Below are positions 1 to 64,000 of a stretch of DNA of 64,000 nt, in pieces. Origin of the DNA: Eledone cirrhosa (Eukaryota); the NCBI GenBank assembly GCA_964016885.1, contig OZ024740.1:18848001-18912000 (forward strand). The letters run 5' to 3'. The position numbers and the translations under genes are program-made. The notes under the pieces are model-generated. The model did no database searches. It was given only the letters and a program-made list of their open reading frames with translations, and had not been told where the DNA came from. Within the stretch, counting starts at the first letter, position 1; every line of letters starts with the position of its first letter.

Positions 1-85
1 AACATATAATTCAACCTTATTTACATATTCATTTGCATACTCATCCTAAAAGTTTGAAAAATCCGTTCTTTAATCCAAGGAAAAT

Positions 86-1049
86 TCAACTTTTTAGCCC
101 AGCTAATGATCTAAAAAGTCTTGCACAGAGTCGGCAACCAAAACATTCACTGGGAATAGTCGGCTGTGGTTGGAGTTCGTGTACTTTTGCATGTCGCTTG
201 AGCCCTCCTGCTGATTTACATTCTCTACCACATGCTTGGCAAGCATGATGAGTAGCATCTCCAACGGCAGCCTGGTAGTCAACCACTGGTCTAACTTTAT
301 GACTGCGAAGATGACTTTCGAGTCCAGCTTTGCTTAGGCAGAGTCTCGCACAGACGTTGCATGTCAGCACCATAGCAGGACCCTCGCCGTCTGGAAGTGC
401 AACAGCAATGTCCTTCCTCACATCCCGCTTTACTTTCTCGTATGCGATTCGAGATGCCTCAAAGGCAACTTGCCCCTCATATACAGTCTTTCTCCATTTA
501 TTACGATCAACAGCAACATTTTCCCATGTATCAGCAGAGATGTTAGCGTCTTCAAAGAGCCTTTCAACGAATCCTTATACCTCTTTTTTTGGTTTATGTG
601 GCGGTCGTTTTCCTTTAACTAACTCTCCATAAAAGAGTTGTTTTTGTATTCTAGAATCCTTCATCCTGGCAAGGTGACCACTCCAACGGAGTCGTTGCTT
701 AAGCACAAGAGCTTCTATACTGTCACACATAGAGCTTTCCAAAATCTCGATATCACTGATGTAGTCCCTCCAGTGAACGCCATGGATCCGTCTGAGACAC
801 ATCTGATGGAAACGCTCCAATTGTTTAAGGTGGTGTCGATATGGGACCCAGGTCTCGCAGGCATAAAGAAGAGAAGAGAGCACACACCTTTACCTTTGTC
901 TTCTTGCATATGTCTCGCCGACCCCAGAGTCGCCTTTCTAGCTTTCCGAAAGCATCACTTGCTTTCCTCATCCTAAGTGAGATTTCACTATCAAGGTTGC
1001 TGTATCGATTGACAGTGCTTCCCAGGTAGACAAACTGATCAACCACTCC
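86..1049 (-). mobile_element. RTE LINE 3' fragment (RT thumb and C2H2 region), same family as 7681-12133, 3'UTR missing
   Basis: ORFs 825..1103, 575..883 and 86..421 are collinear with the 10456..11640 protein ([19 protein letters not shown], CxxC..H..H); frameshifted. Confidence 0.93.
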
Positions 1050-1443
1050 AATAATAATAATTTTTCTGCTTTTGGCACAGATCCAGCGACTGCCCCAGCG
1101 CATTACTGGTGCTCTCTTTTGTTGACTCCGTGGGGATGAAAGGCAAGGTTGACCTCGTCGGGACTTGAGCTCGGAGCGTGGAGAGCCATAGCTCTATGCT
1201 GTAAAACAATTATAATAATACTGAACTGTAACACGAACGGCTTCAACTATACGAACTCTTGAAAGTCAACAGTTGACATAATCTTGTAATCTTGTATCAG
1301 TAATGACGGTAATATATATATATATATATATGTGTTTGTGTAAGTGAGTAGCGTGTGTGTGTTTGTTTGTATGTATGAGTGTTGGTGTGCGCGTGCGTAT
1401 GTATGTGTGTGTATGTCGTACGTATAAGTGTCAATAATTGGGA
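1050..1443. repeat. Second copy of the segment upstream of the full RTE (7292-7640), containing a tRNA-SINE fragment on the - strand
   Basis: Collinear with 7292-7640; that copy lacks about 47 bp between two CGTGG microhomologies. Confidence 0.85.
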
Positions 1444-1446
1444 CAT

Positions 1447-3455
1447 ACATACATACATACATTCATATAGAGAGGATTGCAGCGTCTTCACAGACGATTG
1501 CCGTCTCTTAATGATTCTTCGTTATCATCCCATCTGTGACCATGACTTCGTAGTGGACTTTGTAGACCAGCTGTAGATCTGCATGGTTTACTAGACAGGT
1601 GACAGAAGAGAGTTGTGCTTTCCACAGGAGCCGTGGGTCACCCTGTGGGACACAATCTTTATGTACCACCATGTGTTTTTTAGTTCGGAACTACACACTT
1701 TGTTGTATATCACGCACGTTGTTTCGCCAGGTCTTTGTTGTGGGTGGTTATCCTTTCATGAGACTTCAGGTGATTAGCATAACCAGCCTTTGAGAGGAGT
1801 ACACACTGACAGAAATTGCATGTCCAACTACTGATGACTTCATCAAGACTGAGCGCAGCCCTTCCGGAGCTGACGCTTCATTTGTTTATGTTCTAGACGA
1901 CATTCCTCAAACGTTTTGTAACTGCCCTTAATGCGCCTTCTCCATTCAGCCGTATTTAGAGCTATCTTCTCCCAGTTGTCTATATCAAATGCCAGGTTTT
2001 TGAGATTGTTCTTGATGCTGATCTTTTGCCCCCTTTTCGGTTTGGGTTGAGGTCTTTTTCTAAGATGGAGCTCACCGTAAAACAGTTGTTCCAGAATCCT
2101 ACTTTCTTTCATGCGGACGATATGTCCTGTCCAACGCATTTGAGAAGATGTTACTTAATGCTAGGACATTCTACTTTGATAAGAACATGGATGTCAGGAG
2201 TTCTGTCTTGCCACTTCATGTTGAATATGTTCCTTAAACATTTCTGCTGAAAATCACCCAAGCAATTTGGTGTGTTTACGGAATAGTGTCCAGGTTTCGG
2301 TGGAGTATAAAAGAGCAGATAGAACACATGATCTATACACACACACCTTGGTATTGTTGGTAATGTTGTGATTTGCCCAAACTCTCTTTTACTATTTTCC
2401 GAAGGCAACAGAGGCCTTTTGGATGCGTAGATGTATTTCAGCATCCAAGGAGCCATCATTTGACAGTATGCTACCAAAGTAGATAAATCCGTCTACTACT
2501 CCCAACCTGGTTCCATCAACCATTATATTGGGTTCAGTATATGGTTCTCCAGGAGCAGGGGTAAACATTACTTTGGACTTTTTAAGGCTGATTGTAAGCC
2601 CAAGTGCTGCACACGAGGATGAGAAATGGTCCATAATGTGTTCCATGTCAGCTTCTGTGTGTGCTAGGAAGTCAGCGTCGTCAGCGTAGAGAAGTTCTCT
2701 GGTCAGAGCTTGGCATTAAACCTTATTAAGCTGAAAACCTTTCCAGTAGTTCTGAACAGTAAGAGAAAGCCCCTGTCACAATCATGGAAAGCATATGAGA
2801 GCAAGGCAGCAAAGAAGATGGAGAAAGGTGTAGGAGCAGGAATATCACTTGCTTTACCCCGTTGTCAATTGGGATTTCCCCAGATAGTTGACCATTGAAG
2901 ATAACTTGAGCTTTTATATTTCTGTGCAGCTGCTTTAGCATACTCACAAACTTAGATCGACATCCCAGTTTTCCAAGTATTATCCAGAGTACATCTCTGT
3001 TAACTGTGTCAAAGGTCTTCGTTAGGTCAACAAAGACTTGATATAGGGAGACACTGCTCAATGCGTTTTTCTTGTATTTGTCTTACAGAGAAAATTATGG
3101 CAACTGTTCCTTTGCCTCCTCTAAAACCACTCTGTGATTCTGGGATAGCTATATGACAGATATCCTCCTCCAGTCTGTTGAGCAAAAGTCTTGTGAGAAC
3201 CTTGCCAACAGCTTCAAACAAAATGTTGCCATGGTAATCACCACATATCGATTTTTCACCTTTGCCTTTGTATAATGATAACAGAATACCGTTGATCCAG
3301 TCTTGCGGAACCGGAGTCCCATTCCAGCAATCAGTGAGGAAGTTGCTTATTGTTTCTGTTACATTATCACTATCGACATTCAGCAGTTCTACTGGAATAC
3401 CATCTGGACCTTGTGCCTTGCCAGAGTTAACCTGCTTGACTGTTAGCTTTATTTC
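1447..3455 (-). mobile_element. 5'-truncated degenerate RTE LINE (second family) with C2H2 remnants and (ATGT)n tail
   Basis: ORFs 3027..3533 (GKAQGPDGIP, SQSGFR), 2726..3061 (FVDLTKTFD), 2392..2646, 1843..2139 (RWTGHIVRM); YADD at about 2677-2688; (CATA)n at both ends. Confidence 0.92.
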
Positions 3456-3539
3456 ATACATACATACATACATACATACATACATACATACATACATACA
3501 TACATACATACATACATACATACATACATACATACATAC

Positions 3540-4837
3540 GAAGCTTCTACATCAACAGTGACATAGACCGCCTTTACTTGAAACGTAAGCAGGGAGGCAG
3601 AGGCCTAACATCAGTCCAGACATCATTTGAATGTCGCATCATATCTCTCCGACAACATCTACGAACCTCGAAGCGTAGGAGCCCGCTTCTCGAGCAAGTC
3701 TGTCTGCATGAAACAGATAAGATCATGAGAGTTGGGAAGGAACTCCTCGAGAGATATTCCCTGTGTGATAATCAAAAACTCGCAACCAGGGAAGTCGGTC
3801 AGCAGTATTGCAGTGAATCCATGGATGAAAAACTGCATACTTATCAGCAAAAAATCAGGCATGGATATGTTGCCAGGAAGCTCCAGAGTGAGAGTAATAT
3901 AGATAAGGAAAGTAGTCTATCTTGGAACAACAACCGCTATATTGGCTCCCACTTTGAAGGATACGCTTTTGCAATCCAAGAACAGGAAATTAACACGAAA
4001 TACCTGATTCATAAAAGAGATAGGGATGCAGCAAAATACCTAGATGTGATAACAAGTGCAGACTCTGCAGAACTAACATCGAAGATATCACCCATGTCAA
4101 CAGCAGCTGTCAAAAGATGTCATCGCGGTACTATCTAGCTATGAGGCATGATGTAGTGGCCAAAACACTGTACAATGCAATCCGTAGAAAAGATAGCCCT
4201 GATAATAAACACTTTAAAAGCTACAGCAATGTGGAAGACATCCATATACATATGAAAGAGTACTGGTGGAATGTTCCAGTAAAAAACACAATAAAATGCA
4301 GGCATAACAGACCATATATAATGATATGGGACAGGGAGAAGAAGGCATGCACAGTAGTGGAAATTAGCTGCCCAGCAGATGCCAATATAATATCAAAGGA
4401 AAATGTTTATGCAGAACTGATGAGAAATCTGCAGATACTCTACCCTGATTACACCTTCAGATTTATGCCTGTGATTATTGGGGCACTGGGGTATGTTAGT
4501 AACTGCCTCAATACAAATCTTGAGAAGCTAGGCTTCACAGGAACAGAAAGAACACAACTAGTTAGGAAACTACAAGTACAATCCATTAATGGAACAGTAA
4601 AAATATGTAAAACATTCAAAACTTTTGCATCTAATAACTGCATATACACATGTACTGATACAAAGCATATACACATGCACACATACAACTCAAAACATCC
4701 ACATCCACACATACAATAACGTCCATATCTACACATGCATGCATACATACATATCTACCTAGTTGATGTGTAAATTCCAATGAGAGAGTCTTGTGTCTAT
4801 GCTAGTGAAACTTTGTGAAATTATAAAACCAGAAGAA
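3540..4837 (+). mobile_element. 5'-truncated R4/Dong-like RLE non-LTR retrotransposon, family 1
   Basis: RLYLKRKQGGRGL, AIQEQEI, CCHC knuckle, RHD and RP(D)I..WD..VVEISCP endonuclease motifs; flanked by (CATA)n. Confidence 0.88.
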
Positions 4838-4928
4838 CATACATACATACATATATACATACATATATACCTACATGCATGCATGCATACATATATACAT
4901 ATATACCTACATGCATGCATGCATACAT

Positions 4929-4991
<63 letters not shown>

Positions 4992-5069
4992 CATTAATAC
5001 ATATATACACACGCACGCACACACACACGCACACACACACACACATATATATATATATACGTTTTGCAA

Positions 5070-5720
5070 GGTTTTTGATATGAATTTATGTGTTGAAACT
5101 AATATTGTTATATTTGGGGAGGGTCATATTGTTATAATATTGCCAGAAATAATGATTTCTACTATAGGCACAAGACCAGCAATTTTTGGGGGGAGGAGAA
5201 AGTCGATTAAATCGACCCCAGTGTATTACTTTATTTTATCGACCCTGTAAGGATGAAAGGCAAAGCTAACTTCGGCGGGATTTGAACTCAGATCGTAAAG
5301 GGGCGTAACTCTATGCTGCAAAGCATGTTGTTCGATACTGCCAATAATAAAACACACTAACTCTTTGGTTTGGTTTGGTTTTCGATTCTGTATATTTTAT
5401 ATCTCCATAGTTAATTTATCTGGCAATCAATGTTTATTATTGATTGACTAACGGTTAAAAATATAGATATGAATATATATATACAGCCTATCAAAGTTCT
5501 TTCATCACACACCTGTGACATCATCAGTGGTACTATTATGTTTCCTCCCGTTGTATTGTAATGTTTACTCCATTTTTATTTTTATTTTTATTTATTTATT
5601 CATTTATTCTTGTCTCTGTTTGCGCATGCGTTTGTGTGTGTTTTCTGTTTGGTGTGTGTTCGTATCTGAGTCTGTGTGTGTTTGCATTCTATCTTTGTTC
5701 ACTAGTGTGTGTTTATGTCA
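5070..5720 (-). mobile_element. 3' end of a Naiad-like Penelope element with hammerhead-like motif (5491-5530), interrupted by a SINE
   Basis: Reverse complement resembles 42395-42804 and 36895-36995; CTGATGA-T-GTCACA..TGTGAT-GAAA on the - strand. Confidence 0.65.
5149..5345 (-). mobile_element. tRNA-derived SINE
   Basis: Box B GAGTTCAAATCCC and body TTTGCCTTTCATCCTTACAGGGTCGATAAAATAAAGTA shared with more than 10 copies in the window. Confidence 0.85.
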
Positions 5721-5721
5721 T

Positions 5722-5836
<115 letters not shown>

Positions 5837-6211
5837 GTTATGTCATGCATATATATATATATGCATGACATAACCACATTATATATATAACGTGTGTGCG
5901 GTTTTATATGCATTCGGGTGTAAAACTGGGTAAGCAATGTATTGAAAGCATATAACTTTAAAATATGGAATAGCAGCATGTGTGTTTGTGTGTACATGTA
6001 TGTGTGTGTGTGTGTGTGTTTGTGCGTACATGTGTGTGTGTTTGTGTGTACATGTGTGCGTGCTTGTGTGTTTGTGTGTGGGTGTGATAATTAGTCAGTA
6101 GATGTGATAGAAATTATTCATTTATGCAAAACATTGTGAAATGTGAGAGCCGCAAAGCAGAGTTACCTAACTTATGGCTTAATGGTGAATACCTATATGT
6201 ATGTATGTATG

Positions 6212-6990
6212 TTTTCTCTTTCTCTTAATTTCGAGTATATTTTTTTGACCGGCCACCTTCCTGGTGGCAAGGTTGTAAAAGAAAAGAAATTGTCATCCCT
6301 TGAATCGCAAGAATGTTTTGCAAATTTTGAAGGTGCCAGCTATCGCAGCCATTTGTAATCTATGAATTAGGGAGCTGCGCTTTTTGTCCACAAATCCAAG
6401 TTCAGTCATACTTTGGTCCAAGCGGGTTGGTATATAACCCGTAGCACCAATAATGATGGGTATGAAGTTAAAGGTGTATCTTGGATACTGGATTTGTAAA
6501 CTCCTCATCAATGGTCCGTAGATGTCCTCCTTCTCCTGTATTTTTCTGACAACGTTTACATCAAGTGGGCAGCTGATCTCCACAACAGAACACGTTTTCA
6601 ATGTGTGGTCCCAAACTACAATATCAGGCCGGTTGTGCTTTAATTTGGTGGCAGTTTTTATTTTCAGGTTCCACCAGTATTCCTTAGTGCCATCTGTCTC
6701 AATATATTCTTCCTCGTTTGTTGTTAATTTTGTTTTCCGAAGTGCGTTCCAGATGGTTCTAGCTATCCCATCGTGTCTCATGGGGAGGTAGTAGCGAGAT
6801 GACATTCTTTCGCAGCTGGCAACAATGTGGCTTACATCCTCGATCTTTGTTTTACATAGCCTACATTTATTGTCAGCTGCTGGCCCTCCTCTTTTGTGCA
6901 GCAGATATTTGGTAGGGAGTTCTTGTTCCTGTATTGCATAGAGATATCCCTCAAGGTGTGATGTCATAAACTTGTCGGAACTCCATGCCA
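6212..6990 (-). mobile_element. 5'-truncated R4/Dong-like element, family 2
   Basis: ORF 6293..6991: CRLC..H....C, RHD, RPDIVVWD, VVEISCP; short 3'UTR; (ATGT)n on both sides. Confidence 0.9.
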
Positions 6991-7114
6991 TGTATGTATG
7001 TATGTATGTATGTATGTGTGTATGTATGTATGTATGTATGTATGTAGGTATGTATGTATTTGTATGTATGTATGTATGTATGTATGTATGTAGGTATGTA
7101 TGTATGTATGTATG

Positions 7115-7220
7115 TTATCTCTTTCTCTTAATTTCGAGTATATTTTTTTTACCGGCCACCCTCCTGGTGGCAAGGTTGTAAAAGAAAAGAAATTGTCATC
7201 CCTTGAATTTGCAAATTTTG
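7115..7220 (-). mobile_element. R4-like family 2, 3' stub
   Basis: Matches 6212-6330 with an internal deletion; embedded in (ATGT)n. Confidence 0.85.
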
Positions 7221-7645
7221 CACATGTATGTATGTATGTATGTATGTATGTATGTATGTATGTATGTATGTTGCGACCTTAAGAACAACTTTAATAATAA
7301 TTTTTCTGCTTTTGGCACGGACCCAGCGACTGGCCAGCGCATCACTGGTACTCTCTTTTGTTGACTCCGTGGAGAGCCATAACTCTATGCTGTAAAGCAA
7401 TTATAGTAATACTGGACTGTAATACGATCGGCTTCAACTATACAAACTCTTGAAAGTCAACAGTTGACATAATCTGGTAATCTTGTATCAGTAATGACGG
7501 TAATATATATATATATATGTGTGTGTGTGCGTGTAAGTGAGTAGAGTAGCGTGTGTGTGTGTTTGTTGTGTGTGTGAGTGTTGCTGTGTGCACGCATATG
7601 TATGCGTGTGTGTGTATGTCGTACGTATAAGTGTCAATAAGTAAT

Positions 7646-7677
<32 letters not shown>

Positions 7678-7680
7678 TTT

Positions 7681-7984
7681 TGCGCGGGGACATAGAAATA
7701 ATCGGGCTGGATGCCCGATCGCGCAGTTAAACCACTGGGAGTGAAGAACCCCTAGCCCATGTCAGGGTATTCTTCTAGGAGAAGGCATCTCAGGAAACTG
7801 GGTTAACTCCGATATAAAACCTGCGGCTCAGTAGTTACCGATGATGTTGATCTTTTCTTCTTTTCGGGTTATAGCTACTGTCGCTCAGAGAGTGGGATTG
7901 GTTCAGTGCACAGTCTTTCCTCACTTTAAAAATATTCGTCACGCACAGGCATTGCACGAGTGCATTAATAATTATTAATAGTGT

Positions 7985-8022
<38 letters not shown>

Positions 8023-8027
8023 TATTA

Positions 8028-8066
<39 letters not shown>

Positions 8067-11000
8067 CCAATTCAATGATGTTCCAGAACAATGTAAACGA
8101 GATAATTGCCAATTTGGGTTCTGGAACAAAAAGGATCATTGGCAATAAGGGCAGGGGCCCCAAGTTATCACAACCTGGGCCCGCCCGTCATCGTGCCATT
8201 GTAATAGAGCCAAACAGGGCATTTAGTCTTGGCTGCTGGAACGTACGGACGCTGCTTGACGGGGATTCTTTGGAGCGTCCTGAACGAAGGACCGCTCTTG
8301 TTGCGAAGGAGCTTCGACGTTACGATCTTGACATCGTGGCTTTGTCTGAGACGAGGTTAGCTGGAGATGGTCATCTTACGGAATTTTGTGGAGAATATAC
8401 ATTCTTCTGGAAAGGAAGAGATGAAGGAACCAGAAGAGAGGCTGGGGTAGGATTTGCTGTTAAGACTGTACTGGTGAATAAATTAGAAGAATTCCCAGTG
8501 GGGATTAGTGAGCGTCTTATGTCCATGAGAGTTCCGCTGGACAAGGGAAGATATGCTACCCTGGTGAGTGTGTATGCTCCAACTATGAATTCTGTCGATG
8601 AAGAAAAACTGTCCTTTTACCATGCCTTGAAAGGTGTTTTAAGAAATATCCCTCAGGCAGACAAAGTCATCGTGCTTGGTGACTTTAATGCTAGAGTGGG
8701 TAGGGATTTTAACACATGGAATGTAATCGGAAGGCATGGGGTGGGAAAGTGTAACAGCAATGGTATGCTCTTGCTGCAGATGTGTGAGGAGCTGGATCTG
8801 TGTGTTACCAACACCATGTTCCAACAAAAGAACAAATTCAAGACCACATGGATGCATCCTGCATCTAAGGAATGGCATCTTTTGGACTACGTCCTAGTCA
8901 GGATGCGTGACAGACAGGATGTGCAGTGTGTTCGTGTTCTTCGTGGAGCTGAGTGCTGGACGGACCACCGCCTGGTACGCGCAAAAGTGAATCTAATCAC
9001 CAAACGTAAAATCCGGGCTCCTGGTGTTACCCTGCCCAAAAGATTGAATGCTGCTCGTCTTAAGGATAAAAATGTGTAGAGGACATTGGAAGAAGAGATG
9101 CAGGCTGCAGATCTTGGTGAGGATTGGCCGACCCTTAAAAAGTCGGTTTATGATGTAGGCAGACGTGTTCTGGGATTGGTGCAGAGAAAACATCAGGACT
9201 GGTTTAATGAGAAAGATGTGCATATAGATGACTTGTTGGCTGATAGGAGGCGCGCTCTGTCACGCTACTTGACGGCAAAACCACAGGAGAGGAATACGTT
9301 GCATGAGGAGCTCAGGGATGTAAAATCACGTGTTAGGCGGAGTCTTTCTCAGATGAAGGATCAGTGGTGGAGTGAGAAGGCTGGTGAGATACAAACTGCG
9401 TCTGATTGCAATAACACAAAGCTGTTGTACAGTCTCTTGCGTGAGGTTTATGGACCGTCTTCTTCTCTGGTGACACCGATTCGCAGCAGGGATGGCAAAG
9501 AACTTCTTCGTGACTCACAGGGAATTCTACGAAGGTGGCGAGAGCACTTTGATGATCTTTTGAATCAGCCGTCTGTCGTCAGTGAAGATTTCCTCAATCT
9601 CATTCCGGAAAGTCCTGTGAAAGTAGCTCTCGCAGAACCTCCGACACTTGTGGAGGTTGCAGTGGCTATTTCGAAGCTGAACAGTGGAAGATCTCCAGGT
9701 ATGGATGGCATACATGCTGAGCTCCTACAATATGGTGGTGAGAGACTCCTGCAACATCTTCACTCTCTGTTTGGAAGGATATGGGCTAATGAATCCGTGC
9801 CTGAGGACTGGAGAGATGCAGTAATGGTGGTCTTGTACAAGGGAAAGGGTAACAGGAATGATTGTGGGAACTACAGAGGTATATCATTGCTTTCTGTCGT
9901 GGGGAAAGTTTTATGTAGGGTGCTTCTGGACCGTCTGCTGACACACATTGCAGATTGTGTCCTTCCTGAAAGTCAATCTGGTTTTCGTGTTGGACGCGGC
10001 ACTACTGATATGATCTTCTCAGCTAGACAGCTCCAGGAGAAGTGCATTGAACAGGGCTTGGATCTGTATCAGGTTTTTGTCGATCTGACAAAGGCTTTCG
10101 ATACTGTCAACAGAGATGCATTATGGAAGGTTCTCCAGAAACTTGGTTGCCCTGATAAGTTCCTTGCTTTAGTTAGGTCTTTCCATGACGACATGAAGGC
10201 TTGGGTTAATGTCGGAGGTAACATGTCGGAGCCTATCTCAGTAAAAAATGGAGTGAAACAGGGGGATATTCCAGCACCGACCCTGTTTGCCATATACTTT
10301 GCAATGGTTTTTTTTTTTTTTTTTTTTTTTTCTGTATTGCATTCAGGAATTGCGAGCATGGTGTTTACATCCGATATCGAACCTCAGGCAGCATATTTAA
10401 CATCAGGCGCTTTGCTGCGAAGACAAAAGTATTTACATCAGTCATAAGAGACCTCTTGTATGCAGATGATTGCGATCTTGTAGCGCACACAGAGATTGAT
10501 ATGCAGCACATTTTGAATGTATTTTCTGACGCTTGCACTGCCCTGGGTTTGACTGTCAGTCTCAAGAAAACCGTCGTCATGTACCAACCTGCACCTGGTA
10601 GGCAGTACACTGAACCAAACATCTATGTGTATGGCAAACGACTTGGAGTGGTTGATCAGTTTGTCTACCTGGGAAGCACTGTCAATCGATACGGCAACCT
10701 TGACAGTGAAATCTCACTTAGGATTAGGAAAGCAAGTGATGCTTTCGGAAAGCTAGAAAGGCGACTCTGGGGTCGGCGAGACATATGCAGGAGGACAAAG
10801 GTAAGGGTGTACAGGGCATGTGTACTCTCTTGTCTTCTTTATGCCTGCGAGACCTGGGTCACATATCGACGCCACCTTAAGCAATTGGAGCGTTTCCATC
10901 AGATGTGTCTCAGACGGATACATGGCGTTCACTGGAGGGACCACATCAGTGATGTCGAGATTTTGGAAAGCTCTATGTGTGACAGTATAGAAGCTCTTGT

Positions 11001-11648
11001 GCTTAGGCAGCGACTCCGTTGGAGTGGTCACCTTGCCAGGATGAAGGATTCTAGAATACCAAAACAACTCTTCTATGGAGAGTTGGTTAAAGGAAAACGA
11101 CCGCCACATAAACCAAAAAAGAGGTATAAGGATTCCTTGAAGGCCTCTCTGAAAGACGCTAACATCTCTGCTGATACATGGGAAAATATTGCTGCTGATC
11201 GTAGTAAATGGAGAAAGACTGTATATGAGGGAAAAGTTGCCTTTGAGGCATCTCGAATCGCACACGAGAAAGTAAGGCGGGACGTGAGGAAGGGTATTGC
11301 TGTTGCACTTCCAGACGGCGAGGGTCCTCCTATGTTTCTGACATGCAGCGTCTGTGCGAGACTCTGCCTGAGCAAAACTGGACTCGAAAGTCATCTTCGC
11401 AGTCATAAAGTAAGACCAGTGGTTGACTACCAGGCTGCTGTTGGAGATGCTACTCATCATGCTTGCCAAACATGTGGTAGAGAATGTAAATCAGCAGGAG
11501 GACTCAAGCGACATGCAAAAGTACACGAACTCCAACCACAGCCGACTATTCCCAGTAAATGTTTTGGTTGCCGACTCTGTGCAAGACATTTTAGATCATT
11601 GGCTGGGCTAAAAAGCCACATTCGATCGCAGCACTGTTAGTTGCTATC

Positions 11649-11686
<38 letters not shown>

Positions 11687-11765
11687 GCTTATGTGCGTGC
11701 GTGTGTGTGTATATATATATGAATATGTATATTATTATTGTTGTTGTCGTTATTATTATTATTGC

Positions 11766-11820
<55 letters not shown>

Positions 11821-11942
11821 GTTATTAATGTATGTGTGTATATATGTGTGAGTGTATGTGTATGTATGTGTGTGTGTATATATGTATGTATGTGTATGTA
11901 TGTGTGTGTGTATATATATGTGTATGTATATATATGTGTATA

Positions 11943-11975
<33 letters not shown>

Positions 11976-12007
11976 CTTTTCCCTTTTTTTTTTTTTTTTT
12001 TTTTTAA

Positions 12008-12052
<45 letters not shown>

Positions 12053-12133
12053 TTTTTTTTTTATTTTTTTTTTTTTTTATTTTTTTTATTGTGCAATGGC
12101 CATACTCGATAACGAGGGGGCAGCCATCATCAT
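7681..12133 (+). mobile_element. Near full-length RTE-clade LINE (5'UTR, single ORF, 3'UTR)
   Basis: 5'UTR motif TTCTAGGAGAAGG; APE+RT+C2H2 ORF; terminal hairpin CTCG-ATAA-CGAG followed by (ATGT)n. Confidence 0.96.
8075..11640 (+). pseudogene. RTE ORF: AP endonuclease, reverse transcriptase, three C2H2 zinc fingers; in-frame TAG at 9077-9079 and frameshift at T25 (10308-10332)
   Basis: WNVRTL, LSETR, GDFNA, LDY, TDH (APE); NYRGISLL, FVDLTKAFD, GVKQG, YADD (RT); three CxxC-x12-H-x3/4-H motifs. Confidence 0.95.
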
Positions 12134-12620
12134 GTATGTATGTATGTATGTATGTATGTATGTATGTATGCATGTATGTATGTATGTGTGTATGTATGTA
12201 TGTATGTATGCATGTATGTATGTATGCATGTATGTATGTATGTATGCATGTATGTATGTATGTATGTGTGTATGTATGTATGCATGTATGTATGTATGTA
12301 TGCATGTATGTATGTATGTATGTATGTATGTATGTATGCATGTATGTATGTGTGTATGTATGTATGTATGTATGTATGTATGTATGTATGTATGTATGTA
12401 TGTATGTATGTATGCATGCATGTATGTATGTATGTATGTATGTATGTACGTATGTGTGTATGTATGTATGTATGTATGTATGTATGTATGTATGTATGCA
12501 TGCATGTATGTATGTATGTATGTATGTATGTACGTATGTGTGTATGTATGTATGTATGTATGTACGTATGTATGTATGTATGTATGTATGTATGTATGTA
12601 TGTATGTATGTATGTATGTA
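12134..12620 (+). repeat. About 490-bp (ATGT)n tail of the RTE element
   Basis: Tetranucleotide array starts directly after CAGCCATCATC. Confidence 0.9.
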
Positions 12621-12621
12621 C

Positions 12622-12713
12622 TTGGTGCTACTGGTAACATGTATCCCAGTACAACCTATCAGGGCTATGGATATAAAGTAGTGGCCGTACTCGAAAACGA
12701 GGTGGCAGCCACC
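12622..12713 (+). mobile_element. Minimal (about 92 bp) derivative of non-autonomous RTE family B
   Basis: About 37 nt of the 5' leader fused to the last about 48 nt of the 17091-17701 element. Confidence 0.75.
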
Positions 12714-12792
12714 ATGTATGAATGTATGTATGTATGTACGAATGTATGCACGTATGTATGTATGTGCTTATATATATATGTATGTATATGTG

Positions 12793-12823
<31 letters not shown>

Positions 12824-13038
12824 GTATGTGTGTATGCATGTATATATATATGTATGTATATATAGATATAGATAGGTAAATATACACGGGTGTGTATGAT
12901 TGTGTATAGAAGATTATATTAATAAGAGGAATTCCAACTTTGTCTGATTTACTCGTTTTATTTACAATCCTTTAAAATATATATAATATGGTATTATAAT
13001 GAAATAGTATGATAGAATATTAAATTCTAAGTGTTAAT

Positions 13039-13077
13039 TGAACAAGTACTTTCATGCTTTCGCAATCTTCAGGTTCA
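13039..13077 (-). ncRNA. Minimal type I hammerhead ribozyme (Penelope-terminus type)
   Basis: tgaac-CTGAAGA-t-tgc-gaaa-gca-t-GAAA-gtac-TT-gttca; stem I pairs; palindromic AGTACT stem III. Confidence 0.8.
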
Positions 13078-13360
13078 TAATATGTGGTGACAGTCAAGTT
13101 TGCAATTTTCAACTGTATATATGTATGTATATATGCATGTATATGTATATGTGTGTCTCTCTGCATGTAGACCGAATAATGTGAAGTCGTATATTTTATG
13201 CTTTAATATATACAAGATAATCAATTAACAGAATATATGCAATGGTGACCTATTTTGCTTTTAAAATAGTCTAGATTTCGGAAGGTGGAATGGATATGTC
13301 TATATATACTAGTTCTAGTAACTAATATTTTCGTAAATGTTGTGTTATGTTGGATAGCTT

Positions 13361-13536
13361 TGTGCACCTGCTTCATCAGTACCGACTACCATGCTTTAAC
13401 CCCCCTACCACAGCCCTGTGTGTACCTGCTTCAGCAATACCGACTAGCATGCTTTAACCCCCCTACCCTAGCCCTGTGTGTACCTTCTTCAGCAGTACCG
13501 ACTAGCATGCTGTTACCTCCCCTACCACAGCCCTGC
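13361..13536. repeat. About 58-bp tandem repeat x3
   Basis: Unit TGTGTACCTGCTTCAGCAGTACCGACTAGCATGCTTTAACCCCCTACCACAGCCCTG repeated. Confidence 0.85.
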
Positions 13537-13559
13537 TGCCGTGCTTGGTTGAAAGCTTA

Positions 13560-14140
13560 TACCATCGAATTGCATTCGGCTAGTACTAAACTGGATAACG
13601 ACTGTGTAGAAAATAATATTTCATTCAAGCACGATTTTTGGATCTGTGAGCAACACAAATACCATTGAGAAATAAGAGTAGGCGCTTTTTAGATTCTAGT
13701 TTCTGATGTGTCGCCTCTGTCACTTCCTACGGCAAGACGATCTCAAAGATACGTCAAATGTGGTTTCGACTCAGTAGGGATTTCATCACAGTTGTAACCA
13801 GTGTTGTTATGCCGAAAAGATGGCGGAAGACCGTCCCTTATCACAATTTTTCCGTTCCGAAGCAGTAAATCCCTAACCTGTGGCAATAATGTTTTCCAAT
13901 GGCGTGGATAGAAAACTGAAAACGTCCTGCCAATTTTCTGAAAAACTTTCATGTCGAACCCATAACAGTGAAAATATTTGGCGTTGTAGGCTCCAAACCG
14001 CCAACCCATTCGGTTCGATCGAGATAGAGATTTCCATCCAAAATTACGAGTCCAGTGAAGGAGACTGGTTCTTTCAGCGCGTCTCTTTCGCCAATCTTTT
14101 ATTAACAGGGAACATGAATCGTTTTCATGACGCGTTGTGA
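13560..14140 (-). mobile_element. Highly degenerate pogo/Tigger-like transposase remnant
   Basis: YNCDE (DDE-start-like) and NGW-like segments in broken frames; weak. Confidence 0.35.
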
Positions 14141-14334
14141 TTTCATTTAGGAAATATTAATATTTATGTAGGGTAATATAGTGTTTCACAATAACTCTTT
14201 GTTGTTGATACGAGGTCTTAATGGATAAGTTCTTATTAGATAAATAATTTTTATTTTAACTTTAGAACTGATTACTGCTTGTAGGAGGGTATACTAAAAA
14301 AATGTGTGTGTGTGTGCGTTGATGTTCTCTCTCT

Positions 14335-14810
14335 TTCACTCACTGCCTCCGTCTCTCTCGCTCTCCCCATCTCTCACTATTATAAGCAAATGGGGGCTCA
14401 CGCACTAACCACCCCGCAGTCCCGGTGGACAGAATAGAGAAGTCGTTTCTCCGGAGGGTGAGGGAGACGCGCTAGAAGAGCCATTCCAGCTCCCGAGGCT
14501 CACACCTGTTTACTGTGTGTGAGAGAGATATAGATTTACTACTTACTGTTTAAGGGTCCACCTCGTGAGAAGACATTTCCTCGGAGATGGTGTGGGAGAC
14601 CCACTGGAAATGCCACTCCACCTCGCGAGGCTCGCACATGCGGGTAACCAGTTCCGCCCCGACAGCAATGAGTAGGGATATGGTCTGAGAGAGCAAGAAC
14701 GCTGGGAGTGTTCACTGCCACAGGCTCGACCATAAACCTATCAGAGAGCGGCCGACACTTTGTTATTACATTGTCCTTGTGTATACAGGGACCTTATGTA
14801 TATTATACAA
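14335..14810 (+). repeat. Interspersed repeat, possibly a solo LTR; related copy at 23836-24010
   Basis: Shared blocks CTCTCCCCATCTCTCACTATT..AGCAAATGGG and CACTGC..GGCTCGACC..AAACCT..GAGA in both copies. Confidence 0.4.
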
Positions 14811-14962
14811 ACTAAGAGATGCTGCTGATGGTAGGGTCCTTCATTCTACTAGCAACTCCCAATGCCTCACCTCCCCGCAAACACATTTGTACCATATCAC
14901 GATATTTTTCTTCTTCTTCTTATACCTGGTTCTGGCAGAAGCAACTGTCTCCAACTGATCCC

Positions 14963-15278
14963 GCTGGATCCCCAAGCGAGACCAGCCCAGCTCATGAATG
15001 TTATCCAACCCTTTTGCTCGTGATCTACCTGTGGGTCTCCTGCTGGATCCCCAAGCGAGACCAGCCGAGCTCATGAATGTTATCCAACCATTTTGCTCGT
15101 GATCTACCTGTGGGTTTCCTGCTGGATCCCCAAGCGAGACCAGCCGAGCTCATGAATGTTATCCAACCATTTTGCTCGTGATCTACCTGTGGGTCTCCTG
15201 CTGGATCCCCAAGCGAGACCAGCCGAGCTCATGAATGTTATCCAACCATTTTGCTCGTGATCTACCTGTGGGTCTCCT
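14963..15278. repeat. 79-bp tandem repeat x4
   Basis: Units start at 14963, 15042, 15121 and 15200 (GCTGGATCCCCAAGCGAGACC...), nearly identical. Confidence 0.95.
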
Positions 15279-16026
15279 GCCGGTTGGTTTTGCCCCGTAG
15301 AATCTGTGCTGTGATTCTTTCCTGAGACTTTTTAACTACATGTCCGTGATATCGGAACTGTGATGTCTCCATTCAAAGAAATAGCAGCTCAACCTGGAGT
15401 GACCCCTTGATCTCCGCGCTACGCCCTCTATCGAGTAATGTTTGTCACGTGAAAGAAACTGAAGAAAACCAAAACTTTTATAACAGGGATTTAGAAATAA
15501 AGATAATACAAATGGTCAAACCTGTGATTCTGTGTTGGTAAGATGAACACACTGATTCCATAATGGTAACCGTCCATACTGGCACCGAGATATATCCACA
15601 GGATCATAATTCTTTGGAATTTTCCCAAACCACCGATATGGTTTAATAGAGTATCAAACTTCATTTTGGAATAAGGAACTTTCGGTATTTATTTTATATT
15701 AATCTGTAAAATAACATGAAATGAAAAAGGTTATTTTAAAATAAAACTGAAATAGTACATGTGTGTGTATGTATGTGTATGTATGTGTGTGAATAGATAT
15801 TTGTATGTATGCATGCTCTCTCTCTCTTTCTCTAACTCACTCACTCTTACTCACGCTTTCTCTCTCTCTCACACACATTTTTGTATGTATGTATGTATGC
15901 ATGTATGTATGTATGTATTTATGTATGTATGTATGTATGTATGTATGTATGTATGTATGTATGTATGTATGTATGTATGTATGTATGTATGTATGTATTT
16001 CACAGCATATGTATGTGTGTATCTAT

Positions 16027-16255
16027 TTCACGGCACAGGCATTGCTTTATATCTGGAGATCTCTCTGCACTTGTCATCACATGGTACCATGGGCACAGCA
16101 CTATGTGTCAATAATTGTCACAAGTGTAGTGTGTGTACCAGAGTTTTCAAGTCGCTGGCTGGACTAAAATGTCACACTCGTTCAGCGCATCGGTAGGAGT
16201 TCTCCTACATGGATATAAAGTAGTGGCCGTACTCGAAAACGAGTTAGCAGCCACC
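16027..16255 (+). mobile_element. Non-autonomous RTE family B, 3' part
   Basis: Matches about 17473-17701; encodes the C2H2 remnant CSVCTRVFKSLAGLKCHTRSAH. Confidence 0.88.
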
Positions 16256-16350
16256 ATGTATTTATGTATGTATGTATATATGTATGTATTTATGTATGTA
16301 TGTATTTTTGTATGTATGTATTTATGTATTTATGCATGTATGTATGTATG

Positions 16351-16423
16351 TTCTGGTTTTATAATTTTATACATGTTTACCAATAGAGAGAGGAGAGTCG
16401 GTTTCTAACGTAGACACAAGAAT
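16351..16423 (-). mobile_element. R4-like family 1, 3'UTR stub
   Basis: Matches 30218-30285; abuts (ATGT)n. Confidence 0.75.
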
Positions 16424-16436
16424 CTTTATATATGTA

Positions 16437-17027
16437 TATCTCTTTCTCTTAATTTCGAGTATATTTTTTTGACCGGCCGCCTTCCTGGTGGCAAGGTTGT
16501 AAAAGAAAAGAAATTGTCATCCCTTGAATCGCAAGAATGTTTTGCAAATTTTGAATGTTTTGCAAATTTGTAGACTATGAATTAGGGAGCTGCGCTTTTT
16601 GTCCGCAAATCCAAGTTCAGTCATACTTTGGTCCAAGCGGGTTGGTATATAACCCGTAGCTCCAATAATGATGGGTATGAAGCTAAAGGTGTATCTTGGA
16701 TACTGGATTTGTAAACTCCTCATCAATGGTCCGTTGATGTCCTCCTTCTCCTGTATTTTTCTGACAACGTTTACATCAAGTGGGCAGCTGATCTCCACAA
16801 CAGAACACGTTTTCAATGTGTGGTCCCAAACAACAATATCAGGCCGGTTGTGCTTTAATTTGGTGGCAGTTTTTATTTTCAGGTTCCACCAGTATTCCTT
16901 AGTGCCATCTGTCTCAATATATTCTTCCTCGTTTGTTGTTAATTTTGTTTTCCGAAGTGCGTTCCAGATGGTTCTAGCTATCCCATCGTGTCTCATGGGG
17001 AGGTAGTAGCGAGATGACATTCTTTCG
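16437..17027 (-). mobile_element. R4-like family 2, 5'-truncated
   Basis: Near-identical to 6215-6812 (RHD, RPDI, VEISCP). Confidence 0.9.
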
Positions 17028-17090
17028 TATGTATGTATGTATGTATGTATGTATGTATGTATGTATGTATGTATGTATGTATGTATGTAT

Positions 17091-17701
17091 TGTGTCAGGT
17101 CACCAGTTGGTGCTATTGGTAACATGTATCCCAGTACAACCTGTCTCATGGTCGGGTCGTTGGCGACTAAACTGGCAACCCCACCAAGGTTTCTTGGTGA
17201 GGAGGGTGGCTTTGGACATCCTGCAGGACTAAAAACAAAACCTGTCAAAAGGCAAAGGGGCTCTTAAGAGTCAATAGCCATCCAAAATCACCGGGAGAGA
17301 TGACCCCTTAACCTTTGTCAAGGCAGAATTCTAGGAGAAGGAAAACTCTTATATAACACCTGCAACCCTGATGGTATCCAATGATGTTGACTTGTTCTTC
17401 TTTTTGGTAAATATCATCTTAGTTAAGAGAGTGGGACTGGCTTTGTGCAGTGCCTTTGCTCACTATAAAAGCTTCACAGCAAAGGCATTGCTTTATATCT
17501 GGAGATCTCTCTGCACTTGTCGTCACATGGTACCATGGGCCCAGCACTATGTGTCAATAATTGTCACAAGTGTAGTGTTTGTACCAGAGTTTTCAAGTCG
17601 CTGGCTGGACTAAAAAGTCACACTCGTTCAGCGCATTGGTAGGGGTTCTCCTACATGGATATAAAGTAGTGGCCGTACTCGAAAACGAGTTGGCAGCCAC
17701 C
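17091..17701 (+). mobile_element. Full-length non-autonomous bipartite RTE derivative, family B (about 610 bp)
   Basis: RTE-type 5'UTR blocks, last C2H2 remnant, terminal hairpin CTCG-AAAA-CGAG and (ATGT)n; several further copies in the window. Confidence 0.9.
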
Positions 17702-17736
17702 ATGTATGTATGTATGTATGTACGGATGTATGTATG

Positions 17737-18265
17737 GTCACTCTTGAGTGCTACTGGTAACATGTAACCTAGTACAACCTGTCGCATGGTCGGGTCGTCG
17801 GTGACTAAACCGGCAATCCCACCAAGTTTACTTGGTGAGGAGGGGATTTTGGACACCCTGCAGGACAAAAAACAAAACCTGACAAAGGGCGGAAGAACTT
17901 ATAAGAGTCAACGACCATCCGAAAGTGTTTAAATATATATATACACATGTACCATGCGGTTAAACCACTGGGAGTGAAGGACCCCTAGCCTTTGTCAGGG
18001 CATTCTTCTAGGAGAAGGCAACTCAGGAAACTGGGATAACTCCGATATAAAACCTGCGGCTCAGTAGTTACTGATGATGTTGATCTTTACTTCTTTTCTG
18101 GTTATAGCTACTGTCTCTCAGAGAGTGGGACTGGCTCAGAGCACAGTCTTTCCTCACTTTAAAAATTATCTTCACGCACAGGCATTGCACGATTTAATTA
18201 ATTAATAATTAGTAATAATGGTATATCGTGCAATGGCCATACTCGATAACGAGCGGGCAGCCATC
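17737..18265 (+). mobile_element. Non-autonomous bipartite RTE derivative, family A (leader, 5'UTR and 3' end of the 7681 element)
   Basis: 17956-18192 matches 7722-7959; about 18226-18265 matches 12089-12128; ORF absent. Confidence 0.88.
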
Positions 18266-18344
18266 ATGTATGTATGTATGTACGAATGTATGTATGTATG
18301 TATGTATGTATGTATGTATGCACGTAAACATATAAATATACATG

Positions 18345-19750
18345 CATGTGTGCCTGGTTTATACTGCTTAGACAGAAAAGGAAGGGAGGTACCCACGACC
18401 ATTTTCAAGATCACTGTGACAATCTGGAGGGGTTGAGAGATGTATCCTTAAATTGGAAGCCTGATTCGAATTCTTGCAACAGAGGGGGCTCGCTAAAGGC
18501 ACTCCATGGCCAGCTGGTGTTCTTAAGTCGGACAAGTAAAAATCTACACAGGTTTCTAATCAGAAGTTTCGTCATCTCTAGTCACACTAAGCCTGACACA
18601 ACCACGAGCTCGCCATTTCCGTTCATCAGCCATACAATAACTCTACTACAACATAAGGCTACTGCCAACCTGATTAACAACTTTCATTGGTGAAACATGA
18701 CAACTTCGACAAAGCGACAACCACATATGCTATCAGTCTAGGAATATATTCAAATCCTGCATGACTGCACATCTTTAGTCACGACAGAGCAAATCCTCCG
18801 CCTAAAGAATAATGACATAGTGAAAGAGAAGACGTTCCAATCTAATCACACAGAAATAAGATAAACCCCAAGTAACTTAACCGGTTCATTTGTCCAGCAC
18901 TCCACCATCTTGTTTGAAGATATGATGTCGTTTTCCATGTATCGAGTTGCAAGCCCATTGATTTATCCGAGTTAATTGTTTTTTGGCTCTAGTTATCACC
19001 TAATTTTCTTTAGAAAGGATACAGACCACCTCGATTTCCGTGGGGTCTGATACCATTACGATAACGTCGTCCAGATATGCTGACTTGGATTTTCCGTATT
19101 CCAGTTCGAAGAGGATTCCCCCCAATACCTCTTATTTCCGCAGTAGTGGTTCGAGAGTAAATGATATAGAATAAATAAGAGAGGATACTTTTACCACCAC
19201 CAATAATTGAGTCCCATTGGGCATATTGATAGGGTCGGGGAAGGTGTCCACACTCTCTTGATTGTATCACGAACTCCATAGCCACACCTGTTGAGCTCTG
19301 TATTCGCAGCTTGTGTATTTCAAGGATCATTTGTTCTTCAGTGACTACGAAGATGGTTACCAGCAGGTGTCGATTTCAGGTGAGACTTCCACCTCTCTCA
19401 GCATTGCCCCTTACCCTTTAATGTAGACTGGGATGAGGGTCAGCTCTTCATTTTTAAGGTGTTTATCGAGTATTCCTTGGCCTACTGTTCACACAGGAAC
19501 CTTATTTGAGCCCCGTCTAACTTGTTATCTAGAGTGAGGTTGGTTTTGAGGTCTCACCCACATTTCTATTTGGTCTTGGGTCACACGCTTCACACGTCTA
19601 GATTTCATATCTATGTAATTATAGAAAACCGAGTGACCCGGAAGATCAGCCACATCCCAGACAAGGGCAAAGTTTTGTTAGCTGTTCTCACAAGTTTTCT
19701 TGCTTCAATGTTTTCGTGTGAGAGTTTCTGTTTTCAGTGTTCGAGCTGCA
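18345..19750 (-). mobile_element. Degenerate L1/Tx1-like RT remnant
   Basis: Minus-strand SAYLDDVIVMVS (YLDD at 19066-19077), GLQLDTW and WTNEPVKLLGVY motifs in broken frames; boundaries approximate. Confidence 0.65.
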
Positions 19751-19775
19751 CTTGCTATGGACTCACTTTTCTTTG

Positions 19776-19972
19776 ATGTTGCTGTTGTTATTGGTTGGTG
19801 GTGGTGGTTGAGGTGGTATTGGTGGTGGTTGTTGTTTTGGTGGTGGTGGTGTTGGTAATGGTAGTGGTGGTGGTGGTGGTGGTTGTTGTTTTGGTGGTGG
19901 TGTTGGTGGTGGTTGTTGTTTTGGTGGTGTTGGTGGTGGTGTTGGTGTTGGTGGTAGTGTTGGTGGTGGTGG

Positions 19973-20037
<65 letters not shown>

Positions 20038-20057
20038 GGTGGTGGTGGTGGTGGTGT
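19776..20057. repeat. (GGT)n/(GTT)n compound trinucleotide repeat
   Basis: Directly visible. Confidence 0.95.
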
Positions 20058-21319
20058 TCACTTTACTGGTGGTTTAGTTATAGTAATAGGGACGTTGCTG
20101 ATTACCAGTGGAAAGTCAGAGTAAAGGACACTACAGTAAAACTTTCGGCGCGTCTCAAGCTGCTTCTCGGCTCTTTTACGTTTTACAGCTCGGCAACTTC
20201 GTCGCCATTTTTTAGGTTAAAAAAAAAATGAAATACTGTTCCAGGGAGCTGGAAACAGGGAGAGCTATTCATTCGATTTCTAAGGTACTCGGTCAATTCC
20301 CAAACAACATGGTATATAAAAGTCAACAATAAACATTGCCCAAAATAGTGAACATACAACAAAACATGCAAGACAAAGCGAAGCATATCCGTGAGATGGA
20401 CAGATGAGGGACATTACAAGGATTAAAGCTTTTGTAGTCTTGTCTGAGAAGCCCCGCCCCAACACTACCCTGCCCTAGGCCCATCACCCTCTTCCTTCCT
20501 CATCCCTTTCTTCTGTTGCCTCAGAATCCTTACTTTTTCCCTCCTTTTCCTCTCATTTATGTCTTTCATAGTCCTTTCCTCTACTTTTCTATACAGCCAG
20601 ATCTGCCCTTCCTTAAACCCATTTTCTCATTGCTTAATTTTTCTTTTGTCTTTCTTTCTCATATTTATGTATCTTTTGAAAATAAAATATATATCTGAAT
20701 AAAAAAAAAGATAAAATTATAAAATGATGTGGGTTTTACATCCAGTGAGGAAATCAGGATCTGCAAAAGAACATCTACTTCTCTACCTTCCACATCAAGT
20801 GATAGTTGAAAGTATTGAGGTTTCAGGTTGAGAGGCAGGTGCTATAAGAGTGGGCTCCAGCCGGTACTTCCGAGGCCCAACAGCTAAGAAGGCTCCACAG
20901 CAACCATGCAACACCCTTTTGAAAAAAATCTTTGCCTCCTTCGGGCCCGAAAGGGGTCTTGTACGGCCTTGCAAAATTCCTCTTGGAGGCCCTGTTGTGA
21001 GGTAAAACTACGTCTTCAAACCTTTCAGCTATATCCACCATACAACTTCACCACTAACACACAACACTCCAGATTACTCTGTCACATCGAGGCTGTTGAA
21101 TGTGTCCATTACCGGCTTTTCTCTCCTGCTTAGAAATCAAAGTCAATGTCCATTCAACCATGTCAATCTCGCCGTTCACACCTGACAACAATTTGAAGAA
21201 ATTACTGATCTACTTAAGATAAATGCGATTGTAATACGAACTGTTAATGCATGTATTGAGTTCGTCGTTAATATAACCGCTTCGTATTGAACTTTGAATA
21301 TTCGATTACATCAAGATAT

Positions 21320-22870
21320 AATGGAATAAACAGATTTGTTAATAAATGTATACATGGTGGTGTCATACCCAAAGACTGGTGTAGCAGTATTCTCATAAAT
21401 TGCTACAAAGGCAAAGGGAATGCTCTAGAGAGGAGCAATTATAGGAGCATAAAGCTGATGGATCAGGTTATGAAAGTGGCAGAGAGAATATTAACGCAAC
21501 TGATTAGAGAAAAGGTCAAATTAGATGAGATGTAGTTTGGTTTTATGCCTCGGAAAAGTACAATAGATGCCCTCTTCTTAGTGAAGCAACTACAAGAGAG
21601 GTTCTTAGAGAACAATAATCTACTATACATAGCTTTTGTTGACCTAGAGAAGGCCTTTGATAGGGTCCCCGATCTGTCATCCGGTGGTCCCTAAGGAAAC
21701 TAGGTGTAGATGAATGGCTTGTGAGGACAGTGCAAGCTATGTACAGGGGTGCTGTCAGTAAAGTGATAATAGGAATGGAGGTTAGTGAGGGATTCCAGAT
21801 ACAAGTAGGTGTACATCAGGGTTCGGTCCTCAGCCCGCTCTTGTTCATTATAGTCCTCCAAGCCATAACAGAGGAGTTTAAGACTGGATGCCCATAAGAA
21901 CTTCTCTATGCTGATGATCTGGTTCTTATAGCAGAATAAGTAGAGGAGCTAGAGAATAAATTCTGGCTATGGAAACAGCAGTTGGAATCAAGAGGCGTGA
22001 GAGTGAACATAGCTAAAACAAAAGTGTTGATAACTAGAAGAGAGGACAATACTCTGATTCCATCAGGGAAATGGCCATGTTCGATATGTAGGAAAGGAAC
22101 TGGCATAAATTCCATAAAAATGTACGCAATGCAGATCTTGGGCACACAAGAGATGTAGTGGGATAGCAGGCAAACTAACAGGTAGGGAAAACTACGTATG
22201 CAGTAGATGTACAGGGAAAGTAGGTTCTATAGAAGTGGTTGATAGCTTCCGGTACCTAGGTGATCATATTAGCATGGGAGCGGGGGAGGGGTGGGCGAGG
22301 CCATAGTATCTAGAATAAGGACGGGTTGGAAGAAGTCTAGGGAGCTGCTTCCTCTGTTGACAAAGAAGGGTTTCTTCCTGCGTACGAAAGGACGGTTATA
22401 TGATGCCTGTGTGAGATGCGCGATGCTGCATTGTAGTGAGACATGGGCAGCAACTGCAGAAGATATGCGACTGCTGGAGAGAAATGAAGCAAGTATGCTC
22501 CGTTAGATGTGCAATGTCAATGTGCGTGAACGACCAAGCATAGACGAATTGAGAAAGAAACTGGGTATAAGAGGGATAAGTTGTAGTGTGCAGGCGAGAA
22601 GGCTGAGATGGTATGGACATGTGATGCGCATGGAGGATGACCGCTGGGTAAAGAAGTGCCAAGAAATCCCAGTAGAAGGAAGACGCAGTAGAGGTAGACC
22701 ACGAAAAACATGGGCGGAGGTGGTGAGAGAAGACCTCAGATCGCTGAAACTCACGGAGGAGATAACGAAGGACCGTGACAAGTGGAGAGATGCTGTGCTG
22801 AATAGGACCCATCCCACTCTTGCAAGCATGGAAAAGCGGACGTAAAATGATGATGATGATGATGATGATA
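21320..22870 (+). mobile_element. Degenerate 5'-truncated RTE LINE (third family) with (GAT)n tail
   Basis: YKGKG..NYRSIKL, FVDLEKAFD, GVHQGSVLSPLLF, YADD, RLRWYGHVMR, RGRPRKTW; tail at 22847-22870. Confidence 0.92.
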
Positions 22871-23570
22871 TGAGTGTGTCTGTGTGTGTGTGTACAACTG
22901 CGTTGTAAGTGGAAGAAATCGAGGTCTGCCCTTTCCTAAAGTGGTATGTTAAGAAACATGAATTCATAAGTTCATGTGAGTAGATGAGTACTAGTCCAAA
23001 CTATACTAACAGTTACCATAGCAACAATTGTCTTGAAAAATGAGATTTTATATTTTTCTAAGTATTCAATTTCTATCAATGTCTATTTTTTTCCAGATAT
23101 GTAATCACAGAATTGTGAAAGAATTTGCAGTTTTTAATAATCACAAATTTTAAAAAATATTCATGTAATTAATAGCTTAAAACTTCCTCATCATATCATG
23201 ATTTTATTATATATATTAAAAACATGTTTAAATTAGATAAAATATTGAAAACATCTGTAGCAAGAGCTTATTTAACAGCTTATTTATATCTGCAATATAT
23301 ACTGGGAGAACAACAAATAAATTGCAATATCTTGTAATATCTGTCTTCACGCTTCTTTAATTTTAAGAAGTTTATATGCACGTTTAGAGCAATCAGATGG
23401 TCTGCTTAAGAAATAAGAACTTAATGCTTTTCAAGAATTCGAAATTCTTTCAATATAAGGTTGTGATGATAACCACCTGGCTGGTACACGACGAAGAACT
23501 TCTTTAAATCTATATCCACCAAAAAATTAATATATTTTAGGTTTTCACATCTTATAGCTCACGTGCTTGT

Positions 23571-23651
23571 GCAATATTGAATTATTGAAGCAATATTGAA
23601 TTATTGGTGCAATATTGAATTATTGGTGCAATATTGAATTATTGGTGCAAT
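23571..23651. repeat. 19-bp tandem repeat, about 4 copies
   Basis: GCAATATTGAATTATTGGT units. Confidence 0.9.
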
Positions 23652-24054
23652 AACATAAGAAAGCTGTCTAAATATTGTTCACACGATTTTGGTATAAAAT
23701 AAATAATTAAGTAAATAAATATATAAATAAATATATTAAATTAGTAACAAAAACGTTACAACCAAACGAAAACACAAGTAACTGTGGTAAATAAATATAT
23801 ACATATACACCAAGTCCGAACACAAAGGAACCAAACTCCCACTGTCACTACCTCCGTCTCTCCAACTCTCCCCATCTCTCACTATTGTGAGCAAATGGGT
23901 TTAGCCAACACTGTGCCGATGGTGGTGAGTAGTGAATTGATCATAGGGCAAGGGCACTAGACGTCTCCACTGCTATGGGCTCGACCGCAAACCTGTCGGA
24001 GAACAACCGATATCTGGAGGGTATACCCTCCAGGATTTTCTACATGAATATCAC

Positions 24055-24757
24055 TGCGTATCACTCCCGTCTTCGTTCCAAGGAGTAGAGTTTCAGTTCT
24101 TTTAGCCTCTCCCAGTAGCTCATCTCCTTCATCGTGGCAATCCTCTTGGTGTAGCTTCGTTAGATTGCCTCAAGATCCGTGGTTAGTTTGATGCTATGGG
24201 GTGACCACAGCTGGGAGCAGCAGTCCATTCGGCTTAGGACAAATGTCCTCCATAGTATCAACATGGTCTCTCGGTCTCTTGTCCGGAAAGTCCTCAAGAT
24301 CCAGCCAGCGAGTCGTCTGCACATTGTCGCCACCCTCATGATGTGTGAAGAAAAAGATGCATCGTCATTCATGTCTATTCCTAGGTCTTGTATCGATTTC
24401 GACACGGGGTTTCGATCCATACTGGTCAAGTGTAGCTGTGTTGTACTGTATTTGTGTTTGCAGGTTGGTATTGTAGGGCTTCAAATTTTCCAGCATTAAA
24501 CTGCATTTTGTTGTCCTCAGTCCATTTGTTTATGGCATCCAGATCTTGTTGTAAAAGGGCAGCATCAGTCGGGTTTTTGATTGCCTGTGCTACCTTAGTG
24601 TCATCAGCATAGCTAGTGAGGGATGTTGTATGTACTACAGAGGGCATGTCTGAGAGAGCCACGAAAAACAGTAGTGGTCCCATTGATGCAACCCATTGGG
24701 TGCAACTGTCTGGCTTCTGTCTTTTAAGAAATCATGCAGCCACTCACCTAGTCTTCC
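24055..24757 (-). mobile_element. CR1-like LINE RT fragment
   Basis: GPLLF, SYADDTK, LQQDLD..W...NKMQFN, DLGI, CCSQLWSP. Confidence 0.88.
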
Positions 24758-24781
24758 ATATATATATATATATATATATAT

Positions 24782-25306
24782 AAACGGAAAAACTGAAACG
24801 AAATTTCATTTCCCACTCTTAGTACAGCTGTTACTTAAATATAAGTATGTACACGTACATACATATATGTATACCGACGTACAGTAGTATGTATATATAT
24901 ATACATACATGCACACATATATATATGCACGTATGGATTCACCGAACATTTATTATAATGCTCGGTGTGTTTGTAAACAAACATTCCGTATTAAGCCGTA
25001 GTGTCCAGCAACCATCGTTGCTCGTTGTTCAACACTGACAAAGGAACGCTGTACTAGTTTCAAGCTTATTAGCTATCGTCAGCAACGTACACCTTCCTGC
25101 CAGATTGTTGAACGTATATACTTACCTTATGCATATTAACGGCTGAGTAGCCCAATTTGCATATCGAGTGGGTTAATCGGCCGGGTGCACCGAAAACGAT
25201 AAACGGAAAAAATGAAACGAAATTTCATTTCCCACTCTTAGTACGGCTGTTACTTAAATATAAGTATGTACACGTACATACATATATGTATACAGACGTA
25301 CAGTAG

Positions 25307-25315
<9 letters not shown>
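24782..25315 (-). mobile_element. Non-coding element with about 115-bp terminal direct repeats and a hammerhead (Penelope pLTR or retrozyme-like)
   Basis: 24782-24900 repeated at 25201-25315; (TA)n flanks; related stub at 37150-37195. Confidence 0.7.
25046..25088 (-). ncRNA. Minimal type I hammerhead ribozyme
   Basis: acgttg-CTGACGA-t-agct-aata-agct-t-GAAA-ctag-TA-cagcgt; palindromic ACTAGT. Confidence 0.8.
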
Positions 25316-25378
<63 letters not shown>

Positions 25379-25534
25379 ATAGAAATAGCTGTGTAGTTGC
25401 TATTTAAGGTAACTTAAAATGCAGTGGGAATACGAAGAAAGCAAGAACGGGGTGGGGGAGGTTCCTCATCAGTTGTCTGCTGGGGGTCTCGGATAATTCT
25501 ACGCTTTATATATATATATATATACAGTATATAT

Positions 25535-25591
<57 letters not shown>

Positions 25592-25622
25592 AATAAATAG
25601 ATAGATAGATAGATAGATAGAT

Positions 25623-25666
<44 letters not shown>

Positions 25667-25927
25667 CTATAGATATAATATATGTCTATATACTTATAGA
25701 TATAAATATGCATACATATGCACATGTATATATACACTCATAACTGCAAAGAGATAAAGATGGGGGGGGGGTAGAGAAACAGTGTGAGAGAGTGCTTTGT
25801 GGATGAGATGTTTGCTTAGCAACGGCGTAGTTCCTGTTTCGATCGCACTGACTGACACCCATTGCCACACCCTATTGAATAATATTCTCATTGGAATTCG
25901 ACAGATGGTGACTAGGTGGAAGCCCGC

Positions 25928-26060
<133 letters not shown>

Positions 26061-26257
26061 ATGTGTGTGTGTGTGTATGTGTGTGTGTATTTATATACTG
26101 AAGTAAAATTCAAGTGGAAATATCCAAGGGTAAGAGCACTCAGTCCATGAGACGAGTTTAGTATAAATATATATATTTTTTTTTCATGAGAGGCTGAATG
26201 AATTGGGGCCCAGAATCCAACGAAACTTGAGTACCTCTGTATGTCACTGTTGTTATT

Positions 26258-26435
<178 letters not shown>

Positions 26436-26475
26436 GTAACTTGACCATTCGATAAAATAAGAACCAAACATACAC

Positions 26476-26507
<32 letters not shown>

Positions 26508-26571
26508 TTAGGGGGGGGGGAGCAAAAGCTCACCCATCGGGTCCCGACTGTTTATAATATATATTTATATG

Positions 26572-26779
<208 letters not shown>

Positions 26780-26836
26780 TGCATATATATATATATACAC
26801 ACACACATATATATATATATATACATATACATATAC

Positions 26837-26965
<129 letters not shown>

Positions 26966-26976
26966 CCCACACACAT

Positions 26977-27010
<34 letters not shown>

Positions 27011-27029
27011 TTACACATATATATATATT

Positions 27030-27226
27030 GTGTCAGGTCGCTCTCGAGTGCTACTGGTAACATGTAAACCAGTACAACCTGTCTCATGGTCGGGTCGTCG
27101 GAGACTAAACCGGCAACCCCGCCAAGTTTACTTGATGAGGAGGGTGATATTTGGACACCTTGCGGGGTGAAATACAAGACCCGGCAAAGGGCGGGAGGAA
27201 CTCAGCAGAATCAACGGCCATCCAAA
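27030..27226 (+). mobile_element. Isolated 5' leader of the RTE-derived families
   Basis: Matches 17737-17921 and 17091-17285. Confidence 0.75.
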
Positions 27227-27469
27227 TATTTTTTTTTGTTTTATAAGGTTTTACGGAGTGGTTAAAATCAGAGGCATAAAAAGCTGAGGGCTGTCGTATT
27301 TTCCGTGGCAAACATTTGCGCCGAAGATATGTGTCGTCAGTTCCAAAAAGTGTGGCTGGGCCTATAAAAAGCCTTCACCACTTTGTGTGGGTAGTTCAAC
27401 TTCAGTTCACTTTCTCACATTTAGCTTTTGTTGGACACACATACGTCGGATATCGACGGGAGAGTCCAT

Positions 27470-27504
<35 letters not shown>

Positions 27505-27514
27505 GTAATATAAT

Positions 27515-27695
27515 ATAGAAGGGCTTCTACAGGACTAGAACTGTTTCATTCGGTGGAAATCATCAGGCTTCCTGATGATTTCTACCAAATGAAACAGTTC
27601 TATTCTTGTAGAAGCCTTTCTATCTTAAATATTTATACTTTGCTATGTATTGAGTACCTTACTAACTGTGGTTACCCCCGATTGAACCTGGAATA
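27515..27695 (+). mobile_element. Penelope-type terminus with foldback (27515-27623) and hammerhead (27566-27616)
   Basis: ggcttc-CTGATGA-..-GAAA-cag..ttg-TA-gaagcc; arms of about 53 bp; related to 62347-62455. Confidence 0.75.
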
Positions 27696-27940
27696 AACTT
27701 ATATATATATATTATAAAGTATTGGGACCTGACAATTGAGGTTTGGCCGTTTCAACAGAGAGTACCAGCTCAGCCGTTGGGTCCGGACTCTTTATAATAT
27801 AAGCATACACTACTACCCCAAATATCGAGTACTCTGTTGAATAATGGTCTAACCTGTTTCAAACTGAATGCATCCTAATTTGTGTATATATATGTGTGTG
27901 TATGTGTGTCTATGTGACTGTGTGTGTGTATGTGAGTGGG

Positions 27941-28145
27941 GTACATGAAGATTGTGTCCCACAGGGTGACCCACGGCTCCTGTGGAAAGCACAACTCTCT
28001 TCTGTCACCTGTCTAGTAAACCATGCAGATCTACAGCTGGTCTACAAAGTCCACTACGAAGTCATGGTCACAGATGGGATGATAACGAAGAATCATTAAG
28101 AGACGGCAATCGTCTGTGAAGACGCTGCAATCCTCTCTATATGAA
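27941..28145 (+). mobile_element. 3' end of RTE family 2 with (ATGT)n tail
   Basis: Near-exact reverse complement of about 1463-1666. Confidence 0.9.
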
Positions 28146-28195
28146 TGTATGTATGTATGTATGTATGTATGTATGTATGTATGTATGTATGTATC

Positions 28196-28650
28196 AAAGG
28201 GCAAAGGAGCTCTTAAGAGTCAATGGCCATCCAAAATCACCGGGAGAGATGACCCCTTAGCCTTTGTCAAGGCAGAATTCTAGGAGAAGGAAAACTCTGA
28301 TATAACACCTGCAACCCTGATGGTATCCAATGATGTTGACTTGTTCTTCTTTTTGGTAAATATCATCTTGGTTAAGAGAGTGGGACTGGCTTTGTGCAGT
28401 GCCTTTGCTCACTATAAAAGCTTCACGGCACAGGCATTGCTTTATATCTGGAGATCTCTCTGCACTTGTCGTCACATGGTACCATGGGCCCAGCTGTATG
28501 TGTCAATAATTGTCACAAGTGTAGTGTTTGTACCAGAGTTTTCAAGTCACTGGCTGGACTAAAAAGTCACACTCGTTCAGCGCATCGGTAGGGGTTCTCC
28601 TACATGGATATAAAGTAGTGGCCGTACTCGAAAACGAGTTGGCAGCCACC
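28196..28650 (+). mobile_element. Non-autonomous RTE family B, 5'-truncated
   Basis: Matches about 17246-17701; (ATGT)n on both sides. Confidence 0.9.
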
Positions 28651-28745
28651 ATGTATGTATGTATGTATGTATGTATGTATGTATGTATGTATGTATGTAT
28701 GTATCTATGTATGTATGTATGTATGTATGTATGTATGTATGTATG

Positions 28746-29040
28746 TTCTTCTGGTTTTATAATTTCACAAAATTTTACCAATAGAGAGTCGGTTTCTAAC
28801 ATAGACACAAAACTCTCTCATTGGAATTTACACAACATCAACTAGGTAGATATGTATGTATGCATGCATGTGTAGATATGGATGTTATTGTATGTGTGGA
28901 TGTGTATGTTTTGAGTTGTATGTGTGAATGTGTATATGCTTTGCATCTGTACATGTGTATATGCAGTTATTAGATGCAAAATGTTTGGAATGTTTTACAT
29001 ATTTTTACTGTTCCATTAATGGATTGTACTTGTAATTTCC
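28746..29040 (-). mobile_element. R4-like family 1, 3' fragment
   Basis: Matches 30215-30510; (ATGT)n on both sides. Confidence 0.88.
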
Positions 29041-29126
29041 GTGTGTATGTATGTATGTATGTATGTATGTATGTATGTATGTATGTATGTATGTATGTAT
29101 GTATGTATGTATGTATGTATGTATGT

Positions 29127-30149
29127 ATTCTTGAGTTCTACTGGTAACCCTGTATAACTTGTCGCATGGTCGGGTCGTCGGTTATTAAACCGGCATGGTG
29201 ATTTTGAACACCCTGCAAGACAAAACACACAACCTGACAAAAGGCGGCAGAACTCATAAGAATCAACGGCCATCCAAAAATGTGTAAATATGTATATAAC
29301 GTATGCATGTGTATATATGTATATATGTATATACCTATATATTGTTTGCTTGATATGCTTGTAAATCTATCCTTTGCCATACAGTAATTATATATGCCTA
29401 GTAGCATTGCTTGTTTACTACCCAGCTGTCCTGTATATGCCTAACGCATTTGCACTCTCTATACGCTTGCATATGTACTGCTAGTGTCCTCGTTTTACGA
29501 GTAACTTTCTACCTTAATGCCTCTTTAATTATTATACTATTCCTTTGTAAACTCTGTCGCATGCATTCCACTCTGTAAATACAAAACTGTTGATGACAAC
29601 ATTAATATCCATGTATCTATATGATTGTTCAGTTGAATAGGAAGTTAATTATATGTCCAAACGTTGCTAGTACTCCGATGATTCCAAACGAAAGTTTCGA
29701 AGAAACGATTGTCAGCAATAAAATTATTTGAACATAGTTTTGATTATTGTGTAATTTATATGTATATGTGTATATACATGTATGCATGTGTATGAATATG
29801 CGCGGTGACATAGAAATAATCGGGCATGATACCTGATCGCGTGTTTAAACCACTGGGAGTGAAGGAACCCTCGCTTTTGTCAGGGCATTCTTCTAGGAGA
29901 AGGCAACTCAGGAATCTGGGATAACTCCGATATAAAACCTGCGGCTCAGTAGTTACCGATGATGTTGATCTTTTCTTCTTTTCAGGTTATAGCAACTGTC
30001 GCAGAAAGAGTGGGATTGGCTCAGTGCACAGTCTTTCCTCACTTTAAAAAAAATCGTCACGCACAGGCATTGCACGATAGAATTAATTGATAATTATTAT
30101 TAATGTTATATCGTGCAAATGCCATACTCGATATCAAGCGGACAGCCAT
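29127..30149 (+). mobile_element. Non-autonomous RTE family A, split by a probable Penelope-type insertion (about 29340-29760, degenerate hammerhead at 29672-29716)
   Basis: Leader at 29127-29280; core 29799-30149 matches 7681-7959 plus 12089-12128. Confidence 0.78.
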
Positions 30150-30214
30150 GTATGTATGTATGTATGTATGTATGTATGTATGTATGTATGTATGTATGTA
30201 TGTATGTATGTATG

Positions 30215-31717
30215 TTCTTCTGGTTTTATAATTTCACAAAGTTTTACCAATAGAAAGAGAGTCGGTTTCTAACATAGACACAAGACTCTCTCATTGGAAT
30301 TTACACAACATCAACTAGGTAGATATGTATGTATGCATGTGTAGATATGGATGTTATTGTATGTGTGGATGTGGATGTTTTGAGTTGTATGTGTGCATGT
30401 GTATATGCTTTGGATCTGTACATGTGTATATGCAGTTATTAGATGCAAAATTTTTGGAATGTTTTACATATTTTTACTGTTCCATTAATGGATTGTACTT
30501 GTAATTTCCTAACTAGTTGTGTTCTTTCTGTTCCTGTGAAGCCTAGCTTCTCAAGATTTGTATTGAGGTAGTTACTAACATATCCCAGTGCCCCAATAAT
30601 CACAGGCATAAATCTGAAGGTGTAATCAGGGTGGAGTATCTACAGATTTCTCATCAGTTCTGCATAAATATTCTCGTTTTCACTAATCTTTGATATTATA
30701 TTGGCATCTGCTGGGCAGCTAATTTCCACTACTGTGCATGTTTTCTTCTCCCTGTTCCATATCATAATATCTGGTCTGTTATGCCTGCATTTTATTTGGG
30801 TTTTTACTGGAACATTCCACCAGTACTCTTTCATATTATGTACATGGATGTCTTCCACATTGTTGTAGCTTTTAATGTGTTTATTATCGGAGCTATCTTT
30901 TTTACGAACTGCATTGTACAGTGTTTTGGCCACTACATCATGCCTCATAGGTAGATAGTACCGCGATGACATCTTTGGGCAGCTGCTGATGACATGGGTG
31001 ATATCCTCGATGTTAGTTCTGCAGAGTCTGCACTTGTTATCACATTTAAGTGTTTTGCCTGCATCCCTATCTCTTTTGTGAATTTAGTATTTCGTGCTAA
31101 TCTCCTGTTCTTGTATTGCAAAAGCGTATCCTTCAAAGTGGCAGCCAATATAGCGGTTGTTGGTCCAAGATAGACTACTTTCCTTATCTATATTACTCTC
31201 ACTTTGGAGCTTCCTGGCAACATATCCATGCATGATTTTTTGCTGATAGGCATGCAGTTTTTCATCCATGGATTCACTGCGATACTGCTGAGCGACATCC
31301 CTGGGTGTGAGTTTTTGATTATCACACAGGGAATATCTCTCAAGGAGTTCCTTCCCAACTCTCATGATCTTATCTGTTTCATGCAGATAGACTTGCTCGA
31401 GAAGCGGGCTCCTACGCTTCGAGGTTTGTAGATGTTGTCGGAGAAATATGATGCGACATTCAAATGTTGTCTGGACTGATGTTAGGCCTCTGCCTCCCTG
31501 CTTACGTTTCAAGTAAAGGCGGTCTATGTCACTGTTGATGTGGAAGTTTCCGGTGTTGTTCAGTATTTTTCGAGTTCCAACATCAACTGCTCGGATTTCA
31601 TCTATCGTCCAATTGAGTATTCCAAATGTTGGTGTTAGGACAGGCACAGCAACACATTGTGAGCCACTGTTTTGTTTTGCGCAGAGAATTGCGATGACCA
31701 GATCTTTCTTAATCGGG
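30215..31717 (-). mobile_element. 5'-truncated R4/Dong-like element, family 1
   Basis: ORFs 31084..31647 and 30640..30972 (RHD, RPDI, VVEISCPAD); collinear with 3540-4837. Confidence 0.92.
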
Positions 31718-31896
31718 TAGAATTAATTGATAATTATTATTAATGTTATATCGTGCAAATGCCATACTCGATATCAAGCGGACAGCCATCATGTATGTAT
31801 GTATGTATGTATGTATGTATGTATGTATGTATGTATGTATGTATGTATGTATGTATGTATGTATGTATGTATGTCAGGTCTGTATGTATGTATGTA

Positions 31897-32486
31897 TGTC
31901 AGGTCACCAGTTGGTGCTACTGGTAACATATATCCCAGTACGACCTGTCTCATGGTCGGGTCGTTGGCGACTAAACTGGCTACCCCACCAAGGTTTATTG
32001 GTGAGGAGGGTGACTTTGGACATCCTGCAGGACTAAAAACAAAAGCTGTCAAAGGGCAAAGGAGCTCTTATGAGTCAATGACCATCCAAAATCAACGGGA
32101 GAGATGACCCCTTAGCCTTTGTCAAGCCAGAATTCTAGGAGAAGGAAAACTCTGATATAACACCTGCAACCCTGATGGTATCCAATGATGTTGACTTGTT
32201 CTTCTTTTTGGTAAATATCATCTTGGTTAAGAGAGTGCCTTTGCTCACTATAAAAGCTTCACGGCACAGGCATTGCTTTATATCAGGAGATCTCTCTGCA
32301 CTTGTCATCACATGGTACCATGGGCCCAGCATTATGTGTCAATAATTGTCACAAGTGTAGTGTTTGTACCAGAGTTTTCAAGTTGCTGGCTGGACTAAAA
32401 AGTCACACTTGTTCAGCGCATCGGTAGGGGTTCTCCTATATGGATATAAAGTAGCGGCCGTACTCGAAAACGAGTTAGCAACCACG
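31897..32486 (+). mobile_element. Non-autonomous RTE family B, near full-length
   Basis: Matches 17093-17701 with a small deletion. Confidence 0.9.
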
Positions 32487-32547
32487 ATGTATGTATGTAT
32501 GTATGCATGTATGTGTATGTGTGTGTGTATATATGTATGTATGTATG

Positions 32548-32870
32548 TTCTTCTGGTTTTATAATTTCCCAAATGTTTACCAATAGAGAGAGAGAGAGAG
32601 TCGGTTTCTAACATAGTTACAAGACTCTCATTGGAATTTACACAACATCAAATGTGTTATTTCTGTTTCTGTGAAGCCCATCTTCTCAGGATTTGTATTG
32701 AGGCAGTTACTAACATACCCCAGTGCCCCAATAGTCACAGGCATAAATCTGAAGTTATAGTCAGGGTGGAGTATCTGCAGATTTCTCATTAGTTCTGCAT
32801 AAATATTTTGCTCTTCGCTAATCTTTGATATTATATTGGCATCTGCTGGGCCACTAACTTCCACTACTGT
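32548..32870 (-). mobile_element. R4-like family 1, 3' fragment with internal deletion
   Basis: VEVSGPADANII..MPVTIGALG plus 3'UTR; (ATGT)n flanks. Confidence 0.85.
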
Positions 32871-32943
32871 GTGTGTATGTATGTATGTATGTATGTATGT
32901 ATGTATGTATGTATGTATGTATGTATGTATGTATGTATGTATG

Positions 32944-32974
<31 letters not shown>

Positions 32975-33084
32975 TGCTGGAATGATTTTACAAAAAGACA
33001 TAACAAATGTATATGGAAACACTGGAAGATGCAGATAAAAATAACCAAAGTTTTAGTAAAACGTTTGTAACATAGAAATTAGTA

Positions 33085-33303
33085 ATAATGGTGTCCTGAT
33101 TTAGACACAAGGACAGCAATGTTAGGGGCTGGGGTCGATTAAATCTACCCAAAGCATTACTGGTACTTTATTTATCGAACCCATAAGGATGAAAAGCAAT
33201 GTTAACCTCATCGTGATTTTAACTCATTACGTAAAGGGACGTAACTACATGCCGCGAAGCAGGGTGCCCGACTCTCTACCGATTCTGCCAATTCACCGTC
33301 CTA
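33085..33303 (-). mobile_element. tRNA-derived SINE (diverged)
   Basis: Reverse complement of the SINE body and head. Confidence 0.75.
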
Positions 33304-33399
33304 TAAATAACAACACGCAAACACGCTTTGACACTAACGCTGAGACACACAAACATCATTTGCCTTCGTAGCATCTAATATTGAATGTTTAGAGATGGT

Positions 33400-34380
33400 G
33401 AAACTAATGGCTGAAACAGACCAGAAGTTACCCTGTGTTGAAAAGGATTGCATCTCCTTTCCCGGAAAATATATCCGGAATCCGGCAAGAAGGAATCTGA
33501 TTTACCATTTGTTCCCAAAGAGATGCAAGCAAGTTCAATGTACTAAAAAAGAAATGAATTGAAAGAGGTGTTATCTGACTTCTGGATTAAACTTTTGAGC
33601 ATAGAAAAGGGCAAAGCCAATGGGACGGTATACATAACTTTCAGGAGAGAGGAGGATGCGAAGAGACAGGCAAAAATTAGGCGAAAGCCACGCTGATAAC
33701 CTGGTTCCCCAGTATATGGAAAGGGGAAGCAGAATGGTAACAGGTTCGAGAATTAGCCAATGACATCGAATCTGGGACATAGTCGCCTTTGTTAAACAAT
33801 GTGGCCATATAATTAGTGCCATGGTAATGAAAAATGGTATGTGGTTGAGAGGGATCAGTATGAACTCGTAAATACTCGTTGTGCCTCAGTCCCCTCAAAG
33901 CCATTCCAGAACTTTATCCTGTTATTGTTTCATGAGTCAAAAACAACAAGACTAACATTGCAGAACATAAAACCCTGTTGGGGCAGCAAATATCAAGTAA
34001 GGAACAAGTTCTTGAGGCTACTGTACCTGTAGCACTTTCAGTTATACCAGTAATTATATTACCGAAGAGGACCAGAAAATCTAATTCTTGCTCGGTTCCT
34101 GAAGCGGGCGATACCGAGGTACGTCCTCATAATCCTGAGGTGAAAGATGATGAAATCCCCCCCCCCCCCCTAACAGTGCACCCCTTCTCATTCATTGGTG
34201 ATGATGAGAACAAAATGTATGAACTAGAAGAGGGAGGAAAATCCACGCCACATGTGGATGGAAATAAGGAATTATCGACGAATGCTCCTGACGTTTACTT
34301 TTAACAACAAAAGGAATATACGAAAGGATAAGATACTTCTGTACAGAAGATATGTGTGCTTCTGTTGATGAAGTCATGAA
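33400..34380 (+). mobile_element. Possible decayed L1/Tx1 ORF1
   Basis: GTVYITFRREEDA and LVPQYM..G segments reminiscent of RRM-type ORF1; broken frames. Confidence 0.35.
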
Positions 34381-34462
<82 letters not shown>

Positions 34463-34584
34463 TGTGTGTGTGTGATACACTGTTCACTTTCCTGACATTT
34501 GTATATTATTCAATCTACTACATGCATCTTTGATGAGTTGTAGTGCACCTGAGCACTGTACACAATTTACATTATTATATGTAT

Positions 34585-34770
34585 AGGGCGGTGAATTGGC
34601 AGTATTGGTAGAGGGTCAGTTACGTCCAGCGTAGTTACGTCCCTTTACGATGTGAGTTCAAATCCCGCCGAGGTTAACTTTGCCTTTCATCCTTACGGGG
34701 TCGATAAAATAAAGTACCAGTAATACACTGAGTATTTGCTGGCCTTGTGCCAAAAGTAGAAACAATTATA
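34585..34770 (+). mobile_element. tRNA-derived SINE
   Basis: Box A-like TGGCAGTATTGG, box B GAGTTCAAATCCC and shared body. Confidence 0.85.
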
Positions 34771-34971
34771 TGCATAAATGCATTCGGATGACCTCGTTGA
34801 GCCCCAGAAAGTATATAATGCATGATAAATGAGCAAGATGGTGGGGTGTTCTAAGACGATTAGTAGGTCCCCACTTGTGTGTGGGTAACCCTGAATGTTA
34901 TGTTTGATATATCTTGTGTTAATGGTTGTATGTTTTATATAGATTTGATACTTATTTTATGTATGTATGTG

Positions 34972-35390
34972 AGGTCGCTCTTCAGCGCTACAGGTAACAT
35001 GTAACCCAGTACAAGCTGTACATGGTCGGGGAGTCGGTGACTAAACCGGCAACCCCACCAAGCCTGCTTGATGATTTTGGACACCTTGAGGGATGAAAAA
35101 CAAAACCGGTCAAAGGGCGGAGGAACTCAAAAGAGTATAAAACCTGCGACTCTGTTTGCATCCAATGATGTAGACCAGTTCTTCTTTTTGGGCAAATGCA
35201 TTCAATGCTCGAATGGGATTAGCCCCGAGCAAAACCTTTAAAAAATCTTCAAGCACAGGCGTCGCTTGATATGTGACATTTTTGCGATGCCTGGTATTGC
35301 GGGCCATAGGCAAGTCCCTAGCAGGACTAAAAAGCCACATCCGAATCAAGTGATGCCATTACACGAAATCGAGTTGCATCCATCATCATC
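34972..35390 (+). mobile_element. Non-autonomous RTE derivative, diverged family C
   Basis: Leader, 5'UTR blocks, KSLAGLKSHIR remnant, hairpin and (CAT)n/(ATGT) tail. Confidence 0.78.
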
Positions 35391-36508
35391 ATGTATGAAG
35401 GTGTATATGTATGTATGCGACTAAACTGGCAACTCCACCAAGTTTACTTGGTGAGGAGGGTAATTTTGGACACCTTGCGAGACAAAAAAATCATAGGTTT
35501 TATAATTTCACAAATATCTGACACTGCCTTGAATCACTCGAGTATAAACAAAATTAATACTTATTTTTTCAAACCTGTTAATAAGTTGCATTTATTTCGT
35601 TTTGTTGAATATCTATACATGCACGCCCCACCATTTATACTTAAGAATGGAGAGAGATTTCGCAGTTACACAGCTGTCCTCAGCTGTCCTCGGACATTGG
35701 ACAGGACAGTGTCCTCATCCGTAAAATCAGATTGATAGCAGCCCTTCTAAAAACTGTCAGCCGAGTACCATGAACACAATATAGCCTTGCCATCACCTGA
35801 GGTAACACTTCAAGTGTGCTGGCTTGCCTCAAAAATCATTAGAGAATCTGCCCAGTACTCCTCACGACGCCGCTGTCTGTTGGCTCGGTTGTTCACCCCT
35901 TCCTTTACATTTTCTTTAATATTGCAACATTAAAAGAATATAACTTTCTGAAAGAATCGCGGGTATTGATAATGTTATCTAAGCATGTGTAATGTTATTT
36001 ATGTATATATTTAAAACATATTTGTTATGTTATTCTACTGTATATATATATATATTATACACGCACACACGTATATATATATTATATATGTATAATAGGA
36101 ATTTGTATATAATATCATTATTACCAGTAACGTACTGGTTAATTGCTGGCCTTGTGCCAAAAGTAGAAACAATTATTAAGTTTATTTATGTGCATATATA
36201 GACAGATAGATATTCGTGTGTGTTTGTGTGTGTGTATATATGTGTGTATATTTATACCAAACAATACTATGAAGTATTGTGAGGTATATAAGTAGTAAGC
36301 AGTAGAGAAAGCCGGTACAATGCAGAAAGAGGTGCTACTAGGATGTAGGGGGACTAATGAGATACAAATGTGAGAAATTATTGTCTTATGCAATATATTT
36401 TATAAATTTCAAGGTAAATAACTTCTTTTCAGATGAGTTTAAAGGAAGAAAATATAAAAGTACGAGAAAACAATGTGGTCTAATCTAATGGACTATCATA
36501 TTCTTTTG

Positions 36509-36591
<83 letters not shown>

Positions 36592-36716
36592 ATATATATA
36601 TGTATATATATATATATAGTACATATATATATGTATATATATATGTACTATATATATATATTAAAAAAAAAAAAATATATATATATATAAATATATAAAT
36701 ATATATATATATATAT

Positions 36717-37005
36717 ATTGCTATACTTTCGGAGGGTCATGTTGCCAATAAGAAACATACGCACCAGTGCTTTCACTCCAATTTATTATAAATTAAAAAA
36801 TCAAAAAATCATTTTAAAAAAAAATGTTTCTTATAAATTTCCGGTTGGTTGGTTCAACCGGACAGTTGTTCATATATAATAAATTGGAGTGAAAGCAACT
36901 GGTGCGTGTGTTTCTTATTGGCAACATGACCCTCCCAAAGTATAACAATATCGGTTTCAACACAGTTTTTCAGATAAAGAATCTTGCTAAACAAATTCAG
37001 AAACG

Positions 37006-37008
<3 letters not shown>
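36717..37008. mobile_element. Foldback of a Naiad-like Penelope 3' terminus
   Basis: Arms about 36717-36790 and 36876-36951 match 42732-42805; (TA)n flanks. Confidence 0.8.
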
Positions 37009-37057
<49 letters not shown>

Positions 37058-37193
37058 GATATATATATATATAAAATACATATATATATATATATATATG
37101 TAGTGTGTGTGTACTACATATATATATATATATATATAAGTATGTATATCAGCCGTACTAACAGTGAGAAATGAAATTTCGTTTCATTCTTTT

Positions 37194-37268
<75 letters not shown>

Positions 37269-37345
37269 GTAATAATAATAAATGCGAAGACTAAAATCCA
37301 AAGACGGCTCAATAAGGATAAATATATATCAAATACATAAGAACC

Positions 37346-37458
<113 letters not shown>

Positions 37459-37557
37459 TGCGTGTGTGTATATATATGCATACACATATTGTGGTGAATT
37501 GAAAAAGTTTGATTAACTGAGATGATTCATACATTCAAAGACAAGTACCCACACGAA

Positions 37558-37609
<52 letters not shown>

Positions 37610-37778
37610 TCGATCTACAGTATTATGTGCAGTGAAGTTTGAAAATTACAAAATAAATACACGCGTGCATACAAACACACACACACACATATGTATAATT
37701 CTCTCTATATAATATATAAAATATATATAATATATATACTCTTTTACCGGGTGAGACCATGCTGGGACACCGCCCTTG

Positions 37779-37810
<32 letters not shown>

Positions 37811-37900
37811 CTGATGGTAGCTAAGATGCTTCCATAGGCGGAATGCCGGTTGAGCACTCTATGCTCTTGCAGAGCAGAGTATGATAGAATAGAATAATAT

Positions 37901-37966
<66 letters not shown>

Positions 37967-37969
<3 letters not shown>

Positions 37970-38100
37970 AGTTGTGGTAAGGAACCAGATGGACCATAAC
38001 GTACCAGAGTACTCAATACTTAGGGTAGTAGAGTGGGTAATAGGAGAAAGTATGACCCCGACGGCAAAGCTCAAGCCGTTTCGACGGCTATTTCTGGACA
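37967..38100. repeat. (TA)n-embedded repeat family, probable Penelope terminus; copies at 42918-43055, 52630-52905, 55553-56031 and 62721-62913
   Basis: GTGGTAAGGAACCAGATGGACCATAACG..GTACTCAATACTTAGGG..GACCCCGACGG..CCGTTTCGACGGCTA shared. Confidence 0.75.
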
Positions 38101-38105
38101 AAAGT

Positions 38106-38173
<68 letters not shown>

Positions 38174-38550
38174 AGAAAGATACGGATGGTTCCTCTACTG
38201 AATCGTCTACAAATCAGGCCGTTACTCTCGTTAGTAATGATGAGAACCATAGCATAATGTAGTGGTAGATAGATCTTACGATGACTGGATGGTGCTATCT
38301 AACATCAGTGGTAAGCCTATTAAAACAGCTTGACCTGTGGCTAACGAGAACTATCAAGTAACAGATGTATAAACTTACCTTGATTATTATAGCTGCTGTG
38401 CTGTCCTTTGTGTTTAATAGAGTCATATGTATATATATATATATATATATTGTCAACTGTACTGTGTTGTGTATGTATATATATATATATATTTGTGAAT
38501 GTGTGAGGGTGTGTGTGTGATGCAGTTGTGCCTGTGTATATGAATCTATA

Positions 38551-38649
<99 letters not shown>

Positions 38650-38731
38650 ATAGCTATATACTTGTGTAGATGCAAAATTAATCAATCCTTCACTGCTTAG
38701 AGTTTCACAAAATGTGAGATTCTATAGGGTG

Positions 38732-38778
<47 letters not shown>

Positions 38779-39330
38779 TATACATGTATGTATGTATGTA
38801 TGTATGTATGTATGTATGTATGTATGTATGTATGTATATATGTATGTATATATGTGTGTGTGCGTCTGTGTGCTCGAGTGTATTATATATATGTGTGTGC
38901 GCGCCGGTTTGTATATATATGTGTGTGGTGGTGGTGGTGTTTGAGAGTTGTATGGGTGTGTGTTATGCATATAAGTGTCTATATGTGTGTGTGTGTATGC
39001 ATATAAGTGTGTATGTGTGTCTGTGTATGTATATAAGTGTCTATGTGTGTCACACAGTGTTTTGGACTTCTTTAAGAAGATTACGTCAGGGATAGTTTTG
39101 AAAATAAAAGAATGCTATTGCTTGCGTCTCTGTTATTGCTTGCTTATGTATATATGAGAGAGAGGGAGAGGGGAAGAAGAGAGAGAGAGAGGGAGAGAGA
39201 GAAACAAGAGTGAGAGGGAGGGAGCGATAGAGAGAAAGAGACCGTAAATGTGTGTGTGTGTGTGTGTGTCTGTGTGTTGCAGTTATGCATGTGTATAGGA
39301 GTCTATATAAATATATATATATTTATATAT

Positions 39331-39388
<58 letters not shown>

Positions 39389-39450
39389 GTGTGTGTGAGT
39401 GTGTGTGCATATATAAATATATATTTATATTTTTATATATAGATACACAA

Positions 39451-39486
<36 letters not shown>

Positions 39487-39517
39487 ATGTATATATATAA
39501 ATATATATTTATATATG

Positions 39518-39549
<32 letters not shown>

Positions 39550-39831
39550 CGTGTGTGTGTATATATATATATATACGTGTGTGTATATATATACATATAT
39601 ATATACGTGTGTGTATATATATGAGTACCTATCCTTCTTGTACTGTTTTATTAGAAAGAGAAAGTTTGTCAAGATTTCTGTGGTATTTTACTAATTCTAC
39701 CCATGAACTGTTTTATGGTGCATATCTTCAACAGTAGCACACTGCCAATGTAAACGTAGCCGATTTATATAAAACAAACTGGAGGATATTCTCCAGCAAA
39801 TACAGCTTTCATATTACACACACACACACAC

Positions 39832-39866
<35 letters not shown>

Positions 39867-40018
39867 CGGGGTAACACATTATTGTTATAGGTAGTCCACT
39901 TAGGTGTAGTCCAGTTATGGTACTCCGCTTATGGTACTCTAGACCTACCAGTTCAATATCTCTTCTTCGGAAGGAAGTAAAGCAAGCTATTTAGAACACT
40001 GGTTTAACCGCTTTACTT

Positions 40019-42394
40019 CCGTTTTATAATCCCTCCGATAAATCATTCGACCTGCAACGAGTCCACGCCACGACTTTACCATTTAACAAACGCACGCAGT
40101 TGCCGTCGCAGGTCGATGAACAAACAGAAGCACAATTTAGTATAGCTAAATCCGAACTTAGAAATATTATAGAACAGTATAACAAGAAGCATAATAGAAT
40201 AGAGGCCCAGCCACTGGGAGAAAAATCTGCAAATGGCTTGCGTAAGCTCATGCAGCGCTCACGTAATGGAGAGATAGCATGCTTTCCAACAGACAAGTCT
40301 GGCAGAATGTCGGTTGACAGCCTGCCAAACTACATCCAGGCAATGCAACCCCACATCACTAACACAAGAGAGGTAACACCACAGGAGCATGAGGATAGAG
40401 AAAAAGCCCTCAATGCCCATATGGTGATGTGGACGAATATAATGCAACCCAACAAAAGGACTGCCAACAACTTTCAGGCCTGGAACAATGACGTGCCGGC
40501 GTTGTATGGGCTTCGAAAAGACCATAAAACGGGCTGTGACCCTGTCGCGGGACCACCAACACGGCCAGTCTGTGGAGCTAACATTGCTAGTAACTACAGA
40601 CTGTCCTACTTCCTCTCGCTGATCATACGCCCCATCATTGAGATGTCCCCAGATGTATGTGACAGCACGGAGGACCTCCTCAGCAGAATCGGCGTGAGTA
40701 ACCGATCTGGGGACCTAACAAACTGCATAATAGGCAGTATGGATGTTGTGTCCCTGTATCCATCTATTGACGTGGATTTTGCTGTGGAGAAATGCGTAGA
40801 AATGATCAGCGAGAGCAAGGTTGAATTCCGTGGGATTGATACCAGTGAGCTGGGACTCCTACTTAAACTTACCTATAGTAATGATTATCTAGATACATAT
40901 GACCTTAGCAACCTGTGCCCTACAAGACCAGCAAGAGGCAGACCACCTACCATTACCTCAATGGCCAAGAAAACCCACACAGATAGATGGAACGGGTGAA
41001 CCAGAGCCATACGGACACCCGAAAACCACGATGAACTGAAGAAAATGATTGCACATGCGGTAGGGGCCAGCATAAAATTAACCCTTAAGGAACATATGTT
41101 CAAATTTAATGGAAAAACATATGCCCAAGAGGAAGGAGCAGCCATTGGTGTTAGCATTGCAGGCGACATAGCTAACTTATTCATGGTATGGTGGGACAGT
41201 AGACTTAAACTTAAACTTAAAGAACAATTAGAAGACAGCTTAACCCTGATAATGTACTCCCGCTACGTAGATGATATAAACATCGTAGTTAAGACACCCC
41301 CACTAGAGAACAGTCAGGAACTAGAGAAAAACACAATGGAAAGCATCCAGCAAATAGCAAACTCCATCCACCAGAGCATTAGAGTTACTATAGACTACCC
41401 AAGTAGACACCCCAACCATCGATTACCTGTACTAGACACAGAGCTCTGGTTAGATACCATTAACAACCAAAAACAAATCCTCCATTTCCATTATGCCAAA
41501 CCCATGACTTCCAAACATCTGATCCACCGAAACTCGGCCATTTCGGACCATACCAAAATCAACATACTGATTGCGGATTTGGTACGGGTGATGAGAAATG
41601 TGTCCCGCATGTGCAACCCCGAAGAACTAGAGAGACACATACAACACTTCATCCACCGTATGCAGTTCTCTGGCTACAATCAGAGAGATAGAATCAGAGT
41701 GTATAGAGGAGCCAGAACCAAATGGGAACAAATGGTAAATAATGACATAAATGGGACCTGCCCCTTGTATAGGAGCAAATTTTGGAATAGAATAGAAAGA
41801 ACTAGGAACAAGGCCAATAGAATAAACTCATGGTATGATAGCAATAAATACCAGAGTGTAATGTTCATCAATACAACCCCTAGAGGCGAACTAGCCTACA
41901 AATTTAGAAGGGCCCTAAATAAACATAAACTCAATATTAAGATAGTAGAAAGACCAGGTACCTCCGTAAAAACACTTATTAGCAAGACATACCCGTTCCA
42001 AAGACCCTCATGTATAGATAAGAAATGTATAACCTGTAAAATAAGCCCCCATATTAACTGTAAAACTAGAAATGTAGTGTATAGCATAAGATGTACTGAA
42101 GGACAATGTAGAAACAAAAATATAGTGTACATAGGTGAGACAGCTCGTAGTATAGGGGAACGGATAAATGAACACTGGCGAGACCTTCAAGATAATAAAG
42201 AATCATCTGTACTCTACCAACATGCTAAGATAGAACACAAGGGTAAATTAGAGAACATAGAAATAAAAATAGAATCCACACACAGTAAAGATGCAACGTT
42301 TAGGCAAATTACAGAGGCAGTAAGTATAAAAGAATTACAACCAACATTAAATAGAAAATATGAGTGGAACAGCAACATCACAACTTACAATTAA
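40019..42394 (+). pseudogene. PLE RT/GIY-YIG ORF interrupted only by one in-frame TGA (40997-40999)
   Basis: ORFs 40100..40999 and 41045..42394 share a frame: TDKSG, KDHK, RPV, SMDVVSLYPSI, GAAIG, RYVDD, LPVLD, VVYSIRC..YIGETARS..R..EH, E..LN. Confidence 0.9.
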
Positions 42395-42596
42395 GGACAA
42401 AATGAAAACACACACACATAGAACAAACAACCAACCAACAACATGTAAATAAATAAACAAATAGATAAATGAACACAAACACACACAGACACCCGGATGT
42501 GGCGCATGCGCAAACTGAGCACACAACACACACACAGAAACAAAATGGCGCAGGACAGAAGAAAGGAAAGGCACGGAAACAAAGAAAGGAATCCCC

Positions 42597-42641
42597 AGTC
42601 ACTGAAGAGGTCACAGAGTGTGTGACGAAAGGACTATGACT
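42597..42641 (+). ncRNA. Minimal hammerhead in the PLE 3' region
   Basis: agtca-CTGAAGA-g-gtcaca-gagtg-tgtgac-GAAA-ggac-TA-tgact. Confidence 0.75.
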
Positions 42642-42824
42642 ATATATAAACAACTATCTGGTTGTGGAACCAACCAACCAACCAGAAATTTATAAGTTTG
42701 TAGATTTGTAAATTTATAAATTTATAAATATATAATAAATTGAAGTGAAAGCAACTGGTGCGTGTGTTTCTTATTGGCAACATGACCCTCCCAAAGTATA
42801 ACAATATATATATATATATATGTA

Positions 42825-42919
<95 letters not shown>

Positions 42920-43053
42920 CGAAGGAAATGTGGTAAGGAACCAGGTGGACCATAACGCACCAAGGTACTCAATACTTAGGGTAATAGAGTGGGTAATAGG
43001 AAGGAATAGGACCCCGACGGCTGAGCTCAAGCCGTTTCGACGGCTAGTTCTGT

Positions 43054-43156
<103 letters not shown>

Positions 43157-43767
43157 GGTGGCTGCCAACTCCTTTTCGAGTACGGCCACTACTTTATATC
43201 CATGTAGGAGAACGCCTACCGATGCGCTGAACGAGTGTGACTCTTTAGTCCAGCCAGCGACTTGAAAACTCTGGTACAAACACTACACCTGTGACAATTA
43301 TTGACACATAGTGCTGGGCCCATGGTACCATGTGACGACAAGTGCAGAGAGATCTCCAGATATAAAGCAATGCCTGTGCCGTGAAGCTTTTATAGTGAGC
43401 AAAGGCACTGCACAAAGCCAGTCCCACTCTCTTAACCAAGATGATATTTACCAAAAGGAAGAACAAGTCAACATCATTGGATACCATCAGGGTTGCAGGT
43501 GTTATATCAGAGTGTTCCTTCTCCTAGAATTCTGCCTTGACAAAGGCTAAGAGGTCATCTCTCCCAGTGACTTTGGATGGCCATTGACTCTTAAGAGGTC
43601 CTTTGCCCTTTGACAGGTTTTGTTTTTAGTCCTGCAGGATGTCCAAAGTCACCCTCCTCACCAAGAAACCTTGGTGGGGTTGCCAGTCTAGTCGCCAACG
43701 ACCCGACCATGAGACAGGTTGTACTGGGATATATGTTACCAGTAGCACAAACTGGTGACCTGACACA
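43157..43767 (-). mobile_element. Non-autonomous RTE family B, full-length
   Basis: Reverse complement of 17091-17701. Confidence 0.9.
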
Positions 43768-43809
43768 ATATATACATACATGCATGCATACATACATACT
43801 TATATACGT

Positions 43810-43908
<99 letters not shown>

Positions 43909-44027
43909 TATTGCTATGTGCCAGGTGGTGCTATTAAGCTAGACATGGCCTGGGCCAATACTGGTCGAAAGTTATCAAAGTTATATAGATACATATGTAT
44001 ATATATACATATATGTATATATATACA

Positions 44028-44154
<127 letters not shown>

Positions 44155-44185
44155 GTGTGTGTGTGTGTATGTACGTGTGTGTGTG

Positions 44186-44217
<32 letters not shown>

Positions 44218-46085
44218 ATGGAAAAATTTGAACAGGGACAAAAGAGAGAGGCAGTACAATAAATGTTTATTAATTTCACGCTCAGGAGAGTGGGGTGTAG
44301 ATGGGGGACGACGTTTCTGGCATAAGCCCTTCCTCAGGTGAGAAGTGTGTGGGAACAGAGTTCAAAAGGTGTGTAGGGGAGTGGTGGAGAGACATATAGC
44401 GAAAGGAAACGGTGCGAATGAAAAATAACAAATAAAGATAAAAATAAAAATAAAAAGGAATGAGATAAATTTAAAAATAAAGGTATGATCAAAATAAACT
44501 GAAATTAAAAGGGGGGTAAACGGGTGGTGGAAGGGTGTGGGGTGGTGGCGGGTGGAGTGGGGAGAGGGAGACGGGGTGTCCGAGCGGGGAGGGCTGAAGG
44601 TGGTGTGTGTGTGTAGGTGTGCGTGTGTGTGTGTGTGTGTGTATGTGAAAGTAAGGGTTGGGGGAAGAACGGGGTTGCATGTTCAGGAAGAGGTGTGTGT
44701 GGGGGGTGTTTTTGTGGGTCGGAGTGTCTGTGCGCGTGTGGATAGGGGGGTGGGGGGAGAGGAATCAGGAGGCTGAGGGTGTAAATATGTGGTGGAAAGC
44801 ACGTGTGTGTGGGGTTTAAGCGTGTTTTGGGTGTGGGTGGCGTGTGGAGAAAATTTTTTTTGGGGGTGTGTGTGTGGGTGAGTTATATAGGTGATTACGT
44901 AAGAGGATGGTTGAAAAGTTGGTAAATTCCAAGGATGTTTAGTGGATTGGTTGTAAGTCAATTTTTGCGTGTGGGTAATCCATGAAGCGGTGGTCGGAAG
45001 AGGAGAGATGTGGGGTGCGCGCGCAACAGGAAGTGGTCAGCAGTGGGAGTGCTGTGGTCTGTTAGTGCTGGGAGGTGGTCAGAGGGCATAGCAGCAGTTG
45101 GTGGAATGGTAAGGGGGCGAGGATGGGTAGGTGTGAAAGTTGGAGTGAGGAGGGTGTGTGTGTGTGTGTGTGTATTAGTAGGGGTGTGTGGGATGAGTGA
45201 GTGTGGAGCGAGGGTGTGGGTGGAGCGGGGAGAGAAGGGTGTGTGTGGTTCTATGGAGGGAGTGTGGTGTGCTGGTGTGTGTGTAGTTTGATGAAGAGGT
45301 GTTAGTGGGTGTTAGTATACGGGAGATGGAGAGGGGTTGAATGCAGGTGTGAGTGGGGGTTAGTGGTGGTAGGGTGTGTAGAGTTGGTGGTGTACGAGGG
45401 TGTGTGGGTACGTGTGCGTGGGGTTGGAGGGTGTTAGTGATGTTAGTTGCGTGTGGGGTGGGTGGTGTAAGTGGGTGCGTATGTTCGTGTGCTTGGGGTT
45501 AGGGGGTGTTAGTGAGGTTAGTTGCGGGGTGGTGGGATGGAGGTGTGGGGGTGAGGGTTAGTGGTGGTAGTCGGGTGTGTGTTTAGTGTGAGCGCGTGTA
45601 TATATGTGCCGGTGGGTGTGTGCGTGTGATAAGGAGGGGGAGGAGGAGAAGAGGGGAGGGAAGGGATGTTAGTATGTTAGTTGGGGAAGGGTGGTCAGAT
45701 GAGGGGTGAAGTGGGGGTGTTAGTATTGTTAGTGTGGGGTGGGCGGTGAAAAGGAGGGGTGTGTTAGTGGTGTTAGTGGGGGATAAGTGTGGGGGGAGGG
45801 GGGCGGTCGAACGCTAAAGGAATAAGGGTGGGGAGTTCAGGCCGGGGGGAGACTGGGTCTGTAAGATGAAGATAGTTCGTTGTTCGACCGTAAGGCGATG
45901 GGCGGGTGTTCCGTGGCACTGGAGTAGGCCACAGACTGTGAGATGGCGTGCGGAGTGTCCAGGGCCACCAAAGTGGCGGGCGATGGGGGAACTGCCCCCG
46001 AGACCAATATCCCGGAGGTGCTCCGTGACTCGGTCCGCCAGGCGACGTCCCGTCTGTCCGACTAGGTTGGAGGAGGTGCAGCGGA
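44218..46085 (-). mobile_element. 5'-truncated Penelope-like element (GIY-YIG end, long low-complexity 3'UTR, degenerate hammerhead at 44309-44340)
   Basis: ORF 45814..46122: VGQTGRRLADRVTEH..IARHF...H..E..I..L....PPGLN; terminus matches 53035-53460. Confidence 0.82.
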
Positions 46086-46114
46086 AGGCATGCCGGACCG
46101 AGAGAGAAAGGTGA

Positions 46115-46256
46115 AGGCGCATGACTTAGTGGTTAGAGAATTGGCCTTGCAATCGAAAGGTTGTGAGTTCAATTCTCAGACCGGGTGATGTGTTGTTTCC
46201 TTGAGCAAGACACTTTATTTCACGCTGCTCCAGTTTACTCAGCTGCAGAAATGAGA
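46115..46256 (+). mobile_element. Second tRNA-derived SINE family with CORE-like body
   Basis: TGACTTAGTGG (box A), GAGTTCAATTC (box B), CCTTGAGCAAGACACTT. Confidence 0.75.
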
Positions 46257-46797
46257 TGATAGGACTTGGGTCCCTATCATTAAATTACCCAAGACACCTC
46301 CAGCGAGATATATCTTGGCGGAGGCCAGCTAAACCTGCATACGTGTGAGCTGTCTCACACACACACACACATAAAGCACCATCATTTATATAACTATACA
46401 TATACACATTAATATACATGCTTATACATACACTATATACACCATCTTTTATTTTCGGCGTCGCTAAAGTAGAAAAATGTTGATTAATGAGCACAATACT
46501 CTCTAAAAGATCAAATTATGTTTATGATTAGGACCCCTCTTTAGCACTGTTATTTAAAATAGCAACAGCCCTGTTCGGATCGGATGGGTGCGGTTCTGAT
46601 TGACACCTTGCTTTGGTATTATTAGGGCCAATGTCGTTGACGCCACCTTAAATGGCTCATCAATCCAGGAAGAAAAATAGATATTATAACACACATGTGC
46701 AGTCGTGTTTCTCACCTACGTGAGTATAATTGGCGTGACATACATATATACATTCACATACATACATATATACATACGTACATATATACATATACAT

Positions 46798-47249
46798 GGT
46801 GGCTGCCAACTCGTTTTCAAGTACGGCCACTACTTTATATCCATGTAGGAGAACCCCTACCGATGCTCTGAACGAGTGTGACTTTTTAGTCCAGCCAGCG
46901 ACTTGAAAACTCTGGTACAAACACTACACTTGTGACAATTACTGACACATAGTGCTGGGCCCATGGTACCATGTGACGACAAGTGCAGAGAGATCTCCAG
47001 ATATAAAGCAATGCCTGTGCTGTGAAGCTTTTATAGTGAGCAAAGGCACTGCACAAAGCCAGTCCCACTCTCTTAACCAAGATGATATTTACCAAAAAGA
47101 AGAACAAGTCAACATCATTGGATACCATCAGGGTTGCAGGTGTAATATCAGAGTGTTCCTTCTAGAATTCTGCCTTGACAAAGGCTAAGGGGTCATCTCT
47201 CCCGGTGATTTTGGATGGCCATTGACTCTTAAGAGCTCCTTTGCCCTTT
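46798..47249 (-). mobile_element. Non-autonomous RTE family B, 5'-truncated
   Basis: Reverse complement of 28196-28650. Confidence 0.9.
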
Positions 47250-47429
47250 TATATATACATATATGCATGCATACATACATACTTATATACGTACATACAC
47301 ATACATATATACATACATGCATAGATTCCTGGTGGAAAGTCAGGTGTACTAAGGGTTGGTGTCCAGTTTCGAGATATATATATATATATGTTATATATAT
47401 AATACATTTATGTATATATATATAATACA

Positions 47430-47537
<108 letters not shown>

Positions 47538-47593
47538 GAGAAGAAAGAAGAATACTGCGTGGTTGCACATGGGTTACATATGATAAAAATAGT

Positions 47594-47656
<63 letters not shown>

Positions 47657-47978
47657 GATATATATATGTATATATATATATATATATCTCCTTATAATAT
47701 ATAACTACCAATTTCTCTGTCTGTCTCTGTCCGACAGTGGAAACACGTGCGCGCGTGGTTGCTATCTCTCTCTCTCTCCAGCTATCCCTCTCTTTTAGTC
47801 TGTCTGTTTCTCTCACTCTCACTCTTTCTCTTTGTAACACACTAACATTCCTCCCCTCTATCGCTGTGACGAATGGGGAGATGGAGGAGGAGGAGGAGGA
47901 GGAGGAGAGAGTCACTTCGTCACTTCACCTCTGCTTTTCTTTCTTTCCCCTATCACTCCCTCATTACGTACAGACATT

Positions 47979-48172
47979 AGGGCGGTGGATGGGCAGAATC
48001 TGTAGAGAGTCGGACACCATGCTTCATAGCATGGAGTTACGTCCCTTTACGGTCTGAGTTCAAATACCGCCGAGGTTAACTTTGTCTTTCATCCTCACGG
48101 GGTCGATAAAATAAAGTACCAGTAATGTACTGGGTAATTGCTGGCCTTGTGCCAAAAGTAGAAACAATTATT
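47979..48172 (+). mobile_element. tRNA-derived SINE
   Basis: Head, box B and shared body. Confidence 0.88.
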
Positions 48173-48364
48173 AGAAACATTGCTTCATTTTTACATATCT
48201 AAGCATTAGTAAAATAACTAATAATTTCAAAAGTAATTTTTCAATTCCAATTGTTATGAACAGCAAAACATTAATAATAATTTTGTTCTAAGAAATATAT
48301 ATACATTTGTGTGTGTGTAATATATATATATATATACACACAGAAATATATATACATTTCTGTG

Positions 48365-48427
<63 letters not shown>

Positions 48428-48453
48428 GAAATATATATACATTTCTGTGTGTG

Positions 48454-48489
<36 letters not shown>

Positions 48490-48500
<11 letters not shown>

Positions 48501-48518
48501 GAAATATATGGGCATTTC

Positions 48519-48553
<35 letters not shown>

Positions 48554-49057
48554 TTCCCTAAAACTCAAATGTAGGTGCTACAGAAATATTACCTTCCTCT
48601 TCCTTTCTCTACTTTGGTACTACCAAGAGAAACACTGTCGCTATAGAAACATTACCGTCCCCTGTCCACTGACTTTGGTCACTGAGGCCGAGGGAATCGC
48701 TGGTTGCTATAGAGACACCTTGCACAAGCCAGAAGTAACCAGTTCGAGGCGGTTCTGACTTGACACCATGCCAACGACCATTTGAAGATATATTTCCATC
48801 GTTATATCAAAACGTTTATGTATCATAATGTTTATATTTCCGTCACTAATCTCTTTTTCTCCTTTTTCGTTTTAACATATATTTATTTCAAAGATTTCAC
48901 CGTATAGATAACATATATATTTATACATGCATAAAAGACACACCGAGAGAAGGTGAACATGTGGTGCCGAAAACATTTCTCATCCAAATCTCAACAATAT
49001 CAGTATATACACTAGATTTGCTAGCAGAAAACCGCCCACCGGGTGGTTTTCTGCTAG
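48490..49057 (+). mobile_element. Non-autonomous Helitron (5' end uncertain)
   Basis: Ends ..GGTTTTCTGCTAG|T; 3' part homologous to the reverse complement of 60152-60400; (GTCT)n near the 5' side. Confidence 0.55.
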
Positions 49058-50553
49058 TCTATATATATAAAACTGAAGATGTCTGTCTGTCTATCTGTCA
49101 CTGTAACCGCATGCATTTCTACATTTTACAACCAGTTTGCACCAAATTTCAGACATAGGTTTCTCAAGTCCTATTACGCGTCGTAGGCTGTTTTATTTTT
49201 CCGTACATCTATTGTGCCCCAGCGGCAGATAACCCCCTTAAACCTCTCGCTTGGAGTCACCAGTACTCTCATCTTCACCAAAATTAATCTTTCGTTTGCT
49301 TATGGCCTACAAATAAATTTGCAGACATGCACTTGCACAGAAATTCAGGTAGGGGACCCCTTGGGGGGCAGTAAACCGACTTGATGAATGTTGAAGTTGA
49401 TATCATCAATGCAACAAAACGTCATAACTGCTTGAGTTGGTGTTTGGTTTTCACGAAGCGAGACGTATTGGTTACCCATAGCTTATAAAAGAAGGTGAAC
49501 ACATGAACTTTTACTTGAACTTATCAAGGGGACCCCTGGGGGTGGAAGGGGAGGGGGGTTAGTAAGCCCCTTCGATTTATCTATTGAAGTTCACATTAAC
49601 ACTGTATTAGTACCTGATAACTTTTGAAGTTTACATTCGATTTTAACTTTACCGGACACATTGGTTACCCATTGCCTAAAGATGATGTTGAAGACACTGT
49701 CTATACCCAGAACAAGCAAGGAGACCCCCAGGGGGAAATAAGCCCCGGCGAGTCATTTATTGAATTTGGCTATTGTAATGCAGCAAAGCGTCATAGCTTC
49801 GATAATTGGTAGTCCAATAAAATGAATTTCAACTTAGTTGCTATTCATGTACTACAGATGAAGATACAGTGAGGCACATTTACTTTCATTTCAATTCAGC
49901 AAGAGGGCCCCCATCAGCCCAATTCATTAACCTATAAAAGTTCAAACTGCCACAATAAAAAAGCACCATAACCTCGGGAGTTTATACTTGATTCGTACAA
50001 AAACTAAACGAAATGGTTATTGCCTGCCATAAGATAAAGCACTACTCATTCGTTATCACTTGAATTTTGTAAGGGAACCCCCTATGGGGGGGGGGGGAGC
50101 AATGAACCCCTTTGGACCACTTTTAAAGTTCATATTATGGTCGCAGCAAAGCGTTTCAACTTCAGGAAATAAAAGTCAATTTAAACGAAAGTTGACGCAT
50201 CAATTACTCATGTCCTACACATGGAGTTGCGAATTTTAAATCCCCCTGACTTGACTTTAGTTTGTTTAGTTAACTTTAGGATGATTGAATTGAATTTTTC
50301 ACCCGGTTGTCTCCCCCGTGTAATTGCATCACAATTAAGTGCGGAATGAGGAGTTAAATTTTTATCGTTGGACTTTGGCGTCATTTCACACTCCTAACCT
50401 AGAAAGCGCGATTTAACACAGGTGTAAATTTTAACGCCTACTGTATGTGGATTGTGCTATTTTATACTCATGCCTAAACTATGCTAATGATTGATTAGTT
50501 TTTGCACCCGGTTGTCTCCCCCGATTAATTGCACCTCAATTAAGGGCGAAATG
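49058..50553 (+). mobile_element. Helitron-like 5' end followed by degenerate 170-200 bp internal repeats
   Basis: Starts TCTATATATATAAAA..(GTCT)n; AGGGGACCCC..GGGG motifs near 49351, 49527, 49719, 49903 and 50071; 54-bp repeat at about 50296 and 50500. Confidence 0.45.
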
Positions 50554-50554
50554 G

Positions 50555-51500
50555 CGACCTCTGGCCAACCACACATCAGTGCAACATGGCCTCAGACAGA
50601 TTAGCGCACCATCTCGATCAGCACACCCTCGCATGTTTTCGCTCGGCCTCGCAACCCCACAGCGGTGCATGGCTCAATGACTTACCCTCCTTTTCAACTG
50701 ACATGCAGCTAGATAATGATAACCTGCGCATTGGGGTTTCCCTGATCTCGGCCTCCGGATCTGTGAGTTACACAAATGCCACTGCGGTCCACCGTAGACA
50801 CTTTCGGCCTTCACCCGCTGTCGTATCGCTACAGTGCCGGACGCCTTCCACGCCCTGCTGCTCTCAATGAGGTCATAAAGCATGGCTTGGATGCTGCAGG
50901 CTTCCTCTCCCAGATCAGGTTGGTGGGGCTGGACCAAGGGGACGGCAAAAGGCCAGAAGGCACGGCCATCTTCCCGTTCCGCGGTGGCAAACCCCTCATC
51001 TGGGATGTCACATGCAGCGACACATTCCCCAGCGGCAACCTGGTGCAGCCTGCGACTAAACCAGGCTCTGCTGCACTTGGGACTGAGGAGGGCAAACTCT
51101 CCAAATATCGGTCGCTCTCCGACAAGTTTGTGGTCGAGCCCATAGCAGTGGAGACCTCTGGTGTCATTGGCCCTAGGGCCACATCCCTACTCATCACTAT
51201 CGACACAAAGTTGACAACCTGCAGAGGTGAGCCTCGCGAGCTGGAATGGCTCTTCCAGCGTATATTCCTCAGCATCCTCCGGAGAAACGCCTTCTTTACT
51301 CTGTCCGTCGAAGCCTCGGGGTGGCCAGCGAGTGGGCCTCCGTTTGTTCATTATTAAGAGATGGGAAGATAGGGAGAGAGGGAGGTGGTTATAGTGGGAA
51401 TTTTGTTTCTATGTGTTCGGACCTGGTATACACGTGTCTGTGATTTATTTTTATTTTTCATTCATGTCTCTATATTAACAAGCTTTTGTCTATCATTAAA
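50555..51500 (+). mobile_element. CRE-clade RLE non-LTR retrotransposon, 3' fragment
   Basis: HSGAWL..LP, GKRPEG...P...GKPLIWDVTCSDT, PIAVETSG, QRI...I.R.NA. Confidence 0.85.
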
Positions 51501-51602
51501 AATCGAATCCAAATAGGAATTTTCCAGAGATTTTTTTACAAGTTACCACAGTATATTTCGTTTTGACCTTAGTAGCATTATTTTCTATTGTGATTGTGCT
51601 TA

Positions 51603-51796
51603 AGGGCGGTGGATTGGCAGTGTCGGTAGAGGGTCGGGCGTCATGCTTTGCAGCAAAGAGTTACGGCCTTTTATGATCTGAATTCAAATCCCGCCGAGGT
51701 TAAATTTGCCCTTCATCCTTACGGGGTCGATAAAATAATGTACCAGTAATACACTGGGATAATTGCTGGCCTTGTGCCAATAGTAGAAACAATTAT
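51603..51796 (+). mobile_element. tRNA-derived SINE (3' fragments also at 51995-52038, 52398-52493, 55245-55300)
   Basis: Head, box B and shared body. Confidence 0.88.
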
Positions 51797-52911
51797 TTTC
51801 TATTATCCTTAAATAGGTGGCTACATAAGCTATCTTTTAAAAGACTATGTTTTATCAATCATGCTTCTAAATATACACATTAAATTCCTTCATTTAAATT
51901 CGAACACGCTCTTAATAAAACAGCAGAGTTTATTTATCTATACATGGGAAAGAGATCTTTTAAAAAAATATATGTAGAATACATGATTATGTTTCAGTGG
52001 GTAATTGCTGGCCTTGTGCCTAAAGTAGAAACAATTATTTTATCGGCGTCTTTTTTTTATCGTGTTTTTTTTTATCGGCGTTTATTTTTTATTTTCCCCA
52101 CTTGCCGAACAAGTTAGGGGAAACCCAGCATACATAGGTAGATGTACTTCTTTTCTTTTTTCCCTTTATCTCTTCTTCTCACTTCCTTCCACTCTCCCTC
52201 CTCTTCCTTTTCTTTTTTCCTCTTTCGCTTACCCTGAGGCAGCCCATCGGGCTTTTGTAGCCTAAGTACCCCCACCCCAGTAAATTCCATATAGCATTGG
52301 CTGAAAACGCAATACCAGCTAAAAATATAGCAGCTGTTTTAGACTCTAGTTTTTTTTATTATCTTTTATTTCATTTTAAGATATTATTATTTTTATTTAA
52401 CTTTGCCTTTCATCCTTACGGGGTCGATAAAATAAAGTACCAGTAATACACTGTGTAATTGCTGGCCTTGTGCCGAAAGTAAAAACAATTATTATTTTTA
52501 TTTATTATTTTTTTAATTTTTTATTTCAATTTATTAAATTTTGAATTTTATAACTTCCCTCTCTCAGATTCCTCCAGAATTCTTTTTCGCCTGCTTTCTA
52601 CCTAGCCTAATTTCATCCACACTCCTTAGAATTTGCTGTATAGAATTCACTTTCAACGATTGACCGACTCCACCCACTCCCCTATTGTTCTACAGGCAAG
52701 TTCAGCCACCCCCACCTCCCACCCACCGCCATGAAAGATTTAATTGTGTTTACAAGAAATTTTGACTAATCCTTTTGACAACTACAATCTTCCCATATAA
52801 GGAATTACCCCTTGAAAAGTTCGGCTATTTATTACCACGCTAAAATTCTAATTTAGTCCAAAAATAGCCGTCGAAATGGCTTGAGCTCTGCCGTCGGGGT
52901 CTTGAATATTT

Positions 52912-53465
<554 letters not shown>

Positions 53466-53617
53466 ACTAAGTGTATATATATATATATATATATATGTGT
53501 GTGGTGGTGGTGGTGGTGGTGGGGGGTTATAATTGGCTAGTGCTTGGTACAACCCTCCATACTTATAATTATATAGAAGCCATATATAAGTACAAATATT
53601 ATTATTTTTTACTATAA

Positions 53618-53687
<70 letters not shown>

Positions 53688-53706
53688 TATATATATAATA
53701 TATATA

Positions 53707-53774
<68 letters not shown>

Positions 53775-53793
53775 TATATATATAATATATATA

Positions 53794-53866
<73 letters not shown>

Positions 53867-53877
53867 TAATATATATA

Positions 53878-53951
<74 letters not shown>

Positions 53952-55161
53952 CAATAATATAACTGTATTTTTGCATTCCAGTGTTTTGTTTCACTCATTA
54001 ACTACACACACACACACATATATATATAACACACGCACAATCACACTTTCACACACGCACAATCACACTTTCACACACAAACACACACATGTACACATGT
54101 ACACACATGTGTACATGTGGACACATGTGTACATGTAGACACAGAGAGAAAGAACGAGAGTGGGAATGTTGGTGGGAAAGCGAGGGCTGATAATGAACAT
54201 ATTTTCCTGGCGCCCGCTTACTTGCTTACTCATCAACATATTCACACACACGTGCACACACAAACACACACACACATGCACATACATACACACACACGCA
54301 CACAAACACACATACACACATACACACATGCACATACATACACACACACACGCACGCAAACACACACATGCACATACATACACACACAAACGCACACACA
54401 CACACATGCACGTACATACACACACAGACGCGCACAAACACACACACGCACATGCACATACATACACACACACACAAACGCACACAAACACACCCCCACA
54501 TGCACATACACAAACACACACACATACATACACACATACACTCACACAAACACACACACATGCACAAAAACACACACACACACACGCACGCAAACAAACA
54601 CACACGCGCACATACATACACACGCACATACGCATGTTCACTTACTGGTGTTAATAATTAGACTATGGGCAACTTCCTTAGAGGAGCGTTCTGCATACTA
54701 GATAGATGTAATGTAGGGAAGAATGGTGTGATGGAAGGGGGAGGCCCTTAGAAGACCGGATGTTCATGAGCCCTTAAATGATAAAATGAAAGAAAAAAGG
54801 GAAGATATATATAAAATAAATTTAAATTCATATTAATCAAAATTAACAACTCGCCATCCAGTTTATGTGTGCGGGGTGGCGAGAGGCAGGGAGAAAAGAA
54901 TGAAAATAAAGTATCGCGTAATTGGAATGAAACCGAAACGAGAAGAAAACAAGGGTAGAAAAAGTCATGAAAAAGATCACAGAATGTGTGACAAAAAGGT
55001 CTGACAATTATATAACCATTTGGTTGCTAAACCAACCCCAATGCGTTACTGGTACTTTATTTTATCGACCCCCGTAAAGATGAAAGGCAAAGCTAACCTC
55101 GGCAAAGCTAACCCAGGACGTAAAAAGGCCGTAGCTCTAAACGGCACACACACACACACAC

Positions 55162-55203
<42 letters not shown>

Positions 55204-56026
55204 ATAATACAAATTTTAAGGAACTCAAGAATAGTATATTAATAAAGTATCAGTAATGCACTGGGTAATTGCCGGCCTTGTGCCTAAAGTAGAAACAATT
55301 ATTTATTTATACATCTCTACGGACGTTTCAATGCGGCTAGAATATCTCATTTATTTGTGGAGAGAACTGGATATTACCAGTTAATTATACAGAGGGCTGT
55401 AAAGTACATCGACCCTATCTCATCTTACCAATGAAAATAGTTTCATAGGTTTCCCCTTAAAAAAAAATGTTTTTCGCTTTGCCTTGTTTTGTTCGTTGTC
55501 TTGTCCTCCTCTCTTTGTTAATTTTCCTATATATATATAGATACATATATATAACGAAGGAATTGTGGTAAGGAACCAGATGGACCATAACGCACCAGAG
55601 TACTCAATACTTAGGGTAGTAGAGTGGGAAATAGGGAAAAAGAATGACCCCGACGGCAGAGCTCAAGCCGTTTCGACGGCTATTTCTGGACTAAATTAGA
55701 ATGTTTAGCCTGGTGAATAAATAGCCGAACTTGTCAAGGGATAAGTCCTTATATGGGAAGATTGGTTAAAATTTGTTGTAAACACAAATAAGTCTATCTG
55801 CTGTATACATATCACTTTCAACGCTTGACGGGCTTCACTCCCCTATTCTTCGACAGGCAAGTTCAGCCACCCCTACCTCCCACCAAATGCCATGATAGCC
55901 TTATTTGTGTTTACAACACATTTTAACCAATCCTCTTGACAACTACAATCTTCCAATATAAACATTCTAAACATTCTAAATAGCCGTCGAAACTGCTTGA
56001 GCTCTGCCGTCGGGGTCATTCTTTTC

Positions 56027-56064
<38 letters not shown>

Positions 56065-56836
56065 TCGAATATAAGTCGATTCCCCTATTTTATGCCTAAG
56101 AAATGGGCAAATATCCAACTCCATTTCTAAACCGAGGCAACTAATCAACATATTATGTTTAGATGGCGTGGTTTTGAAATAACTCAACACATGCATTGTT
56201 TTGTTTTCTTTATATATTGTTGAGCCTCTTCAGAAATGCAACACTAGATCTAATGCTAATTTCTAGTTTATGCACAAGGCCAGCAGATTTAGGGCGAAAC
56301 GAAAGTTGATTAAATCAATCCCAGTACTTGACTGGTATTTATATCATCGACCCCGGAAGGATAAAAGGCAAAGTTAACCTTGCCGGGATTTGAACACAGA
56401 CTATAAAGAGCTACTACAATTCAAATACCGCAATAACATTTTATCTGTCCGCCGGGGCTGTGGGGAGGCCACCAATATGATTGACTTGTCATTTTATCAG
56501 TCAGATGTTCTAATGATTCTTTCAAAGCAGCAGCACACATTATTCCCCCCTTCGCCCATTTCAACTCTTGTCCATTAACACAATTGAGATACACAGATAT
56601 TTACAGAAGATTTCCTCTATCTTTAAAAACTACTACTTTTGTCGAATAGTTAATAATTAATACCGCAATAACATTTTATCCGATGCTCTACCAATTCTGC
56701 CACTCCACCACCATGACGCTAATTCTAATATTCCACAACAAATTTGCATCGGAATTTTTATATGATGCATTGCAATAGTTTAGAAAAATTGTTTGAACAA
56801 CACTTAAGTCATCACTAATTAACACTATAACCTGTC

Positions 56837-57135
56837 CAGAGTTGGGTTTAGACCTTGGGCCCCCCAGTGCACTCCAGGTTTGAGGGAAGGGGCCTCATAC
56901 ACAAAAAATTAGAAAACACAGCAAACTCCGCAATTTTCCATATCCAAGTTAGCTTGGTGCAAGTAATTAGAATTGAAACGTTATACACAGAGATATTAAA
57001 TTTTAACCATCCTAAAACTAAAAAAAACCAACAGAAGGGACGAATAAATTGCTACAGCCGTCGCTGGTGGGGCCTCCCTTACTGCAGGGGGCCCAAGGCA
57101 ATTGCCTCCTTTGTTCTCCCTTAAATCCGACCCTG
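56837..57135. mobile_element. Non-autonomous TIR DNA transposon (hAT-like MITE)
   Basis: Imperfect TIRs CAGAGTTGGGTTTA / TAAATCCGACCCTG; 8-bp TSD AACCTGTC (56829-36) / AACCTGCC (57136-43). Confidence 0.75.
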
Positions 57136-57465
57136 AACCTGCCTATAGTACTCTCTCTAGCAGCTTCTATATTCTACTTTTGTATGGTATTTTATATAAT
57201 TTTATAATTCCAAATAATTTACGAATACATTTATTCTCCGTTCTCACACTAAAATCTCTTACATTTCCTACTTCAACTACTAGTTTATCAGTCACAGTAC
57301 TAATACTATTTTTTATCTATATATAAATTTGAGCGATTTCCGTCCGTCACACATGTGTGTGTTTGTGTAAATGTGTGTGTGTAAAAAGAAGGAAAGAACT
57401 ATAGCAAAACAACGGCTGGCGTTTTATTTGCTTCGTTGTGTGTGAGTGTATGTGTGTGTTTGTGT

Positions 57466-57732
57466 AGAGAGTCAGACACCATGCTTTGCGGCATAGAGTT
57501 ATGGCCCTTTATGATCTGAGTTCAAATCTCGTCGAGGTTATCTTTGCCTTTCATCCTTACGGGGTCGATAAAATAAAGCACCAATAATGCACTGGGGTTG
57601 ATTTAATCGACTTTCCCCTCCCCAAAATTGTTGGCCTATACTAGAAATCATTATTAATGGTCCATAGGCCAGTGGCAGTATCGACTTTCCCCTCCCCCAA
57701 AATATTGGTTTTGTGCCTATACTAGAAACCAT
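57466..57732 (+). mobile_element. tRNA-derived SINE with duplicated 3' end (further - strand copies at 55035-55140 and 56257-56400)
   Basis: Box B and body; ATCGACTTTCCCCTCCC..CCTATACTAGAAA occurs twice. Confidence 0.82.
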
Positions 57733-58309
57733 TGTTAACGGTCCATGACAAACTTTTTTATATGTTTTATTACTATTAGAGTTCTAATCACAATCCATTC
57801 CCAATTCTTTAGCTAACATCACCAACTAATATTTCCTACATATAAACTCCAAATTTCCTGTTGCTTTATCCACTGACACTGCAATACACGTATCATATAT
57901 CATACTTATGAACTGTTTAGCTTCACATATTTCAAGAACTGAATCTTTTCTAACAATCTGATACATTCTTCTAATACTTTCTATAATCAAGTTAGTAACC
58001 TTCTGTTTCCAAACATGAAAGCCACCAGAAACTAGTTTGGTTTTCCAGTTAATATTGAACTTAAAATTATATCTTCTAATTTACAACTACGTATTTCTCC
58101 AAATTCCCTTTTTTTGTATCTTTCATAAATATTATCCTTAAGTCTCTATTTCTAATTATACTTAAATATTCTCTACCACTAGGTAGCAAAACCTAGAATA
58201 TTTACAATCACAAGGACGATGACAAATCTCCAGAACATTCTTAATACTTATATCGGACAAATATTTAAGCCGAAAAAATAAAAAATAAAAGACTATATTT
58301 CTATCGGCC

Positions 58310-59750
58310 ACTATCTGCTCCATTATCAGGTCTAGTCTCCAGCAGCTCACGACCCTCACGAGTAAACTGTCATGATGGACGCCCACCCAGCACTCTTCTT
58401 GTTGTGGAACTGCTTCTCTATGCCGAAGTTCCTCTACACATTCGTAGCGCTCCTTGCTACAGCCCCGTATGTTCACCTCGCTGACCTCTACAATTGTATC
58501 CGAGCGGCAGCTGAGGAGATATGCAACGTCAGGTTTGACGACCTTGGATGGCAAAATGCCACCTTACCTATTAGAAATGGTAGCCTTGGACTCCAGTCGC
58601 CGGTCTCGCTGACTTTGGCGGCGTTTCGTTCGTCAGTAACCTCTTACCGCGTCCTCATCAACAGGGTTCTCCAAAACACAATGGAACCCACTGTGATCGC
58701 GGAACGTGAGGCCGCCTGCAGGACTTGGAACCGGCTCGGACTCAGCCCAGTAGACGTCCCCTCTCCTTTTCCCCCTGTTGACGTGAATGCCCCCCCCCCC
58801 TTCCCTGAGCATATGAGATGCCATTCAGTGCAACATGGGCTCGAAGAGACTAGCGCACCATCTCGGCCAACACCACCTCCATCTTTTCGCTCAGCCTCGC
58901 AACCCCACAGCGGTGCATGGCTCAATGACTTACCCTCCTTTTCAACTGACATGCAGCTAGATAATGATAACCTGCGCATTGGGGTTTCCCTGATCTCGGC
59001 CTCCGGATCTGTGAGTTACACAAATGCCACTGCGGTCCACCGTAGACACTTTCGGCCTTCACCCGCTGTCGTATCGCTACAGTGCCGGACGCCTTCCACG
59101 CCCTGCTGCTCTCAATGAGGTCATAAAGCATGGCTTGGATGCTGCAGGCTTCCTCTCCCAGATCAGGTTGGTGGGGCTGGACCAAGGGGACGGCAAAAGG
59201 CCAGAAGGCACGGCCATCTTCCCGTTCCGCGGTGGCAAACCCCTCATCTGGGATGTCACATGCAGCGACACATTCCCCAGCGGCAACCTGGTGCAGCCTG
59301 CGACTAAACCAGGCTCTGCTGCACTTGGGACTGAGGAGGGCAAACTCTCCAAATATCGGTCGCTCTCCGACAAGTTTGTGGTCGAGCCCATAGCAGTGGA
59401 GACCTCTGGTGTCATTGGCCCTAGGGCCACATCCCTACTCATCACTATCGACACAAAGTTGACAACCTGCAGAGGTGAGCCTCGCGAGCTGGAATGGCTC
59501 TTCCAGCGTATATTCCTCAGCATCCTCCGGAGAAACGCCTTCTTTACTCTGTCCGTCGAAGCCTCGGGGTGGCCAGCGAGTGGGCCTCCGTTTGTTCATT
59601 ATTAAGAGATGGGAAGATAGGGAGAGAGGGAGGTGGTTATAGTGGGAATTTTGTTTCTATGTGTTCGGACCTGGTATACACGTGTCTGTGATTTATTTTT
59701 ATTTTTCATTCATGTCTCTATATTAACAAGCTTTTGTCTATCATTAAAAA
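58310..59750 (+). mobile_element. CRE-clade element, longer 3' fragment
   Basis: H.ALFLL.NCFS.PK, WQNATLPIRNGSLGL, then the same RLE region as 50555-51500. Confidence 0.87.
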
Positions 59751-59821
59751 TCGAATCCAAATAGGAATTTTCCAGAGATTTTTTTACAAGTTACCACAGT
59801 ATATTTCGTTTTGACCTTAGT

Positions 59822-60068
59822 AGAGAGTCGGACACCATGCTTCATAGCATGGAGTTACGTCCCTTTACGGTCTGAGTTCAAATACCGCCGAGGTTAACTT
59901 TGCCTTTCATCCTTACGGGGTCGATAAAATAAAGTACCAGTAATACACTGGGATAATTGCTGGCCTTGTGCCAATAGTAGAAACAATTATTTTCTATTAT
60001 CAATTATTTTCTATTATCAATTATTTTCTATTATCAATTATTTTCTATTATCAATTATTTTCTATTAT
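59822..60068 (+). mobile_element. 5'-truncated SINE followed by a 17-bp tandem repeat x5
   Basis: SINE body to about 59990; CAATTATTTTCTATTAT units at 59984-60068. Confidence 0.85.
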
Positions 60069-60151
60069 CCTTACATAAGCTATCTTTTAAAAGACTATCT
60101 TTTATCAATCACGCTGCTTCTAAATATACACATTAAATTCCTTTATTTAAA

Positions 60152-61142
60152 CTAGCAGAAAACCACCGTTCGATTGGTTTTCTGCTAGCATGTGTAGTAT
60201 GTATATTGATATTATACGCAAGTATATATGCATGTAGATATGATACATCAAATAAAATCGTAATTAACAATATACACAGAAATTGAACGAAGTCTATGTT
60301 ACACTGTCTTCTGTAATCAGTAAAGTAATCCATGACACATAAAAAAAAGACGATATTATATATGAACTGCATTCGGAGAAAATTAGCGACGGAAATATAT
60401 GCGATATTTTTATAACTGTTATAATATAATGGCCGCTAACCGGAAGTGTTGACATTTGAAAATGTTAAAGAAGTGAATCTTTAAATAAGCTATAAAATAT
60501 ATTTAATCAACAGCCACGAAATTTAGCCCATAACCTATGTAATATTCATTCATTCGAGGTTAACTCTGCCTTTCATCCTTACGGGGTCAATAAAATAAAG
60601 TACCAGTAATACACTGGGAATTGCTGGCCTTGTGCCTAAAGTAGAAACAATTATTTATTCAAATTAGGGCGGTAGATTGGCAGTATCAGTAGAGGGTCGG
60701 ACGCCATGCTTTGAGTTACGGCCCTTGCTATTCTGAGTTCAAATCCCGCCGAGGTTAACTTTGCCTTTCATCCTTACGGGGTTGATAAAATAAAGTACCA
60801 GTAATGCACTGGGTAATTGCTGGCCTTGTGCCAAAAGTAGAAACAATTATTTATTCAAATTAGGGCGGGGATTGGCAGTATCGGTAGAGGGTCGGACGCC
60901 ATGCTTTGATGCATAGAGTTACGGCCCTTTCCAATCTGAGTTCAAATCCCGCCGAGGTTAACTTTGCCTTTCATCCTTACAGGTCGATAAAATAAAGTAC
61001 CAGTAATGTACTGGGTAATTGCTGGCCTTGTGCCAAAAGTAGAAACAATTATTTATTCAAAGTAATCCAGCTTATGTTACAAACGGGGTAAAAAATATAT
61101 TCTGGACGCAGTCCCGCACTCCTTTCTTTACTATAGTTAAGA
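60152..61142 (-). mobile_element. Non-autonomous Helitron with exact boundaries
   Basis: Minus strand A|TC...CTAG|T with no TSD; paralogous empty site TTTAAA^TTCGAACAC at 51893-51907. Confidence 0.85.
60555..61060 (+). repeat. Head-to-tail SINE trimer (about 196-bp period) inside the Helitron
   Basis: Full units start at 60666 and 60862; every unit ends ACAATTATTTATTCAAA. Confidence 0.88.
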
Positions 61143-61649
61143 TTCAAACACGCTCTTAATAAAACAGCAGAGCTTATTTATCTATACATGGGGTAGAGAT
61201 CTTTTTTAAAATATGTGTAGAATACATGACTATGTTTCAGCCTTATATTATTTTATCGGCGTCTTTTTTTTATCGTTTTTTTTTTTATCGGCGTTTTTTT
61301 AAATATATTTTTTTATAAGTTCTATAGTAAAGTTTTTCAACGCAACATCAACATTTTTAGTCATGAAGTGTCGTTGGTGTATGTTACACTGTTATCTGAA
61401 CATGAACAAATTTCAGATAGAAAACAGCAGATACACCAACTCGGTTCGCACCAAGGAACAATTATAATAAACACATACTTACATCTTAACAGCGAATATC
61501 CTGACAGATACAAAATGTGAACGGTAAAATCCTTATTCTTACTCCGAATACCATTTACTTTCCCCTCCACAAACGATGACACTAGATAAAGAAATCCGTA
61601 AAGTAAAAATAAACATGAATCAACAACGGATATTCTATGAAACTAATTT

Positions 61650-61737
<88 letters not shown>

Positions 61738-61750
61738 TATATAAAGAGAT

Positions 61751-61789
<39 letters not shown>

Positions 61790-61841
61790 ACGCAAAAACA
61801 GATATAGGCATACGCACTATCGTATATAATTATACACACAC

Positions 61842-61875
<34 letters not shown>

Positions 61876-61880
61876 ATACA

Positions 61881-61943
<63 letters not shown>

Positions 61944-62026
61944 TGGGTTTATATTAAAATATAACCTAATGTTTGTTGAGTGAGATGGTTACCAGTCAGA
62001 GATTAGCTTTAAACTCTGTTATTGTA

Positions 62027-62068
<42 letters not shown>

Positions 62069-62190
62069 GGTAAATATTGATGCAATTCAATTCAAGCACT
62101 CAGCGTTCTTTTTCCACATAGGAGTGACGGAGTAATATCGAATAAGGAAAAGCGAAGTAGTTTCAGATGTTCAAGTCCTTTAATAATAAT

Positions 62191-62264
62191 GCTGTGATAT
62201 ATATTTCAGTGACGACACTGGCCACACTGTTCTGTGTGCGAGTGTCGTGTCATCATCAGACAGC
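62191..62264 (-). ncRNA. Type I hammerhead with long stem II
   Basis: gctgt-CTGATGA-[acgacact..cacac/gtgtg..agtgtcgt]-GAAA-tatata-TC-acagc. Confidence 0.7.
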
Positions 62265-62310
62265 TTGTTACATAATAAGGTTATGTTTCCGAAGCAATCC
62301 AAATTGGATC

Positions 62311-62342
<32 letters not shown>

Positions 62343-62563
62343 CGTAGGTCCCGGGTTGAGTCGGGGATAACCACAGTAAGTAAGGTACTCAATACATGGC
62401 AGAGTAAAATTTTTTAATGAAACAGTACTAGTCCTGTAGAAGCTCCTTCTATAAAATATATATATATATATAAGTGTGTGTGTAGAGGTTATATTTAATT
62501 TGTTGGGATACAACAAGCAAAATATTTTTATAACTGATATAAAGTACTCAACAAATTATATTA

Positions 62564-62629
62564 TATTTTATCTGATGAAAGCGCACCATAGTTTACTTTG
62601 GTGGCCCTTGAAATATGTATAATGAAATA
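62564..62629 (+). ncRNA. Type I hammerhead
   Basis: tattttat-CTGATGA-[aag..cacca/tggtg..ctt]-GAAA-tatgta-TA-atgaaata. Confidence 0.68.
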
Positions 62630-62664
62630 AATATTGGTTTTATAAATATAGTTTCCATTTGTTA

Positions 62665-62725
<61 letters not shown>

Positions 62726-62913
62726 AAGGAATTATGGTAAGGAACCAGATGCACCATAACGCACCAGAGTACTCAATACTTAGGGTAGTAGAGTGGGAAA
62801 TAGGAAAAAGTATGACCCCGACGGCAGGGCTCAAGCCGTTTCGACGGCTATTTCTGTCCAGAAATAGCCGTCGAAACGGCTTGAGCTCTGCCGCCGGGGT
62901 AATACTTTTTCCT

Positions 62914-64000
62914 CGGGTATGATTTTACATTCATTTAAATTATTGACGTATTGTTTTATTGATATTTTTTATCTGTTTGGCCCGAATCTTCCTTTATCGA
63001 TTTTAAATCGTATGGTTGATTGTAGACTTGTTCTATATGTGACGGTATTTTAACGATAGTTATAGCTCTGATTCATCTGAATTATTGAGCCCTCTGCCGC
63101 TCATATCGAATTTCGTTTTTCGTGAACTCGTGCGCCGATTTTTCGATACTCGATCTTTCTAATATATTTAGCTCTGGACATAGCTATCCACCAGTTAATT
63201 TTATTGCTCATTTTTTGTCGATTCTATTGAGTGATGAATAGCTTTTGTTTTATTTTAACATGTCTATTGAGCACTCTAATTCGATATGTGTATTTCCACA
63301 TTCACTCGAATTGTTTTCGCGGATATAGGGGTCATCTCCCTTGTCTAATGCCATGTGCGTTTTTCACCGCTAGTTGACTCCTCTGCCGCCAGGAAAAAAC
63401 TCGTTGACAACGTAAACTCCGTTCCACTTATTCTAGTAGGCTTTTATATTTATATGTGAGCTGATAGAGTACAGTCTAAGGATTTACAGAAACCCATGAA
63501 GCTAGATTTAACACCTTTCTAGTGGGTCCGGGTATGATTTTACATTCATTTAAATTATTGACGTATTGTTTTATTGATATTTTTTATCTGTTTGGCCCGA
63601 ATCTTCCTTTATCGATTTTAAATCGTATGGTTGATTGTAGACTTGTTCTATATGTGACGGTATTTTAACGATAGTTATAGCTCTGATTCATCTGAATTAT
63701 TGAGCCCTCTGCCGCTCATATCGAATTTCGTTTTTCGTGAACTCGTGCGCCGATTTTTCGATACTCGATCTTTCTAATATATTTAGCTCTGGACATAGCT
63801 ATCCACCAGTTAATTTTATTGCTCATTTTTTGTCGATTCTATTGAGTGATGAATAGCTTTTGTTTTATTTTAACATGTCTATTGAGCACTCTAATTCGAT
63901 ATGTGTATTTCCACATTCACTCGAATTGTTTTCGCGGATATAGGGGTCATCTCCCTTGTCTAATGCCATGTGCGTTTTTCACCGCTAGTTGACTCCTCTG
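62914..64000. repeat. 615-bp tandem repeat (at least 1.8 copies, runs off the window)
   Basis: CGGGTATGATTTTACATTC.. at 62914 and 63529; copies look identical by eye. Confidence 0.93.

Follow-up and report, generated by a model that had tools for sequence, protein, structure and literature searches.

A Covarying Pairing between the 5' and 3' Ends of RTE-clade Retrotransposons, with a Possible Role in Template Recognition

Bipartite SINEs derived from RTE-clade LINEs have emerged on many occasions among mammals, birds, reptiles, fish, insects, and cephalopods; the text of PMC5786205 leaves the reason open, stating that such derivatives arise "for unknown reasons" and suggesting transcription or ribozyme requirements. 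Similar to the families described here, the published elements (Bov-A, MAR4/WALLSI3, RTESINE1/2, AfroSINE, and the AviRTE SINEs) join a 5'UTR piece to a 3' end through an internal deletion (PMC5786205, PMC4844689). Unlike in the present work, the passages of those two papers that describe these elements give no base pairing between the two parts. Proteins of stringent LINEs are described as binding a 3' stem-loop (PMC4176376), and the 3' signals of ZfL2-1/2 (PMC4176376) and of plant RTE/Au elements (PMC6007223) resemble the RTE studied here in that a terminal hairpin precedes the microsatellite tail and shows compensatory changes. These signals are confined to the 3' end, whereas the signal predicted here would come partly from the 5'UTR, kilobases away. 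R2 SIDEs are likewise internally deleted with both ends kept; however, their 5' part is a self-cleaving ribozyme which folds alone, and 5'-3' pairing was not encountered in the relevant sections of the source (PMC3414825).

A comparable pairing is known in Ty1, in which CYC5 and CYC3 form a long-range 5'-3' helix, described as required for Ty1 cyclization, beside a 5' pseudoknot, and in which the two ends, 5' and 3', are enough for a minimal element provided in trans (PMC7969010). Ty1 differs in being an LTR element that relies on tRNA priming and strand transfer, whereas RTE uses target priming and has neither an LTR nor a primer-binding site, and we do not claim homology. In flavivirus genome cyclization and in the telomerase RNA core, long-range pairing carries a structured 5' element to the 3' initiation site, and a pseudoknot lies beside the long-range helix. 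These systems involve other enzymes and other origins, and the comparison with the RTE clasp is an analogy only.

The DNA analyzed (hereafter the window) is a 64,000-nucleotide stretch of Eledone cirrhosa contig OZ024740.1, positions 18,848,001 to 18,912,000, and its features are collected in Table 1. The window contains a LINE copy which is assigned to the RTE clade by its one ORF encoding an APE endonuclease and after it a reverse transcriptase, with no separate ORF1, and by its terminal hairpin followed by a short microsatellite 3' tail. Its 5'UTR domain, matched by eye, is common to RTE-1_PSi, RTE-3_AMi, WALLSI1, and ManaSINE1, and is visibly homologous to AviRTE SINE sequences (PMC5786205 and PMC4844689 supplements). 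The element start had been placed near 7685, which is incorrect, as the common sequence begins near 7273, with the upstream segment present in 20 of 30 copies; compared to the longest copies, the window copy is 5'-truncated. Two lesions break its ORF, a stop codon at 9077-9079 and, near 10307-10335, a frameshift in a T-run; other copies have intact frames of 1,200-1,240 aa. Relatives of its protein are unnamed or hypothetical, and the top Atlas matches are called "craniofacial development protein 2-like". This name we take to be linked to the RTE endonuclease. Identical copies of the 5'UTR number at least 40 across the 3.0 Gb genome. An Rfam search of positions 7500-36000 at E <= 1 returned 100 matches, all below the gathering score and none a ribozyme, nearly all of them microRNA models on simple repeats. 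The window element and its bipartite derivatives are of known kinds.

Table 1. Positions in the window of the RTE element, its predicted RNA features, and bipartite copies
Feature	Position	Strand	Details
RTE-clade LINE copy, family A autonomous type	7273..12133	+	(CAT)n then (TATG)n at 3' end
Conserved 5'UTR hairpin P1, predicted	7888..7927	+	7888-7896 with 7919-7927
Predicted pseudoknot	7906..7946	+	loop GTGC 7906-7909 with GCAC 7943-7946; directly upstream of left arm
Left (5'UTR) clasp arm	7948..7959	+	
Single ORF	8078..11640	+	APE endonuclease, reverse transcriptase, three C2H2 fingers
Right (3'UTR) clasp arm	12089..12101	+	
Terminal hairpin CTCG-N4-CGAG	12105..12116	+	before microsatellite tail
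Bipartite family A copy	17956..18264	+	arms 18181-18193 / 18226-18238
Second bipartite family A copy	about 29800-30149		
Bipartite family B copy	28194..28650	+	arms 28433-28448 / 28607-28623
Further family B copies	near 16033, 17245, 32050, 43157(-), 46798(-)		
Bipartite family C copy	35120..35390	+	arms 35258-35270 / 35345-35357

The first-pass annotation of this window had noted that a stretch of the 5'UTR is complementary to a stretch just before the terminal hairpin. Positions 7949-7959 and 12089-12099 pair at 10 of 11 positions (9 Watson-Crick and 1 G-U), a bulged G adds outer GG/CC pairs, and the right arm helix ends 6 nt upstream of the terminal hairpin. Positions 7903-7913 offer a further site at which 10 of 11 pairs can form. 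The window helix alone is not beyond chance, because it ranks 6 among 4500 diagonals in its own element; the evidence lies in covariation. In contigs of run X2, which provide weak data, no variant at or above 10% was seen within either arm of the family A copy.

To the RTEs of this genome we added an outside set, for which an alignment of 59 relatives led to 61 metagenome and 16 prokaryote-genome loci being fetched. A complete ORF was found in 34 of these 77 loci (0 of the 16 on prokaryote-genome contigs), and together with 6 loci from this genome yielded 40; a search of viral contigs returned no relatives. The test set consists of 24 non-redundant full-length RTEs (4 from this genome and 20 from metagenome contigs), with ORF identity of at most 71.5% once duplicate pairs are set aside. 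The 16 dropped loci comprise 5 near-duplicates (L135, L142, L150, D_L105, and D2_L102), 8 in which one end is absent or short (L119, L129, L131, L147, L156, L158, L167, and L172), and 3 lacking a recognizable 5' anchor (L132, L164, and L170). The 5' anchor is the conserved CAC..AA motif, replaced in L140, L157, and L169 by a pseudo-anchor from a neighboring motif, and the 3' anchor is the hairpin before the tail, taken from scripted lists for 20 elements and set by hand for 4. Complementarity was not used in setting the anchors, though the sequences had already been seen.

Across the 24 RTEs, the arm letters are unrelated and the register is the same, with the arms 3.5-4 kb apart. Clasp energy was -24.8 kcal/mol for arms paired with their own partners versus -14.6 for swapped partners, a difference reached by 0 of 200,000 permutations, whereas three neighboring control windows were not significant (3921, 8448, and 17734 of 20,000 permutations). 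A score counting Watson-Crick pairs only gave 7.96 for own partners and 4.87 for swapped ones (again 0 of 200,000). Scores of 7 or more were reached by 19 of 24 own pairs versus 33 of 552 swapped pairs; the elements scoring under 7 are D2_L104, L113, L123, L148, and L151. The best run starts 14-22 nt past the 5' anchor in 20 of the 24 elements, and in 18 of the 24 its end falls 5-7 nt short of the hairpin. Kinship makes swapped pairs more alike and therefore works against the observed difference. Among seven dropped loci that were re-tested, the best UTR site of L132 is in register and follows a BovB-like motif, 12 pairs are seen in L150 and 8 in L147, where they lie at the contig start, the pairing is weaker in D_L105 and D2_L102, and L164 and L170 show no in-register helix.

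That the pairing is chance complementarity picked out by eye is scarcely credible. A match of 8-10 bp is indeed common within 4 kb, and the anchors were partly hand-set after the sequences had been seen; nevertheless, the clasp register had been fixed on the window prior to retrieval of the 20 outside loci, and both the swapped-partner and the control-window tests reject chance. The first-pass annotation had made its proposal depend on covariation in further families, and the pairing does covary, in 24 divergent autonomous RTEs. The complementarity is almost certainly real and selected, and it reaches across animal RTE subgroups. Covarying long-range 5'-3' complementarity is also one mark of genome cyclization of the Ty1 CYC type.

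The bipartite families of this genome were then compared in the same register. The arms that had been quoted for the window element and for families B and C are present where they had been placed, and the claim that all three bipartite families keep the helix with different letters holds. For family A the pairing is likewise found, but at the arms given in Table 1, while 17737 belongs to a distinct head-like piece. The clasp helix is likewise kept in H, a fourth bipartite family. For A, B, and C copies, the helix appears in minimum-energy and centroid folds alike (z = -3.7, -1.9, and -2.6). An alignment of 7 copies (two of A, two of B, and three of C) has double-sided changes at 4 of 11 clasp pairs, and pairing holds in 94.8% of its clasp cells; with the terminal hairpin included, 94.3% are paired versus 29-45% after a slide of 1-3 columns. 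The covariation score of this alignment was reached by 0 of 500 shuffles, and its count of double-changed pairs by 125 of 500. Two SINE families near 47976 and 37967 and a fragment at 21365-22797 were also viewed and, as far as seen, lie outside the clasp structure.

Autonomous B elements without the pairing, which the first-pass annotation had named as evidence against it, were not what we found: 8 of the 10 fetched loci (L230-L239) have both ends, and all 8 have both arms, about 3.6 kb apart. For bipartite families A and B, the 5'UTR part and the 3' part both derive from one autonomous family, represented by the window element for A and by L230-L239 for B. Complementary arms are present in most of the 30 family C loci viewed, several of which are 5'-truncated, and ORF-linked 3' ends of C were seen in the genome, but no ORF-linked 5'UTR and no full-length partner were found there. 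A diverged RTE fragment used as a protein query, with the stretches fetched, yielded families D (L094, L105) and D2 (L102, L104), in which the arm sequence differs and the position is unchanged, as well as the 3' part of autonomous B (L106). The earlier interpretation held that the two UTRs fold into one structure with the ORF as an expendable loop, and this structural part of it is strongly supported by the 24-RTE covariation together with the pairing in autonomous B.

Bipartite elements detected in the fetched loci number 60 (42 B, 9 A, 6 C, and 3 H), and family B has 22,331 exact two-arm copies in the genome. The four families have differing junctions, and each keeps both arms. In the sole arm-less derivative type examined, a head-plus-3'-only join of the kind at 12622-12713, there were 2 matches with different junctions. 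One could argue that the clasp has some other role and that bipartite elements arise merely because the stem apposes the ends and promotes deletion of the loop, so that retention of both ends is a mutational by-product. Every junction seen does lie inside the loop, with those of family A within about 35 nt of the arms and that of family B in a short shared motif. We consider this account very unlikely, as it leaves the conserved pairing in autonomous elements unexplained, the distance from the arms to the B and C junctions ranges from tens of bases to more than 100, and separately arisen AviRTE SINEs keep the pairing with different letters (PMC4844689 supplement). Such deletion can, however, operate alongside a composite recognition signal.

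Published sequences were inspected by eye and without computation, and misses were not scored systematically. In BovB, the 5'UTR (769-824) terminates in ACCCCATGAA and the 3' end (3769-3835) contains TTCATGGGGT, giving 10 bp (PMC5786205 supplement). Compared to the BovB clasp, that of BovA2 carries a double change from one A-T pair to G-C, and between RTE-1_PSi and RTE-3_AMi, homologues of the window element, a T-A pair of the helix is exchanged for A-T (PMC5786205 supplement). The same supplement contains a helix at the 5'/3' junction of MonoRep87A, WALLSI1, AFROSINE3, CoeSINE4, SepiaSINE, and SINE2_Gav, and a hairpin-plus-loop pairing upstream of the helix in BovB, CoeSINE4, and SINE2_Gav. 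In EbuSINE2, the helix is unclear by eye. Two ManaSINE1 consensuses and GymnSINE keep the helix while their clasp letters differ (PMC4844689 supplement file 5). The plant RTE-dependent SINEs TS and Au are reported to have only the RTE 3' end in common (PMC3747384, PMC6007223, in the portions used here), and for this reason the 5' arm may not be needed in every RTE.

Two features beside the arms had been missed in the first-pass annotation, namely a 5'UTR hairpin with a likely pseudoknot next to the left arm, and a stop codon that frequently overlaps the right arm. For the predicted hairpin P1, own partners scored 6.84 versus 5.88 for swapped ones (1 of 100,000 permutations, n = 22), and its loop is complementary over 3-7 bases to the stretch right before the left arm. 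The predicted pseudoknot scored 4.70 versus 4.05 (144 of 100,000), with two controls not significant. We would like to note that the case for the pseudoknot is less strong than that for the clasp, because the windows for P1 and the pseudoknot were picked after inspection; the automatic pseudoknot register was misplaced in several rows, and its per-column counts were not used. In 15 of the 24 RTEs, the stop codon falls within the right arm or next to it, 3-22 nt upstream of the hairpin, its frame being that of the last aligned segment, which is unreliable for L121, L140, and D_L094.

This position of the stop codon would suit a clasp that closes the RNA into a loop for translation, termination, or stability of an RNA with a microsatellite tail instead of poly(A), bipartite elements then keeping it for stability or as passengers. 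Self-cleaving 5' ends predicted for some RTEs (PMC5786205, in part) would fit the same account. We regard it as unlikely, given that non-coding families here and in vertebrates retain the helix with altered letters, and that in window family A the right arm lies about 450 nt downstream of the stop.

Over the whole element, the right arm finds its best partner at the clasp site in 8 of 24 RTEs by the energy test and in 7 by the Watson-Crick-only test, and the clasp is present in 1 of 5 full-length minimum-energy folds. Within and beside the helices of the 24 RTEs, there are 13 G-U and 12 A-C combinations, and a composition-controlled strand test found the sense strand better in 13 of 24 (p = 0.97). 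Because G-U and A-C are about equal and the strand test is flat, sequence alone does not fix the pairing strand as RNA. This lack of a G-U excess and of a sense advantage, together with helices that are mostly pure Watson-Crick and so could pair on either strand, fits a pairing that acts not as an RNA initiation signal but on first-strand cDNA or at a late step such as template jump, the 5' junction, or second-strand synthesis. Such a role seems quite unlikely: in this genome's four families the sense strand gives the better pairing (B -37.4 vs -18.1), the left arm is located within the 5'UTR, hundreds of bases away from the 5' end, and the helix adjoins the terminal hairpin at a fixed spacing.

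Pairing that is kept while sequence is not, at a fixed spacing between conserved elements, is what one would expect if a helix is read by its shape, and retention of the helix in non-coding bipartite elements points to mobilization and not translation. A composite template-recognition structure, the function that the first-pass annotation had proposed, is therefore favored. Specifically, we think it reasonably probable that a clasp of 8-12 bases joins the 5'UTR domain and the bases before the hairpin into one RNA structure, which the RTE protein would recognize to start reverse transcription. The 5'UTR hairpin/pseudoknot, the clasp helix, and the terminal hairpin would fold as one adjacent unit with the ORF looped out. 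In full-length RNA, clasp formation probably requires protein, since naked folding seldom predicts it. The folded unit would place the microsatellite tail for target-primed reverse transcription, and therefore only RNAs with both ends would be good templates. Internal deletions that lose the loop and spare both arms would then become efficient parasites, and 3'-only derivatives would not amplify. In elements whose right arm contains the stop codon, the clasp would be opened by a ribosome terminating there, which could pass the RNA from translation to copying. RTE-1_MD templates are described as being built with both UTRs (PMC13708176, in part).

We found no description of 5'-3' pairing in RTE in the article texts searched, which agrees with the first-pass annotation, and the end-to-end clasp is probably, though not certainly, new to the literature. 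A two-ended RNA signal would explain why short RTE parasites retain both ends, and a covarying 5'-3' clasp offers a single explanation for the repeated origin of bipartite SINEs, open to a compensatory-mutant test. It would also revise the usual view that stringent LINEs recognize a local 3' signal only. RTE-1_MD serves as an RNA-templated gene-insertion tool whose UTRs were optimized empirically (PMC13708176, in part), and the clasp structure for that reason bears on template design. More broadly, all animal RTEs may split the reverse transcriptase recognition signal between the two ends of the RNA, such that a 5'UTR pseudoknot, the clasp, and the 3' hairpin admit only intact RNAs and are opened by the terminating ribosome; we hold this extension to be plausible but somewhat doubtful. 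If true, this split signal would represent the first mechanism of genome cyclization among non-LTR retrotransposons, and it would provide both a cause for RTE's recurrent bipartite SINEs and a design rule for RTE gene-writing templates.

Variants in the clasp arms that are common to several autonomous copies convert a Watson-Crick pair to G-U, not to a mismatch, and such variants were found in both the left (5'UTR) and the right (3'UTR) arm. Bipartite family B retains a short open frame, the final part of which is the parent ORF's last C2H2 finger.

The 5' region of autonomous family A contains an antisense SINE piece whose source is a SINE family represented elsewhere in the window, and this SINE-derived segment is common to 20 of 30 copies. 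A similar segment adjoins a second, 5'-truncated LINE copy. Fold-back junctions, in which an element is followed at once by an inverted copy of its own 3' end, were also observed.

Features in the window and at related loci
Feature	Window position	Other loci
Antisense SINE piece	7273-7640	
Source SINE family	near 47976-48172	
Second LINE copy	83-1437 (-)	
Family B short frame	28484-28593	
Left-arm variants giving G-U		L233-L235, L237, L238 (fetched for autonomous family B)
Right-arm variants giving G-U	12090	other family A copies
Fold-back junction	62665-62913	L238; L102 (family D2 copy, E. cirrhosa)
Structured head	17096-17240, 17737-17923, 27037-27226, 34968-35129	
Fragments of another, presumed non-LTR family	3440-4719, 6293-7114, 16517-17263, 31084-31722	
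Presumed Penelope-like RT and GIY-YIG-type ORF	39995-42394	
Further retroelement fragment (two copies, 93% identical)	50576-51807, 58825-60001	

At (TATG)n tracts, RTE pieces and fragments of another, presumed non-LTR family often nest together; these fragments carry a putative restriction-like endonuclease motif. RTE-like sequences also occur in prokaryote genome assemblies (L174-L189), where they most likely represent eukaryotic contamination.

Upstream of families B and C sits a structured head that is also found on its own, and a metagenome RTE element (L170) starts at its 5' end with a related head. An Rfam search over window positions 7500-36000 returned no match to the structured head, which may be a ribozyme or a promoter.
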